A DNA stretch of 64,000 nucleotides from NCBI GenBank assembly GCA_963663275.1, contig OY760183.1:3392001-3456000 (forward strand). The letters are read 5' to 3'. The DNA is from Chloroflexota bacterium (GTDB taxonomy: Bacteria > Chloroflexota > UBA11872 > VXOZ01). Under the pieces are notes generated by a model. It was given only the letters and a program-made list of their open reading frames with translations. It had not been told where the DNA came from and made no database searches. The translations under genes were made by a program, and so were the position numbers. This document shows positions 1-64,000 of the stretch, in pieces (positions within the stretch are counted from its first letter, which is position 1; each line of letters opens with the position of its first letter).

Positions 1-1005
1 CGCGCCACTCTGCTCCAGGCGCTCGACCGCGTCCCTGGCGGCGGCGTAGGCGCGGGCAGCCTCATCTTTCGCCGGCAAATCCGCGCGGTAGGCCCATTGC
101 ACGCGCTTGGACGCCACGCGCACACGGCGGTCCAGACCGGGCGTCTCATCCGGCAGCAGCGACGCCGCGGCGCGCACCACCTCACCCGCAAGTTGCAAAC
201 CGACTTCACGCGCGTCGCGCACGTTGCGCCGCACCACCGGCGGATTGACGTCGCCGCACGCGCCTTGGGTAAAGAGCGCCGTCACGCCCGGCCCCAGAGC
301 CGCCTCCACCGCGGCCATCGCAAAGCCCGGATAGTCCGCGGACACCAGCGGCTGGCTCATGGCGCAGATGGGATGGGCGGTAAAGTTGCAGAGCACCGCC
401 AGCGGCGCACCGTCGGGCCGCTGCGCCAGCAGCACGCCCACCTCCGGGTCGATCGGGCCGCGCCGCACCTCCGCCCCGGGCGCGCCGTGGTCCCAGTTGC
501 GGTAGATCCTGCCGTCGCTCCTCACCACCCGCCGGTTTTCTGAAATACCGTGAATTTCGCCCGAACCGGCCTTGATGACGGCCGGCTGGCGCTGTTGCCA
601 CGCCGCTATCGCCGCGCCCGCCAGGCTCTGTATGAGTTCCCGCACCCACGGCCACTCCAGATCGAGGGTCGAAAGGTCGATGGACGCATGGCTGCTGTGG
701 GTGTGGCTCGCGCTGAGCATCACGCGCCCGCTCGCAATCGACGTATGCGCCGCCACCTGCGCGCGCACCAAGTCGGCAAAGGGCGCCGGCGGAAAGCCGA
801 TCATGTCGCAGGCAATGAGCGCCGCCGCCCGCTTGCCGTCGTCGATCACCAGCGCCTTGGCCCACAGATCGTCGTTAACGCCCAGGAACGGGTCCTGCCG
901 GTCCCAGCCGTAGCCCAGATACGGCGTCCCGACCGCGGGCGTGATGCGGGCGCGCGCCGTGCCCACCTGGAAGTACGGCCCGCCTCCATCGCTCGCAGCG
1001 TCCAT
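1..1005 (-). CDS. Neutral/alkaline ceramidase-like hydrolase (3' end runs off the window)
   Basis: Manual translation from ATG at 1005 (GAGGTG RBS): MDAASDGGGPYFQVGTARARITP...DDLWAKALVIDDG...ASHTHS...NFTAHP...SADYPG...QGACGDVNP. These are family motifs. Absent from the ORF track because it is incomplete. Confidence 0.8.
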   Translation of the reverse strand, partial: MDAASDGGGPYFQVGTARARITPAVGTPYLGYGWDRQDPFLGVNDDLWAKALVIDDGKRAAALIACDMIGFPPAPFADLVRAQVAAHTSIASGRVMLSASHTHSSHASIDLSTLDLEWPWVRELIQSLAGAAIAAWQQRQPAVIKAGSGEIHGISENRRVVRSDGRIYRNWDHGAPGAEVRRGPIDPEVGVLLAQRPDGAPLAVLCNFTAHPICAMSQPLVSADYPGFAMAAVEAALGPGVTALFTQGACGDVNPPVVRRNVRDAREVGLQLAGEVVRAAASLLPDETPGLDRRVRVASKRVQWAYRADLPAKDEAARAYAAARDAVERLEQSGA

Positions 1006-1079
1006 CGCGCTCACCTCGCTTCATGCCGTTTCCGCGCGCTCGTTCACGTGGGAACAGGATACATGCCCGCGCTTGCGGC

Positions 1080-1237
1080 TGTCGAAAGGCCTGTACTGAG
1101 CTTGCCGAAGTGTGAACGGCGGGCCTGTTGCGCCGCGCTGTACTACCCGTTCATACTTCGACGGGCCTGTGCTGAGCCTGCCGAAGTGCTCAGCACGAAC
1201 GGGTAGTCGTAGGGGCGGTTCGCGAACCGCCCCTACG
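1080..1237. repeat. REP-like palindrome cluster (CTGAGCxTGxCGAAG family plus GTAGGGGCGGTTCGCGAACCGCCCCTAC hairpin)
   Basis: Imperfect hairpins in both orientations; related units recur at about 2210, 9050, 27490 and 47465. Confidence 0.75.
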
Positions 1238-1407
1238 CTGCCACGGAGAACATGGCACTCTTGGTGTCCCGCAATGCGGGCAAGGCGGAATCGCGCGGGA
1301 CATGCGCCTGATGCTCAGGCGGCGGTCCCGTGACCGGCCACACTTGCGTCCGCGCAACTCCTGTATAATCAGGAAAACTCCCGCCGCGTAGAGAATGGAG
1401 CGCCAGG

Positions 1408-2193
1408 ATGGACACGGAACTACGCGAAATCCCGCATCTCTTCGACGCCAACGTCTTTCTCGGGCCGATATTCCTCCGCCACGACGACACCCCGGACGAC
1501 GTGCCGCGCCTGCTGGCCGCGCTGGACGAGAACGGCATCGGCCGCGCGCTGGTGACCCACGGCCTGGCCAAGTGGCAGCATCCCGCCGCCGGCAACCAAC
1601 TAGCAGTAGATGAGACCCGGGGCATAGACCGGCTCGTGCCGTGCTGGGTGGTCATGCCGTCCATCACCGGCGAGTTGCCGCCGGAGCGCGAACTCGTTGC
1701 CCAACTCCTGGAATCCGGCGCGCGGGCGGCGCGGCTCTGCACCGGCATCAACCGGCTTACGCTGGAGCCGTTCGAAATCGATATCTTGCTGGAAGCCCTG
1801 GCCGAACGCCGCGTGCCGCTCTTCCTGGACACCAACAACCGCCATTGGAGCGAACCGCGTCCCTGGGCGTTCATCGAGTGGGCGTTGCGAACGTATCCCA
1901 CGCTGCCGTTGGTGCTCCTTCGCGAGCCGCCGGCGAACTATCGCACGCTTTTCACGCTCATGGAGCGGCACGACAATCTCTACGTCGAGACCTCGTATTT
2001 CCAGGGCCACGACGCCATTGCCCACGTGGCCGGACGCTGGGGCGCGCACCGTCTGCTCTTCGGCACCGGCCTGCCCGAGTGGGATCCCGGCATGGCCATC
2101 ACCGGGCTTACCTACGCCAGCTTTTCCGTGGAGGAACGCGATATGGTAGCCCACGGCAGCCTGCAACGTCTCATCGACAACTGCATCGTATAG
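1408..2193 (+). CDS. Amidohydrolase_2-like TIM-barrel protein
   Basis: FDANVFLG N-terminus, NLYVETS, RLLFGTGLP. The metal-binding His residues look partly substituted. Confidence 0.8.
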   Translation: MDTELREIPHLFDANVFLGPIFLRHDDTPDDVPRLLAALDENGIGRALVTHGLAKWQHPAAGNQLAVDETRGIDRLVPCWVVMPSITGELPPERELVAQLLESGARAARLCTGINRLTLEPFEIDILLEALAERRVPLFLDTNNRHWSEPRPWAFIEWALRTYPTLPLVLLREPPANYRTLFTLMERHDNLYVETSYFQGHDAIAHVAGRWGAHRLLFGTGLPEWDPGMAITGLTYASFSVEERDMVAHGSLQRLIDNCIV

Positions 2194-2201
2194 AGGACAT
2201 G

Positions 2202-2340
2202 CAACCACCATCCGTTCGTCCTGAGCATGTCGAAGGATGAACCGCCGTACAACCAGCGCCCGTTCGCCTGAGCCGGTCGAAGGATGAACCGCCGCACAAC
2301 CAGCATCCGTTCGTCCTGAGCATGTCGAAGGATGAACGGA
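2202..2340. repeat. Three tandem ~47-48 bp REP-like units (CCGTTCGTCCTGAGCATGTCGAAGGATGAAC)
   Basis: Direct repeats seen in the sequence, each palindromic, with near-identical linkers. Confidence 0.85.
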
Positions 2341-2409
2341 TGCACGAGACAACGACGCAACCGGCAGCCCTTGGTTTACCGCACTCAATAGCCAGAAAGA
2401 TGAAGCGAC

Positions 2410-3234
2410 ATGACAGAGACTGCGTTACCAGCCGCGAACGCCCCGATGACCATCCGCGAGGCCGCCCTGCGCGGCGAACCGCTCACCGATACGTTCGTCG
2501 TGAACAACCACTCCCACCTGGGCGAGTACTACGGTTTCCACCAGCCCGCGCCGGACGCCGATTCCCTGGTGCGCACCATGGACCGGGTGGGCATCGATCA
2601 GTCGTGCGTCTTTTCCAGCCTGGCGATTACGGCCGACATGCGCACCGGCAACGACCTGAGTCTGAAAGCGGCGCGGCGCCATCCGGGCCGTATTCTGGCG
2701 TATGCCGTGCCGGATCCCAATCTTGCCCGCCAGGTGCGCGACGAGATGCAGCGCTGCATCGACGCCGGTGTGCGCGGCATCAAGTTTCACACCGGCCTGC
2801 ATGAGTATCCCTTCGCCGGCCCGGCGTACGTCCCGGCCTTCGAGTTGGCGGACGAGCACCGCCTGCCGCTGATCAGCCACGGCGTGGACTCGCCCGACGT
2901 GCTGCGCCGCACCGCCCGCGCGTATCCCAACGCCCACTTCATCGTGGCCCACGCCGGCGCGGGCCGGAGACACCCGGAGGCCGATGCGGTTTACGACGTG
3001 GCGCAAGAAGAGCCGAACGTCTATCTGGATACCGCCGGTTCCGTCGCGCTCTACGGCATATTCACGCAGTTGGTGGCGCACGTGGGCGCGGGCCGGATTC
3101 TCTACGGCGACGACTTTCCCTGGATGTGCCCCACGCACCAGATCGGCCGCATCCTCCTGGCGCCCATCACCGACGACGAAAAGAAGCAAATCCTCGGCGG
3201 CACGATGCAACGCCTGCTCAGTACGCGCCGTTAA
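2410..3234 (+). CDS. Amidohydrolase_2 family metal-dependent hydrolase
   Basis: NNHSHLG, GIKFH, IVAHAG, NVYLDT, ILYGDDFP motifs. Confidence 0.9.
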   Translation: MTETALPAANAPMTIREAALRGEPLTDTFVVNNHSHLGEYYGFHQPAPDADSLVRTMDRVGIDQSCVFSSLAITADMRTGNDLSLKAARRHPGRILAYAVPDPNLARQVRDEMQRCIDAGVRGIKFHTGLHEYPFAGPAYVPAFELADEHRLPLISHGVDSPDVLRRTARAYPNAHFIVAHAGAGRRHPEADAVYDVAQEEPNVYLDTAGSVALYGIFTQLVAHVGAGRILYGDDFPWMCPTHQIGRILLAPITDDEKKQILGGTMQRLLSTRR

Positions 3235-3332
3235 CCGGCGCGGGGCTTCTCCACGGTGTCACCGTAGCGCGGGGGCTTGTCCCCCGCACCGCGCCCGCGG
3301 CTTTCGGTAATTCATCCCCAACTTAGAAAAGA

Positions 3333-3374
3333 CTGTGCCGTTCACCCGGCAAATCTACCGGATGAACGGCACAG
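3333..3374 (-). terminator. Intrinsic terminator between convergent genes
   Basis: 17-bp stem CTGTGCCGTTCACCCGG/CCGGATGAACGGCACAG (1 mismatch), followed by TCTTTTCT on the minus strand. Confidence 0.65.
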
Positions 3375-3484
3375 CAGCCTATTCTTCTCTCAACCAAACG
3401 GTGGCATCCCTCAGGATATAGCCTCAACAATGCAAGGCGATAACCCCTTGCGCGCCGGCGCTCAGGCCGCCGCGCGCCGGATAC

Positions 3485-4879
3485 CTACAGTTGGTCCGCC
3501 CACTTGTTGAGGACCTCTTGCACGCGCTCGGCGTGTTCCTTATTGGCCTCTTCGGGCGTGATTTCCTTGGCGTAGGCCCGGAACCAGATGTCGATGTTGA
3601 TGCCGATGATCTCATCGTTGCCGGGGATGACCGGCACCCACTTGGCGAGTTCCAACTCCGCCAGGTAGGCTTCAGCCTCAGGCACCTGCTCCAGGTAGCC
3701 GCCGAAGGACGCTGATTGCAGCGCGGGGATGTAGTCGCCGGCGCCGACCGACCAGCGCAGGTTCACGTCGCCGCCCAGGAAGAACTCGATGAGGGAGAAG
3801 CCCCCGTCGGCATTGGCCGCGCCCTGGGGCTGCGCCAGCGCCCAGCCGCCCTGGTAGTTGGTCGCCACGCCGTCCGGCGGCAGCGGCATGGGCGCGGACT
3901 TGAAGTTGATCGCCGATTCCCACGCCTTGCGATACGTGGCGGCATACCAGTGGCCGCCGATCATCTGCGAGACGCCGCCGGTGGTGAAGGCATCGTTGCG
4001 GTCAGGCCGCTGCTGGCCCAGGAACTCGTCGATGCGCACGTTGCCGCCGCAAAGGTCGACCATGTTGATCATGAACTTGAGCGCGGTCACGCCCATCTCA
4101 TTGTCGAAGTTGACCGTCTTGTTGTCGGGCGAAAGATATTCGCCGCCCTGCTGCCAGAAGTGGATGTACCACTGCAAGCCGACCGGCGGATTGCCTGGAG
4201 GGCCGGTGGAGTAGCCCAGGCGCTCGATCACGCCGTCCTGCCCCGCCTTGTGGAGCTTGAGCGTCGCCGATTCAAGCTCGTCCCAGGTGCTGGGCGGACT
4301 TTCCGGATCGAGGCCCACTTCGATGAAGTGATCCACGTTGAACATGTACGTGCGGGCGTCGGTGTGCAGGCCTACGCCGTAGATGTTGCCCTTCCACGTG
4401 CAGTCGTCCCGCAGCTTGGGCCAGACGTCGTCCCAGCTAAACGCCGCCGTGGCCTTGATGTGGTCGTTCAGGTTCAAGAGGAAGCCCGGCGCGGAAAGCT
4501 GGCCCGCCAGATAGCGGTCCATGTAGAAGACGTCCGGCGGAGCGCCGGCCGCCGCCGCGGTGATGAGCTTTTCTTTGCTGCCGCTGCCGATGTGGGTCGG
4601 CGTGAGCGACAGTTCGACATTGGGATTCGCTTCCTGGAACTCGTTGAGGAGCACGTTGCCAATGTGGCCTTCCAACAAGAAGTCCTGGTACGTCCAGAAC
4701 TTCACTTCCATGGGGCCCATCATCTCTTGGGAGTCGGCCTCGCCCTCTTCCTCAGCCGGCGCTTCAGCCCCATCCGCCGGGGCCATCGCGCCGCCCGTGG
4801 CGCAGGCGGCAAACAGCGCTCCGCCGCCAAGCGCGCCCGCCGTGCCGATCAGCATTCTGCGGGTAAATCTGGTCTCCAT
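3485..4879 (-). CDS. ABC transporter sugar-type extracellular solute-binding lipoprotein
   Basis: METRFTRR...LFAAC (twin-Arg plus lipobox); AAAAGAPPDV; P.TWDEL; GGWALA. Confidence 0.9.
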   Translation of the reverse strand: METRFTRRMLIGTAGALGGGALFAACATGGAMAPADGAEAPAEEEGEADSQEMMGPMEVKFWTYQDFLLEGHIGNVLLNEFQEANPNVELSLTPTHIGSGSKEKLITAAAAGAPPDVFYMDRYLAGQLSAPGFLLNLNDHIKATAAFSWDDVWPKLRDDCTWKGNIYGVGLHTDARTYMFNVDHFIEVGLDPESPPSTWDELESATLKLHKAGQDGVIERLGYSTGPPGNPPVGLQWYIHFWQQGGEYLSPDNKTVNFDNEMGVTALKFMINMVDLCGGNVRIDEFLGQQRPDRNDAFTTGGVSQMIGGHWYAATYRKAWESAINFKSAPMPLPPDGVATNYQGGWALAQPQGAANADGGFSLIEFFLGGDVNLRWSVGAGDYIPALQSASFGGYLEQVPEAEAYLAELELAKWVPVIPGNDEIIGINIDIWFRAYAKEITPEEANKEHAERVQEVLNKWADQL

Positions 4880-5225
4880 CGGTCCCCTCCTGTGTACGAA
4901 ACCGTAGAAAACATCCAAACGATACTGCCAAGCAGTGTACCACACACACCCTTACGTGCCATACACCCCCCAAGCGCGCCCAGTATAGCACGCCCTACAC
5001 CCATTGCCAAGATACGCCGAGACGTGCCTCTTGTCCCCTCTCCTTTGGGGAGAGGGCTAGGGTGAGGGGATCTGAGACTGTTCCCCTACCCTCAGGAGAC
5101 CTTTGCGTAACTCTACCGAAAAGTGGGAATTGTGTACGATCGGCGCCGGTTTTCCCCTCACCCCGGCCCTCTCCCCAGGGAGAGGGAGTGGAGCGGAGCG
5201 ACATCTTGTCCCCCCTCTCCTTTGG

Positions 5226-5366
5226 GAGACCTTTGCGTAACTCATCCCCTCGTGTCGAGAATGGCTGGGATGGGGGTGAGAAGGCTTGACGGCAAGCAAT
5301 CGGAAACGGTAAACGCACCTCTGGATTCCGGTTTTCACCGGAATGACGGAGTTACGCAAAGTTCTC
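5226..5366. mobile_element. MITE (~141 bp) with IS5-family-like terminal inverted repeats
   Basis: GAGACCTTTGCGTAACTC ... GAGTTACGCAAAGTTCTC; TTTG on both flanks; no transposase. Confidence 0.7.
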
Positions 5367-5416
5367 TTTTGGGAGAGGGAGCGGAGCGGAGCAGCATCTT
5401 GTCCCCTCTCCCTGAG

Positions 5417-5556
5417 GAGACCTTTGCATAACCCCTTCCCCATTGAGGGAGAAGGTTAGGATGGGGGTGAAAAGGCTTGAAATCGGGCTCTTTTTGGTTG
5501 TAAATGCAGTCTGGATTCCGGCTTTCGCCGGAATGACTGAGTTATGCAAAGGTCTC
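5417..5556. mobile_element. MITE (~140 bp), same family as 5226-5366
   Basis: GAGACCTTTGCATAAC ... GTTATGCAAAGGTCTC; CTGAG duplicated at 5412-5416 and 5557-5561. Confidence 0.75.
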
Positions 5557-5615
5557 CTGAGGGAGAGGGTTAGGGTGAGGGGGAAATAGCAGGACGGAAT
5601 TAGAGTGGAAGGGTA

Positions 5616-7130
5616 CTACAGCGGGTCGGCGAACGCCCGCGTGTCCTTTTCCGGGCCGTCGTAGTCGTCCAGCCAGTTCATCTCGGCGGTCAGCGGCCAG
5701 TGGTAGGGTTCCGGCGGGCGTACCTGCCGGGTCCACTTCACCATAAGCTCCAGGTCGGCCGCCTTCTGCTCCAGGCGGCGGGCGATGTAGTCCGGATTCC
5801 AGTCCACGTGCACGTCCGCAAGCAGTTGCTCCTGGACGTGGCGGTACTGCGGATCGGCGGCCAGGTCGGTAGTCTCGTGGGGATCGTTCTCAATGTTGAA
5901 GAGTTGCTCCGGTTCGCCCCGGTAGTAGTTCAGCTTCCAGGGACCGCGCCGCACCATGCGCTGGAAGCGCCCGTGCGGGGCGTACTCCGCCAACGCCATA
6001 TCTTTCCAGGCAGAATCCTCGCCCCGCAGCGCCGGCAGCAGCGAGTCGCCCCGGCCTTGCGGCAGTTGCGGCGCGCCGAGCGCGTCCAGCATGGTGGCGA
6101 CCACGTCCACCGTGCTCGCGGCCTGCCCAAAGCGCGCGCCCGCCGGCAACTTGCCGGGCCACGAGATAATGGCCGGCACGCGAATCGAACCCTCGTAGAA
6201 CGTCTGCTTGAACCAGAGGCCGTGCTCGCCCACCTGGTCGCCGTGGTCGGAGGTATAGACCACCAGCGTGTTCTCCGCCAGGCCGTTCGCCTCCAGCGCG
6301 TCCAGGATTTGGCCGATCATGGCGTCCATGCGGTCCACCAGCGCCCAGTAGGCCGTGCGCGAGCGCATGATCTCATCGTCTGTGGCCTTGTCCAGCCCGC
6401 ACTGCTCCCGCCACCAGCCGATGTAGGGATGCGGGTCGGTGGGCGGTTCCGGGTGGGTTGGCGGCGGTACCTTGCCCCAGTAGCGGTCGTAGTCGGCTTT
6501 GCGCGCCACGTAGGGCTGGTGCGGCAGCAGGTAGCCCACGGTCAGGCAGAACGGCTCCTTCAGCACCCCGGCCCGCCTCTGCCAGCCAAAGCGGTTGAGC
6601 GCGTCCACCGTGGCGGCGGTGGTGTCCTCGTCGATCACCTCGTAGCCGCTCTGGCCGGCGCCGGACCGCTCCAACGCCACGTGATACGGCCCGGCCGTGC
6701 CGCTGCCCAGCATACCCAGGTCAATCCCCGTGCCGCCGGGATAGTTTGGCGTGGCGTCGCCGCCGCGCCGCTCGGCGTAGCCGTGCAGGTGGTCCGCTCC
6801 CACGAAGTGCATGCGCCCGATAAGCGCCGGCCGATAGCCCACGGCTCCCAGCGCGTGGGCGAACGTGGGAATGCCGTGATCCAGAATGTGCCGGTTGTCC
6901 CAGGTCTCGATGTCGGTAGGATACTGCCCGGTCATGTACGACATGCGCGCGGGCACGCAGAGCGGCGCGGTGCAGTAGAGATTGTCCAATACCACGCCGC
7001 CCGCGGCGAGCCGGTCCAGGCGCGGCGTCCGCACCACCGGGTCGCCGTAGCAGCCGGTCACGGCAGGGTTGTGCTGATCCGAGATGATGAACAACAGATT
7101 GGGGCGCTGGGCGGACGAGGCTGCCGACAT
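5616..7130 (-). CDS. Sulfatase (choline-sulfatase-like)
   Basis: PNLLFIISDQH, CVPAR (CxPxR formylglycine motif), GRMHF, YTSDHGD. Confidence 0.92.
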   Translation of the reverse strand: MSAASSAQRPNLLFIISDQHNPAVTGCYGDPVVRTPRLDRLAAGGVVLDNLYCTAPLCVPARMSYMTGQYPTDIETWDNRHILDHGIPTFAHALGAVGYRPALIGRMHFVGADHLHGYAERRGGDATPNYPGGTGIDLGMLGSGTAGPYHVALERSGAGQSGYEVIDEDTTAATVDALNRFGWQRRAGVLKEPFCLTVGYLLPHQPYVARKADYDRYWGKVPPPTHPEPPTDPHPYIGWWREQCGLDKATDDEIMRSRTAYWALVDRMDAMIGQILDALEANGLAENTLVVYTSDHGDQVGEHGLWFKQTFYEGSIRVPAIISWPGKLPAGARFGQAASTVDVVATMLDALGAPQLPQGRGDSLLPALRGEDSAWKDMALAEYAPHGRFQRMVRRGPWKLNYYRGEPEQLFNIENDPHETTDLAADPQYRHVQEQLLADVHVDWNPDYIARRLEQKAADLELMVKWTRQVRPPEPYHWPLTAEMNWLDDYDGPEKDTRAFADPL

Positions 7131-7414
7131 ACGCACTCTCCTTCGCGATTCTCTCTTACATGCGGGGCCGGACTGCCGGCGCGTGCCGGGCGGCGCGTCT
7201 AGCGAGACCGCTGTTTGGCTTGATAGTAGCATAGCCGGCGCGGCAGACAGGCGAAGACTCTCTGCTGGGCCATGCGCCCGCCCGCCGCGCGCTCTCGATA
7301 CTGCCTAAGGATCCTCGCAATCAAGACACACCCCACGCCCCAGGCCGGACGCGGGGGTATCGTGGCTCCCGCCAGGCATCATGCGCTGGCTGCACAGCCG
7401 CCGCAGGCGCATCC

Positions 7415-8779
7415 CTAGCCGCCGAGACTGCTCAGGAACGTATCCATGATGGTCTGGAGTTCCACCTCGGTATCCCGCAGCGTCTCCTCGATGGTCTTCT
7501 CGCCGCCCAGCGCGGTTGGCACCACCGCCAGCGTCGCCGCCAGCATTTGCGGCGCGCCAGGCGCGGGAATGACGAAACGCCGGTTCTCCATCATTTCCAC
7601 CGCAATCTGGAGGAAAGGATCATTCTGGTGATACTCTTCTTGGCGGGAGACGTCCGGCCGGATGGGGAGCGTGTTGAAATTGTGCGACCAGCGCACGTTC
7701 ACGTCCCCGCTGCCAAAGTATTCCAGGAACTTCCAGGCGTTTTCCGGCTGCTCGCTCTGGGTGGTCAGGATCCAGGTATGGCAACCGCCGTAGGTCATGT
7801 GGCGGCCGTCCGGCGGCTTGGGCCAATGGGCGAAATGATACTGCACGTCCGGCACATCTCGCTGCATCAGGCCGTGGAGCGTACTCGGCCAGTAGAGATT
7901 GGCCACGTGCCCGTCGTAGAAGAGCAAGTGTGGACGGGTATCCTTGCGGAAGTCCTCAAGCGCCTGCCAGCCGCCCTGCATTTCGTAGATCTTCATGAGC
8001 CAGCGCAGGCCCTCGATGCCCTCCGGCGTATTGATGGTCACCTTGCTCCCATCCTCGCTCAGCGTCTCGCCGCCCAACTGCCACATGGGCACCATCCAGA
8101 TGCTGTTGATCTGCCAAAGCGGCGCGAACGCAACCAGTTCGGTGGTATCGCCGCTGATGCGCGTGAGCTTAGGGATAACGGCTTCGAGTTCTTCCCAGCT
8201 CTCCGGTGGGTTCTCCACGTCCACGCCGTTCTCCAAATAGACATTGTCATTCATGAAGACCGGGCGCACGTCCGGGCCGAACGGCATGCCCTGGATTTGG
8301 CCCTGCCAGGTGAGATCGCGCTGCAGCGACGGCCAGATGTCTTCTCTGCGTACGACCTCGGACATCGCCATGAAGGGACTCAACGGCTGCCCGATCTCCA
8401 GGGCGGCGAGGGTCTGCGCCTGCCACGAGCCGGACTGGCCGATGTCGGGGCCGCTGCCGGCAGCCATAGCGGCCTGCAGTTTAGTGACGCGGTTGCCTTC
8501 GGGAATGGTTGGGTCTACCGTTAGCCCGGGGTTCTGCTCCTCGAATTCCGCCACGACCTCCGCCCCCAGCCCCTCACTAAGCGTCCAGAACGGGACGGTG
8601 AAGATTGTGATCGTGTATGGCTCAGGCGCGGGCGCCTCCGTGGGAGCCGGCTCCGCCGCGGGTTTTTCCTCCATCGTTTCCGCCGGCATCACGGCGGTCC
8701 CGCAGGCCGCCAGCGCAAGCGCTCCGCCCAGACCGCCGGTAGCAGCGAACAGCCGTCTGCGTGTAATTGGCATAGCCAT
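7415..8779 (-). CDS. ABC transporter sugar-type solute-binding lipoprotein
   Basis: ITRRRL...LAAC lipobox; AAGSGPDI; PESWEEL; paralog of 3485-4879. Confidence 0.9.
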   Translation of the reverse strand: MAMPITRRRLFAATGGLGGALALAACGTAVMPAETMEEKPAAEPAPTEAPAPEPYTITIFTVPFWTLSEGLGAEVVAEFEEQNPGLTVDPTIPEGNRVTKLQAAMAAGSGPDIGQSGSWQAQTLAALEIGQPLSPFMAMSEVVRREDIWPSLQRDLTWQGQIQGMPFGPDVRPVFMNDNVYLENGVDVENPPESWEELEAVIPKLTRISGDTTELVAFAPLWQINSIWMVPMWQLGGETLSEDGSKVTINTPEGIEGLRWLMKIYEMQGGWQALEDFRKDTRPHLLFYDGHVANLYWPSTLHGLMQRDVPDVQYHFAHWPKPPDGRHMTYGGCHTWILTTQSEQPENAWKFLEYFGSGDVNVRWSHNFNTLPIRPDVSRQEEYHQNDPFLQIAVEMMENRRFVIPAPGAPQMLAATLAVVPTALGGEKTIEETLRDTEVELQTIMDTFLSSLGG

Positions 8780-8999
8780 GAGTTTGCCTCCTGACTGTAA
8801 AACGAACACTACCGCGCTACGCTATAGAAGAGCATACGCCAGCAACGCAGAATTGTAAATAACTTCCCTATGAGATTCCAATACTATTGGCGCCTGGACA
8901 AATCGCTAAAGCGCCGCAGAGGAGTGTGCGCGTCGTAAGCATCCATACGCAGCATAAAGAGGCGCTTTGTGACCAGCCAAGGCAATCAGCCGGTCCTAA

Positions 9000-9171
9000 G
9001 AACCTGTTTACTATCTGCTTATGAGGGAGTTAGCAAAGCCGATAAAGACCGTTCGTGCTGAGCCTGTCGAAGCATGAACGGCTATTCGCCACCTTGCAAC
9101 GGCTCCGTTCACCCTTCGACAGGCTCAGGGCGAACGGTCCTCGTGCAGACAAAATGATCGTAAACAGGCTC
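9000..9171. mobile_element. MITE (172 bp) with IS5-like terminal inverted repeats and TAA target duplication
   Basis: TAA-GAACCTGTTTACTATC ... GATCGTAAACAGGCTC-TAA; contains an inverted pair of CTGAGCCTGTCGAAG hairpins. Confidence 0.75.
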
Positions 9172-9223
9172 TAAGAGACGCATTTGTGATGACGTCTGGA
9201 GAACTCGCTAATGGATGTCGCCG

Positions 9224-9793
9224 CTAGAAGAAGCTAAAGGCAAAGAGTTCCCGCAGAATCGCCCAGATGCTGCTGTAGACCGCGCCGACCCAGAAGATGC
9301 CGTTCAGGGTGGTGCCGATGACGACCAGCGTGTAGGCGCGCACGCCCTTGATCCGTAGGACCCAGATCAGCGGCACGCCGGCCATGGTGGGACCGGAGAA
9401 GGTGTAGACCGCCAGAATCCCCAGGTCGCGCCGCAGCGCCGACGCGCGAATGAGCCGCCGGATCCGCTCCAGGCGCCGCGTCTTGGCGCGGATCCAGTCC
9501 AGGAGGTCGAGCTCGATGGTGAGCAAATAGAGGAGCGCGCTGTTGAGCACGATCATTACCAGGATGGTAACCGTGGTGGCGACGAAGGCGTTGAAGCGCA
9601 AGATCAGGTAGTTGGAGAATATGGTGACGATGATGTCGATGGACGGCCACAGCACAAGCGTGACCAATCGCCGCAAATACTTCCTGACGGTGAGGCGATC
9701 GACTTTGCGCGGCGAGACGCGGTTGATGGCCATCGTCAAGCGTTCCGCTGGATCTCGGCGACTCTGAGGCGGCTCTGCCAGTGTAGCTGCCAT
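9224..9793 (-). CDS. Hypothetical membrane protein (~4 TM segments)
   Basis: Hydrophobic segments and coding-like codon bias; start uncertain. Confidence 0.65.
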   Translation of the reverse strand: MAATLAEPPQSRRDPAERLTMAINRVSPRKVDRLTVRKYLRRLVTLVLWPSIDIIVTIFSNYLILRFNAFVATTVTILVMIVLNSALLYLLTIELDLLDWIRAKTRRLERIRRLIRASALRRDLGILAVYTFSGPTMAGVPLIWVLRIKGVRAYTLVVIGTTLNGIFWVGAVYSSIWAILRELFAFSFF

Positions 9794-9964
9794 GGGGCAC
9801 CTTTCGTAAACGTTGTGCAGCGACGTCCGCAAGCAAGAGGCTGTTGCGGCGCCCTGAATCCACTATAAAGTGTTTCTTTATTATATTCAAACTACGGATT
9901 ATAAGTCAATAACTTCCTTCGCGTTTACACCCACAATATATGAAACTCTTGATGACTGGTTGCG

Positions 9965-11278
9965 TCAGCGTCCCACCACGGTGTCCATGCCCACCAGCGG
10001 CACGTTGGTGATCAGCGAGGCTTCCAGGCTCAGGGCGCGCAGGTCTTCGGCTTCCAGATCGTGCACGTTCGCTTTGCCGCAGGCCCGCGCCAGCAGTTGC
10101 ATCTCCTGCGTCAGCGTGCCGATGAAGTTCGCCAGGTGGTGCGCGGCGTCCTCGAAACCCGGCAGGTCGGCTACCGCCGCGCGCTCCCGGTCAACGGTGG
10201 AATCCTCGCCCGCGCCGGATTTGTGCGCCGCGCCGCCGTCATGCGGCGCGCCGTCCCGTTCGTCGCCGCAGACCGTCTGCCGCGCCCAGGGTTCCAGGGA
10301 AACGAGCGCGGCGGTGCCAATCGAAACGGCGTCCGCGCCCAGGGCCAGGGCTTTCGCCACGTCGGCACCGCTGCGGATGCCGCCGCAGAGGATCAGATTG
10401 ACCTCGTCCTCCAGCCCCAGGTCCTGCAGCGCGCGCCGCGCCTGGCAGACCGCCGCCATGCCGGGCACGCCGGTGTGCTCGTTCAGGATCGCCGGGCCGG
10501 TGGAAGCGCCGGCTTCCATGCCCTCCACGGTCACGATGTCCGCCCCGGCCTTGGCCGCAAGCTGGACGTCGTCGTAGACGTGGGCGGCGCTGATCTTCAC
10601 GATGATCGGCGCTTGCCAATCGGTGGCTTCCCGCAACTCCTCCACCTTCTTGGGCAGGTCGTCAGACCCTACCCAATCGGGGTGCCGCGTCGGCGAATGG
10701 GAAAGCCGCGAGTAGGCCGTCTCCTCCACCGCCCGCGCCGATTGCGCCGCGCCGGAGCTATTGCCGTAGGGCATGCCGATACTGGGGCTCACGCCCCGCA
10801 CGCTGACAAGCTCGATCACGTCGGCCTGGAGCAGGTGCCGCGGCTGGAAGCCGCTGCGGTGCGGCAGCACTTCATAGGAGAGCAGCGACGCGTACGCGCG
10901 TTCTTCCGCCAACATGCCGCCGTGGCCGGTGGTATAGAGAATGCCGGCGCGGGCGGCGCCGTAGGCCAGCGCGGCGCGCACGGCCGGCGGCAGCAACTTC
11001 GCGCCCATGCCCGCGATGGTCACCGGCGTGCTCAACTCCAGCGGCCGCGCGGCAAAGCGCGCCCCCAGGGCGGTGGCGGTGGTGCACTGCTCGTAGAACG
11101 CCTCCAGGGGCACGCGGCTCAGGGAGCACGGGATGAGCGTGAGGTCGTCGAACGTGGGCAGATTGCGGGACCTGCCCGCGCCCCCTACGCGAAAATGCCC
11201 GGTTTCCGCTTTCTCTTGTATTTCGGCGTACACCTGCGGGGTATAGGTCGCGCCTTCCGTCTCTTCGGTTGCTGCCAT
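9965..11278 (-). CDS. FMN-binding glutamate synthase family protein (GlxD/MgsC-like), degenerate motifs
   Basis: LPTFDDLTL, TRHPDW, PIIVKI, AAKAGAD, GGIRSGADVAKALALGADAV, LEAEDLRAL. The start is the internal ATG (MAATEE). Confidence 0.85.
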   Translation of the reverse strand: MAATEETEGATYTPQVYAEIQEKAETGHFRVGGAGRSRNLPTFDDLTLIPCSLSRVPLEAFYEQCTTATALGARFAARPLELSTPVTIAGMGAKLLPPAVRAALAYGAARAGILYTTGHGGMLAEERAYASLLSYEVLPHRSGFQPRHLLQADVIELVSVRGVSPSIGMPYGNSSGAAQSARAVEETAYSRLSHSPTRHPDWVGSDDLPKKVEELREATDWQAPIIVKISAAHVYDDVQLAAKAGADIVTVEGMEAGASTGPAILNEHTGVPGMAAVCQARRALQDLGLEDEVNLILCGGIRSGADVAKALALGADAVSIGTAALVSLEPWARQTVCGDERDGAPHDGGAAHKSGAGEDSTVDRERAAVADLPGFEDAAHHLANFIGTLTQEMQLLARACGKANVHDLEAEDLRALSLEASLITNVPLVGMDTVVGR

Positions 11279-11286
11279 GGCCGGTA

Positions 11287-11510
11287 TCAACCTCCGGCGC
11301 CTGGGGCGCTCTCTGGGCCGGCGGCGCCAAACGTGCGGAACGGACGCCCGTGCGCCAAGCCGGCGGCGGCGACGATTGCTTCCACGCGCGCGCTCTCTTC
11401 CGGCGTTAGCTCCATTTCCACCACGCCTTCGCCAAGTTGCTCCACCGCGCCGCCGACGAAGATGCGGCCGCCGTTCATGCCGTGGCCCAGCCGCTGGCCG
11501 GCGTTGCCGG
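11287..11510 (-). CDS. 3' fragment of GXGXG (GlxC/MgsB-like) glutamate synthase subunit
   Basis: GNAGQRLGHGMNGGRIFVGGAVEQLG motif; lies directly upstream of the glxD-like gene; 5' part missing at the junction. Confidence 0.75.
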
Positions 11511-12592
11511 TAGCGGCTGAGCTCCAGCCGGGGGAGCCCCTCCAGCGCGCCGGAGACCGTGTCCCAGTCGGCGAGCGGCGCGGGGAAGCCCATCGGCAGG
11601 GCCCCGCGCTCCTCCTTCGCAAGGCGCATCTTCTCCGCGCCGCCTTCCACGTGCCGCGCCGCCTCGACGGTCTCGGAGGGCTCGTTCATCACCACGACGA
11701 CGTCTTCCGGCAGGTGGTCGAGCAGCGTGTGACGCAGCAGGAAGCCGGCGTAGAACGAGGCGTTGTCCAGCGACACCCCGGCGAGCAGGTCGGCCAGTTC
11801 GTCCTGGATGCGGTCGCGCTCCGACGTTCCCGTGTTGGCGAAGTCCAGACCGCGTATCAGTTCGTCGATCCGCTCGTGGTCGGCGATCAGGGGAAGCGTC
11901 TCTCCGGCGGGAAGCACCGTAACCGAGTCCAGGTGCTCGCCGGACCGCTGCGTGTTCGCGTCGAACGCGCGGATCGAGTCGACCTCGTCGCCCCACAGGT
12001 CTATCCGCACGGGGCGGTCGTGCCCCGGCCCGTAGACGTCGACGATGCCGCCGCGCCGCGCCACGGCGCCGGGATGGTCCACCATCGACCCGACGGCGTA
12101 GCCCATGCGCGCCCAGCGGGTCAGCATGGGCTCGACGGCGAGGCGCTGTCCGCGCGTGAGCGTGTGCATCGCGTCCCGCAGCACGGCGGGCGGGAGCGTC
12201 TTCTGCAGGATGCCCGTTACCGACGCGACGATGAGCGCGGGCGCGCCGGCCGTCTGCTGCAGGGCGCCGAGGGCGCGGATGCGCTCGTGCACCGTCCCCG
12301 CTTCCACGGAGAGCCGCTCGTACGGCAGCACCTCCGCCTCCGCGAAGTGCAGCAGCGGAGCGTCCTCGCCGCAGTACGCCTCCAGCTGGTCGAGCAGGCG
12401 CCGCGCGTCGTCAGGATGGGGACAGAGCACCAGCATCGGGCGTCGGAGGTCGCGCCACAGTCCCGCGATCACGAGGGGTTTGGCCGCGTCCGGCGCGACG
12501 GCGGCATGGACGCCGCCGGACGCCACCGCTTCCGTCGTCCGCCTGTAGGCTGACGCCTGCCCAAGCACATCCAGCAGTCCCGTGAGGCTCAA
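11510..12592 (-). CDS. mfd: Transcription-repair coupling factor, N-terminal part only (truncated at junction)
   Basis: EVLPYE, ERIRAL, GAVARRGGIVDVY, RIDLWGDEVDSIRAFDANTQRS (UvrB-homology region). The helicase domains are absent. Confidence 0.85.
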
Positions 12593-12754
12593 GCGGTCCC
12601 TCCGTGCTGTCGCGATAGACGCAGACAAGCGCCCCACGCTCAGATATCGAGGGACGCACTCGTCGCCGGTTAGCCCCGGCATGGGGTTGAGTGTAACAGG
12701 CCGCGCTGTCTCGTTGACGGAGCGGGGGCGCGTCGCTAATGTTCCCTGAGGGTT

Positions 12755-14386
12755 ATGTCGCTTTCACGCTCCCTCCCCATCGCCCGTCTCGCGGCGGTCG
12801 CCTCGTGGCGGCTGCTGCCGTGCGCCGGACTCGCGTGCGCGGCGCTTCTCGTCGCGTCGGCGTGCAGCACGGACGAGCCGACCCCTACTCCTGCGCCTGA
12901 GCCGACGCCGACCCCCACGGTCACGCCGACGCCCGTGCCGACGCCGACGTTCACGCCCGCGCCTCCAACGGCGACGCCGACGCCGAGCCCGACCCCCACC
13001 GCCACTCCGGTCCCGCCGACGGCGACGCCCACTCCCGTTCCGCCCACCCATACGCCCACACCCATCCCGCCCACGCGCACTCCCACGCCGCCGCCCACCG
13101 CAACGGCAACCCCGACCGCCACGGCCACTCCCCTCCCGAAGCCGTGGACCGCGTTCAGGCCCGGCTGGTGGCGTGTGGACGTGGACGTCGTCCCCGGCGT
13201 GTACGTGAGCGAGAGCCTCACCCGGAACTGCGAGTGGATCCGCGCGCATAACGTCCGTGCCCGCGAGGGCGAGGTCATCGCCTCCGGTTCGGCGGACAGC
13301 GGCGTGTTGCGCGTGGCGGTCCTGCCCACCGACACGGCCATCATCACCTCGACCGGCTGCGGCACGTGGACGCTCGAAACGCCCGCAAGCAACCCGCCGC
13401 CCCAGGACTCCGCCTTCTCCCGGCGCAATCAGCCCACGATGCTGAGCAGCAGCGGCGACCACACCTGCGCGCTCCGGCCGGACATGACCGTCGTCTGCTG
13501 GGGGAGCGATGTCTACGAACAGTCGTCGCCCGAGAAGCTCAAGGACAAGAACGACGAACCGCTCCCTCCGGAGGAGCTGCTCTTCACGTCCATCAGCGCG
13601 GGCAGTTTCAACACGTGCGGACTGCGCCCGGACCTCACCTTGCTCTGCTGGGGCGACGACAGCGAAGGGCAGTCGACCCCGCGCGTGCGGGCCACGCCCG
13701 GTATCGGCGATTTCTTCATCGGCCTGGATGTCGGCGCGCTCCACGGGTGCGCGGTGCGCCGCGACTTCACTCCCGTCTGCTGGGGCAGCAACGGGCCTCA
13801 ACTCGCAGGCGTCCCGACTCCCACGCCCGCCAGCACCGACCCGGACTACTGGGACGGCCTGAAGCGCGCCGACCCGCCGCCGAACGAGCGGTTCGACGTG
13901 ATCAGCAGCGGTGGCCAGCACACCTGCGCGCTCCGCAGGGACGGCTCCGCCGTCTGCTGGGGCGACGCTCGCTACGGGCAGACCACGCCGCCGGAGGGCG
14001 GTAAGTACACCGCCATCAGCGCCGGCGGGCTGCACACGTGCGCCATCGATACGGACGGGGCAGCCGTCTGCTGGGGTGCCGACGGGATGGGACAGGCGTC
14101 GCCGCCGCAGGGGGTCAACTTCGGCGCTGTCAGCAGCGGCATCCGGCATACCTGCGCGCTGCGGTCTGACGGGGCAGCCGTCTGCTGGGGCAGCGACGCG
14201 CAGGGGCAGTCGTCCCCGCCGGACCCGGACGCCCGGTACGCGGCCATCAGCAGCGGCGGCGTGCACACCTGCGCGTTGGAGGTGCACGGGACGGCGGTCT
14301 GCTGGGGACGGGATGCGTACGGCCAGGCGTCGCCGCCGGAAGGCGAGAAGTTCGCCGTGGGCCGCACGGGAGCGGTGCAGGGCTGA
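12755..14386 (+). CDS. Lipoprotein with Pro/Thr linker, small Cys-containing domain and RCC1/BLIP-II-like repeats
   Basis: LLVASAC lipobox, (PT)n tract, seven S.G..HTCAL..DG.AVCWG repeats. Confidence 0.88.
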
Positions 14387-14414
14387 GCCTTCGGAACCTG
14401 GTGACATCCGCCTG

Positions 14415-14444
14415 TTGCGCGTTCCGGCGCCCGCCTGACATGAT
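14415..14444 (+). promoter_or_regulatory. Putative sigma70-type promoter upstream of the portal gene
   Basis: TTGCGC-N18-CATGAT with TG extended -10; a weak match only. Confidence 0.35.
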
Positions 14445-14480
14445 GTCTCCGGCGGCACAGGACGGAGCGACACGTCGGGG

Positions 14481-14520
14481 AGAGCCCCGGTCTGAGAGAG
14501 ACCGGGGCTCTTTCGCGTTT
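14481..14520 (+). terminator. Perfect 13-bp hairpin, terminator or attenuator
   Basis: AGAGCCCCGGTCT-GAGAG-AGACCGGGGCTCT followed by TTCGCGTTT. Confidence 0.75.
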
Positions 14521-14566
14521 CGCGAACGTGCGCCGCACACACAGGGACCGGCAAAGGAGGCTGGAG

Positions 14567-15742
14567 ATGCTGGAAACGTTGCGGGAAGTTATGGACGGTA
14601 TCGCGGTGCGGCGGGCGAATGCCCCGCTTGCCGCGTCGCTGCGGACGCTCGCGCCCGACAGGGGCGTGGGGCAGGAGTGGCAGTCGACCGGCTACGGCGA
14701 GTACTACGCGAGGAGCGCCGACGTATACGCGGCGGTGAAGCTCCGTGCGGAGGCGGCGTCCCGTCCGCCGCTGCAGGTGCGGGAGGTCGATGCCTCAGGC
14801 GCGTGGCGCTGGGTGGGGCCGGAGCATCCGGCGCAGCGGCTGCTCGATACGGTCAACGGCTGGTGGAGCAGGAGCGACCTGCTCATCGCCACGGAGACGT
14901 ACCTCTGCTTGTGGGGCGCCGCGTTCTGGTACCTCGGACGCTCGGCGAAAGCGTCAGCGTCCGGCGCGCCGGACGAGATATGGGCGCTGCGCCCCGACCG
15001 TGTGCGGGTCGTGCGCGACCCGGAGCGGTACGTCGCGGGGTTCGTCTACGAGGAGCGGGGACGGGAGACAGCGCTCTTGCCGGAGGAGGTGGTCTGGTTC
15101 CGCTACTTCAACCCGCTGGAGGAGTTCGCCGGGTTCGCGCCGATGGCAGCCGCGCGGCTCACCGCCGACATGGGCATGGACGCGCTGCGGTTCAACCGCG
15201 AGTTCTTCCGCAACGGCGCGCAGCCGCAGGACCTCGTCTTCCGTGCGAGCGGGCCCGTCACCGACGGCCAGCTCACCGAGTTCTTCTCGAAGCTGGAAGC
15301 CCGCCACACCGGGCCGGGCCGGGCGCATCGACCGCTCGTCACCGGCGACGCCTGGGAAGTGCAGCGGCTGGGGCTGAACCAGCGGGACATGGAGTGGCTC
15401 GCCGGACTGCGGTGGAGCCTGGAGGGCGTCGCGCGCGTATACGGCGTCCCGCTGCCGCTGCTGGAGGACTTCAGCCACGCGACGCTCAACAACGTGCGGG
15501 AGGCGCGCCGCATGTTCTGGGAGAAGACGATGGTACCGGAGCTGACGTTCCTCGCGAGCGCGATCAACGAGGGCCTGATGCCGAGGCTCGGCCCGTCGGC
15601 GCGGGGGCTGTCCGTGGCGTTCGACCTCACGCAGGTCGAGGCCCTGTCGGAGACGGAGAGCGAGCGCACCAAGCGGCAGGTGGCGCTCGTGCAGGCAGGC
15701 ATCCTCACGGCGGAGGAGGCACGACGGGAGCGCGGGCTCTAG
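14567..15742 (+). CDS. Phage portal protein, HK97 family (orphan)
   Basis: VYAAVKLRAEAAS.PPL, EHP..RLL..VN, YLCLWGAAFW, LRPDRV.V, EVVWFRYFNP..EFAGFAP, FFRNGA.P, VARVYGVP, ATLNN, GILTAEEAR...GL; AAGGAGG RBS. Confidence 0.92.
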   Translation: MLETLREVMDGIAVRRANAPLAASLRTLAPDRGVGQEWQSTGYGEYYARSADVYAAVKLRAEAASRPPLQVREVDASGAWRWVGPEHPAQRLLDTVNGWWSRSDLLIATETYLCLWGAAFWYLGRSAKASASGAPDEIWALRPDRVRVVRDPERYVAGFVYEERGRETALLPEEVVWFRYFNPLEEFAGFAPMAAARLTADMGMDALRFNREFFRNGAQPQDLVFRASGPVTDGQLTEFFSKLEARHTGPGRAHRPLVTGDAWEVQRLGLNQRDMEWLAGLRWSLEGVARVYGVPLPLLEDFSHATLNNVREARRMFWEKTMVPELTFLASAINEGLMPRLGPSARGLSVAFDLTQVEALSETESERTKRQVALVQAGILTAEEARRERGL

Positions 15743-15772
15743 CCCCGCTCGCGCCCGTCCGGCGTCGCCCCG

Positions 15773-16510
15773 TCATGCGGGAGGAACACCCGTGGCGGGG
15801 CAGAGGTGGTCATAAGCGCTCTTGAAGTCTGCGAGGGTGTCGATGTCGGTCCAGAAGAGGCCCTCTATGTCGCGCGTCGTGACTCCGCACGGCGTGTTTG
15901 CCAGGTGCTGCATCACGCGGCTCAGCTCCAGTGCAGCGCCATCCTGCGCATAGAGGTGGTCGAGGGTGGCGAAGATGGACGGCTGGAAGACGAAGACGCC
16001 GATGTCCACGGCGTTCCAGCGCCGCAGCCCCTTGCCGATGCGCCGGAGGAAGCCGTCGCCGTCCACCAGCACCTTCGTCGCGTCGCTCAACTGGCTCTCC
16101 ATCGACGCAGCCGAGTCCACGCCCAGCATCGCCGGATGCTCGCACTCTCCCATCAGCCGGACGGCAACACCCGGCTCGATGATGTGGTCGCTCATCGCCA
16201 GCATGAACGGCCCGCCTCCCGCGAAGTCCCGCGCGGCGCGGACCGAGACCGCGTTGCCGCCCTCGAACTCCGGGTTGTGGATGAACTCCAGCCGCACCCC
16301 GTCGGGCGCCCAATCGACGAGTCCTTCCATGATCTGCTCCGCCCGGTAGCCGACGACGATGCCGACCTCCCTGATGCCTGCCTCCGCCATGGCGGTGAGC
16401 GGGTACCAGATGAGCGGACGCTCTCTCAGATGTATCAGCGGCTTCGGCGTCCGGTACGTGAATGGCCGGAGTCTGCCGCCGTCACCGGCAGCGAGGATCA
16501 CTCCCTGCAT
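15773..16510 (-). CDS. Sugar-phosphate/NTP nucleotidyltransferase
   Basis: GVILAAGDGGRLRPFT...PKPL signature; WTDIDT. Confidence 0.9.
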   Translation of the reverse strand: MQGVILAAGDGGRLRPFTYRTPKPLIHLRERPLIWYPLTAMAEAGIREVGIVVGYRAEQIMEGLVDWAPDGVRLEFIHNPEFEGGNAVSVRAARDFAGGGPFMLAMSDHIIEPGVAVRLMGECEHPAMLGVDSAASMESQLSDATKVLVDGDGFLRRIGKGLRRWNAVDIGVFVFQPSIFATLDHLYAQDGAALELSRVMQHLANTPCGVTTRDIEGLFWTDIDTLADFKSAYDHLCPATGVPPA

Positions 16511-16615
16511 GGCACGCTCCTTCAGCGTTGTGCTATAGAAGCCTCTCCGCCGGGGGATGGCGGAAGGCGGCGCCCTCATGCTCGCGAGGGCGTGTGAGAG
16601 AACAGCCTGAGGCGG

Positions 16616-18646
16616 TTAAGCCCTGGCCAGCTCCTGGGACCCCTCCACTATCTTCGGAGTCAGGTGCGCAGGGACCTCGCCGTAATGGTCGAACTGCATG
16701 GAGAGGGTCCCGCGTCCCTGTGTGAGCGCGCGCAGATGGGTGGAGTACTGCTGCGCCTCCGATTGAGGCACCTCGGCCTCGATGTGTGCGACGCCGCCCA
16801 CCGGGGTCATGCCCGATATGTGCGCGCGCCGTGTATTCAGGTCGCTCACCACCGCGCCGGCGAACTGCTCCGGCGTCTCGATGGCCATGCGCATCACCGG
16901 CTCGAGCAACGTGGGGGAGGCTTCCACGACTCCTTTCTTCATCGCCATGCTGCCGGCTATCTCGAAACTCTGGCCGGACGAGTCCACGGAATGCGAACTC
17001 CCGTCCGTGAGGACGACCTTCACGTCCACGATGGGGAAGCCCGCGAGTGCGCCCTCCTCCATCGTCTTGTGTATGCCCTTCTCCACGGCGGGGATGTACT
17101 CGCGCGGCACGTTCCCGCCTACGACCTCGGAGGCGAACTCGAAACCCTCGCCCCTGGCGCGGGGCTCCAGCCGGAGCAGCACGTGCCCGTACTGGCCGTG
17201 GCCGCCGGTCTGCTTCTTGTGCTTGTATTCGACGTTCGTTGTCCGGGAGATGGTCTCGCGGTACGCCACGCGCGGCGCGGCGAGCTCCAGCTCGACGCCG
17301 AACTTCCGCTTCGCGCGCTCCGCCATCACTTCTACGTGCGTGTTGCCCTGGCCCGCGATGACCAGCTCGGACGTCGCCTGGTCGCGGTTGAGCACCAGCG
17401 ACGGGTCTTCTTCCGTAAGCCGGGCGAGCGACGAGGAGAGCTTCTCCAGGTCGGCCTTGCTCTTGGGGTGCACGGCGATGCGGAAGACGGGCTCCGGGTA
17501 CTCCACGCGGGGCAGCGAAATGGCATCCGCCTTGGAGGTGAGCGTGTCTCCGGTGACGGCGTGCGCCAGTTTCGAGACGCTGCCGATGTCGCCGGCGGCG
17601 AGGCTCGCGACGCTCTCCTGCTTCTTGCCCACGGGAACGAACACCTGCCCGATGCGCTCGGTGTTGCCCGATCCGGTGTCGAACACCTCGCTGTTCGCGG
17701 AGAACGTGCCGCTCATCACGCGGAAGAACGAGAGCTTGCCGACGAACGGGTCGGCGGTCGTCTTGAAGATGAAGGCTGCGAGCGGGCCGTTCGCGTCGGC
17801 GGTCAGTTCCACGTCCGCGCCGCCCTTCGTGGCCTGCACGGCCGGTACGTCGGCAGGGGAGGGGACGTAGCTCACGATGGCGTCCATCAGCTCCCCGATG
17901 CCCAGTTCGGTGGTGGAAGAGCCGGCCAGCACGGGGACGGTCTGCCCTGTGCGGACGCCGATGCTCAGCCCCTGGGCTATCTCCTCGTCGCTGAGCTCGC
18001 CTTCGTCCAGGAACTTCATCGTCAGGTCGTCGTCGGTCTCCGCTACGGCCTCCCCGAGCTGGTCCTTCGCCGTTGCGATGGCGTCCTCCATCCCGGCGGG
18101 CGCGCTGCCCGAGACGCAACTGGCGACGCCGCTGAAAGAGGACTCCGCGCCGATGGGGAGGTTGATGGGCGCGCACCGGCTCCCGAACTGTGAGCGGACC
18201 TGGGCCATCGTGGCCTCATAGTCGGCATGCTCGCGGTCCATCTTGTTGACGAAGACGATGGTGGGGATGCCTAGGTCGCGGACGCGTTGCCACGCGATCT
18301 CCGCGCCGACTTCCACCCCGCTGGGGGCGGAGAGCACGATTACCGCGGCGTCGGCGGCGCGCAGCGCGGAGACGGTCTCGCCCAGGAAGTCCGCATAGCC
18401 GGGGGTGTCGATCACGTTGATCTTCACGCCCTTCCAGACGCACGGGAGCACTGCGAGCTGCAGGCTGGTCTGCCTGCGATGTTCTTCAGGCTCGAAGTCG
18501 GAGGCGGTGTTGCCGTCCTCGACACGCCCCGGCCGGTTGATGGCCTGGGTCGCGTGGAGCATCGCTTCGGCGAGTGACGTCTTGCCTGCGCCTGAGTGCG
18601 CCAGGAGTACTATGTTGCGGATCTGCTGCGTCGTGAATTGGTCCAC
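16616..18646 (-). CDS. fusA: Elongation factor G paralog (EF-G2-like)
   Basis: AHSGAGKTS, DTPGYADF, NKMD, KKQTGGHGQYG, DGSSHSVDSS, LLEPVM. Isolated from the str operon, with divergent G motifs. Confidence 0.92.
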   Translation of the reverse strand: MDQFTTQQIRNIVLLAHSGAGKTSLAEAMLHATQAINRPGRVEDGNTASDFEPEEHRRQTSLQLAVLPCVWKGVKINVIDTPGYADFLGETVSALRAADAAVIVLSAPSGVEVGAEIAWQRVRDLGIPTIVFVNKMDREHADYEATMAQVRSQFGSRCAPINLPIGAESSFSGVASCVSGSAPAGMEDAIATAKDQLGEAVAETDDDLTMKFLDEGELSDEEIAQGLSIGVRTGQTVPVLAGSSTTELGIGELMDAIVSYVPSPADVPAVQATKGGADVELTADANGPLAAFIFKTTADPFVGKLSFFRVMSGTFSANSEVFDTGSGNTERIGQVFVPVGKKQESVASLAAGDIGSVSKLAHAVTGDTLTSKADAISLPRVEYPEPVFRIAVHPKSKADLEKLSSSLARLTEEDPSLVLNRDQATSELVIAGQGNTHVEVMAERAKRKFGVELELAAPRVAYRETISRTTNVEYKHKKQTGGHGQYGHVLLRLEPRARGEGFEFASEVVGGNVPREYIPAVEKGIHKTMEEGALAGFPIVDVKVVLTDGSSHSVDSSGQSFEIAGSMAMKKGVVEASPTLLEPVMRMAIETPEQFAGAVVSDLNTRRAHISGMTPVGGVAHIEAEVPQSEAQQYSTHLRALTQGRGTLSMQFDHYGEVPAHLTPKIVEGSQELARA

Positions 18647-18772
18647 GATAGGCGCCTCCCCTGTAACGCCGGAGTGGGTTGTGCAGCGCATAATAGTTAT
18701 CAGGCCATGAACGTGCAACGCACAAACGGCAGAGCAGCCGCGGGCGCCCTCAAGTTGAGACAAGGCTGACCG

Positions 18773-20041
18773 ATGCGTGCGCTGACGGGCAACCTTACGC
18801 TCGGCCTGTGGGCGTTGGCGGCCATGCTCCTGATCGCCGCGGGCCTGGGACGCGGCGATTCGGTCGAGCAGCTGCACCGCGCCTCCGCTCCTTACGAGCA
18901 GGACATCCTGCGCTGGGAGATAGTTCACTTCCCGGACAAGTGGTTCAACCTGGCAGTGGGCGTCTTCGGCAGGCCGGACGCGGAGGAACGGCTGGAGCGG
19001 GCGCAGGAGTTCTTCCGTGTGAGCGGGGAGCTGAACGCCAAGCGGCGGGAGATAGAGCGCGTCCTCGCAGAGGGGGCATCGGACGCCGAGGTCGCGCCGT
19101 TGGAGGCGGAGAGAGAACGGCTGGAGCGCCGCCGCGTGGAACTCTCGCCGCTGGTGGAGGAGACGCTGGAAAGCGCCATCTCACAAACCGCCGACGACCT
19201 GGGCGTCATCGCGCGGTTCGGTCCCGGTGCGCTGGCCTCCGGTGGACTTCGCGTTCCAGGAGGGCGGCCACGTGCTGGTGCGCTCGCCCCCGCGACGCCA
19301 TCGTCCGCCTGGACGACCGCCTGCTCACTTCCGACATCAGCCTGCCGGAGCAGGACGAGTTGGAACGGAAGGTGGAATCGCTCGACGACAACATCTCAGC
19401 GATCGTCGCCCGCATCGGCGGGGTGGCGACGTATCCCGCGCAGGTGACGCCGGACACGTCGCTCCGCGGCGCGCTGTTCGTCGCCAGCCACGAGTGGATG
19501 CACCACTGGCTGATCTTCCACCCGCTTGGGACGCGCCTGGTTCGCGGGCGGCGAGCTCACGAGCGTCAACGAGACCGTGGCCAACATCGCGGCGGAGGAG
19601 TTGAGCGACCGGGCGCTGGAACTGCTGACCGGCGAGATGGTAAAGCGCGACCCGTGGCAGCCGCCCAGGGCCGGAGAACCCCGCCCCACGCCCGAGCCGG
19701 GCGTGTTCGACTTCCGGTACGAGATGCGGCAGACCCGCACCCGCCTGGAAGACCTGCTGGATGCAGGGAAGTTGCCGGAGGCGGAGGCGTACCTTGAGGA
19801 ACGCCGCCTGCTCTTCGTGGAGCACGGCTACAACATCCGCAAGCTGAACACGGCGTGGTTCGCGTTCCATGGGACGTACGCGGACAGCTCGGCTGCGCCG
19901 GAAGGGAATCCCGTCGAGGTGCACTTACGCACGATACGCGCCGATTCGGCGGGCCTCGCCGAGTTCCTCGACCGCGTCGCCGTCATCGACGAGGACGGCG
20001 AGTTGGAGCGCATCGCGCGGGAGGCGGGTTGGCGTCCCTAG
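18773..20041 (+). CDS. Secreted gluzincin/aminopeptidase-like protein, split by ~3 frameshifts
   Basis: Pieces in different frames join into signal peptide ... SHEWMHHWL ... NETVANI ... KLNTAWFAFHGTY. Indels near 19225, 19290 and 19530. Confidence 0.6.
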
Positions 20042-20090
20042 TCGCTCCCCACGCTGCTAGAATCCTGCCACTCCCGCCAGTGAGGCTGCA

Positions 20091-22709
20091 TTGCTCCCGA
20101 TTAAGCCTCTCGCTCTCCAACTTCCCTCTCCTACCGCGACGCCGCCCCCACGCTCCACCTGGAGGGCGTCCGCGTAGCGTGCCTCTGCGGGCCGAACGGC
20201 AACGGCAAGTCCGCGCTGCTGGACGCCGTGACGTGGGCGCTCTGGGGCAAGGCGCGCGGCCAGCGGCACGAGCAGCTCCTTCACCACGGCCAGACCGAGA
20301 TGCAGGTCGAGTTGGTGTTCGACGTCGGCAGCGAGCGTTACCGCGTGTCCCCGCCGCTACTCCCAGGCGAGGCGCACCGCCCAGAGTTCGCTGGAGCTGG
20401 CGGTCCAAACTGCCAGTGGGGAGTTCACTACTGCGGGGACCGAGGGCACCGGAGACACCATCCGGGAGACCCAGGCGAGGATCGAACGCCTCATCAACAT
20501 GGACTACGGCACGTTCGTGAACAGCGCGTTCCTCGTGCAGGGACGCGCCGACGAGTTCACGATGGCCACCCCTGGCGTGCGCAAGGACGTGCTCGCCAAG
20601 GTGCTCGGCCTTGGGCGGTACGACGAACTCGCGGAGCGCGCCCGCCTGACCGGGGACGCGACGCACGCGCGAAGCTCGAGCGCCACCGCCGTCAACATCG
20701 ACCGCCTGCGCGAACGCGCCGGGAAGGCCGCCGAGACGCGCGCGGCGCTGGCCGAAGCCGAACGTGAACTCGCCGAGGCGGTTACATACGTGAACGGCCT
20801 CGCGGAGCGGCTGCAACTCCTCCGCGGCAAGGTCGCGCACCTCGAACGGCGGCAGGCGGAGCGGGAGGAGCAGGATGCTGCAGGCGCAAGCGCGCGCGCC
20901 AGCGGCAGGCCGAGGAGGAAGCAGGAGGCGGCGAGATCTCAACCAGCGTCTCGTCGGGTGGCAGCAGCACCATCGAGCGCGCCCCGCGAGATCGAGCAGG
21001 GGGTTGCCGCGTTGCAGGGAGCACGCGAACACGAACGGTCGCTGGCTGAGGCGGCGCGGCAGGCGTACGCGCTCCAGACGCAACTCGCGCCGTTGGAGAA
21101 CGCGATAGGGCAGGCCCGCGCCCGGTTGGAGAGCGACATCCAGTCGCAGCGGCAGCACGTCGACACCCAGCTCACGCCGAGGGCGGAGTCGCTGCCCTCC
21201 ATCCAGCGGCAGCAGGACGAGTTGACGGCGCGGCGGGCGGCGATGGAGAGGCCGCCGGGGCGACGCGGAGCGGGCCGAGGAATCGCGGCGGCAACTCGCG
21301 CTGGAGGCGGAAACGCTCCGGCGGGAGAACGAGCGGTTGCAGCAGGCCGGTATGCAGACGCGCGACAAGCTCGACCCTGCTCAACCACGAGCACGAGGAC
21401 GGCGCGGGCCTGTCCCCTCTGCAACAGTACGCTGGGGCCGGACGGCGTCGTCCGCATACGCGAGTCCTACGAGCGCGAGATTGCGGAGCAGCGGCGAGCG
21501 CTACGCCGCGCAGAAGCAACGCGCGGGGCGAACTGGAGCGGCAGGCCGCCGAGGCCGCGGCGGGCGCGGAGCGCGCGCAGAGCGAACTCGCCGCCGAGCA
21601 GCAGCGCATCGCGGAGGAGCAGAGCCGCCTGACCGTGCAGCGGGAGGAGGCGGAGCGGGCCGTGGAGCAGTTGAAGCAGGCCGTACCTCTGCTCCGGCAG
21701 AATGAGGCCGCGCTTGCGAACCGCGCGTACGCGCAGGATGAGCAGGCGGCGGCGAAAGGGTTGCGGGAAACAGCTTACCGTGCTCTCGTTCGACCCCGCC
21801 GCGCTCAATGCCGCGGAGGCGCAGGTGCAGGAACCTCATCCACTGGGAAGAGGAGCGGCAGGCGCTCGTCACGGCGCGCGAACGCATGGATGACGATACC
21901 GCGGCCCTCGAGGCGTGCCCGCGCCCGTGCGTCGGAGGCGGCGAACGACGCCGTTCGCGCCGAGCAGGCGAGCGCTGCGATAGCGGAGGAGCTGGCGGAA
22001 CTGCCGTCGTGGAACGCGCAGCGTTCGGGCAGGTTGAGGAGCGAATGGCAGAGCCGCTTCCGACCGGCACGCGATCAAGTTGGAGGCGCACAAGGGCTCG
22101 ACTGAAAGAGCGAGATGCAGCAGATCGAGCAAGACTGCCGCCGACCTTGCGCAGGCCGAAGCCCGGCGGGAAACGCTCACCGGCGAAGCGGGCGCCTACG
22201 CGGAGCTTGCGCTCGCGTTCGGCAAGGGCGGCGTGCAGGCGCTTCTGATGGAGGCCGCCATCCCGCGCCTGGAAGACGAGGCCAACGACCTGCTCCGCCG
22301 CATGACGGACGGCAGGATGACGCTGAAGCTGGAGACGCAGAAGGAGCGCAGGAGCGGCGGCGACGCGGTCGAGACGCTGGAGATCGTCATCGCGGACGAA
22401 CTCGGCTCGCGCGCCTACGAGATGTTCAGCGGAGGCGAACGCTTCCGCATCGACTTCGCCGTGCGTATCGCGCTCAGCAAAGTGCTCGCGTGGCGCTCCG
22501 GGGCGCCGCTGCCCACGCTCTTCATCGACGAGGGGTTCGGTACGCAGGACGCCGAGGGGCGCGACCGCATCCTGGAGGTCATCCAGGCGATCGAGGACCG
22601 GTTCGAACGCATCCTCGTCATCACCCACATGGACGACATCAAGGACGCGTTCCCGGTGCGCATTGAGGTCACGCGCGGGCCGAACGGCTCGACGTTCTCG
22701 CTCTCCTGA
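20091..22709 (+). CDS. sbcC: SbcC/Rad50 SMC-family ATPase, many frameshifts (probably sequence errors)
   Basis: Walker A GPNGNGKS, NSAFLVQG, CPLC zinc hook, FSGGE signature, LFIDEGFG Walker B, LVITH. Confidence 0.85.
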
Positions 22710-22793
22710 CGCGCCGGGGGCGCGCCGTCTCGTGTAGCATCGCCTCCGCCGGCGAACGTCGGCGCACACGTTTCACTGACAGGAGGACTGCCC

Positions 22794-23204
22794 ATGACGC
22801 TGCACCAGGCGGAGGAGAGCAAGGCGCGGGGACGCACGGTACGGAAGGCCATCAGCGGGTCGGAGGGGTCGCGAAGCACCGGCAACGCCGCCGGGCTGGA
22901 CATGGTCCCGGGGTTGGAGGACTTCGTCATCGGCTTCAACTTCGGCGAGATATGGTCGCGCGAGCGCATTGACCTCAAGACACGCTGCATGATCGTGCTC
23001 GGCATGATGACGGCGCTGGGGCGCACGCCGCAGGTAGCGGCCTACACGCGCTACGCGCTGCACCTCGGCATCACGCCGGAGGAGATAGCGGAAGTGTTCA
23101 TGCAGGCGATCCCGTACGCCGGGCTGCCCGCCGCGTTCAACGCCATGCAGGCCGGCAGCGACGTCTTCAAGGAGCAGGGCGTCACCGTCAACATGGAGGC
23201 GTAG
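22794..23204 (+). CDS. Carboxymuconolactone decarboxylase family protein
   Basis: FGEIWSR..IDLKTR, GITPEEIAEV, YAGLP. Confidence 0.9.
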   Translation: MTLHQAEESKARGRTVRKAISGSEGSRSTGNAAGLDMVPGLEDFVIGFNFGEIWSRERIDLKTRCMIVLGMMTALGRTPQVAAYTRYALHLGITPEEIAEVFMQAIPYAGLPAAFNAMQAGSDVFKEQGVTVNMEA

Positions 23205-23210
23205 CCGCGT

Positions 23211-23858
23211 ATGACCACCCCCGATTCCCGCTGGGACCAGAGCGCGATGGTGGAGCGGATGTCGTCCGATTTCGGACGCCGCTACCCGCTCGCGTTCTGG
23301 GAGTTCTTCGAGTCCCAGGTGCGCCCGCGCACGGGCGACGCTCCCGCCATCGCCGACCTCGGCTGCGGCGCCGGATTGCTGCTGCAGGAGCTGTCGTCGC
23401 GCCTGCCGGACGCGGCGCTGCGCGGCGTCGACGTGTCCAGGGCGATGCTTGCGAACGCCAGGGAACTCGACTACGCCGCCGGCGCGCCGTCGTTCACGCT
23501 GCACGATCTGAACCACGCGCCGTATCCGGTGGAGGACGCGTCGCTCGACCTCTGCATCAGCGCCAACGTGACCTGCTTCCTCGACAACCCGCTCTTGCTG
23601 TTCGCGGAGGTGCGCCGGATGCTCCGGCCCGGCGGGGTCTACCTGCTGTTCGACTGGAAGCGGCAGACGCTCCCGGCCTACATCGAGGACCGGGGCGGGC
23701 TCGGCAACGATCCGGCGGCGCTGATGAGCCTCCAGCCGTATCACAACCGCTTCACGCCGGACGAGTGGCGCTGGCTGCTCGCGGAGGGCGGGTTCGACCT
23801 CATCGGCGAGGCGCACCCGCGCACCAGCCACGTCGCGCTCGCGGGCGTGCCGCGATGA
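23211..23858 (+). CDS. Class I SAM-dependent methyltransferase
   Basis: DLGCGAG, GVDVS, RMLRPGG. Confidence 0.9.
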   Translation: MTTPDSRWDQSAMVERMSSDFGRRYPLAFWEFFESQVRPRTGDAPAIADLGCGAGLLLQELSSRLPDAALRGVDVSRAMLANARELDYAAGAPSFTLHDLNHAPYPVEDASLDLCISANVTCFLDNPLLLFAEVRRMLRPGGVYLLFDWKRQTLPAYIEDRGGLGNDPAALMSLQPYHNRFTPDEWRWLLAEGGFDLIGEAHPRTSHVALAGVPR

Positions 23859-24508
23859 CGCAGCGGGACGAGCGCGCCCTGCGGCGTCAGCTGGAGCGGT
23901 ACACGCTCCGCTTCAACGATGCGTTCTGGCGGTTCTGGGACGAACAGGTCGTCCCAACCCTGCCGCCTGCGCCGGTCATCGTGGACGTAGGGCCGGGCCC
24001 CGGCCTCTTCCTGCGCGACCTCTCCGAGCGGCTGCCGGACGCGATGCTCCACGGCATCGACGCCAACGAGGCGATGGTCGAGAACGCGCGCGCGCTCGAC
24101 TACGCCGGGCCTGTGCCGGCGCTCGTGCTGGCGAACGTCGAGTCCTCGCCGCTGCCGTACGACGACGGGTCGGTCGACCTGCTCACGATGGCGGCGGTGC
24201 TGCACGGGTTCGACGACCCGTTCTCGTTCCTGCGGGAGCAGGCTGCGCGTGTGCTGAAGCCGGACGGGCGGATGTTGCTGTTCGACTGGTTCCGCCAGCC
24301 GATGCGGGAGTACGTCGAGCGCAGGCTGATCGAGCCGGGCGAGCCGGAGGAGACGCGCTACGAACGTGCGCTGGAGCAGTTCCGCGTCCACAACAAGTAC
24401 ACGCTGGACGACTGGCGCTGGGTGCTCGCGGAGTCCGGGATGCGCGTCGAGGCGGAGACCTCCGAGCCGCATCCGTTCGCCCGCGCCTGGCTGCTGCGCC
24501 CTCAGTAG
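23855..24508 (+). CDS. Class I SAM-dependent methyltransferase (tandem paralog)
   Basis: DVGPGPG, GIDAN, RVLKPDG; ATGA overlap with the upstream paralog. Confidence 0.9.
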   Translation: MTQRDERALRRQLERYTLRFNDAFWRFWDEQVVPTLPPAPVIVDVGPGPGLFLRDLSERLPDAMLHGIDANEAMVENARALDYAGPVPALVLANVESSPLPYDDGSVDLLTMAAVLHGFDDPFSFLREQAARVLKPDGRMLLFDWFRQPMREYVERRLIEPGEPEETRYERALEQFRVHNKYTLDDWRWVLAESGMRVEAETSEPHPFARAWLLRPQ

Positions 24509-24512
24509 GGCG

Positions 24513-24890
24513 CTACCCGCCCAGCCGGGCGCGGATGACGAGCAGGATGACGAACCCCTCCGCGCCGAGGGCGAGGCTGTACCAGAGCTGGTCTGCCCCC
24601 ACGGTGAGCACGAACCCGACGATGCCGGGCGCGTGGGCCAGCAGCAGGAGCGTCTGCGCCAGGCGCGCGGGAGGCCGCTGGCTCGCGAGTGCGTTCGCCG
24701 TCACGAGGAGGGTGGCGGCGGGCACGGCGATGCCGGTCGCGACAGCCACGATGGTCGCGAGCCGTGCCCCGAAGAACGGCTCGCTGTCGACGAACGCGAA
24801 GTAGATCACGGCCACCGCGACGTAGACGAACGGGGCGGGGAGCATGCCCCGCACCAGCATCTGGAACCTGCGGCGCTCGATGGGGTTCAC
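24513..24890 (-). CDS. Hypothetical 4-TM membrane protein
   Basis: GTG start overlapping the leuS stop; hydrophobic helices. Confidence 0.65.
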   Translation of the reverse strand: MNPIERRRFQMLVRGMLPAPFVYVAVAVIYFAFVDSEPFFGARLATIVAVATGIAVPAATLLVTANALASQRPPARLAQTLLLLAHAPGIVGFVLTVGADQLWYSLALGAEGFVILLVIRARLGG

Positions 24891-27361
24891 TTGACGACGA
24901 CGCTGACGAGGTAGCGGCCGGGGACGAAGACGACCTTGTCCACGCTCTTGCCGTCCGTCCAGGCGACCACTTTCTGCGAGGTGAGCGCGGCCTCTTTCGC
25001 GTCGCCCTCGGAGATCGAGGCGGGGACGGCGATGCGGTCGCGCACCTTGCCGTTCACCTGCACGACGAGCGTCGCCTCCTCGATGGCGGCGAGCGTCTCG
25101 TCCCACTCCGGCAGGGGCTGGTTGTGGACGCTGTAGTCGTGTCCCGTGCGCTCCCAGAGCTCCTCCGCGAGGTGTGGCCCCATCGGCGCGAGCAGCAGCA
25201 GCAGCGACTCGACAGCCTCGTTCCACGCGCCGCGCGAGACGGCGCCGGCGTCGTAGGCGGGCCCCATCTCGTTGGTGAGCTCCATCATCGCCGCGATCGC
25301 GGTGTTGTACTTGAAGCGCTCCAGCCCCTCGATGACCGACCGGATCGTCTGGTGCGTCTTGCGCACGATAGCGCGGTCGGAGGCGCCCTCGGATTCGGGC
25401 AGTGCGCCGGTGTCCCGCAGGCAGAGGTCCCAGAAGCGGTTCACCCAGCGGGCGACGCCGTTGATGCCGGAGTCGCTCCAGTCGCCGCCGCCCTCCCACG
25501 GGCCCATGAACATCAGGTAGAGGCGCACGACGTCCGCGCCCAGCTCCTGCACGTACTCGTCGGGCGCGACGACGTTGCCGCGGCTCTTGCTCATCTTCAT
25601 GTGGTCGGAGAGCACGACGCCCTGGTTGAAGAGGCGGAGGAACGGCTCGCCGAAGCCGATGAGGCCGAGGTCGCGTACCACCTTGGTGAAGAATCGGGCG
25701 TAGAGCAGGTGCATCACCGCGTGCTCCGCGCCGCCGGTGTACTGGTCGACCGGGTTCCACGAGCCGACGCGCGCGGGGTCGAAGGGGCCCTCGGCGAAGT
25801 CGGGGCTGACGTAGCGCAGGAAGTACCACGACGAGTCCACGAACGTGTCCATCGTGTCGGTCTCGCGGGTCGCGGGGCTGTCGCAGCAGGGGCAGGTCGT
25901 GTGCAGGAAGCCCTCGTGGTAGCGGAGCGGCGACTCGCCGGTCGGCTTGAACTGGGCGTCGTCCGGCAGCACCACCGGGAGCTGGTCGTACGGTACGGGC
26001 TGCGCGCCGCAGTCGTCGCAGTAGACGATGGGGATGGGCGTGCCCCAGTAGCGCTGGCGGCTGATGAGCCAGTCGCGCATCCGGTAGCCGACGGTGCGCC
26101 TGCCCCAGCCCTGCTGCTCGACGTGGTCGGCGATCCCCTCGTACCCGGCGGCGTTCGGCATGCCGTTGAACTGTCCGGAGTTGACCTGCGAGCCGCTCTT
26201 CTCGACCCACGCCTCCCGGAGCGGTGCGCCGTCCCATCCCGGCGGGGCGACGACGACGCGGATCTCCAGCCCGTACTTCAGCGCGAAGTCGAAGTCGCGG
26301 GAGTCGTGGGCGGGGACGCCCATCACCGCGCCGGTGCCGTAGGTGAGCAGCACGTAGTCCCCCACCCAGATGGGCACGCGGTCGCCGTTGAGCGGGTTGA
26401 CGGCGTACGAGCCGGTGAAGACGCCGGTCTTCTCGCGCTCGACCGAGAGGCGGTCTATCTCTGTGGCCTCGCGGGCGCGGGCGACGTACGCCTCAACCGC
26501 GCCGCGCTGCTCCGGCGTCGTAAGACGCTCGACGAGCGGGTGCTCCGGCGCGAGGACGACGAACGTGACGCCGAAGATGGTGTCGATGCGCGTCGTGAAG
26601 GTCGTGATGTTCTGCTCGTCCAGGCCGTACTCGGAGATGTCGAACGAAATGTCGACGCCCTCGCTGCGGCCGATCCAGTTCGTCTGCATCGTCTTGATGC
26701 GCTCGGGCCAGTCGACGACTCCGGAGAAGTCCAGCAGTTCGTCGGCGTAGTCGGTGATGCGGAAGAACCACTGGTCCATCTCGCGCCGGATGACGATGTC
26801 GCCGGTGCGCTCGCACTTGCCGTCGACCACCTGCTCGTTGGCGAGCACGGTCTGGCAGGTGGCGCACCAGTTGACGGGGGCGGATGTGCGGTAGGCGAGG
26901 TCCTGCTCGTACATCTTCAGGAAGAACCACTGGTTCCACGCGTAGTAGTCCGGCTGGCAGGTCACGATCTCCCTGTTCCAGTCGTAGACCGTGCCCATGG
27001 AGCGGAGCTGGCCGCGCATGCGGTCGATGTTCCCCATCGTCCAGATGGACGGGTGGATGCCCCGGTTGATGGCGGCGTTCTCCGCCGGAAGCCCGAACGC
27101 GTCGAACCCCATGGGGTGCAGTACGTTGTAGCCGCGCATCCGCATGAAGCGGGCGTGGGCGTCGGACGGCGCCATGGCGTACCAGTGGCCGATGTGGAGG
27201 TCGCCGGAGGGGTAGGGGTACATCGTGAGGGCGTACCACCGTGGCCGGGGGTCGTCGTCGTTCACCTGGTGGAGGTTGTCGTCGGCCCACCGCTGCTGCC
27301 ACTTGCGGTCTATCTCGCGCGGGTCGTAGCGGAGGGGGGCCATGCGCTGGCGGGTCGTCAT
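24887..27361 (-). CDS. leuS: Leucine--tRNA ligase
   Basis: MYPYPSGDLHIGH, FTTRIDT editing domain, SRQRYWGTPIP, KMSKSRGN, VQVNGKVR. Confidence 0.98.
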   Translation of the reverse strand: MTTRQRMAPLRYDPREIDRKWQQRWADDNLHQVNDDDPRPRWYALTMYPYPSGDLHIGHWYAMAPSDAHARFMRMRGYNVLHPMGFDAFGLPAENAAINRGIHPSIWTMGNIDRMRGQLRSMGTVYDWNREIVTCQPDYYAWNQWFFLKMYEQDLAYRTSAPVNWCATCQTVLANEQVVDGKCERTGDIVIRREMDQWFFRITDYADELLDFSGVVDWPERIKTMQTNWIGRSEGVDISFDISEYGLDEQNITTFTTRIDTIFGVTFVVLAPEHPLVERLTTPEQRGAVEAYVARAREATEIDRLSVEREKTGVFTGSYAVNPLNGDRVPIWVGDYVLLTYGTGAVMGVPAHDSRDFDFALKYGLEIRVVVAPPGWDGAPLREAWVEKSGSQVNSGQFNGMPNAAGYEGIADHVEQQGWGRRTVGYRMRDWLISRQRYWGTPIPIVYCDDCGAQPVPYDQLPVVLPDDAQFKPTGESPLRYHEGFLHTTCPCCDSPATRETDTMDTFVDSSWYFLRYVSPDFAEGPFDPARVGSWNPVDQYTGGAEHAVMHLLYARFFTKVVRDLGLIGFGEPFLRLFNQGVVLSDHMKMSKSRGNVVAPDEYVQELGADVVRLYLMFMGPWEGGGDWSDSGINGVARWVNRFWDLCLRDTGALPESEGASDRAIVRKTHQTIRSVIEGLERFKYNTAIAAMMELTNEMGPAYDAGAVSRGAWNEAVESLLLLLAPMGPHLAEELWERTGHDYSVHNQPLPEWDETLAAIEEATLVVQVNGKVRDRIAVPASISEGDAKEAALTSQKVVAWTDGKSVDKVVFVPGRYLVSVVVK

Positions 27362-27430
27362 GCGTCGCTCCGAGAGTCGGCAACTCTGAGGTATCAGTTT
27401 AACCGATAGCGGTAAGGCGTGGGGCGGATT

Positions 27431-27545
27431 GTCATGTTGAGCGAAGCCGAAGGCGGAGTCGAAACATCTCTCAGGAGACTCCCTCCCCCCCCCGCTCATG
27501 GTGAGCCTGTCGAACCACGTCATTCCCGCGCAGGCGGGAATCCAG
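27431..27545. repeat. REP cluster including dRS3-like hairpin CGTCATTCCCGCGCAGGCGGGAATCCAG
   Basis: Three adjacent palindrome families; ATTCCC-N8-GGGAAT core within 27518-27545. Confidence 0.8.
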
Positions 27546-27585
27546 TATGGCCGACAGGCCACGGGGAGTGTGGGGCGCAGGGCTA

Positions 27586-27616
27586 TTGACAAATCACCCT
27601 CAAATTCTGATATAAT
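27586..27616 (+). promoter_or_regulatory. Sigma70-type promoter with consensus hexamers
   Basis: TTGACA (27586-27591), 19-nt spacer ending TGA, TATAAT (27611-27616); AGGAGG RBS downstream. Confidence 0.8.
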
Positions 27617-27656
27617 ATCCCGTTCTTTTTGCGTATCTTCCACAGGAGGCCCAGCC

Positions 27657-28202
27657 ATGACAACGGTATCGACGATTGCAGAAGCAACGGAAGAGCCGCT
27701 GGTTGTTATCGGCAGCGCCACCGGTGAGGGTGGCCTCCGTGAGAGCATCGGTGAGCACATCCACAGCCCCGGACGCGCCGAGCGGGCTGTGCTTGCCTGT
27801 CATTGCGGCTGGAACGACCTCGCGGTCCAGTGGGCGGAGACGCCTGACGTGCAGAGCGCTCTGGACTATGAGGCCGCCTTGCTCCGTGCGTACTTCGAGC
27901 GGCACCTCCGTATGCCGTCCGTCGCCAGCCTTCCGGCCATGGACATGGTGGGGATGGTCCCTGCCGATGCAGGAGCGGCGTTCCTGATCTGGTCGAGCTG
28001 GCACGCGCTGGTGGAACACAACGTTGAGAACTTCCCAACGAGTTACGGCGTCTACATCATTGACGCCGGGAAGCCGGAAGACCCTGCGCACCGGAAACTG
28101 CCCAGGGGGACGATGGCTCCGGGCGCTTGCCGGTTCGCGAAGTACGAGGACCCATGCCGTCTCTCGTTAATGCACGTCGTGCCGCGGGGTTCCTGGACCT
28201 AG
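27657..28202 (+). CDS. GIY-YIG-like protein with permuted motif order
   Basis: N-terminal VVIGSATG..GLRESIGEH...EAALLRAYFERH.RMP; C-terminal WSSWHAL...P.SYGVYII. Confidence 0.6.
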   Translation: MTTVSTIAEATEEPLVVIGSATGEGGLRESIGEHIHSPGRAERAVLACHCGWNDLAVQWAETPDVQSALDYEAALLRAYFERHLRMPSVASLPAMDMVGMVPADAGAAFLIWSSWHALVEHNVENFPTSYGVYIIDAGKPEDPAHRKLPRGTMAPGACRFAKYEDPCRLSLMHVVPRGSWT

Positions 28203-28280
28203 CAGACGAACACAAGCGAAGCCGTTACCTTGTCCAAACCCTCTCCGGCGGGAGGACTACGGGGCGCAACGGAGGTTGCC

Positions 28281-29339
28281 GTGAGCGAGAGGCCCGTGAT
28301 CGACCTGACCAACGACGAGAGCCACTACTGGCTGCACCATCACCGCCCGCACAACCTTGCCGCGGGCCTGATGACCGGCATAGCGGTCGGCAACCTCCTC
28401 GGGCTGCCCTGCGAGGGGTGGCCGCGAGAGGCGATAGCCCGCGCGCACCCGGACGGCCTGAGCGACATCCTCGTCGTTGACGGCTTGCCCGACGATGACG
28501 ACGTTGCCCAGTCCATACTGATCGCCGAGGCCGCAGCGGAAGGGCCGCTCGACGTGGACGATCTCGGACGGCGTCTCGGCGAGTGGGAGGAGACGAACGG
28601 CGCGGGCATCGGGATACTGACTGCCGACGTGCTGCGCCTCTACCGGAGCGGCATGTCCATCACGGAGGCATCCCGCACCGCATGGCAGGGAGAGCGGGCC
28701 GGCAACGGGGCGGTCATGCGGTGCGCTCCGCTGGCCATCCGGTGGCGCGACGATGCCGACGCCCTCGTGCGGAACAGCATCGTCAGCGCCGTGCCGACGC
28801 ACTGGGACCCCCGCTGCGGCTGGTCGTGCGCCATCCTGAACCTCGCCATCGCGTCCACGCTGCGGCAGGACGGGATGCAGCGGGAAAGGATCACGGCGGA
28901 CGGCTTGCTCGACACCGCGCTCGACGGCGTGCGCGCCTCACTGCCGGAACTACAGCGGTACGGCTACGACGCCCGCGTGCCGGACGAAGTGCGCGAAGCC
29001 GTCGAGGACTCGTTCCGCATGGAGCTGAGCGACCTGCGCCTGGACGGCAGTAACATGGGCTACACGCTGCTTGCCCTCCAGGTGGGGCTGGTCTCGCTCC
29101 GGCGCGCGGGCAGTTTCGAGCGGGGCTTGCAGGCGGTCGTAGAGGCCGGTGGCGACACCGACACGAACGGCGCCGTCGCGGGCGCGGCGCTCGGCGCACG
29201 GTTCTCCTACTACCGCATCCCCGAGTGGTGGCGGACGAAGGTCCAGCAGGTCCGGCGGCCCAGCACGCCCACAGAGTCGTACGCGGGCCGCTTGGTGGAC
29301 CTGAGGCTGGGCAGGCGTTTGGAGGACTTCATCGAGTAG
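28281..29339 (+). CDS. ADP-ribosylglycohydrolase (DraG/ARH family)
   Basis: GIAVGNLLG, PDDDDVAQ, AGNGAVMRCAP, PTHWDP, GGDTDTNGAVAGA..GA. Confidence 0.92.
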   Translation: MSERPVIDLTNDESHYWLHHHRPHNLAAGLMTGIAVGNLLGLPCEGWPREAIARAHPDGLSDILVVDGLPDDDDVAQSILIAEAAAEGPLDVDDLGRRLGEWEETNGAGIGILTADVLRLYRSGMSITEASRTAWQGERAGNGAVMRCAPLAIRWRDDADALVRNSIVSAVPTHWDPRCGWSCAILNLAIASTLRQDGMQRERITADGLLDTALDGVRASLPELQRYGYDARVPDEVREAVEDSFRMELSDLRLDGSNMGYTLLALQVGLVSLRRAGSFERGLQAVVEAGGDTDTNGAVAGAALGARFSYYRIPEWWRTKVQQVRRPSTPTESYAGRLVDLRLGRRLEDFIE

Positions 29340-29394
29340 CCATCGGCGGCTGCGTAGGTCCAAACGGGAGAGAACATCATCTGGAGGGGCAACG

Positions 29395-29622
29395 ATGACC
29401 ATCTTGAAGCACATCGGACTGTTCTTCGTATTCGTGATAGCGTCGCAGGTGGTGGCGGACCTCGCGGAGATCAGCTACAGCTCGCCGATGCCGAAGTCGT
29501 TCTTGGGATGGGTGTGGATCTTCAACTACGTCGCCGGGTTCTTCCTGTGGATGAAGAGCATCCGGGACGATCTCGCGAAGTTCTTTCAGTCGATCATCGA
29601 CGAGTTCAGAGGTAGGGAATAG
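29395..29622 (+). CDS. Small 2-TM hypothetical protein
   Basis: GGAGG RBS and two hydrophobic helices. Confidence 0.65.
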   Translation: MTILKHIGLFFVFVIASQVVADLAEISYSSPMPKSFLGWVWIFNYVAGFFLWMKSIRDDLAKFFQSIIDEFRGRE

Positions 29623-29675
29623 GCGCGGTCGAGCAGTTGGCACGACGGTAGCGATAGCACTGAAGGAGAATCGAC

Positions 29676-30599
29676 ATGGCGACTCGTACACCCATCATAT
29701 ACACCTGCGACGGCTGCGACAGCCAATTCCCATCCGGTCTAACACGACCAGAACCCCGGTACTGCGCTTCCTGCGTTACGACACTGGGGAAGGCTGGTCT
29801 TGGCGTGCGCCAAGCAAGAGCGAGGGATAGGGAAGAGGTGCGGACGCTCATAGCAGCAGAGGAGCGCGCTGGCGCAAACAACCGAGGCCACAACCCAGAG
29901 GGAGGCGACATGACAGAGAACCTGAAGAGGATACCTATCAAGGAGTTCATCCTCGAAATCCCTGCATGGCACGCCAAGTACGTGAACGCTTGCGTATTCA
30001 AAGTGGAAGCCTTCGTCCAGAGAGATTGGAAGAACCCGCACTTGAAGCCATCGGTGTGTACAGGGAATTTCAGAGAGGTTGAGCGTCTCATTGAGAAACT
30101 GAAAGGCAAAGACGACTTGGACCGGTTGGAAGATGACATGGAGATTGTCTATCGCTGGGGAGGCGGTCGCGGCCCTAATCTCTTTGCCCAAATCAAGAAG
30201 AACAACCCCATGGATGAGATTCAAAGGCAGATAAGAGTCGCTTTCGACGAACTTGGGGAGGGACAACCAGCCAAAGCCTTGGAGGAGTTGAAGCGCCTCA
30301 GGTACTGTAGTGATGCGTTCGGCAGCAAGGTGCTGGCGATGCGCTCTCCGTGGAACGCTCCGATCTGGGACAACATCGCCCAGCATTGCTTGAGAGAGTT
30401 CAGGATCGGCGGCAAGAAGGTCAGGAGCTACGAGCAGTTCATCGCGTTCTGCGAGCACGTCGCGGACGAACTGAAGCGGCTGAACATACCCGCGCCACGC
30501 GGCGAGCGCTGGTACCTTCGCGATATCGAAATGGCGCTCTTCCAGTTCGGCTGGGACAACGGCAAGTTCAACGGGCGCATCACAGGACAACTCTCCTGA
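29676..30599 (+). CDS. HhH/OGG-fold DNA glycosylase-like protein with N-terminal CxxC..CxxC finger (alternative start 29910)
   Basis: VYRWGG, ALEELKRL...FGSKVL...P..APIWD, YEQFI..C..VA..L, W..RDIEMALF; more AT-rich than the flanks. Confidence 0.6.
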   Translation: MATRTPIIYTCDGCDSQFPSGLTRPEPRYCASCVTTLGKAGLGVRQARARDREEVRTLIAAEERAGANNRGHNPEGGDMTENLKRIPIKEFILEIPAWHAKYVNACVFKVEAFVQRDWKNPHLKPSVCTGNFREVERLIEKLKGKDDLDRLEDDMEIVYRWGGGRGPNLFAQIKKNNPMDEIQRQIRVAFDELGEGQPAKALEELKRLRYCSDAFGSKVLAMRSPWNAPIWDNIAQHCLREFRIGGKKVRSYEQFIAFCEHVADELKRLNIPAPRGERWYLRDIEMALFQFGWDNGKFNGRITGQLS

Positions 30600-30624
30600 A
30601 CACCCCACGCCATCCCCAGCCCCT

Positions 30625-30698
30625 CTGGATTCCCGCTTTCGCGGGAATGACGGGCTCCACCCCGTCAGGCGCGGTTCCTGCGTGCGCAGGAACGACGG
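30625..30698. repeat. dRS3-like hairpin plus a degenerate second copy
   Basis: CTGGATTCCCGCTTTCGCGGGAATGACG; its reverse complement matches 27518-27545 at 26/28 nt. Confidence 0.8.
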
Positions 30699-31089
30699 TG
30701 GCCCGAATCTTGTGACATGCGCCCCTTACGCAATCGCCCTTGCTCGTCCTACCATGGGTTCCGGCTTCGGGGCTGGGAACCGGCGCGGACCGTCCGGGGC
30801 AGTCAGGAGCGCGCTGGCGGAGACGCGTTGTCAAAGGTGAAATGAGACTGAATGAGAAGAAATGAGACACTTTTTTCGCAGCGCACGCCTGACGGCTTCA
30901 CGGCGCACGCCTGACGCCCCCTTCTGCAGGAGTGCAGCGGGCATGGTCATTCCGTGCCATTTGCGCTCGCGGGCGCGCAGGACGTGCTCATCGCCGCTCA
31001 TACGCTGCTCATCGTGAGTCATCCGCTGTTGCGGTACACTCGCGCCAGCGATGAACCAGGCCCGCCCTTGATGGAGGAGGAGGCTTGTC

Positions 31090-32154
31090 ATGGGGATCCT
31101 CGAACGGACGTACGCTCCCGAGGTCGGCCCTGCGGTCGATGAGGTGCTCATCTCGTCGGACTCGCACGTGATCGAGCCCGCGGGTCTCTGGAAAGAGCAC
31201 CTACCCAGGGCGTTCCGCGACCGCGCTCCCGACCTCGGCGGGGCCCGCAGGAACGACGCTCCCGGCGGGATGGACAAGTGGGAGCGGGTCAACGAGATGG
31301 GCCGCGACGGCGTCAGCGCCGAGGTGCTGTATCCCACGCACGGCCTGAAGACGCTCGTCCTCGGCGACCGCGACCTCGAAGAGGCGTGCGCCAGGGTCTA
31401 CAACGACTGGCTGGCGGACTACTGCTCGGCGGCGCCGGACAGGCTCATCGGCCTCGCCCTGCTCTCGACGTACCGTATCGAGGCGGCGGTCGAGGAGATG
31501 GAGCGCAGCCGCAGGGCGGGCATGGCCGGCGTCATCGTCTGGCAGGTCCCCGACCCCACGCTTCCCTTCACGTCGCGCCACTACGATCCCCTGTGGGCGC
31601 GGGCCCAGGAGCTCGACATGCCGGTCTCGCTGCACATCCTCAGCGGCCACGGCTACAACCTGCGGCAGTCGTTCGGACAGGGGGAGCGCGGCATCGAACA
31701 GGAGCGGACGAGCGTCAACCTGAAGCTCGTCTACGCCATGGACGCCCTGTACGACTTCATCTTCTCCGGCGTGCTGAAGCGCTTCCCCCGCCTCAGGCTG
31801 GTGCTCGTCGAGAACGAGATCGGCTGGCTCCCGTTCGTCCTGGAGCAGTGGGACTACTACTTCCGGCGACACGGCACGGACCGGGTTGCCCTCGACCTCA
31901 CGATGCTCCCCAGCGAGTACTTCAACCGGCAGGTGTACGCCACCTTCTTCAACGACGCCGTGGGCGGCAGGCTCCTCTCCTGGTGGGGCGCCGGCAACTG
32001 CATGTGGTCCAGCGACTACCCGCACGGCAACTCGACGTGGCCGGACTCGCGGCAGATCGTCGCGCGCGACATGGGCAACCTGCCCGCGGACGTGCGCGCC
32101 CGGCTGGTGCGCGAGAACGTCTCGAAGCTGTACGGGATCGAGGTCAGCGCCTGA
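31090..32154 (+). CDS. Amidohydrolase_2 family protein
   Basis: ISSDSHVIEP, VLYPT, YNDWL, PVSLH, ENEIGW, WSSDYPH. Confidence 0.92.
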   Translation: MGILERTYAPEVGPAVDEVLISSDSHVIEPAGLWKEHLPRAFRDRAPDLGGARRNDAPGGMDKWERVNEMGRDGVSAEVLYPTHGLKTLVLGDRDLEEACARVYNDWLADYCSAAPDRLIGLALLSTYRIEAAVEEMERSRRAGMAGVIVWQVPDPTLPFTSRHYDPLWARAQELDMPVSLHILSGHGYNLRQSFGQGERGIEQERTSVNLKLVYAMDALYDFIFSGVLKRFPRLRLVLVENEIGWLPFVLEQWDYYFRRHGTDRVALDLTMLPSEYFNRQVYATFFNDAVGGRLLSWWGAGNCMWSSDYPHGNSTWPDSRQIVARDMGNLPADVRARLVRENVSKLYGIEVSA

Positions 32155-32155
32155 G

Positions 32156-33163
32156 CTAGATGGCGCCGGGGCCGACGCGGATGCACGCCGTCCAGTGGCC
32201 GGGGCTCGTCTCCTTGAGCGGCGGGATGACGGCCCGGCACTCGTCCACGGCCATGGGACACCGCGTGTGGAAGACGCAGCCCCGCGGCGGGTTCTGCGGG
32301 CTGGGGATGTCGCCCTGCAGCACGATACGCTCCCGCACCTCCTCCACCCCGGGATCGGGCACCGGCACGGCGGAGAGCAGCGCCCTGGTGTACGGATGCT
32401 GCGGGTCCTCGTAGAGGTCGTCGCAGGGCGCGAGCTCCATCAGCCGCCCGAGGTACATGACCGCGACCCGGTCCGAGATGTGCCGGACGACGGAGAGGTC
32501 GTGCGCGATGAGGAGGTACGTGAGCCCGAACTGCTCCTGCAGCTCCTGCAGGAGGTTGATGATCTGCGCCTGTATCGAGACGTCGAGCGCGGAGACGGGC
32601 TCGTCGGCGACGATGAACTCCGGCTCCGCCGCGATGGCCCGGGCGATGCCGATGCGCTGGCGCTGGCCGCCGGAGAACTCGTGCGGGAAGCGGTCGGCCA
32701 TGTACAGGTTGAGGCCGACGACCTCCAGCAACTCCTGGATGCGCTCCCGCATCCGGGCCTTGCCTTGCACCAGCCCGTGGACGCTCACCGGCTCGCCGAT
32801 GATGCCGGCCGCGGTCATGCGGGGGCTGAGCGACGAGTACGGGTCCTGGAAGATGGCGTTGATGCGCCTGCGCATGGAGCGCAGGTCGCGGCCGCCCAGG
32901 GTGCTCATCTCCACGCCGTCGAACTTCACCTCGCCCTCGGTCTGCTGGTGCAGTTGCAGGATGCAGCGCCCCAGCGTGCTCTTGCCGCTGCCGCTCTCGC
33001 CGACGAGGCCGAGCGTCTCGCCGCGCTGTATCGTGAGCGATACGTCGTCGACGGCCTTGACCTCGCCGATGCGCTTCTTGAACACGATGCCGGAGGTGAC
33101 CGGGAAGTACTTCTTCACCCGGCTCACTTCGACGAGAGGGGAGTCCGCCCGGGTTGTCGTCAT
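32156..33163 (-). CDS. oppF: Oligopeptide/dipeptide ABC ATP-binding protein
   Basis: [45 protein letters not shown]. Confidence 0.92.
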
Positions 33164-34152
33164 GCGGCGCCTCCCGTTTCCACCGCCCAGCAGGCGACGT
33201 GGTGCTCGACCCCTGAGCCGCGCACGTGCAGCACCTCCGGCACGTCGTCTTCACAGCGCGCGATGGCGTAGGCGCAGCGCTCGCGGAACGCGCAGCCCGG
33301 CGGGAGGTTGCTCAGGTCGGGCGGCATCCCCTCAATGGGGATGAGGCGCTCGCCCTTCGGCTTGTCGAGCCGGGGCACGGACGCGAGCAGCCCCTTCGTG
33401 TAAGGGTGCTGCGGCTCGTCGAACACCTGGTGCAGCGTGCCGCGCTCGACGATGCGGCCCGCGTACATGACGTTGATGCGGTCGACGTAGCGCGCCACGA
33501 CGCCGAGGTTGTGGGTGATGATGATGACCGCGATGCCCAGCTCCCGCTGCACCTGCTGGATGAGCTCCAGGATCTGGGCCTGGATCGTCACGTCCAGTGC
33601 GGTCGTGGGCTCATCGGCGATGAGCAGCTTCGGGTTGCACGAGAGCGCCATGGCGATCATGACCCGCTGGCGCATGCCGCCGGAGAACTCGTGGGGGTAG
33701 GCGCGGAGCCGGTTCGCGGCGTCCGGTATGCCGACGAGCTCCAGCAGCTCCGATGCGCGGGCGTGCGCCGTGTCCGTGTCGTAGGCGAGGTGCCGCTGGA
33801 CGGCCTCGGTGAGCTGGCGGCCTATCGTGAGCACGGGGTTCAGGGAGGTCATCGGCTCCTGGAACACCATGCCGATGCGGTTCCCCCGGATGTCCCGCAT
33901 CGTCTTCTCGTCCTGCTGGAGCAGGTCGTCTCCCATGAAGCGTATGGTGCCCGCCAGGATGCGCCCCGGCGGACTGGGGATGAGGCGCATGATGGAGAGC
34001 GCGGTGATGCTCTTGCCACAGCCGCTCTCCCCAACGAGGGCGAGCGACTCGCCTTCCATGAGGTCGAAGGTGACCCCGTCCACGGCCTTCACCACGCCGG
34101 CAGACGTGAAGAAGTGCGTGCGCAGGCCGTTCACTTCAAGGAGAGCCGTCAA
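33160..34152 (-). CDS. oppD: Oligopeptide/dipeptide ABC ATP-binding protein
   Basis: [38 protein letters not shown]. Confidence 0.92.
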
Positions 34153-34233
34153 GTAAGTCCCCTGCTCCAAAGCGCTAGAGCGCCATCCGATACGGCGTGA
34201 ACCTAGCCTAACGAGGGGCGGGTGTAAAGTGCG

Positions 34234-34749
34234 CTACGCCTTCCGGGGCATCTTGTAGCGGCGGCCGCGTTCGCGCACCGTGCGCTGCGCATCGAACGTC
34301 ATCACCGGCACGCCGTAGCCGCAACTCGTGGCAGTGCCCTCGACGTCGACCACGATGGCCTGCCGCTCCGGCAGCGCGATGTTCTCCGCAGGGGTGGCGA
34401 GCAACCGCTCGGCGAGCGGCGATTCGGCGATGGGCGTCACCGTGGCGTGGCCGTACAGCCGCACGATAGCAGCATCCTCCCGGTCGAACGAGCAGACCAT
34501 GACAGTGATCGGGCCGCCGGCCATCGAGTGGCGCGCCGTCTCGTTGCCGCTGCCAGTGTAGTCGAGGTACGCGACGCGGCGCTCATCCAGCACGTGGAGC
34601 GGCACACCGCCCTTCGGCGAAACGTTCACCGCGCCGACGCCGTGCTCTCCCGGCTCGAGGCCGGGGTCGGCGGTGGCGACGAAGAAGAGCTGCGCCTGCC
34701 GGATGAGGTCGGCCTGCTTGTCCGTGATTCGGTCGAAGTAGTCGGCCAT
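34234..34749 (-). CDS. Pyridoxamine 5'-phosphate oxidase-like FMN-binding protein
   Basis: FFVATA, NVSPKG, YLDYTGSGNET, TSCGYGVP. Confidence 0.88.
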   Translation of the reverse strand: MADYFDRITDKQADLIRQAQLFFVATADPGLEPGEHGVGAVNVSPKGGVPLHVLDERRVAYLDYTGSGNETARHSMAGGPITVMVCSFDREDAAIVRLYGHATVTPIAESPLAERLLATPAENIALPERQAIVVDVEGTATSCGYGVPVMTFDAQRTVRERGRRYKMPRKA

Positions 34750-34758
34750 GGCGTGCTC

Positions 34759-35535
34759 CTACGCTGCCCTCGCCACCCAGACGAGGTCCTCGGTCTCCCC
34801 GGTGACGGGGCCGCCGTCGAAGTCGCCGTAGACGGCATCGAGGTCGAAACCGCACAGCTCCAGCAGGTGCTCCATCTCGTACCGGAAGGTGTAGCGCTGA
34901 TCGACGTCGCGTATGAGGCGGCGCTCCACGACTCCCTCGTCGCTCACCTCCTCGATGATGAGGCGTGTCTCGTTCACCTGCGTGACCGGGTCCCAGCCGT
35001 TCTGTCCCCAGACGACGAGCGTGCCACCGCCCTCGCGCTCGACGTCCTTCATGTGGTACGCGAGCCGGGACTGCTCGTCGTTCACGAGGGAGCTCACGTC
35101 CGGATTGAACGTGTCCATCACGAACACGCCGCCGGGCGCCAGCCGCTCCCGGACGCGGGCGAGCGCCTGCCGTTGCTCCTCCGTCGTGAGCATGCTGTGG
35201 AACGAGCGGAACGGCATGATGACGAGGGGGAAGCGCTCGGCGAGTTGCACCGTCGCCATGTCGCCGGACTGGAAGACGCACCGTTCGGAGAGCCCGCGCT
35301 TCGCCGCCTTGACCTGCGCGACCTCGATCATCCGCGGCGAGATGTCGATGCCGATCACGGCGACGCCTTCCCGTGCGATAGCGAGGCTGATGCGTCCCGT
35401 GCCGCAGCCGAGTTCGAGGATGGGGCCTCCCGACTCGCGCGCCAGCTCGACATAGAAGTCAATGTCGTGCGTCAGGTCGGCATGCACCGCATCGTAGATG
35501 TCGGCCCAGTCGTCGAAGGGAAAGTCGAATGGCAT
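34759..35535 (-). CDS. Class I SAM-dependent methyltransferase
   Basis: LELGCGTGR, GIDISP, LAPGG. Confidence 0.92.
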   Translation of the reverse strand: MPFDFPFDDWADIYDAVHADLTHDIDFYVELARESGGPILELGCGTGRISLAIAREGVAVIGIDISPRMIEVAQVKAAKRGLSERCVFQSGDMATVQLAERFPLVIMPFRSFHSMLTTEEQRQALARVRERLAPGGVFVMDTFNPDVSSLVNDEQSRLAYHMKDVEREGGGTLVVWGQNGWDPVTQVNETRLIIEEVSDEGVVERRLIRDVDQRYTFRYEMEHLLELCGFDLDAVYGDFDGGPVTGETEDLVWVARAA

Positions 35536-35539
35536 GGGA

Positions 35540-35962
35540 TCAGGCAGGCACGGGGAGGGGCACGTCGACATGGATGATTTCCGACTCGGGGGCGGGGACC
35601 GGGGCGCCGGACGAGCGTAGGGAACCGAGGTAGTCGGGGAGCATTTCGCGGAAGAGCGCCTCGGCGCGCTCCGGTGTGTCGGCGGCTACGATGACCGGCC
35701 AGAGGTCTTCTGTGAACGCCCGCCACTCGTTGCCCTCGCGATGGATAACGGTGGGGTAGCCCACAACCGCCGCTGCCTGCGCGGTCGGCTCAGGGAGCGT
35801 CTCGCCGTGCTCCAGCATCCCCTCGAAGTGAAACGCGAGCGCTTCGCGGACGTTCGTCTCGACCTCTTTCCGCGAGCGCCCCGTGGCGACGCAGCCCGGT
35901 ACGTCCGGCGCGCCCGCGCAGTAGTTGTTGGGGGTCCTGCTGATGACGACCAAGTACCGCAT
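35540..35962 (-). CDS. hicB: HicB-family antitoxin with duplicated HicB domain
   Basis: PDVPGCVATG.S..E...N.REAL, then a second Y..VIH.E...W.A...DL...ADT.E domain. Confidence 0.85.
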   Translation of the reverse strand: MRYLVVISRTPNNYCAGAPDVPGCVATGRSRKEVETNVREALAFHFEGMLEHGETLPEPTAQAAAVVGYPTVIHREGNEWRAFTEDLWPVIVAADTPERAEALFREMLPDYLGSLRSSGAPVPAPESEIIHVDVPLPVPA

Positions 35963-35972
35963 GCCTGCCCCT

Positions 35973-36164
35973 CTACTTCAGTCCCGCTTGCTTCCTGATT
36001 CCGTCCCAGAGCCATTGTCGCACGTCTTCGCCCAAGCGCCCCGGTATGGTAACCGTTCCGGGTTTTGTGGGGTGATGAAACTGCCGGTGGCTCCCGCGCG
36101 TGCGCACTAGGAACCAGCCATCCCGCTCCACCATTCGGATCGCGTCTCTTACCTTATGCACCAT
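35973..36164 (-). CDS. hicA: HicA-family mRNA interferase toxin
   Basis: DGWFLVRTRGSHRQFHHPTKPGTVTIP...IRKQAGL. Confidence 0.92.
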   Translation of the reverse strand: MVHKVRDAIRMVERDGWFLVRTRGSHRQFHHPTKPGTVTIPGRLGEDVRQWLWDGIRKQAGLK

Positions 36165-36237
36165 CACGCGCCGCCTGCAAGCATGGTACGAGGCGGTCTG
36201 ACGGCAGCGTAAGGGGCGGATGGCACTCGCCGCCGGT

Positions 36238-36850
36238 TCAACTCCCGCCCATGCGCTGGAGCGCGCGGCGGACGCGCTCGTCGGTGGGGGCGTCCGCCGC
36301 GCCGTCCTCGGCGGCGAGCGCCTGCCGCGCTTCGAGGGCGGAGTAGCCGAGCGCCATGAGCCACTGCAGCGCAGGGTCGCCCGCGCCGCCCGCGGTCGTT
36401 GCGACACCCGCGCCGGTCACGAGGGGCGCGCCGATCTCGTCCTCCAGCTTGCTCTTGAGGTCGAGGATGATGCGCTCGGCGGTGCGCTTGCCGACGCCGG
36501 GGCGCGCGGCTGATGGCGTTGGCGTCGCCCGCGACGATGGCGGTGGCGAGGTCTTCCGGCGGCAGCACGCTCAGCACGGCGAGCGCCGCCTTCGGACCGA
36601 CCTGGCTGACGCCGATCAGCATCTCGAACAGGCGGCGTCCGTGCTCGGAGGCGAAGCCGTAAAGCTGCAGGTCGTCCTCGCGGACGATGAGGTGGGTGTG
36701 CAGCCGCACGGGGCTGTCCGCGCCGGGCAGGCCGCCGAGGTCGTGCGCGGGGACGAAGACGCGCAGCAGGATGCCGCCGCCGACCCGCACGACGACGGAG
36801 TCGGCGTGCTTCGCCTCGATCGTGCCCTCGACGCCCGCGATGATGCTCAT
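36238..36850 (-). CDS. ruvA: Holliday junction branch migration protein RuvA (1-nt insertion near 36500)
   Basis: HLIVREDDLQLYGF, VSQVGPKAAL; after the frameshift PGVGKRTAERIILDLK and LMALGYS..EA. Confidence 0.92.
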
Positions 36851-37350
36851 CGGGCGCGCACCCGTTCGGCGGCCCGGAGGGTCTGCGCGTGGCAGAGCGC
36901 GATGGCGATTGCGTCCGATGCATCCTCGGCCATCGGCTCATCGCCGAGTTCCAGCAGGATGCGGACGGAGCGCTGCACCTGCGCCTTGTCGCCCGCGCCG
37001 TAATTGGCGACGGCGCTCTTCACCGTGGCCGGGGAGTAGCGGTGGATGGGGATGCCCGCGCGCGCCGCGACGAGCAGGGCGACAGCCTGCGCCTGCCCCA
37101 CAGCGACTGCGGACTTGGCGCCCCTCGCCGCCGCGACGAACGGCTCCTCGATCGCGAGCTGGTCCGGCGCCCAGCGCTCCGCGAGCGCCTGCAGTTCGCC
37201 GAGGAGCAGGTGGAGCCGCTCCGCGATCTCCTTCGACCGTCCGCCGTCGAACGTCCCCCACGCCATGCAGCGCGTGCCGCCGTCGTCGTCGAGGTCGAGG
37301 ATGCTGTAGCCCATCGTCTGGGTGCCGGGGTCGACGCCGAGGATACGCAT
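36847..37350 (-). CDS. ruvC: Crossover junction endodeoxyribonuclease RuvC
   Basis: MRILGVDPG, AIEEPF, VKSAVANYG.GDK.QV, DASDAIAIALCH. Confidence 0.96.
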   Translation of the reverse strand: MRILGVDPGTQTMGYSILDLDDDGGTRCMAWGTFDGGRSKEIAERLHLLLGELQALAERWAPDQLAIEEPFVAAARGAKSAVAVGQAQAVALLVAARAGIPIHRYSPATVKSAVANYGAGDKAQVQRSVRILLELGDEPMAEDASDAIAIALCHAQTLRAAERVRAR

Positions 37351-37370
37351 GGCGCTCCGTTCGTTCTCCT

Positions 37371-38213
37371 CTACCGCAGGGCGTAGCGGTCGTTCTCTTC
37401 GGCGACGACCGCCTGCTCCTCGATGAGCTTGGTGAGCGTGGTGACGAGCTGGCGCTCCGCGAGACGCTCCCGTGACTTCGGGAGGCGGGTGTAGATGCGC
37501 ACGCGGAGCTCGGAAGGCGAGAGCGGGCCGTCGCGCAGTGCGTTCAGGATGGCCTGCTCCCGCTCGTGCCGGTGCTTGATGAGGGCGTTGAGCCGCGCCT
37601 TCGGCCGCTTCACCGGGCCGCCGTGGCCGGTGTACATGATGCGGGCGTCCACGTCCTTCAGCATCTCCAGCGTCCGCATGTAGTCCGCGAGGTTGCCGTC
37701 CTGCGGGCCGATGCTGGTGGTGGAGACCGCGAGCACGGTGTCGCTGGTGAAGAGCGCCTTGCGCTCCGGCGCGAAGAGGGCGAGCGAGCCGGAGGTGTGG
37801 CCGGGCGCCCAGACGGCTTCGAGCGAGAGTCCGCCCAATTCGCGGCGGTCGCCGTGCTGCAGGTCGTCCGCGACGTGCAACTCGCCGTGGAGGCGGTCGT
37901 TCTCGATGGCCTCGCGATCGTTGGGGTGGCACGCGAGCGGCGCGCCGGTCTCGCGGTGCATGTGCAGCGCACCGCCGCCGTGGTCGGGATGGCGGTGCGT
38001 GATGATGATCTCGGAGACGGGCGGCGCGTTGACCTCGCGGATGTAGGCGGCGCGTGCGCGGTGGTCGTCCTCGTTCTCCCACCCGGTGTCGATGAGGACC
38101 GCAGTGTCCGAGCCGAATACGAGGTAGGCGTTGGGCGGCGGGAAACCGGGCAGCGGCTCCCGTCCGAACGTGAGTTGGTGTATCCCCTGCTCCAGTTCCA
38201 CGGCGCGCTCCAT
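37371..38213 (-). CDS. MBL-fold metallo-hydrolase (LACTB2-like)
   Basis: THRHPDHGGG, PGHT, FTSD, TGHG. Confidence 0.9.
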   Translation of the reverse strand: MERAVELEQGIHQLTFGREPLPGFPPPNAYLVFGSDTAVLIDTGWENEDDHRARAAYIREVNAPPVSEIIITHRHPDHGGGALHMHRETGAPLACHPNDREAIENDRLHGELHVADDLQHGDRRELGGLSLEAVWAPGHTSGSLALFAPERKALFTSDTVLAVSTTSIGPQDGNLADYMRTLEMLKDVDARIMYTGHGGPVKRPKARLNALIKHRHEREQAILNALRDGPLSPSELRVRIYTRLPKSRERLAERQLVTTLTKLIEEQAVVAEENDRYALR

Positions 38214-38299
38214 TCTAGCGCACCGGGCGGACGCCCCCGCTACGTTGCCAACTGGCCTAAACTATGGCCGACCCTCGACCCGCCCAAGGAGCACGATCC

Positions 38300-38767
38300 G
38301 TGAGCGACGTTGCGTTTCAAGACATGCTGGCCGGCAACCATTGCTGGGGATGTGGGCCGGACGCGAAGGACGGCCTGAAGCTGCGGAGCTACTGGGACGG
38401 CGACGAGACGGTGTGCACGTGGCTGCCGCGTCCCGAGTTCGCCGCGGGCCCGCGGCACATCCTCTACGGCGGCATGATCGGCAGCGTCATCGATTGCCAC
38501 AGCATCTGGACGGCCATCGCGCAAGCGTACAGGGTCGAGGAGCGGGAGATCGGCTCCGGACCCGTCATCTGGTACGCGACGGCGTCGCTGCACGTGACCT
38601 ACCGGAAGCCGACGCCGATAGACCAGCCGTTGACGATGCGCGCACGGGTGACGGAGATGGTGCGGCGCAAGGCGCTGGTGAGCTGCTCGCTCGAGTCGGG
38701 CGGCGTCGAGACGGCGGCCGGCGAGATGGTCGCGGTGCGCGTCCCGCCGCAATGGTTCGAGGACTAG
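38300..38767 (+). CDS. PaaI/hotdog-fold thioesterase
   Basis: CWGCG, LYGGMIGSVIDCH, TASLHVTYRKPTP. Confidence 0.88.
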   Translation: MSDVAFQDMLAGNHCWGCGPDAKDGLKLRSYWDGDETVCTWLPRPEFAAGPRHILYGGMIGSVIDCHSIWTAIAQAYRVEEREIGSGPVIWYATASLHVTYRKPTPIDQPLTMRARVTEMVRRKALVSCSLESGGVETAAGEMVAVRVPPQWFED

Positions 38768-38780
38768 CAGGAAGGAGGGT

Positions 38781-39278
38781 ATGGCGATGACGGTAAGCGT
38801 TTCAGGACTGGTAGAGCATCCGTTGGAGTTGGGTCACGCGGACCTTGCGGCGCTGCCCGGACAGGTGGACGACGTCTCGATCCTCGCGCCCGGACGCGAG
38901 GGATCGGCGGTGCGTTTCACGTCGGTGCTGGAGGCGGCGTCGGCGCAGGCAGACGCGGAGTTCCTCACGCTGGAGGCGGAGGGCGGCTTCGCGGCGAGCG
39001 TCCCGCTGGCGGCCGTCGTGGACCAGGCGCTGCTGCTGTATGCATTGGACGGCGAGCCGCTGCCCCACGACAAGGGCGGCCCTGTACGCTTCCTCATCCC
39101 GGACCCCGCCGCTTGCGGCACCGAGGATGTGGACACCTGCGTGAACGTGAAGTGGCTGAACGCGATCAGTCTCAGCACCGAGCGTGGACGCGACGAGCGC
39201 CCGACCACGCCGCAAGCGCATGAGGCCCTGCACGAAGCGGAGCACGAGAAGGAGGCGCACGATGACTCGACTGCCTGA
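38781..39278 (+). CDS. Molybdopterin-dependent oxidoreductase domain protein
   Basis: VSGLVEHP, LDGEPLP..KGGPVRFLIP, NVKWL. Confidence 0.85.
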   Translation: MAMTVSVSGLVEHPLELGHADLAALPGQVDDVSILAPGREGSAVRFTSVLEAASAQADAEFLTLEAEGGFAASVPLAAVVDQALLLYALDGEPLPHDKGGPVRFLIPDPAACGTEDVDTCVNVKWLNAISLSTERGRDERPTTPQAHEALHEAEHEKEAHDDSTA

Positions 39279-39816
39279 CGTGACGCGGGACGCGGTGGCC
39301 GAGGAGTTGCGCGATGCGTTCGACGCGCTCATAGCCGACAGCGGCGGGGAAGTACCGCTGGGGCCGGGCGCCGTCGCGGCGCTGAGCCCGGAGATGGCGC
39401 TGCGCCGCCGCCCGCTGAGCAACTATGTGCGCTGGGAGTTGACGCTTCCCCAGCACGTGCAGGAGCTCGCCATCCTCGCGACAGCGCGGCGGATGGACTG
39501 TCCGTACGTGTGGAACGCGCACGCGCCCATGGCGCGGAAGGCCGGCGTGAGCGCCGAACTGGTGGACGCGATGCGCGAGCGCGCGCCGCTCCCCGCTATG
39601 GCGGAGGACGAATCGGCGGTCGTAACGTTCGTGACGGAGATGCTGAGTGGTCACCGCGTATCGCAGGAGGCGTATGATGCAGCCATCGCTCAGTTCGGGA
39701 TACGGCAGACGGTAGACCTCATCGCGCTGGCAGGGCAGTACGTGACCAACGCGTGCTTCCTGAACGCTTTTGAGATACCGTTGCCGGAAACGGCGGAGCC
39801 GGTGTTGCCGGTCTGA
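39262..39816 (+). CDS. Carboxymuconolactone decarboxylase/AhpD-like protein
   Basis: ELAILATARR..C.YVWNAH...ARKAGV. Confidence 0.85.
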   Translation: MTRLPDVTRDAVAEELRDAFDALIADSGGEVPLGPGAVAALSPEMALRRRPLSNYVRWELTLPQHVQELAILATARRMDCPYVWNAHAPMARKAGVSAELVDAMRERAPLPAMAEDESAVVTFVTEMLSGHRVSQEAYDAAIAQFGIRQTVDLIALAGQYVTNACFLNAFEIPLPETAEPVLPV

Positions 39817-39833
39817 ATCGAGGGAGGCAGACG

Positions 39834-40907
39834 ATGGGCATCATAGACGCAGACGCGCACGTCATCGAGATAGACCAGACGTGGGACTACATGGACCCGT
39901 CTGAGCGCCACTACAGGCCGGGCACGGCCTACCAGACGCTTGAGAACGGCGAGGTGATGAAGTACTGGATCATCGGCGGGCGCGCCATCAGGACGGCGTG
40001 GCCGGGCGGCGGCCCGCGCGGCGAGTTCGGCCTCTTCATCGGCAACGTCGTGCTGCCGACCGACTCCAAGTTCATGCTGGACGTCCAGGCGCGCATCGCT
40101 CACATGGACGAACTCGGGACGGACCTGCAGGTGCTCTACCCCTCCATGTGGACGGGGCCCATCACCACTAACCCCGCGGAGGAGGTCGCCCTCTGCCGGA
40201 GCTACAACCGGTGGATGGCCGACATCTACGCGGAGGGCAAGGGCCGCTTCCGCTGGGCAGCCGCGATGCCCGTGCTGGACCTGGAGGAGGCGGAGCGCCA
40301 GTTGCGGTTCGCGAAAGACAACGGCGCGGTCGCCATCAACCTGCGCGGTATCGAGGTCGGCAACCGGCTCATCAACGACCCGTACTTCTACCCGGTCTAC
40401 GAGTGGGCAGGAGAGTTGGACATGCCCATCTGCCCGCACTCCGGCACCGGGAGTTTCGAATTGGACGCCATCTTCGGCAGTCGGGAGACGCAGTTCGAGC
40501 GCAACAAGTTCAGCGGCCTCTCCGCGTTCCACACGCTGTTGATGTCCGGCCTGCCCGAGCGGTTCCCCAACACGAAGTGGGGCATCATCGAGTTCAGCGC
40601 CGACTGGATCCCCTATCTGCTGAACGATCTCGCCCGTCGCATGGAGCGGCGCGGCGACGGCCTGAGCGCCGACCCTCTGACCGAGAACAACGTCTGGGTG
40701 ACGGTGCAGCTGAACGACGACCTGGAGCAGATCCACCGCTACGTGGGCGGCAACCGGCTCGTCATCGGCACCGACTACGGCCACGCCGACTCAGCGACCG
40801 AGATTTATGCGCTCAAAACGTTCGAGAACGACGAGCGCATGCCGGCGGAGAGCCGCGAACGCATCCTCTGGGACAACCCCAGGGAGCTGTACGGCATCCA
40901 GAACTGA
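39834..40907 (+). CDS. Amidohydrolase_2 family protein
   Basis: IDADAHVIE, QVLYPS, SYNRW, GTDYGHAD. Confidence 0.92.
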   Translation: MGIIDADAHVIEIDQTWDYMDPSERHYRPGTAYQTLENGEVMKYWIIGGRAIRTAWPGGGPRGEFGLFIGNVVLPTDSKFMLDVQARIAHMDELGTDLQVLYPSMWTGPITTNPAEEVALCRSYNRWMADIYAEGKGRFRWAAAMPVLDLEEAERQLRFAKDNGAVAINLRGIEVGNRLINDPYFYPVYEWAGELDMPICPHSGTGSFELDAIFGSRETQFERNKFSGLSAFHTLLMSGLPERFPNTKWGIIEFSADWIPYLLNDLARRMERRGDGLSADPLTENNVWVTVQLNDDLEQIHRYVGGNRLVIGTDYGHADSATEIYALKTFENDERMPAESRERILWDNPRELYGIQN

Positions 40908-40935
40908 ACCAGGTCCGCAACCACTACGACTTGCG

Positions 40936-40962
40936 AAGGGGCGCCCATCGGGCGCCCCTTTC
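40936..40962 (+). terminator. Intrinsic terminator
   Basis: AAGGGGCGCCC-ATC-GGGCGCCCCTT hairpin right after the stop codon. Confidence 0.7.
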
Positions 40963-41096
40963 ACGTACGTCGTTCTTTGAAGCGGCGATGCGCGCGGTCA
41001 GGTCCCCAGCGTAAGGTTCGGCAGGAAGAGGACCTGTCGTGCAGTTCGCTCTGAGCGGCGTATGATACGGGCACGTTGCGGGACAGGAGGGAGACG

Positions 41097-42143
41097 ATGC
41101 CGGTAATCGACGCCGATACCCATGTGGATGAGAGCGAGTCCACATGGCAGGCCCTGGAAGGCGCTCTGGCCAGGTACACCCCCACCACGATGACGCCGCC
41201 CGGGGAGGCGATCGAGCACGCGAGTCTCGACCCGCACCGGAGCCGTTTCTGGCTGGTGGAAGGCCGCCTGCAGATCAGGGCGGTGCGGGACGACGAGCAT
41301 CACCCGGCGCGCGCCCGGCGGGAGCTGGATGACCTCGAGGGCCGGCTGGAAGACATGGACCGGATGGGCGTGGATATCCAGGTGCTCTTCCCCACCTTCT
41401 TCATCCGCTACATCTCGCTTAACCCGGAGCCGGAGGCGGCGCTGGCGAGCGCCTACAACCGCTGGGTGGCTGAGAGATGCGACCAGACCGGCGGGCGTCT
41501 GCGCTGGGCGGCGGTGCTGCCGTGGCTCGACACCGACGCGTCCATCAGGGAGCTGCGCTGGGCGAAGGAGAACGGCGCCTGCGGCATCTTCAAGCGGGGG
41601 CTCGACCTCCTGAAACCTGTGGGCGACCCGCACTTCTACCCGGTGTACGAGGCGGCGAACGACCTGGATATGCCGCTCTGCGTGCACACGGGCCACCCGG
41701 GCAGCGACGGCGACCGCGGCTTCCCCATCATGTCCGCCTTCCTCTCGGTCGTGCGGTCGAAACTGCCCGCCCGGTTCCCCAACCTCCGGTTCGGGTTCAT
41801 CGAAGCCGGAGCGTCGTGGATCCCGTACGTCCTCTCCCAGATCGCCATGAACGAGCGTTCGGACACCCTCCATGAGCGGACGGTCAAACTGGCAACGTCC
41901 GGAGACCTGTTCAGGGACAACCGTCTCTACGTCTCCATCGACCCCGTGGACGACGTCGAGTACCTGCTCACGCTGGGGACCGAGGACAACCTTATGATCG
42001 GCACGGACTACAGCCACTCCGACGTATCCGCGAACATCAGCGCGCTGAACGAAGTCCGCCGCTGGGCCGACTCCGGCATGATCAGCGGCGACGTGGCTGG
42101 CAAGATACTGGAGGACAACCCCAGGACGTTCTACGGCCTGTAG
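41097..42143 (+). CDS. Amidohydrolase_2 family protein
   Basis: IDADTHVDE, QVLFPT, AYNRW, GTDYSHSD. Confidence 0.92.
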   Translation: MPVIDADTHVDESESTWQALEGALARYTPTTMTPPGEAIEHASLDPHRSRFWLVEGRLQIRAVRDDEHHPARARRELDDLEGRLEDMDRMGVDIQVLFPTFFIRYISLNPEPEAALASAYNRWVAERCDQTGGRLRWAAVLPWLDTDASIRELRWAKENGACGIFKRGLDLLKPVGDPHFYPVYEAANDLDMPLCVHTGHPGSDGDRGFPIMSAFLSVVRSKLPARFPNLRFGFIEAGASWIPYVLSQIAMNERSDTLHERTVKLATSGDLFRDNRLYVSIDPVDDVEYLLTLGTEDNLMIGTDYSHSDVSANISALNEVRRWADSGMISGDVAGKILEDNPRTFYGL

Positions 42144-42170
42144 GGAGACGAAGTTCACGAGGAGGGCAGG

Positions 42171-44342
42171 ATGACGAACCGGGTTGTGGGCGCCCCGACG
42201 AGGCGGGTCGAGGGACCGGACAAGGTGACCGGTCGGCAGCAGTACTCCGCCGATATGGAGATGGAAGGGCTGCTCTGGGGCAAGATACTGCGCAGCCCGT
42301 ACCCCCACGCTCGGATCGTTCGCATCGATGCGTCACGGGCCAGGGAGGTTCCCGGCGTGCACGCCGTCATCACCGGGGCCGATTACCCCCGCCTCATCGG
42401 CCGGGCGGTCAAGGACCTCCCCGTGCTGGCCTACGAGAAGGTGCGTTTCATCGGTGAGCGGGTCGCCGCCGTGGCCGCCGAGACAGCCGCCGCTGCGAAG
42501 GAGGCGCTCGACCTCATCGAGGTGGAATACGAGGAGCTGACCCCCGTCTTCGACATGCAGGAGGCCATCACTCCCGGCGCGCCCATCGTCCACGACGACC
42601 CGACGGTCTACACAGGCGCCTTCGTCCATCCCGAGCGCCCCGACCTGCCCAACCTCTGCTCCTTCGACCGCTGGTCGCGCGGCGACCTCGCGGCGGGCTT
42701 CGCGGTGGCTGACCGTATCTCGGAGAACACCTTCCGCACGCAGAAGCAGCACCACGTCTACATGGAGACGCACGCCTGCGTGGTCTCGGTGGGGGAGGAC
42801 GGCGCCGCCGAAGTGTGGGCGTCCAACAAGAGCCCATACGCGCTCCGGGGCCAGCTTGCCATGTCGCTCGGCGTCGAGCCTGCGTCGATCAAGATCTACC
42901 CCATGGCGGTGGGCGGCGACTTCGGCGGCAAGGGCTCGCCCATGGACACTCCGGTTGCCTACCTCCTCTCGCAGGTTGCCGGAAGGCCGGTCAAGATCGT
43001 CATGGGCTACGACGAGGAGCTCCTCGCCGCGAACACCCGGCATCCGAGCGAGATCACGGTCCGCACCGGCGTCACCAGCGACGGCATGCTGACCGCGCTG
43101 GAGGTCAGCGCCTGCTTCGACAGCGGCGCGTACGGCGCGTTCAAGGCGGTGCCGAACATCAACCTCCACGCCATGGAGCAGACCGCGAGCTGCTACCGCG
43201 TTCCGGCCTTCGACGTGAAGAGCTACGTGGCGTACACCAACGTCATCCCCTCCGGCCATATGCGCTCCCCCGGCGGGCCCCAGATCACCTTCGCGGTGGA
43301 GTCGCAACTGAACATCGTGGCCGCCGAGCTCGGCATGGACGCGGCAGAGCTGCGTCTGAAGAACCTCGTGCAGCCCGGAGACACCGCCCCGAACGGCGAG
43401 CAGTGGGTCAACATCAAGGCGGTCGAGACGCTGCAGGCCGCGCTGGACGCCGTCGGCTGGGAGAACCCCAAACCGGCGCTCGTGGGACGCGGGCTCGCCA
43501 TGTACGAGCGCGGCCCTATCGGCGGCGACTCCAGCTGCAAGCTCATCCTGCACGAGGACCGTTCGCTGAGCCTCATCCTGCCGATACCCGACCCCGGGCA
43601 GGGCGGCCCCACGGTGATGCAGCAGATCGCAGCCGAGCACCTCGGCGTCGGTTCCGACCGCGTCGCGGTGCGGTTGGCGCCGACCGACCAGCTCCCCTTC
43701 GACATGGGCGTCGGCGGAAGCCGCACGACCTTTGCTGTGGGAGTGGCGGTCGCCCAGGCCGCAGAGACGCTGATGGCGCGGCTCAAGGAGACGGCAGGCG
43801 ACGCCCCGTTCGACGAGGCCGCCGCCGCGCTCGTGGCTGCGGAAGGCGGCGACGTCACCATCGACGTCTACCGCAAGACCCCCTTCATTCCCGAACCCGC
43901 CACGACCGAGTTCACCGCCCAGGCGGCGGAGGTGGAGGTCGACCCGGAGACCGGACAGGTGAAGGTGCTCCGCGTCGTCACCTCGCACGACGTCGGCACG
44001 ATCATCAATCCGGCGGGCCACCAGGGGCAGATCGCGGGCGGGGCCATTCAGGGCTTCGGCATGGCCATGATGGAGGAGTTCGCGCTGGACGGAGGCAAGC
44101 CGGTTGCCCTGAACCTTGCCGACTACAAGATCCCGACCATCATGGACGTCCCCACGCTCGAAACGGTGCTGGTCGGTCGCGACGACGGACCGGGTCCCTT
44201 CAACAGCGGGGCCATCGCTGAATCGGCGAACGTGCCCACCGCTGCCGCTGTCGCCAACGCGGTCAGCGACGCCATCGGCAAGCCTGTCCTCCAGTTGCCA
44301 GTCACCGCCGAGTACGTCCTCGGCCTGCTCCGCGGCGACTGA
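42171..44342 (+). CDS. Xanthine dehydrogenase/CoxL-like molybdopterin-binding subunit
   Basis: ILRSPYPHA, VGGDFGGKG, HMRSPG, VDPETG.V, GQIAGG.IQG, DYKIPT. Confidence 0.92.
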   Translation: MTNRVVGAPTRRVEGPDKVTGRQQYSADMEMEGLLWGKILRSPYPHARIVRIDASRAREVPGVHAVITGADYPRLIGRAVKDLPVLAYEKVRFIGERVAAVAAETAAAAKEALDLIEVEYEELTPVFDMQEAITPGAPIVHDDPTVYTGAFVHPERPDLPNLCSFDRWSRGDLAAGFAVADRISENTFRTQKQHHVYMETHACVVSVGEDGAAEVWASNKSPYALRGQLAMSLGVEPASIKIYPMAVGGDFGGKGSPMDTPVAYLLSQVAGRPVKIVMGYDEELLAANTRHPSEITVRTGVTSDGMLTALEVSACFDSGAYGAFKAVPNINLHAMEQTASCYRVPAFDVKSYVAYTNVIPSGHMRSPGGPQITFAVESQLNIVAAELGMDAAELRLKNLVQPGDTAPNGEQWVNIKAVETLQAALDAVGWENPKPALVGRGLAMYERGPIGGDSSCKLILHEDRSLSLILPIPDPGQGGPTVMQQIAAEHLGVGSDRVAVRLAPTDQLPFDMGVGGSRTTFAVGVAVAQAAETLMARLKETAGDAPFDEAAAALVAAEGGDVTIDVYRKTPFIPEPATTEFTAQAAEVEVDPETGQVKVLRVVTSHDVGTIINPAGHQGQIAGGAIQGFGMAMMEEFALDGGKPVALNLADYKIPTIMDVPTLETVLVGRDDGPGPFNSGAIAESANVPTAAAVANAVSDAIGKPVLQLPVTAEYVLGLLRGD

Positions 44343-44368
44343 TCCCCGCGCGTGGTGAGCCTGGGAGG

Positions 44369-44629
44369 TTACGGCAGGGGCGCGATTCTGCCCGGCATCT
44401 CTTGGCGGGTCCTGCGCTCCCACGCTGCGAACAGTTCTTGCTGGTGGAGCGTGGCCCATTCGACAACGAGGCCCAATGCCCGTGGTGGGAGTTGACCGCG
44501 TGTCACAGCGAGACTGCCTATCTCGACCGTCGCCTCCTGCTCCTGGTAGACCGCGTGGAAGTGCGGAGGCGCGTGGTCTCTGAAGTGCATCCGTATGACG
44601 ATGCCGTAGAACCGTGAGAGTTCAGGCAT
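44369..44629 (-). CDS. DUF4160 family protein (putative TA component)
   Basis: MPELSRFYGIVIRM.F.DHAPPHFHA.Y...LVVEWA..HQ.EL...W. Confidence 0.9.
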   Translation of the reverse strand: MPELSRFYGIVIRMHFRDHAPPHFHAVYQEQEATVEIGSLAVTRGQLPPRALGLVVEWATLHQQELFAAWERRTRQEMPGRIAPLP

Positions 44630-44906
44630 TGGCGGGTGCGCTCTGCTCGGCAAGCGCCATCTCTTCCAGCGTCTTGCCGGTGAGCTCCATGTAAAGGGCG
44701 TCCGCGCAGATGTCGATCTCGTCGCCCCAGGCGACGGCGCGGTAGTCGGTCAGATGCACGGACTCGAAGAAGGTGCGGTCTTTCCATGCGGTGAACACGC
44801 CTTTGCCCGCCATGTCGGACAGGTCGACCTCGCCGGAAGCGCCATCGTTGAAGCGCACCCAGATGCGGTAGCCCTCGCGAGCCTCGACTGCTATCGGTGT
44901 GAGCAT
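44622..44906 (-). CDS. DUF2442 family protein (putative TA component)
   Basis: GYRIWVRFNDGASGEVDL...F.SV.L....VAW.DEIDICADALY. Confidence 0.9.
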   Translation of the reverse strand: MLTPIAVEAREGYRIWVRFNDGASGEVDLSDMAGKGVFTAWKDRTFFESVHLTDYRAVAWGDEIDICADALYMELTGKTLEEMALAEQSAPANA

Positions 44907-44943
44907 CCGTTCCCTCCTTCGGAAGTATATCAAGTGCAAGCAA

Positions 44944-44982
44944 CCCTCACTCCCCGGCCCTCTCCCGCCATCGGGAGAGGGG
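44944..44982. repeat. CCCTCAC..CCCTCTCCC/GGGAGAGGG REP-like hairpin
   Basis: Same family as the hairpins at 5035-5582 and 47525-47577. Confidence 0.75.
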
Positions 44983-45158
44983 AGACACCCGCCTCTAACC
45001 CGCCTGTCCAGTTCTGCTCGCGCCGCGTGACCAGATGTGGTTGCCGTAGGAGAGGAGGAGGAACTTGAGACGCCCCGTGTTGCCTAGGGCAGCACCTCAG
45101 GCTATGGTGACGCAATCTCCAAGGCAGTTGACGAGCAACATCAGGAGGACGCAAGCCT

Positions 45159-47102
45159 GTGGACGGATTTCTCACACTGGCGCTGCTGATAGCAATCGTG
45201 GCGCTCTTCGGTTGGGGGTTCAGCCGTTTCAGGAGAGAGGGCTTCAGTGCCGACAGCAGTAGCGCCGATTACAGCAACCCGAGAACCCACCTCATGCGTG
45301 TCGTCCTGAAGGAAGTGACCGACCATGTGGAGAGCATGACAGGCAATACTCAAATCGGGTGCCGTGTCGATGACCAGGAGGGTGTCCTCACTCTGACAGC
45401 GGATATGGAGCAGTTCGAGCATTTCCGCAAGCGGAGAGGGGTTTGGCAATGGGCGGGTTATTTCGAGGAACGGCGGCTGGAACGGCAGTGGTCCAGAACC
45501 CCTGCGGCTACACGCCGCTGGGAGGCCATCACGATGACCATACCTGTCGCCATAAATGCTGCCTTCAACGCTGACTATCATCTGCGGATCGTGCGCTTCC
45601 ATATTGGGGATATGGAAAACGACCAACTGACAACGTGCAGAGTCAGCGTCGAAGCGCAGCGTGGGGGACGCCACGATTGGCGGTACGACAAAAGGGCCAG
45701 AGGCTACCTCGCTCCCGTCATTCCCCACGATTACGAGGGCATCCCAGCACCGGGAGTGGTTTTGCATCCGACCCATCCGACTTCGAATACCAGGTTGCGC
45801 GGATGTTGCAGAATCGTGGACTGACCGTAGAAGTTACCGGCGGACCAGGCGATGAGGGTGTGGACATCATCGCCCGCGACATAACGCCTATCACCGGTGG
45901 GATGTACTTAGTGCAATGCAAACGCTATGCCCTAGACCGCAAGGTCGGCGTAGCCGACGTGCGAGAGCTATACGGGACAGTACAGGAGAAGCGTGCGAGC
46001 AAGGGCGTTCTCGTGACTTCGTCCACGTTCACCACGCAAGCACGCCGTTTCGCGGAGGACAAGCCCCTGGAATTGATAGATGGCACTGAGTTACAGGAGT
46101 TGCTTGAGAGTATAGAGCAAGAACCAGATTATGAAAGATTGTGGGACGACATTGAGGATTACATCAAGGAGAATGCAGAGGTACCGGACGACAGTGAAGG
46201 TGACCAGTCGAAGGAGGATAGACTTGAAGTTGCGTCTTTGCATGAAGCCGCAGCTGATGACAACCTGACGGGCGTAAGAATACTGCTAGATAAAGGGGCA
46301 GATATCAATGAGCTGGACAGTGAACAGTTCACGCCGCTGCAAAAGGCAGTGATGAACGATGCCGGACTGGCAATGCTCGAATTACTCCTTGATAGGGGTG
46401 CAGATATAGATGCAAGGGGAGTGGAAGGATATGCCGCTTTGCACATGGCGATAATGAAGGGAAACAGAAGGAGCGTTACACTGCTAATCAACAAAGGCGC
46501 GCATATCGAGGCACAAAACGATAATGACTGGCTGACACCTCTTCACATTGCGATAGCACAGGGGAACTTATCCATTGTTGCGTTGCTGCTGGGCAGCGGC
46601 GCAGACCCCAATCTCACCAACGCTGACGGTATCACTGCGCTACATGGCGCGGTGAAGATGAATCCACTAGCGATACCCCTACTGATACAACATGGCGCAG
46701 ATACCGAATCGCAGGATGACTCCCATGTCACTCCTCTGCTCCTAGCGGTAGCGGAAGAGCGAGTCGAGAGCATCCGGTTGCTGATCGACGGAGGCGCACA
46801 CGTAGATGGAAGAGGAGGTGATGATGACTCAATAACGCCTCTACACATGGCAATCTCCCCAGATACAGACCCGTCGATCCTGCCTCTGTTGCTTGACTTT
46901 GGAGCGGATATCGAGGCGAGAGGCCGTCGGGGGGATGACGCCCCTGCAGCTTGCAGTAGGACTGGGGACGCCATCCACTGTGGCAACACTATTGATGCGA
47001 GGGGCAGACCCTCAAGCACGCAACGACCTTGGGCTGACTGCTTATGACGTGGCAGTTGAACAAGGGGCACCCGAAGAAGTGCTCCGCCTGCTGCGCAGAT
47101 AA
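45159..47102 (+). CDS. Membrane-anchored Mrr-like restriction endonuclease fused to ankyrin repeats (frameshifts near 45760 and 46925)
   Basis: N-terminal TM; DFEYQVARML...TGGPGDEGVDI...LVQCKRY...VGVADVREL...GVLVTSSTFT..A...ELIDG (Mrr_cat); about 8 TPLH.A...LL..GAD repeats. Confidence 0.8.
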
Positions 47103-47276
47103 CGCCCCGTCCACGAGGACGCTCCTCACGGAAACTACATGGGAGGGTTTCTCGGCTCCGCTTGGAATGCCCCCTGTGACACCCGCCCCTATCGCAGTCG
47201 CCCCCGACCGCGTACGCTGGTCCGGCAGCATGGACGCCTCAGGCCCACGTCGGCGCAGGCGCCTCGCGAGACCGGC

Positions 47277-47410
47277 GAGCAGTTACGAGCAGGAATAAGC
47301 AGGTTAAGCATAGGAAAGAGCAGCGAATGAGCAGCTATGAGCAGTCCGACTGCTCGCGCGGAAGGTCGGTTGCAGAGGTGAAGTCAGGCCGGATGAGCAG
47401 AAATGAGCAG
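47277..47410. repeat. Helically phased (G/A)AGCAG direct repeats
   Basis: Copies at 47277, 47287, 47297, 47306 (AAGCAT), 47318, 47329, 47339, 47395 and 47405. Confidence 0.7.
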
Positions 47411-47461
47411 CGTTTCCCCCGGAAACATTCGCTCGCTACCCTGCACCAGTCCTCACCAGTT

Positions 47462-47615
47462 GGGGTTCGACAGGCTCACCACGAGCGGGTCAGTCGTCGT
47501 TTCGAGTGGAACTCAGCATGACAGCCCCTCACCCGCCGCGCCGCCGCGCGCCGACCTCTCCCAAGGGAGAGGCGAGCGGCAGGGGGCATGGATTCCAGCT
47601 TTCGCTGGAATGACG
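47462..47615. repeat. REP cluster of three palindrome families
   Basis: GGTTCGACAGGCTCACCACGAGCGG; CCCCTCACCC..CCTCTCCC/GGGAGAGG; TGGATTCCAGCTTTCGCTGGAATGACG. Confidence 0.8.
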
Positions 47616-47707
47616 AGTTGGGGCTAGCGCAGCGGGAGGTAGCGGAGGCGGCGCAAGCCGTCAACGATGGCGGCGCGGAAACCCTCGTCCGCTGCGAAAC
47701 GAAGCAT

Positions 47708-48070
47708 CTAGGACGCTCGTTGCTCCTGTCGAGCCGCTTCGCGGCGGGCGTGCAGCCGGGTCAGCAAGGAAGCATTGTCCGGGTGGAGCGCGTCTATCTC
47801 AGCCTTGGCTTGCTCCCAGTCCTCGTCCACCTCACGCAGGTAGGCCTCGACCTCCTCCGTGTTGCGGAGGTAGTAGGCGATGACGGCGTAGACGTCCGCG
47901 AGTTCGAGCGTGGGAAGCGCCTCCCTGATCTGTTCGGGCGTCTCTCCCGCCTTGTGCGACCAGACGACGAACTCGAAGTTCACGCGCGTCTGCGGGCCGG
48001 ATACGCGCACCGCGCCGTCCGGCTCGACCTGCAGCGGGACGGTCATGCTGGGGAAGCTCTCGATCGCCAT
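47708..48070 (-). CDS. DUF433 family antitoxin-like protein (orphan)
   Basis: TRV...VV...KAGETPEQI.E.LPTL.LADVYAVIAYYL. Confidence 0.88.
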   Translation of the reverse strand: MAIESFPSMTVPLQVEPDGAVRVSGPQTRVNFEFVVWSHKAGETPEQIREALPTLELADVYAVIAYYLRNTEEVEAYLREVDEDWEQAKAEIDALHPDNASLLTRLHARREAARQEQRAS

Positions 48071-48175
48071 GTTCGTTGCTCCTGCGCCTGCTCCATGCGT
48101 CGGCGCCAGTATACGCCACCTCACCATGAGCGGGCTGCGGTGGTATCGTCTGCACGGCAGGGGAGGTGCAACGCC

Positions 48176-49240
48176 ATGAAGGTCATAGACGCGGACGCGC
48201 ACGTTGACGAGACCGACGCTACCTGGGACTTCCTGGAGCCGGAGCACGCGAAGCTGCGCCCCATCACCGCGGTTGCGGTCGAGGACGCGGCCACAGAAGG
48301 GATCGCGAAGAACTTCCTGCGCTACTGGAACATCGACGGGCGGATGCGCCTCCGCCGGATGCGCGACGACGTGCGCACCGGCACCACCGAGGCCACCCGC
48401 GAACTGAAGGACGTTCCCGCGCGCCTGCGCCAGATGGACGAGCTCGGCGTCGACGTGCAGGTGCTCTACCCGACGATGATGCTGAGCGCCGTGAGTGAGA
48501 AGCCGGAGGTGGAGGCCGCCCTGTGCCGCTCCTACAACCGCTGGATAGCCGGCCGTTGCGCGGAATCGGACGGACGACTGCGGTGGGTCGCGTCGCTGCC
48601 CGTGCTCAGCATCGACGTTGCCGTCGAGGAGATGGCGTGGGCGAAGGAGCACGGCGCGGCGGGCGCCATCAAGCGCGGCGTCGAGGCGGGACAGCGCTCG
48701 GCGGGCGACCCGTACTTCTACCCGCTGTACCGGCAGGCGGAGGAGCTGGACATGGCGATGTGCATCCACATCGGCGCGGGCGAGGTGACGGAGGGGATGA
48801 CGAACCCCATCTGGCAGCACCGCCTGCCGCCGATCGATGCGTTCGTCTCCCTCGTGCTCGAGCGGGTGCCGCAGAAGTTCCCCCGGCTGCGCGTCGGCTT
48901 CGTGGAGGCGATGTCGTCCTGGGTGCCGTTCGCCCTTGCCGAGCTGGAGGCGCGGAAAGAGCGCATGGCCTGGCTGATGGACATCGACCTGCAGGAGGAC
49001 CTGCTGCGCGAGTGCCGCTTCTACGTCGCCTGCCAGACGCACGAGGACCTGAACTACATCGCGTCGCGCACGGGCAGCGACAACCTCGTCATCGGGACGG
49101 ACTACGGGCACGCCGACCAGTCGGCCGAGATCAACGCGCTGAGCATCCTCCGCGAGAAGGGCGAGCGCGAGGAGGTCCCCGCGAGTCTCGCGGAGAAGGT
49201 GCTCACCGCCAACCCCGCCGCGCTCTACGGGATCGACTAA
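48176..49240 (+). CDS. Amidohydrolase_2 family protein
   Basis: MKVIDADAHVDE, QVLYPT, SYNRW, GTDYGHAD. Confidence 0.92.
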   Translation: MKVIDADAHVDETDATWDFLEPEHAKLRPITAVAVEDAATEGIAKNFLRYWNIDGRMRLRRMRDDVRTGTTEATRELKDVPARLRQMDELGVDVQVLYPTMMLSAVSEKPEVEAALCRSYNRWIAGRCAESDGRLRWVASLPVLSIDVAVEEMAWAKEHGAAGAIKRGVEAGQRSAGDPYFYPLYRQAEELDMAMCIHIGAGEVTEGMTNPIWQHRLPPIDAFVSLVLERVPQKFPRLRVGFVEAMSSWVPFALAELEARKERMAWLMDIDLQEDLLRECRFYVACQTHEDLNYIASRTGSDNLVIGTDYGHADQSAEINALSILREKGEREEVPASLAEKVLTANPAALYGID

Positions 49241-50409
49241 GGCTCGCCGAAGAAGCGGACGGCATTGTCCCACATGAACTTGCGCATCGTGTCGGGCCCG
49301 ATGCTCGGCCATCCCTGCACGATGGCGGGTGAGTTGGGGAACTGGCACTCTGCGTGCGGGTAGTCCGACGCGTACATCAGGATGTCGTCGCCGAGGAAGT
49401 CCATGACCATGCGGACCATGTCCTCCTCCTCCGTCATCTCGATGCTCGCGAAGAAGCGCCCGTCCGCGACGTACTTGCTCATCTTCTGCCGGAGGTCGGC
49501 AGTGAAACCGACGTAGGCGGCGTTCACGTCCATGCGCCGCACCCAGAACGGCAGCCAGCCGACGCCTGATTCGAGGACGCCGAAGTTGATGGGGTAGCGG
49601 TCCATGATCCCCGCACCGATGAACGCGGCCATCGTCTTCATCGCGCCCCACGGGTGGGAGCAGAGGCGCGCGAGGAAGCGGTTGTTGTCCATGTCCTTGT
49701 AGCCGGGGAAGTACGGCGGCGCCCACGTCATGCTGTGGTGCACGGCGCCGAGACCCCGGTTGGCAGCGGCGGCCCAGAGCGGGTCCATACGCGGATGGTC
49801 CATCGGCTCGCCGACGCCCGCGAACGGAAGGACGCCGGCGGCCCAGCGCTCCTTCCCCCAGCGGTCGACCTCCGCGACCGAGCCCTCGACGTCCGTGCCG
49901 GAGACGGCGAGGAGCGCCTTGAACCGGCCCGGATGCGCGGCGGCGAGGTCGTCCACCATACGGTGGTAGGCGCGTATCAGCCCCATCTCCAGCGCGGGGT
50001 CTCCGAGCAGCGAGACGCCGATGGCCACGTCCGGCACCATCATGTGCACGTCCGTGCCCTCCTCGTTCATATCGGCGATGCGCTGCTCGAACGCGTCGTC
50101 GATGACGCCCACGCCGGGGAGTTTCTCGCCGGTGTACTCGCCGAAGTGGAGGCGCGAGTGCGCGTCCTTCGGGGCCTCGCGCGGCTCGGCGTCGCCCAGG
50201 TGGCGCCGGTAGGGGCTGAGGCTCACCGCGTAGTGGTGACGCGCGGGGTCTTCGCGGGGCGTGGTCGTCTGATCGGAGCGGGCTCCGATCTTGTACTGCT
50301 CGAGTTCAGGCAGCCGCTCCCTGAACTCGCTGTCGAAGTAGGGCTCCAGCGCCTCCACCGACGGGTGGATGTGCGTGTCAGCGTCGAAGACTCTCTGTCC
50401 GTTCAGCAT
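49237..50409 (-). CDS. Amidohydrolase_2 family protein
   Basis: FDADTH, ESGVGW, YASDYPHAE. Confidence 0.92.
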   Translation of the reverse strand: MLNGQRVFDADTHIHPSVEALEPYFDSEFRERLPELEQYKIGARSDQTTTPREDPARHHYAVSLSPYRRHLGDAEPREAPKDAHSRLHFGEYTGEKLPGVGVIDDAFEQRIADMNEEGTDVHMMVPDVAIGVSLLGDPALEMGLIRAYHRMVDDLAAAHPGRFKALLAVSGTDVEGSVAEVDRWGKERWAAGVLPFAGVGEPMDHPRMDPLWAAAANRGLGAVHHSMTWAPPYFPGYKDMDNNRFLARLCSHPWGAMKTMAAFIGAGIMDRYPINFGVLESGVGWLPFWVRRMDVNAAYVGFTADLRQKMSKYVADGRFFASIEMTEEEDMVRMVMDFLGDDILMYASDYPHAECQFPNSPAIVQGWPSIGPDTMRKFMWDNAVRFFGEP

Positions 50410-50447
50410 TTGCGTCCTCCGTGAGAGAGGAGTATATCCCTCATCTT

Positions 50448-51026
50448 ATGACGGCGACGCCCCCAACGAGCAGTCCGGACACGGTGGAAGTGCGCGAGGT
50501 GGACGCCGCGCGCTGGCCCGATTTCGAGCGGCTGTTCGAGTCGCGCGGCGGGCCACGCTGGTGCTGGTGCCGGATGTGGCGCAGGGACGCCGAAGGGAGG
50601 ATGCCGCACGACCGCGTCCACATGAAGGAGGCGATGCGCAGCAGGATCATGAGCGGCGGGCGCGTCGGCCTGCTGGCGTACGTCGACGGCGAGCCCGTCG
50701 CGTGGTGCTCGGTCGCGCCCCGCGAGACGTTCGTGCGCGTCGGCGGCGTGGAGGAGCCGGGGGAGGACGAGAGCCGGGTGTGGTCGCTCACCTGCTTCTA
50801 CGTGCGGAACGCGTTCCGGCGTCGCGGGCTGACGGAGCGTCTCATCGAGGAGGCCGTGCGGCACGCCCGCGAGCAGGGGGCGTCGGTCATCGAGGCGTAC
50901 CCGGTCGCGCCGGACGCGCCGAGCTACCGCTTCTGCGGGTTCGTGCCGATCTTCGAGGCGCATGGGTTCTCGGAGGTGGGGCGCGCGGGGAAGCGGCGGC
51001 ACGTCATGCGGCGGTCGCTGGGGTAA
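50448..51026 (+). CDS. GNAT family N-acetyltransferase
   Basis: CWCRMWR, VAWCSVAPR, CFYVR..FRRRGL, IEAYP. Confidence 0.9.
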   Translation: MTATPPTSSPDTVEVREVDAARWPDFERLFESRGGPRWCWCRMWRRDAEGRMPHDRVHMKEAMRSRIMSGGRVGLLAYVDGEPVAWCSVAPRETFVRVGGVEEPGEDESRVWSLTCFYVRNAFRRRGLTERLIEEAVRHAREQGASVIEAYPVAPDAPSYRFCGFVPIFEAHGFSEVGRAGKRRHVMRRSLG

Positions 51027-51038
51027 CATCGGCGGGGC

Positions 51039-52802
51039 ATGGGTGGTTCGACGCGGCATCGGAGAGCGGGATGGGGCGGGCTGATCGCGGCGCTGGGGCT
51101 GCTGGCGGCAGCGCTCGTGGGCTGCCAGCAGCCTCCCACGCCCACGCCAACGCTCGTGCCCACGCCGACCTACACGCCGACGCCAACGTTCACCCCCACG
51201 CCGTCGCCGACTCCCACGCCCACAGCAACCCATACGCCCACACCCACCGCTACCCCAACGCATACGCCTACACCCACAGCAACCGCGACGCTTACGCCGA
51301 CGCCAACGCACACGCCGACGCCCATACCGACCGCTACGCCGACGCCTTGGCCCACACCGACGCCTTGGCCGGAGGAAACCAAGGTCTACATTCCAGGGAT
51401 AGACCCCTACGAGAAGATTAACCTGACTGCACTGATGACGGAGTACCCGCACATCGGATTTCTCAACAAGGGTCTGGGTGGGCGGGTAGCCTATTTCACC
51501 GGGTCCCTGCAGAGGCACGTCTGCTGGGGTGACACTGTAGTCGTGGGGCAGTCCTGCGTCGAAAGATACAAGGCCACTTGTATAGGCACAGGCGTCTATC
51601 TCCTGGAGGTCATCCCCGGCGAACCGGGTTGTGTTGGCGGGGACAATGCCAGATACAATTTGTTCTCCGTACGATTCGAAGACGAGTATTCACCCCCGGA
51701 AGACATCCCGTCCTCTTCCGACGTAATCGATCCTCCATTGATCGACGTAAGCTACTCGTCCGAATCGCTGGACGACGGCCAGGTTCTGCGCTACGAAGTG
51801 ATGTCCGGGTCTTCCGGCAATTCGGGGGCGTTCACGATACCCGATGGCGCGCGTTCGTTTCAGTTGGTGACGTACGGCTCGAGGCTTACGGCGCTGGTCG
51901 ACCCGAACGGCAAGGACTATGTCGAGGCGTTCGCCAACGACGCCGGTCCCGCGCCCGTCCGCATCCTGCGCAGTCACACCGTTGCCCTGACCCAAGCCAC
52001 GTCCGACGTGAACTACGGATATGCGGACGTGCTCGTTCCCGGTGAGTGGGCGTTCCGGGTGGAGGGGGATATCGACAGTCAGGCTCCGCTTGGCCTGCTC
52101 GTCGTCAAGACACGCAACGATTCGGACGACAGGTTGCGGCTGAAGGTCGTCAATGCGACGACCCATGCGAACCAGACCTTCACGCCGAGGCTGGACCGGC
52201 TGGTGGACCTCGCCGCGCACCTGGGCATCAACCTTGAGGTCAGCGGCATCGAGAAGATCCCGCACCGGAGCGACCCGCACGCTCCGCCGAGCGACTTCTG
52301 CGAACGCTTCTGCTCGTCCGACGAGGCCGTGGTGTACATCACCGAGCCGGGCGGCTGGTCGAGTCCGGGAGTGGGCATTGCTCTGAAGGTGGACTACAAC
52401 ACCCACTTCCTCGTGGGCGCCGAGGTCGCCACGAGCGACAACGATCACTACATCACCGCCGTGCTGCATGAGTTGCTGCACTACGCCGCAGGGCTCGGCC
52501 ACCTCTTCGAGACCCACAAGGATGGCAGCGTCGACGCTGACGATCTGCAGTCGACGGGCGTGCATAACGAGGTCGTTGCCCCTACGACGAAGATAGCCGG
52601 CGGGGTGAACCACGAGCGCCTGTGGGAGAGGGGCGAGTTGCTCTGGGACGACAACATCATGATCGGGTGGCGCATGACGCACGACGAGCCGGACGTGGAC
52701 GGCTTCGGGGAGACGGACGAGAACGGGCGCCGCCGTACCCTCGTGACGTTCCTGGAGCACCACCAGTTGGAGTGGCTGAAGAACAGCCCGTTCTACTGGT
52801 GA
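51039..52802 (+). CDS. Lipoprotein with Pro/Thr linker and C-terminal metzincin-like zinc peptidase
   Basis: ALVGC lipobox, (PT)n tract, [12 protein letters not shown] and a downstream NIM Met-turn. Confidence 0.75.
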
Positions 52803-52812
52803 AGGGGCGACC

Positions 52813-53616
52813 TCAGAGGATCTGGTCGAGGAAGGTTCTGGTGCGCTCTTCCTGGGGGTTGTTGAAGATCTGGTCAGGCGTGCCGGTCTCGAGGAGCATG
52901 CCCTCGTCGAAGAGGGCCATGCGGTCGGCGACCTCCCTGGCGAAGCCCATCTCGTGCGTGACACAGACCATCGTCATGCCGGTGGCGGCGAGTTCACGCA
53001 TCACGTCCAGCACTTCCTTGATCATCTCCGGGTCGAGCGCGGACGTGGGCTCGTCGAAGAGCATGATCTCCGGGTGCATGGCAAGTGCACGGGCGATGGC
53101 GACGCGCTGCTGCTGCCCGCCGGAGAGCTCGGCGGGGTACTTGGCGGCCTGCTCGGGGATGCCGACGCGTTCGAGGAGTTGCATAGCGGCCTCTTCGGCC
53201 TCCCTGCGGGGGATGTGCCGCACGCGCATGGGCGCGAGAGTGATGTTGGAGAGGGCGGTCATGTGCGGGAAGAGGTTGAACTGCTGGAAGACCATGCCGA
53301 CCTCCCGCCGGATGGCATCGAGGTTGCGGATGTCGTTCGTCATCTCGATACCGTCGACGACGATGCGCCCACGCTGGTGCTCCTCGAGCCGGTTGATCGT
53401 GCGCAGGAACGTCGACTTGCCGGAGCCGGACGGCCCGAACACGACAACGACCTCCCCGCGCTTGATCCGCACGTTGACGTCCCTCAACACGCAGAAGTTG
53501 CCGAACCACTTGAACACGCCCTCGTGGACGATGATGTCGTCGCGCTGCTCGAGCGGCAGTTGAAGGATGTCGCTCTTGCTCATGCCGTCAGCGGCAGCGG
53601 GCTGGTCGTCCTGCAT
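52813..53616 (-). CDS. aapP: General L-amino acid ABC transporter ATP-binding protein
   Basis: [49 protein letters not shown]. Confidence 0.9.
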
Positions 53617-53633
53617 TGCGGTCTCCTTGGGCG

Positions 53634-54866
53634 CTACCGCCGACCGACCCCGAGGGTTCGTTCGATACGCCGGCTGACGTAGGCCATGCTGAATGTGAAT
53701 ACCCAGAACACCAGGGCGAGGAAGAGGTAGACCTCCATGCCGTTGTCGGAGTACTCGATCTTCCCGGAGAGCCCGGCCCGCCCGATCTCGACGAGGTCGA
53801 GCATCCCGATGATGAAGACGAGGCTGGTGTCCTTGAAGAGGGAGATGAACTGGCCGACGATGGCGGGAATGATGTTGCGGAGACCCTGAGGAAGGGTAAT
53901 GAAGAGGGTGGTCTGCCACTGCTTGAGCCCCAGCGCCTGGGCAGCCTGGGACTGCTGGGGGGAGACGGCGGCCATTCCCCCGCGCACGTTTTCGGCCATG
54001 TAGGCGGAACTGAAGATGGTGATGGTGATGCCGGAGAGGTAGAGCAGGCTCACGTCCATGTTCTCCGGGAAGGTGAGCGGGAGGATGTGGCGTGACATGA
54101 ACAGGAGCGTGATGAGCGGGACGCCGCGGATGGTCTCGATGAAGGCGACGCAGGCGAACTTGAGGACGGGAAGGCGGCTGCGCCGTCCGAGCGCCAGGGC
54201 GATGCCGATGGGCAGTGAGGCGATGATGCCAAACGCCGCGAGGAGGAGGTTCAGCATCAGGCCGCCGACTTCGGACTCGGTTACAGGGTGAAGACCGGGC
54301 GGAGAGCCGACGCCGGGCAGGCTGAACCCGGCTATCACGAGGAGGGAGGCAATGAGCACTCCGGCCCCGGCGATGCCGAACCACTTGGCGCGGCCTTGTC
54401 CGGGGATGAAGTGCGCGCAGTAATAGCCGCCGGCCATGGCGGCGGGAACGGCGAGCAGAAGGGCGCGGTAGAGAACGTCCATCTGGTAGGGGATGAGGGC
54501 TACAACAAAGACCAGCGCACCGAAGGCTGCAGCGAAGCCGCGCGCGGGCCCGCCCCAGGTGCGCCAGGCCATCCCCATCAGTCCGCTGACCAGAAGGAGC
54601 GCGATCTCCGGTCGCCAGTAATACTCCCGCGGATAGGTCCCGACGATATAGAGCGGGACGCGGTCGGTTATGACCGCCCAGTCGGAGGAGAAGACCAGCC
54701 AGCGGAGGCCTCCCAGCGCGGCGAAGAAGATCGCGACGCCAAGAACGATGGTTACGATGCCGCTGGGCCAGGAGCTGAAGAGGTTCATGCGGAGCCAACC
54801 CTGCCAGCCGACGGTGAATGCCGGGGGAGGCGGCGCGGGCCCGAAGCGTTCTGTGGTGGTGGTCAT
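53634..54866 (-). CDS. aapM: Amino acid ABC permease (AapM/BztC-like)
   Basis: [36 protein letters not shown]. Confidence 0.9.
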
Positions 54867-54873
54867 CAGCGCG

Positions 54874-56046
54874 TCACAAGGCCTTGTAGCGGATAAGGCG
54901 GTTGTAGACGTTGCCTATCAGCGCATAGAACAGGCTGAGGCCCAGGTAGGAGACCATGACGATGCCGATGAGCGAGACGGCAGGCGCGGTCTGGGTGAGG
55001 GTGGTGGCGACGCTCACCATGTCGGGGTAGCCGATGGCCGCGGCAAGGCTCGAGTTCTTGGTCAGGTTCAAGTAGTGGCTGATGGTCGGAGGAATGATGA
55101 CCCGCAGCGCCTGAGGGAAGATGACGAACCTGAGGGATGCCGTTCCGTTCAGTCCGATGGAGCGCGCGGCTTCGGTCTGCCCCTTGCTGACGGACTGGAT
55201 GCCGGCGCGGACGATCTCAGCGATGAACGACGACGTGTAGACGACGAGGCCGATGAGGAGAGCGACGAAGCTGCCGCTTACTTGCGTTCCGCCGCTCAGC
55301 CGCCCGAAAGCGCCACGCTCCGGCGTTGTGACGTCGAGCGGGCCGCCGAATGCGAAGAACGCCGCTGTCCCTACTCCGAATGCGATAACCAGAAACGCCA
55401 GCAGCGAATGGCTTGCTCTACCGGACTCTGTCTCCCGGCGCTCCATGACCCGCGCCGCGTAGAAGGCGGCGCCCAGCCCCAGAGCGCAGACGAGAACCCA
55501 CGGCCAGAACGAGCCTTGGGGAGCAAGCCACGGCATGGCGAAACCGCTGTTGCTCAGGAAGAAGGCGTCGCCCAGGACGTAGGCCTCTCTGATGGGGGGA
55601 AGGGCGAGCACGATGAAGAACCAGAAAAGCAGTTGGACGAGAAGCGGGATGTTCCGGAAGACGTCGATATAGACGAGAGCGAGGCGGTTGACCAGCCAGT
55701 TCGGCGAAAGGCGGGCGACGCCGACGATGATGCCGACAATAGTGGCGAAGACCACGCCTGCGAAGGCGACCTTGACGGTGTTGAGGAACGCGACGAAGAG
55801 GGTGTAGCGGTAGGAGTCCTCCGGGGTGTAACTGATAAGCGTCTCGCCAATGGGGATGCCGGTGGAGCGGTCGAGGAAGGAGAACCCGAAGGGTATCTCG
55901 CGCTGGTCGATCTCACGGAGGAGGTTGGTGAAGAAGAAGGCGAGGAAGGAGAGGACGAGGACGGCGGAGACTATCTGCAGGGTGAACTGGAGGAAGACGA
56001 CGTTCCGCCAAAGGGGGATTCCCTGGTATTGCAGGAGCCGCATCAT
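54874..56046 (-). CDS. aapQ: Amino acid ABC permease (AapQ/BztB-like)
   Basis: GVARLSPNW, FRNIPLLVQ, AEIVRAGI, YLNLTKNSSLAAAIGYPD. Confidence 0.9.
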   Translation of the reverse strand: MMRLLQYQGIPLWRNVVFLQFTLQIVSAVLVLSFLAFFFTNLLREIDQREIPFGFSFLDRSTGIPIGETLISYTPEDSYRYTLFVAFLNTVKVAFAGVVFATIVGIIVGVARLSPNWLVNRLALVYIDVFRNIPLLVQLLFWFFIVLALPPIREAYVLGDAFFLSNSGFAMPWLAPQGSFWPWVLVCALGLGAAFYAARVMERRETESGRASHSLLAFLVIAFGVGTAAFFAFGGPLDVTTPERGAFGRLSGGTQVSGSFVALLIGLVVYTSSFIAEIVRAGIQSVSKGQTEAARSIGLNGTASLRFVIFPQALRVIIPPTISHYLNLTKNSSLAAAIGYPDMVSVATTLTQTAPAVSLIGIVMVSYLGLSLFYALIGNVYNRLIRYKAL

Positions 56047-56102
56047 GGCGCGAGCAGTTTACTCCATGCCCAATCTGCGCGGAACTGCGCCGGGCTGCAT
56101 GA

Positions 56103-56136
56103 GAACGCCCCCTCCCGCGAAAGGGAGGGGGCGTTC
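56103..56136 (-). terminator. Perfect 14-bp intercistronic hairpin after the binding-protein gene
   Basis: GAACGCCCCCTCCC-GCGAAA-GGGAGGGGGCGTTC; no U-tract, so likely a stabiliser or partial terminator. Confidence 0.65.
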
Positions 56137-56171
56137 CGCGCATGCGTGTGTACGCCGTGCCTGTCTGCGGG

Positions 56172-57326
56172 TTAGCGCAACGGCGGAGCGTAGATCTGGC
56201 CGCCGTCGAGCCAGAGGCGGTTGCGCCCGGTCCGTGGGAGGTTGATGGGGGTGTCCGGGCCGAGGTTGCGGTCGTAGATCTCGCCGTAGTTGCCGACGGC
56301 GCGGAGCACGTCCTGCATCACGGTCTGGCTGAGGCCGAGCGATTCCTGTCCGAAGCTCGTGTCCGGCGCTCCGAGGAGCCGTTGAGCCTTTGCGTTCTCG
56401 CCTGCGAGCACCTGGTCGATGTTGCCGCTGGTGATGCCGTAGGCTTCGGCGTAGATGAGGCCGGCCATGATGGTCTTGACCAGGTCGAACCACTGGGTGT
56501 CGCCGTGGGGGACGACGGGAGTGAGGGGCTCCTCGGAGATGGTCTCCGGGAGAATGACGTGGCCGCCGGGGTTGTCGAACGTGCTGCGGATGGCGGCCAA
56601 CTGCGAGCGGTCGTTGGTGAAGACGTCGCATGCGCCGGAGAGGTATGCCGCGCGGGCCGCGTCGTTCTCCTCGAAGACGTTCGGGTTGTAGTCGTAGTTG
56701 TTCTGGCGGAAGAAGTCGGACATGTTCAATTCGGTCGTTGTGCCGGCGATGACGCACACCGCCGCGCCGCTCAAGTCATGCGCGGAGTCAACGGGGGTCC
56801 CGTCCGCCGCCAGGAGGTCATCCGGGACCATGAAGCCCTGCCCGTCGTAGAACGTCGTGTAGGTGTAGTCGCCCCACTGCGCGTCGCGGGAGGTGGTCCA
56901 GGTTACGGTGCGGGCCATCATGTCGATTTCGGCGGCCTGCAGGGCCGGGCCGCGCTCGGCGGCGGTGAAGGGGCGGACCTCAATGGCTTCGCTATTGCCG
57001 AGGACGGCTGCGGCCACCGCGCGGCAGAGGTCGATGTCGAATCCGATGTTGCGTCCGGCGTCGTCGAGTGCGCCGTATCCGGCGACGTCGATGCGGCTGC
57101 CGCAGATGAGCACGCCGCGGTCGCGGACGCGCTGGAGGCGGTCGCCCACGGCAGCGGCAGCGGCAGCCTCAGCGTCGGCAAGCATCGTCTTGGTGTCGCC
57201 GAGTTCGCTCTCCAGTTCCGCGATGCGGGCGTTGGCGTCATCCAACTCCCCTGAGTCGCCACAGGCGACCACCGCGGTCAAAGCCACGGCAAGAACCGAT
57301 ATGACCAGTAGCATTCGCACTTTCAT
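56172..57326 (-). CDS. aapJ: Amino acid ABC substrate-binding lipoprotein (AapJ/BztA-like)
   Basis: VVAC lipobox, GFDIDLCRAVAAAV, TWTTSRD, FYDGQGF, GTTTE, VGNYGEI, YAPPLR. Confidence 0.92.
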   Translation of the reverse strand: MKVRMLLVISVLAVALTAVVACGDSGELDDANARIAELESELGDTKTMLADAEAAAAAAVGDRLQRVRDRGVLICGSRIDVAGYGALDDAGRNIGFDIDLCRAVAAAVLGNSEAIEVRPFTAAERGPALQAAEIDMMARTVTWTTSRDAQWGDYTYTTFYDGQGFMVPDDLLAADGTPVDSAHDLSGAAVCVIAGTTTELNMSDFFRQNNYDYNPNVFEENDAARAAYLSGACDVFTNDRSQLAAIRSTFDNPGGHVILPETISEEPLTPVVPHGDTQWFDLVKTIMAGLIYAEAYGITSGNIDQVLAGENAKAQRLLGAPDTSFGQESLGLSQTVMQDVLRAVGNYGEIYDRNLGPDTPINLPRTGRNRLWLDGGQIYAPPLR

Positions 57327-57501
57327 TCGATAACCCTCCCAGAGGTTCGTTTCGTTCCATCGCTGGAAGCCGCGCGGCGGATTGTGCCGCTGCGCTGGCG
57401 TATTATAGTGCACGCAATAGCCGCTTACCAGAGGCGCATCCATCCGATACCACGTATCGGGTTGTGCGTGGGCATGATTCAACCTGCACGAGGAGGCTTT
57501 C

Positions 57502-58068
57502 GTGAACATCGTCAGCCGCTACACCGTCGAAGAGTTCGGCCATGACGTCCGGCGGTCGCTCGATGCCAATGCAGCCGGCATGGAGGCGATCCTCCGGCTC
57601 GGGCATCTGTTGCAGCGCTTCGGCGGGGAGAACAGCCGTGACTACTTCTGGAGCATCGGTGAGCCTGCCACCATCAGCTCCGGCCTGCCCGGGCAGAAGC
57701 TGTACGACGACCCGGACGGCCTGTTCCGCCTGCTGCTCGCGCAGTACCCGCCGAACACGCCGACCGCCATCCACAGCCACGAGGGGTGGGTCGTCATCGG
57801 CCTGCTCGAAGGCAGCGAACGTTACACGTCCTGGCGCCGCGTCGACGACGGCTCCACGCCGCTGGCGACATTGGAGCTGGTGCAGGACCACCACATCCTG
57901 CCGGGGGAGTTCGGCTACCTGTACGACGGGCCGTTCAACGTGCACCGGCAGGCCGCGGAGGCCGGAGGCGCCGTGGAACTCGTGCTGATGAAGGGCCGCG
58001 GTCAGCGGCTGGAGCACATAGACGAAGCGACAGGTGAGTGCTCGCAGCCGATGGAGTTGAACCGCTAG
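57502..58068 (+). CDS. Cupin, cysteine dioxygenase-like
   Basis: TAIHSHEGWVVIGLLEGSE...NVH (3-His cupin pattern). Confidence 0.75.
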   Translation: MNIVSRYTVEEFGHDVRRSLDANAAGMEAILRLGHLLQRFGGENSRDYFWSIGEPATISSGLPGQKLYDDPDGLFRLLLAQYPPNTPTAIHSHEGWVVIGLLEGSERYTSWRRVDDGSTPLATLELVQDHHILPGEFGYLYDGPFNVHRQAAEAGGAVELVLMKGRGQRLEHIDEATGECSQPMELNR

Positions 58069-58075
58069 CGCCGCG

Positions 58076-59497
58076 TCAGGGCGAGCGTGCTTCCTCCGGG
58101 GTGGACTTTGGCAATACGTCCACGTTCAACCATCTGCCGGTGAAGTAGTAGCCTCCGTAGAGTGCGAAGCGGATGAGCATAGCGACAGCGATGGCGATAG
58201 CAACGCCGAGCGCTTCGGCGGGGGTCCACCGGGACAGTACGAACGCAAGCGGCACCTCCATCACCCACATGCTCATGAACGTCACGAGCATGGGCGCCAA
58301 CGTATCGCCCGCGATGTTGAACGATTGCTGGAACACCTGTCCGCCGCCGAGCAGGGTGCCGGCCACTGCCTGGATGCGCAACCAGACCACGGCTGTCTCG
58401 ACGAATTCCGGTTCGCTGCTGAACAGCCCGATGAAGAACGCAGGGAAGACGATGAGGAGGATGCCCGCGCTGCCGCGAATGGCCATGACGTAGGCCACGG
58501 CCCACTTGATGGTGCTCCGCGCACGGGCTGGTTGCTCCGCGCCGAGGTTCTGCGCAACCAGGATGCCGGACGCCCGCCCCATCCCCTGGCTGCCGATGTT
58601 CGTGAGCCGTTCCAGCCTGCGGGTGAGCGAGTACGCCGCCAGCGCGATGTCTCCGAATGGGGAGACGAGCCTGATGAGTACCATCTCGGAGAGTCCGCGC
58701 TCCATCTGCGTCGCTGTGGCGGGTGCTCCGATCTTGATGATGCGCCCCATCATCGGCAGGTCGATTCGGTAGTCGAGCAGCGAAAGCTTCAACCGCGAAG
58801 AACCGGAACTGAGCGCGTACAGGTTCCAGACGATGCCCACGACGTGTGCCATAGCGTTAGCCGCTGCTGCTCCGGCGATGCCCATGTCGGGCAGACCGAA
58901 CCAGCCGAAGATGAGGAACGGGCTGATGACGAGGTGCAGCACCCGTGACGCTATCGTGGACTTCATGTGGGTCAGCGTGTCGCCGGAGGCTTGCAGTGCT
59001 GCGCCCGTCGTCTGCCGGAAGCTGTGCACTCCGGCCGCGGCGAACTGGAACTGCAGGTAGAAGACCGCCATCTCGGCAACAGCTTCGCTCACGCCCACGA
59101 TGCGGAGCAGGAACGGGGCGAACACGATTCCAACGATGGCCAGCACGAGTGAGAGGAGGAAAGTGAGCGTGAATGCCTGGAGCATCGCGTGGTTGGCCAG
59201 GTCGAGCCGTCGTGCGCCCACTGCGCGTGCGATCATGGCCTGCATCCCCACGTCGAGCCCCATCCGCGCCATCATGATGAGCTGGCCGTACGCTTGGGCG
59301 ACGCCGATGCCGCCTATGGCGTTGAATCCGGCGACCTTCGCGGCCCAGAAGATGTCGGCCAGCTGGTCCGATGCATTGAAGACCCCGGCCACCATCTGCG
59401 GCCACGCGATGAACCAGAGGTTGCGCCGTACGCCGCCCTGCGTCAGGTCGCGCGTCGCGTACGCGGAGCGCATGCGTCCGTGCCGCGTGGGGCGCAT
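58076..59497 (-). CDS. MATE family efflux transporter
   Basis: DLTQG, ASGDT, FGWFGLPDMGIAGAAAA, AQNLGA; about 12 TM segments. Confidence 0.92.
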   Translation of the reverse strand: MRPTRHGRMRSAYATRDLTQGGVRRNLWFIAWPQMVAGVFNASDQLADIFWAAKVAGFNAIGGIGVAQAYGQLIMMARMGLDVGMQAMIARAVGARRLDLANHAMLQAFTLTFLLSLVLAIVGIVFAPFLLRIVGVSEAVAEMAVFYLQFQFAAAGVHSFRQTTGAALQASGDTLTHMKSTIASRVLHLVISPFLIFGWFGLPDMGIAGAAAANAMAHVVGIVWNLYALSSGSSRLKLSLLDYRIDLPMMGRIIKIGAPATATQMERGLSEMVLIRLVSPFGDIALAAYSLTRRLERLTNIGSQGMGRASGILVAQNLGAEQPARARSTIKWAVAYVMAIRGSAGILLIVFPAFFIGLFSSEPEFVETAVVWLRIQAVAGTLLGGGQVFQQSFNIAGDTLAPMLVTFMSMWVMEVPLAFVLSRWTPAEALGVAIAIAVAMLIRFALYGGYYFTGRWLNVDVLPKSTPEEARSP

Positions 59498-59499
59498 GT

Positions 59500-59907
59500 T
59501 CAAGCCGCCTGGGCTCGCAGGAGAAAGCCGGAGGCCGCCCCGACGAGCATGGAAACGACGGATGTCCAGAGGAAGATGATGCCGTTCACCCTGCGCGCGG
59601 TGTCTTCACCCCAGAATCCCCGCAGCGAGAGCGCCGTCTTGAGTGTGAGCCAGGCGATGCCCGCCAGCACAGCGTCTTCCGGTGAGAGGAAGACGACTCC
59701 TCCTATCAGCAGACGCTCGATGATGCCGTTCCCGATCCCCACCCAGAGGGGAGGGACCGTCCATGAGGTGGCGCTGTAGCCTCTCAATTCGCGTGTCGCC
59801 CATCTGCTGATGGGCCGGACGGTCAGAAACACGACCACTGCGGCAAGCTGAACAGCACCGAAGAGGAGCCCGGCTTCGCGGGTTATGTCAGAGAAGGATG
59901 GGTCCAT
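59500..59907 (-). CDS. Hypothetical membrane protein
   Basis: GIIERLL motif and several hydrophobic helices. Confidence 0.65.
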   Translation of the reverse strand: MDPSFSDITREAGLLFGAVQLAAVVVFLTVRPISRWATRELRGYSATSWTVPPLWVGIGNGIIERLLIGGVVFLSPEDAVLAGIAWLTLKTALSLRGFWGEDTARRVNGIIFLWTSVVSMLVGAASGFLLRAQAA

Positions 59908-59991
59908 AAGAACTCTCGCTCTGTATTACCGGAAAGTAGGAAGCCGCGCAAGCGCGCATCTCCACCAGCCAGGCGCTGGTGCTGGGGCCAC

Positions 59992-61869
59992 TCAAGATGT
60001 GTCCAGCACGTACGCCGCGTAGAGCAACTCCCCCTGTTCGTCGTTCTCGAACGTGAGGCTTCCCTCGGGGAAGGTCGATTCCAACTGCGGGATGAGCGTG
60101 AGGTAGTTCTCGGCCAGCAGCCACACCGTCGGTCTGCTCACCGTCTCCGCGTCTATCTCGCCGCTTCCCCCGAAGACCGGGCTGCCGTTGGCGGTCTCCG
60201 TGTCGCGGAGGAACCATTGCACGACGGCATTCGTCCGGGGCAGGCGGTCGTTGTAAAGGCGCACCTCGTACCCGGCGCCAAGCGACTGCGCGAACCGTAC
60301 CGCCTCCACCTCTTTGCGGGCCAGGGCCCACTCCGATTCGACGAGCCAGTTGTCGTAGTCGCGGGCCTGCTGTCCGGCGAAGAGGAGCACGAATGCGGCG
60401 AGCGCGACCGCGGCTACCGCGTTCCCGAACCACCCTGCAAGGATGGGGATGGGGAGCGCGCCTGCAAACCGGTTCCAGCGGTTGTGCACCAGCGACACGA
60501 GGGCGTCCAGCCCGACCGCTGCGATCGCGAGGACGAAGAAGATGCCGAGGAGGTAGCGCCGGCTCTCCGCGTCCGGTGTCAGAACGGCGGGTACGAGCGA
60601 GATGAGCCAGCCTGCGAGCAGCAGTTGGCTGGGGCGTTTCCTGATGGACAGGAGGAGTGCTGCCAGCCCTGTCCAGAAGAACACCTCCGTGCTGAAATGC
60701 AACAGCGGTATCCCTCCGGTCCCGACGTTCCCCTCGCGCGGCATCGGCGTGTGGACGTACGTGACCACTTCCCATGCGCGGCCCAGGAGAGGCATCAGCG
60801 AGAGGGGCGTCCGGTCGTAGAAGTGGAAGCCGGACGCGACAGCCTCCGACGTAAGGTACAGGAAGGCTATGTGCGCGCTGACCGCAACGGAAGCGCCGAG
60901 GAACCAGTACACCGCCGGAAGGCGCGCTTTCCGGTGCGTCAGCAGCAGGACAACGAGTACCCCCCATACGCCGGCCGCGTAGAGTGGGAAGGCTTGGTAG
61001 GTGTACCACCCGAGCCCGAACAGGACCCCGCCGAGCCCGGCAGCCCACCAGCGGTTTGACCGTACGCCTGCGATGAACAACCATACGCCCGCCATGAAGC
61101 AGAGGACCGCCAGCATCGCAGGGAATGCGATTTGGCTGAGCGCTATGAACCAGACGTGAAATGTGAGGAACGCCGCCGTGAGGGTGGCTGTTCGGGCGGA
61201 GAAGAGTTGCCGCATGAACAGGTACGCGACGGGGATGAGCGCGACGCCGGGGAGTGCGGCGCTCAGCCTCGCTGTGGCGATGCTCGCATCCAGGAAGAGG
61301 AAGAACAGCGCCTGCAGGTGGACGAGCCCCGCGGGTGTGCCCAGCGTCACGCCGGTCCAGGCGCCGGGCCACGCCTCTCCAGCGGAGATGCGCAGCGCCT
61401 CGAGCGCTAGCTCTGCCTCGTCGTTCGCGATGCCGGGCGGCACCGTCTCCAGGTTCTGTGTGCGGATGACCGCTGCGACGAAGGTCAGCGCTGCGATGAC
61501 CGCTATCTCCCACAGCCGTATCCGGCTGCCTGCACGTGCGGTCTGCTCGGCGAATAAGGGGAGGGCGGCGAACGCACCGGCCAGAGGAGCCAGCGCTCGC
61601 GCGGCCTGCCGGCTCAGTCCATGTGCTGTTCGCCACCCTGCCCCGATACCCTTGCCGACCGCTTGCGTGGACGTGCGCCATGAGGCTGGCCGTGGAGGAG
61701 TTGATGCAGGCGGAATACCCGCAGGCATGAGGGCGTAACCGCAGTAGAAGCAGAAGCGGTGGTGGACGGCGTTCGCGGTGCCGCATTGCGGGCAGATGGT
61801 GTTCAAGCGAGGCTGCTCAGAGGCCGTTCGTGTGGAATGGTAGGAGAGTGCCGGTGAATCGTACCGCAT
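59992..61869 (-). CDS. GT-C glycosyltransferase (family 39/ArnT-PMT-like) with N-terminal zinc ribbon
   Basis: CPQCG...FCFYCG; PPGIANDE catalytic-loop motif; many TM segments; start uncertain. Confidence 0.85.
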   Translation of the reverse strand: MRYDSPALSYHSTRTASEQPRLNTICPQCGTANAVHHRFCFYCGYALMPAGIPPASTPPRPASWRTSTQAVGKGIGAGWRTAHGLSRQAARALAPLAGAFAALPLFAEQTARAGSRIRLWEIAVIAALTFVAAVIRTQNLETVPPGIANDEAELALEALRISAGEAWPGAWTGVTLGTPAGLVHLQALFFLFLDASIATARLSAALPGVALIPVAYLFMRQLFSARTATLTAAFLTFHVWFIALSQIAFPAMLAVLCFMAGVWLFIAGVRSNRWWAAGLGGVLFGLGWYTYQAFPLYAAGVWGVLVVLLLTHRKARLPAVYWFLGASVAVSAHIAFLYLTSEAVASGFHFYDRTPLSLMPLLGRAWEVVTYVHTPMPREGNVGTGGIPLLHFSTEVFFWTGLAALLLSIRKRPSQLLLAGWLISLVPAVLTPDAESRRYLLGIFFVLAIAAVGLDALVSLVHNRWNRFAGALPIPILAGWFGNAVAAVALAAFVLLFAGQQARDYDNWLVESEWALARKEVEAVRFAQSLGAGYEVRLYNDRLPRTNAVVQWFLRDTETANGSPVFGGSGEIDAETVSRPTVWLLAENYLTLIPQLESTFPEGSLTFENDEQGELLYAAYVLDTS

Positions 61870-61973
61870 CCGCTGTGGCTTGGGTTGTTGTTTCGTAGCA
61901 CTATGAGGCTTGCCTGTCAGTGGGGCTGGAAGTATCTTGCGGATAGTCCGCGCGTTTGGAGGAGCACCAGGCG

Positions 61974-63242
61974 ATGCTCACTGCTCAGCAGAATGAACTG
62001 CTCACCCGGGTTGGCCCCGGTACACCCATGGGCGAGACGCTCCGCCGCTACTGGGTACCGGCGCTGCTCGATTGGGAGTTGCCGGAACCGGACTGCACGC
62101 CCGTCCGCCTGCGGCTCCTCGGCGAAGACCTCGTGGCGTTTCGCGACACGAGCGGACGCGTGGGCGTGCTCGACGAGTACTGCCCGCACCGGCTCACGTC
62201 GCTCTGGCTCGGCCGGAACGAGGAGAACGGCCTGCGCTGCGTCTACCACGGCTGGAAGTTCGACGTGACGGGCCAGTGCGTCGACCAGATGAATGAGCCG
62301 AAGCAGTTCGCGTCCAAGATCAAGACGGTCTCCTATCCCGTCGCCGAAGTGGGAGGCGTGTTGTGGGTGTACATGGGGCCGAAGGAGAAGCAGCCCCCGC
62401 CTCCCCATTTCGCGTGGACGAAAGTACAGGCAGAGCATCGCGTGGTGACGAAGGTGGTGGAGGAGTGCAACTGGCTGCAGGCGCTCGAGGGCGGGATAGA
62501 CACCTCCCACGCGCCCATCATGCACCGGGCGCTGCGCCCGAACCCCTCGCAGCCCGGCCTGCCGGTGAACGACGCCTTCGTGCAGGGCGCCGCGCCGTCG
62601 CTGGAAGTGGACGTGACCGACTACGGCTACCGCTACTTCGGCATTCGTCCGTTGGGCACGGACCGGCAGTACGTGCGGGGTTACCACTTCATCATGCCGT
62701 GGACGCAGCTGCGCCCGGCGGGGCGGGGCATCCAGAACCAGGTCCACGGGCACCACTGGGTGCCGATAGACGATTACAAGTGCCTCGTATGGAACTGGTA
62801 CTACAACGAGGTCCAGCCGCTGGACAAGGGCAAGGCCGGACCGGAGGAGACGGGCAACATCTTCGGGATCGACGTGGACGCGGAGAACGGGTTCCGCTCC
62901 ATCCGCAACCGCTCCAACAGCTGGCTGATCGACCGCGCTGTACAGAAGACCGATACGTTCACCGGTATCGTTGGCATCAACACGCAGGACCGCGCGGTGC
63001 AGGAGATGATGGGGCCGATCGTGGACCGCTCCCGCGAGCACCTCGGCCCTGCGGACAAGGCGATCATCGCCGCGCGAAAGTTGCTGGAGGAGGCGGTGCG
63101 CACCGTGCAGGACGGGGGCGACCCGCAGGGCGTGTCGCCCAGCTACTACGAACTGCGCGCAGCGGAGAGCATCCTGCCGGCGGACGATGACTGGCGCACC
63201 GACCTCATCCCGCGCATGGACCCCTCCCTCGTCAGCGCATAG
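61974..63242 (+). CDS. Rieske non-heme iron oxygenase alpha subunit (phthalate dioxygenase/LigXa-like)
   Basis: CPHR...CVYHGWKF, NWLQALEG.IDTSHAPIMH, QDRAVQE, EHLG..D. Confidence 0.93.
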   Translation: MLTAQQNELLTRVGPGTPMGETLRRYWVPALLDWELPEPDCTPVRLRLLGEDLVAFRDTSGRVGVLDEYCPHRLTSLWLGRNEENGLRCVYHGWKFDVTGQCVDQMNEPKQFASKIKTVSYPVAEVGGVLWVYMGPKEKQPPPPHFAWTKVQAEHRVVTKVVEECNWLQALEGGIDTSHAPIMHRALRPNPSQPGLPVNDAFVQGAAPSLEVDVTDYGYRYFGIRPLGTDRQYVRGYHFIMPWTQLRPAGRGIQNQVHGHHWVPIDDYKCLVWNWYYNEVQPLDKGKAGPEETGNIFGIDVDAENGFRSIRNRSNSWLIDRAVQKTDTFTGIVGINTQDRAVQEMMGPIVDRSREHLGPADKAIIAARKLLEEAVRTVQDGGDPQGVSPSYYELRAAESILPADDDWRTDLIPRMDPSLVSA

Positions 63243-63420
63243 CGAACTGTCCCGCATTCCAGGCACCGGACGACTTCCCCCTCTTCTGCCTCGTGCGTGA
63301 GCGTTGACGCTCGGCATACGCGGTGTTAGGTTCCCGCGTGGGTGACGCCGCCTGTGCAGGGCTCCGCGCAAAGGAGGTCGGCGCAGGAAGGCAGCCCCAT
63401 CCGGTCAGAGGGAGGATGAC

Positions 63421-64000
63421 ATGAACCGGAAGGTGATCAGCATCTGTACGCGCGCCGTTCTGGCGACACTGGTTGCGCTGCTGGCAGTGGCGTCGCTTGC
63501 CGCCTGCGGCAGCGACCCGACGCCCACGCCAACTGCGACGCCCGCGCCTGCAGCGACTCCGACGCCGGTGCCAAGCCTGCTGGAGCAACTGCACGCGGCG
63601 GCGCAGCAGGAAGGCGGGGTCGTCTGGGCCACCACCGACACCGAGGAACGCACCACCGCGATCATCGGCGCCTTCGAGGCGAAGTACCCCGGTGTCAAGG
63701 TGAGCCTCATCACGGCGAACAGCGCCGAACTGCGAGAGCGGCTCTTCCTGGAGGCGCAGGCGAACAAGATCACCGTTGACGTGACCGACCCCGGCCGCGA
63801 CAACCGCGTGATCGAGGAGGACCTCGCCGAAGACCTGACGGACATCGTCGAGGAGCTTGGCGTCGACCCGAACCTTGTCTACTCGGACAACCGCATCTTC
63901 CTGAAGGTTGGCGTTCCGCACGCGCCTATCTGTAACACGGACAGGCTCTCCGGCGACGACTTCCCGCAGTCCTACGAAGACCTGCTCGACCCGAGCCTGA
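63421..64000 (+). CDS. ABC substrate-binding lipoprotein (Fe3+/thiamine-like class), runs off the window end
   Basis: GGAGG RBS, LAAC lipobox, PT linker, AAQQEG, FEAKYPGVKV, PQSYEDLLDP; frame open to the end. Confidence 0.8.
   Translation, partial: MNRKVISICTRAVLATLVALLAVASLAACGSDPTPTPTATPAPAATPTPVPSLLEQLHAAAQQEGGVVWATTDTEERTTAIIGAFEAKYPGVKVSLITANSAELRERLFLEAQANKITVDVTDPGRDNRVIEEDLAEDLTDIVEELGVDPNLVYSDNRIFLKVGVPHAPICNTDRLSGDDFPQSYEDLLDPSL

Follow-up and report, generated by a model that had tools for sequence, protein, structure and literature searches.

A lone HK97-type portal gene in a chimeric Chloroflexota contig and its probable place in a dispersed, host-maintained phage head module of Dehalococcoidia

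The portal gene described here is, with a probability of roughly 0.7, a working part of an old, host-maintained, phage-derived head module of a Dehalococcoidia (SAR202-type) clade, and it is solitary in the analysed DNA through an assembly chimera. This DNA, called here the window, is a stretch of 64,000 nucleotides (positions 3,392,001 to 3,456,000) of contig OY760183.1, assembly GCA_963663275.1 (G000), deposited as Chloroflexota bacterium. What carries the reading is established in the genomes compared: the parts are homologous to phage head genes, single-copy, dispersed, inherited vertically and under purifying selection, and they share an upstream element. The initial annotation had taken the gene for a domesticated head component of a virion-derived machine split among loci in a Chloroflexota lineage, and single copies in 15/15 genomes, dispersal, co-divergence, purifying selection and the leader hairpin R1 bear this out. 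As proposed, the module would comprise up to four transcription units with seven genes in all: a TerL-type large terminase (unit 1), the portal (unit 2), an S78 prohead protease with an HK97-fold major capsid protein (unit 3), and p153, a gp6-type adaptor and p95 (unit 4). In some genomes these units form one cluster with host genes interspersed, and in the clade nearest to the window they lie hundreds of kb apart, every unit having its own ribosome-binding site, a promoter-like motif of host type and the leader hairpin common to all. Such a module would offer a natural gradation, from genes in one cluster to genes fully dispersed. Conserved and selected across a large uncultured clade of sponge-associated and marine Chloroflexota, it would extend virus domestication to further lineages.

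The gene itself is intact, and the initial description of a full 391-aa portal frame with a strong ribosome-binding site is accurate. The translation is free of stops and matches Pfam PF04860 with 205.9 bits (cut-off 39.1), aligning model positions 2-320 of 321; it barely exceeds the cut-off of NCBIfam TIGR01537, portal_HK97 (112.1 against 112.05 bits), and its PHROG matches are to the portal families 2662 and 12. It is thus an HK97-type portal, full-length and over curated cut-offs. The surrounding features are collected in Table 1. The product of the upstream RCC1 gene bears at its N-terminus the motif LVASAC, presumably lipobox-like by the usual lipobox rule, and the evidence gathered holds no sign that this gene belongs to the module. 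The downstream EF-G-type gene is just 47.5% identical to the other EF-G gene of the contig and lacks a syntenic counterpart in the congeners compared. Homologues of the portal were found by tblastn at 33 loci with 61-97% identity (the highest at locus L021), 32 of them full-length or nearly so and one spanning residues 35-391; their titles read Dehalococcoidia bacterium, SAR202 cluster bacterium, or Chloroflexota/Chloroflexi bacterium. Contigs of a metatranscriptome library (run X19) cover parts of the portal and are about 94-95% alike; they come from a relative, DNA carry-over is possible, and they are not evidence of portal transcription.

Table 1. Features around the portal gene, in window coordinates
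Feature	Position	Strand	Basis and remarks
Chimeric junction, lineage A (host genus) left, lineage B block right	11509..11509	.	synteny and public contigs
Lineage-B Mfd-like gene (~1200 aa), 5' part only, truncated at the junction	11512..12682	-	UvrB_inter domain
RCC1-repeat putative lipoprotein gene, syntenic 5' neighbour of the lone portal	12755..14386	+	domain search
Promoter-like motif GTGACAY-N7-TTNCG	14401..14419	+	sequence motif; 5' of the hairpin
Terminator-like hairpin (model R1), GC-rich stem then U-rich run	14470..14522	+	covariance model; ends 44 nt before the portal ATG
Shine-Dalgarno AAGGAGG	14554..14560	+	read directly; 6 nt 5' of the portal ATG
Portal gene, HK97-type, intact	14567..15742	+	ORF translation; Pfam, PHROG and NCBIfam profiles
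NTP_transferase gene, 3' of the portal	15773-16579	-	domain search
EF-G-type gene, 3' of the portal	16616-18928	-	domain search

The window passes from one lineage to another, unrelated one at the junction. On the left, congeners of the nominal host match window 6000-11510 with 75-89% identity and show no syntenic match beyond it; in three of them, conservation resumes about 5 kb further on, with the segment that opens the contig. On the right, synteny with the putative fusA, a check suggested with the first description, was found in 18 loci that keep the order RCC1, portal, EF-G; 16 of the 18 begin to match at window 11505-11509, and the remaining two are cut by contig ends. The lineage-B block is about 127 kb long and extends past the window to G000:3530343, and the segment G000:3403509-3530343 is colinear with a Dehalococcoidia/SAR202-type chromosome (G061), with segments 79-96% identical. 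The block begins within a gene for which uvrB was considered and dropped, this being the N-terminus of a ~1200-aa Mfd-like gene; we take it to be Mfd from its UvrB_inter domain and length, and it is present as a single copy in 20/20 genomes, with open frames of 1183-1393 aa. The RCC1, NTP_transferase and EF-G genes do flank the portal as initially described, but they are not the named organism's own neighbourhood. The portal was first interpreted as a strain-specific orphan in a large genomic island, on the grounds of the synteny break and of a portal count of 0/16 in the host genus. This interpretation was dropped when synteny, the colinearity with G061 and a public contig identified the island as a piece of another lineage's chromosome. 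The contig in question (run X3, 2855 nt) shows 0 differences over 10154-11509 and thereafter diverges from the window; by eye, 28 of the 30 shown letters of its loose end agree with the continuation in congener G011.

A genuine recent horizontal acquisition of the 127-kb block by the host strain, which would leave the lone portal a true orphan, is improbable. It would suit an assembly that consists of a single 3.53-Mb contig, and contigs of other runs cannot prove absence from the source strain. However, the genes at both sides of the join are truncated, ~4.7 kb of the host lineage is missing and the block stops ~840 bp short of the contig end. The zero-difference contig on the left goes on with congener-type sequence, none of the contigs in the four runs searched bridges 11509 (window stretches without cover in these runs being uninformative), and the block genes have no match, or only amino acid matches of 25-63%, in the rest of the contig. 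A single-contig MAG can therefore conceal a 127-kb chimeric insert. The chimera also accounts for the apparent solitude of the portal, since the contig carries only this fragment of the lineage-B genome. Profiles PF05065, PF04586, PF03354 and PF20441 gave zero matches at E<=0.1 in the window and in the whole contig, and a tblastn search of the contig with the TerL, protease, capsid, p153 and adaptor of a related cluster left the portal as the sole match. A second, weak portal-like match lies at G000:334111-334740 (22.4 bits, under the cut-off). The lack of other head genes, as first noted, thus holds for window and contig; it is a property of the foreign fragment and fails for the portal's true genome, the set being found in 15/15 genomes of its lineage. 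In the same way, absence from close relatives, which had been named as grounds for refutation, applies to the 16 nominal congeners as an artefact of the chimeric assembly, while all 15 genomes of the true lineage carry the portal.

The head genes were sought in these 15 genomes, as the initial annotation had recommended for related Dehalococcoidia and SAR202 genomes; nearly all genomes compared in this work are MAGs. One portal locus was recovered from each, and the PF05065 capsid, the PF04586 (S78) protease and the adaptor occur once per genome in 15/15. Protease and capsid lie side by side in all of them (tblastn), the protease match being ~1 kb 5' of the capsid match in the five genomes in which coordinates were compared, and p153 and p95 adjoin the adaptor; a head-gene cluster was annotated at locus L037. 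The adaptor is a 272-aa protein of the gp6 head-to-tail type, whose predicted model (pLDDT 81.5) has matches to neck proteins of phages and of RcGTA, among them the RcGTA chains 6tba_2A, 6toa_C and 6te8_B (E 2.6e-3 to 1.7e-2). The p153 protein is a jelly-roll, decoration- or cement-like protein with a marginal PHROG match only (E 0.0098), and p95 has no PHROG match. A fusion of p153 with the adaptor (433-aa ORF in G061) is not claimed, for database gene calls give a separate 273-aa protein. The cell therefore encodes virion structural genes of phage origin: TerL-type terminase, portal, S78 protease, HK97 capsid and adaptor. Their arrangement varies widely, with a portal-capsid spacing from ~2-6 kb up to ~2 Mb; the head units lie 0.2-2 Mb apart in 9/15 genomes and form a single cluster in some others. 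With units up to megabases apart, one head could presumably not carry the whole gene set. Lone 'phage' genes in MAGs can thus belong to dispersed systems that prophage finders miss.

The head genes are inherited vertically with the host and are kept by purifying selection, as judged from sequence comparison. The N-terminal part of the Mfd-like gene (Mfd-N) served as the host marker, and the Mantel correlation of each head gene with it was 0.90-0.97, with 0/2000 permutations as high. The portal locus is syntenic with host genes in at least 16 species, and in the syntenic set the dS of the portal (0.51) lies among those of the flanking genes (0.45-0.72). A dN/dS check had also been proposed at the outset, and it points to purifying selection: the portal value is 0.081 in the 19-sequence syntenic set, against 0.166 for its RCC1 neighbour. 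Median values across the 15 genomes are 0.130 for the portal, 0.194 for the capsid, 0.214 for the protease, 0.251 for p153, 0.274 for p95 and 0.328 for the adaptor, against 0.246 for Mfd-N. Were the module an inert relic, the head genes would be slowly decaying leftovers of one old prophage, scattered by rearrangements, and there are individual breaks of the kind expected: in G070 the TerL is split into three pieces and holds one TGA, in G068 one TAG interrupts the adaptor, and L062 retains portal residues 1-245 only. The failure to find the head-linked TerL in 9/15 genomes, and tail genes with three families, would also fit. Decay of this kind is nevertheless hardly credible. Apart from the breaks in G070 and G068, the head genes are open and single-copy across the 15 genomes; their dN/dS stays close to that of the host marker although dS is about 0.7-0.9; constraint on the lone portal exceeds that on its three neighbours in the syntenic set; and a private hairpin is kept 5' of all four units in six genomes.

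This hairpin was spotted by eye and then modelled, exact k-mer sharing of three upstream regions having yielded almost nothing. At the window portal the covariance model R1 scores 60.2 bits (E 2.5e-11), the sole place in the 64-kb window, and the 114-nt portal leader folds at -56.5 kcal/mol (z -4.43). One additional match in the window is the reverse-strand echo of the same place. R1 was found at four places each in G061, G063, G064, G073 and G074, and at five in G062, two of which are TerL-like copies; every place lies directly 5' of the portal, of protease-capsid, of p153-adaptor-p95 or of a TerL-like gene. None was found elsewhere in the six window-like genomes (2.7-3.3 Mb) among the 150 candidates scored per genome, out of some 1,600-4,600 first-look candidates. 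The hairpin is not universal, given that R1 was not found in G065, G066, G069 and G072, nor in the tested second-clade and far-relative loci (L054-L061, L132-L136 and L157-L161). Covariation supports the hairpin only weakly, as compensatory changes affect 1/11 pairs and most pairs are invariant. Rfam holds no family at this place; its single match in window 12000-19000 is a chance miRNA (E 0.26). In the six window-like genomes each unit is thus preceded by a private leader hairpin together with a promoter-like motif that is lineage-wide. In 438 kb of lineage-B DNA the motif occurs 28 times, compared with a mean of 3.7 in shuffles, and it was accordingly rejected as a regulon-specific signal; it is a general motif of the lineage and may act as a promoter. 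The hairpin may co-regulate the units by conditional termination or antitermination, and it would offer a concrete handle for regulators and co-regulation.

The terminase behaves differently from clade to clade. A head-linked TerL orthologue was not found in the window-like clade (six genomes), G065, G066 and G072, where the best matches reach 52-57%, and the sole terminase candidates in these 9/15 genomes belong to a TerL-like family that is multi-copy and apparently mobile. According to one alternative, the head genes are the capsid provider for selfish TerL elements, and the hairpin is a pac-like recognition or mobility site. Such elements would explain the 5-29 TerL-like matches per genome, the repeat unit that is essentially the gene alone, the orthologous copies of four species that have the gene in common and not the flanks (dN/dS 0.16-0.33), the hairpin-bearing copies (two in G062) and the position of the family in the tree as sister to the head-linked TerL. 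The alternative is nonetheless very unlikely: the TerL-like units showed no transposase, terminal repeats or target duplications, the short flanking repeats are general to the genome, a hairpin with a U-run 5' of a ribosome-binding site resembles a leader terminator, and most TerL-like copies have no R1 match.

As regards the function of the host-maintained head module, its units may together assemble DNA-filled capsids that serve the host in a GTA-like way. A GTA proper packages host DNA, in amounts too small to hold its own genes, and delivers it to other cells. The tail families PF10145, PF04984 and PF06199, the three searched, had matches in 0/5 genomes, and the module may be tailless. Two far relatives (G281 and G265) have a tail-terminator-like gene of 143-144 aa (phrog_17840, E 5e-6 and 9e-9), and their 529/534-aa gene has no PHROG match. 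Exaptation for something other than gene transfer, be it a capsid compartment, a DNA-sequestering shell or anti-phage interference with HK97-type assembly, is unlikely, despite a head-only set without tail genes detected by three families, a seemingly host-type regulation (general promoter-like motif plus leader hairpin) and the presence in the same order of related functional myovirus-type prophages (L161) with which to interfere. The retained portal, TerL-type ATPase-nuclease and gp6-type adaptor point instead to DNA packaging and neck closure, a plain compartment would need none of them, and no defence-system neighbours were seen. A more far-reaching version of the preferred reading can be put forward only tentatively: an order-wide, vertically inherited, tail-less, head-only viriform, with seven phage-derived genes spread over four units, each under its own promoter and all tied into one regulon by the private hairpin, and a terminase function passed to proliferating mobile TerL paralogues. 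If true, sponge-associated SAR202-type Dehalococcoidia would make DNA-filled tailless capsids, either to export or exchange DNA in a novel way or to carry the TerL elements.

Among known systems, RcGTA of Rhodobacter capsulatus is similar in having phage-derived TerL, portal, prohead protease, HK97-fold capsid and gp6-type adaptor, and in being host-maintained, vertically inherited, under purifying selection and encoded at more than one locus, a number of its genes being located away from the main cluster. The module differs in belonging to another phylum, in core head genes split unit by unit over up to megabases, in the lack of tail genes found with three families, in a terminase that comes, in the window-like clade, from a multi-copy family, and in the private leader hairpin of each unit. 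To our knowledge, GTAs have been characterised only from a few lineages (several Alphaproteobacteria, Brachyspira, Desulfovibrio and Methanococcus). The head-only viriform, if true, would be without precedent as a GTA-like system of Chloroflexota and also in the dispersal of the core head genes themselves. In the part of the literature covered by our search, neither a GTA nor a conserved head module is described for Chloroflexota, Dehalococcoidia or SAR202; a paper that gives 15 kb for the RcGTA region and 4-4.5 kb for its cargo contains neither 'Chloroflex' nor 'Dehalococc' in its main text (PMC13669383).

Defective prophage remnants share with the module prophage-derived genes kept by selection in host lineages. 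Vertically inherited remnants under purifying selection have reportedly been described in enterobacteria. Such remnants are contiguous and confined to species or genera, whereas the module is a seven-gene set across an order-level sample, physically dispersed and with a shared cis element. It is not a functional prophage either, its units being dispersed, flanked by host genes and present in 15/15 genomes; such a prophage would combine integrase, replication, lysis and tail modules in one contiguous genome and be patchy among relatives. The cf-PICIs also have a head-only set (terminase, portal, protease, capsid and connectors) without tail genes, and in this they resemble the module. A PICI is a compact mobile island that carries an integrase and att sites and is patchy among relatives; the module, in contrast, forms no island, its dispersed units are syntenic with host genes and co-diverge with the host, and no integrase lies beside them in the annotated loci. 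Encapsulins likewise place an HK97-fold shell protein in a cellular genome. As far as we know, they have a cargo gene next to the shell gene and lack portal, terminase, prohead protease and adaptor, all of which the module conserves along with its capsid.

The module reaches well beyond the window-like genomes. In a 301-genome sample of the order of G061, a portal homologue is present in 116, in most of them once, and PF05065 matches 98 of the 116 as well. In a second clade, TerL and portal are paired in a setting of ABC-transporter and peptidase genes, and the single capsid gene lies 0.1-1.1 Mb away in 5/5 genomes. The public runs that contain the clade are mostly sponge metagenomes. The same order harbours the myovirus-type prophage L161 (genome G116), whose portal, protease and capsid are 39%, 37% and 50% identical to the module proteins, and which differs in its TerL family (phrog_38), in having Neck1, a tail terminator and a 1076-aa sheath protein, and in carrying all of these on one strand, with the tail genes adjacent. 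A prophage of this type is a plausible kind of ancestor for the module. In G116, the L161 type of portal occurs at three places, two of them with identical scores.

The portal gene reported in the initial annotation is real, and its genomic context is an assembly artefact. The open frame matches Pfam Phage_portal from end to end (205.9 bits, cut-off 39.1), the PHROG portal families 2662 and 12 and, just over cut-off, NCBIfam portal_HK97, and AAGGAGG lies 6 nt 5' of its ATG. The neighbours are also as first described: upstream, an RCC1-repeat protein whose N-terminus is lipobox-like and, on the opposite strand downstream, a nucleotidyltransferase gene and an EF-G-type gene. The part of the description that fails, given the join at window 11509, is that this housekeeping setting is the organism's own. 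The further remark that no other head gene exists in the window is true of the whole assembly (G000, a single contig of 3,531,182 bp), in whose whole length HK97 capsid, S78 protease, TerL ATPase and TerL nuclease found no match, but not of the portal's real lineage, where capsid, protease and adaptor genes are present in 15 of 15 genomes. The sole other portal match in G000 is a sub-threshold one to Phage_portal (22.4 bits, locus L002), within an open frame of 443 aa on the host side of the contig.

The portal was found in none of the 16 other genomes of the assembly's genus, and among 44 more genomes of its class it occurs only once, at 27% identity. The DNA of window 6000-11510 is kept in the congeners at 75-89%; past window 11510 no syntenic sequence is left in them. 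In three congeners the homologue of the contig's first kilobase comes approximately 5 kb further on, so that about 128 kb of the contig has no counterpart there. A scan of species-representative genomes returned 43 loci encoding portal relatives, 33 of them with a homologue at 61-97% identity (32 full-length or nearly so), and the record titles of all 33 read Dehalococcoidia bacterium, SAR202 cluster bacterium or Chloroflexota/Chloroflexi bacterium. Sixteen loci resemble the window at the nucleotide level (79-94%) from window 11505-11509 onwards, through RCC1, portal, nucleotidyltransferase and EF-G; two further syntenic loci end at contig ends. G000:3403509-3530343 runs colinear with 125 kb of the chromosome of G061, a genome of this Dehalococcoidia/SAR202-type lineage (lineage B), in segments 79-96% identical; against the rest of the G000 contig the genes of the block have either no match or one of 25-63% at the amino acid level.

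Public sequencing runs bear directly on the junction. One contig of run X3 (2855 nt, depth about 91) shows 0 differences to window 10154-11509, after which its remaining 1499 nt no longer resemble the window; of the 30 letters shown of this loose end, 28 agree by eye with the continuation in the congener G011. A contig of the RNA library X19 matches window 11509-11731 and then diverges in the other direction, and none bridging window 11509 was found in four public runs. Since the X3 contig carries on like the congener and no bridging contig appears, window 11509 is a chimeric assembly join with a probability of roughly 90%, a point which the public runs settle as far as contigs can; a real transfer of the block is left as a minority alternative. 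With the assembly join, the last ~127 kb of G000 belongs to a different organism, and the ORF spanning the junction, an Mfd-like N-terminus from one lineage fused to a glutamate-synthase-domain C-terminus from the other, is an artefactual in-frame fusion.

Coordinates of the features discussed
Feature	Position	Strand	Remarks
~180-bp repeat	window 8996-9175		
Join-spanning ORF	window 9965-12682	-	905 aa; junction at 11509
RCC1-repeat protein gene	window 12755-14386		543 aa
Motif GTGACAY-N7-TTNCG	window 14401-14419		27 other places in 438 kb of lineage-B DNA; about 7.6-fold over shuffles
R1 hairpin	window 14470-14522	+	single occurrence in the 64-kb window
Portal ORF	window 14567-15742	+	391 codons, open frame
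Sub-threshold portal match (L002)	G000:C1:334111-334740	-	
DUF7700 gene	L037:11229-11624	-	
RCC1-repeat protein gene, G061	L131:3273-7739		1488 aa
Myovirus-type prophage (L161)	G116:C1:2334000-2353999		

The rest of the head was found in fifteen genomes of the true lineage (G061-G075, mostly chromosome-level), which were reached via the portal loci. Each contains exactly one PF05065 capsid match above cut-off, one S78 protease match and one homologue of a 272-aa protein (with a TAG in G068). In the five genomes whose coordinates were compared, the capsid match comes ~1 kb downstream of the protease, and the two are adjacent by tblastn in all 15; the 272-aa gene is preceded by a 153-aa gene (p153) and followed by one of 90-102 aa (p95). 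In the full cluster of locus L037 the order is TerL-type gene (phrog_2, E 7e-33), portal, a DUF7700 gene on the other strand, protease, capsid (also TIGR01554, 71.5 bits), an alpha/beta hydrolase, p153, the 272-aa protein and p95, then F420 ligase. The DUF7700 gene is kept directly beside the portal in three full-cluster genomes (L037, L038, L039) and stands 1.3 kb downstream of it in L053. In its predicted fold (pLDDT 81.5) the 272-aa protein is similar to phage and RcGTA head-to-tail adaptors and to 'Gp6 domain' proteins, and it has a beta domain inserted. The p153 model (pLDDT 85.4) combines an Arg-rich tail and a jelly-roll, and its phage matches, which include cement/decoration proteins, are weak (E about 1e-3, TM 0.4-0.6).

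According to the coordinates of the portal, capsid, protease and adaptor matches, the genes form one cluster in G067-G070 and G075 (portal to capsid about 2-6 kb), lie ~18 kb apart in G066, and are dispersed by 0.2-2 Mb in G061-G065 and G072-G074; G061, for instance, has its capsid gene at 1.45 Mb, its portal at 1.68 Mb and its adaptor at 1.90 Mb. G071 is intermediate, its p153-adaptor unit being 5 kb from the portal and a capsid-protease-TerL group ~340 kb off. RCC1-repeat proteins adjoin both the lone portal and, in G061, the p153-adaptor unit, which may be a coincidence or may reflect a connection such as a surface or fibre role.

When the 15 genomes are compared in pairs, the protein distances for portal, protease, capsid, p153 and adaptor correlate with those for the host marker, the Mfd-like N-terminus, at r 0.90-0.97, and among themselves at r 0.86-0.94; none of 2000 permutations reached the observed correlations, an outcome to be read as a pattern and not as a p-value, as related genomes are not independent. 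Together with the single copies in 15 of 15 genomes, the correlation with the host marker supports the proposal of a domesticated, split head system in a Chloroflexota lineage. The median dN/dS in these genomes is 0.130 for portal, 0.194 for capsid, 0.214 for protease, 0.251 for p153, 0.274 for p95 and 0.328 for the adaptor, with 0.246 for the host marker. The pairs listed above 0.6 (six per gene at most) involve G062 or G071, whose records have in-frame stops in the host-marker analysis, except two p95 pairs with G069 (0.60-0.62). In a 19-sequence syntenic set the lone portal has a median dN/dS of 0.081 at dS 0.51, and its neighbours 0.116 (EF-G), 0.190 (nucleotidyltransferase) and 0.166 (RCC1) at dS 0.45-0.72, where some sets hold the same gene under two locus ids, duplicates which the 15-genome analysis does not have. 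Literature searches found no description of this system.

Clear orthologues of the head-linked TerL (62-97%) occur in G071 and wherever a cluster-bearing locus includes the gene; that of G070 is in three pieces with one TGA. In the remaining nine genomes the best matches reach 52-57% and are multiple (5-13 per genome). Over G061-G075 this multi-copy family (L123-L130, L079-L087) consists of single-gene units under purifying selection with species-specific flanks and 5-29 matches per genome, the maximum being in G075; the ~2-kb repeated unit of G065 is essentially the gene alone. Pfam recognises these genes only faintly as T4-type terminases (Terminase_6N, 24.7 bits in one copy). In a tree, with the TerL of a second portal clade as outgroup, the head-linked TerLs and two multi-copy sets form sister groups; several branches are long. 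One orthologous copy in G061, G063, G073 and G074 is 85-89% identical in nucleotides over the gene, without shared flanks, at dN/dS 0.16-0.33.

In the window-like genomes (G061-G064, G073, G074), the regions upstream of portal, protease and p153 share, by eye, a GC-rich hairpin and then a U-rich run; simple patterns placed it at head units only, within about 440 kb of lineage DNA. A covariance model (R1), built from 25 copies and searched against whole genomes, found four places in each of these genomes except G062, which has five, every one directly upstream of a portal, protease, p153 or TerL-like gene (two TerL-like copies in G062), and no others except reverse-strand echoes. The hairpin marks only one or two TerL-like copies per genome. 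Start codons follow it by 19-44 nt in G061. R1 precedes protease, p153 and TerL-like paralogues, not the head-linked TerL, in cluster-bearing genomes, and portal, protease and p153 in G071; it had no match in G065, G066, G069 and G072, nor in the second-clade and far-relative loci tested. The leader of the window portal folds at -56.5 kcal/mol (z -4.4), the stem hardly varies in sequence and shows one compensatory pair, and Rfam has no family there. Each hairpin is preceded, at a distance of about 70-85 nt, by a motif common across the lineage (28 copies; 3.7 in shuffles), which is probably its ordinary promoter element. Each unit would carry a promoter of the host and, after it, a conditional terminator common to the units; alternatively, the hairpin could be a recognition or mobility site. 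The working of the hairpin, the task of any particles and the presence or absence of a tail are inferences.

Regarding breadth, portal homologues (E<=1e-20) occur in 116 of 301 sampled genomes of the order of G061, mostly one per genome, seven at 79-96% identity and the rest at 28-54%, and PF05065 matches in 143. Both are present in 98 genomes, the portal only in 18, the capsid only in 45 and neither in 140. In 71 genomes compared that have both on one contig, the distance is <10 kb in 25, 10-25 kb in 12, 25-100 kb in four and >100 kb in 30. Many of the matches listed for the capsid-only genomes (e.g., G105, G109, G257, G305; 1.4-3.2 Mb) are open frames of ~300-390 aa; they make up a second kind of HK97-fold gene in the order, possibly outside the head module. 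In the second clade (portal about 50% identical), TerL and portal stand as a pair whose synteny with host genes, ABC-transporter and peptidase genes among them, is conserved; the capsid gene is single and lies 0.1-1.1 Mb away in 5/5 genomes. The far relatives G281 and G265 have compact modules in which this gene order is kept and a tail-terminator-like gene and a gene of 529/534 aa without assignment are added, and G346 and G216 the order protease-capsid-adaptor-139 aa (partial in G216)-portal. None of five module-bearing genomes had a match to the tape-measure, sheath or Phage_tail_2 families. An undomesticated relative is exemplified by the myovirus-type prophage of G116 (TerL phrog_38, portal, protease, capsid, adaptor, Neck1, tail terminator and a 1076-aa sheath protein), related to the module in portal (39%) and capsid (50%); its portal type occurs at three places in G116, two with identical scores.

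Two minor observations concern the window. Composition is unusual at 20000-23000 and 45000-47000 (AT skew 0.21-0.23 at ~70% GC, GC dip to 0.56). The ~180-bp repeat has at least 17 further copies at 85-93% identity in G000, and copies in congeners too, and resembles a MITE-type element belonging to the host lineage.
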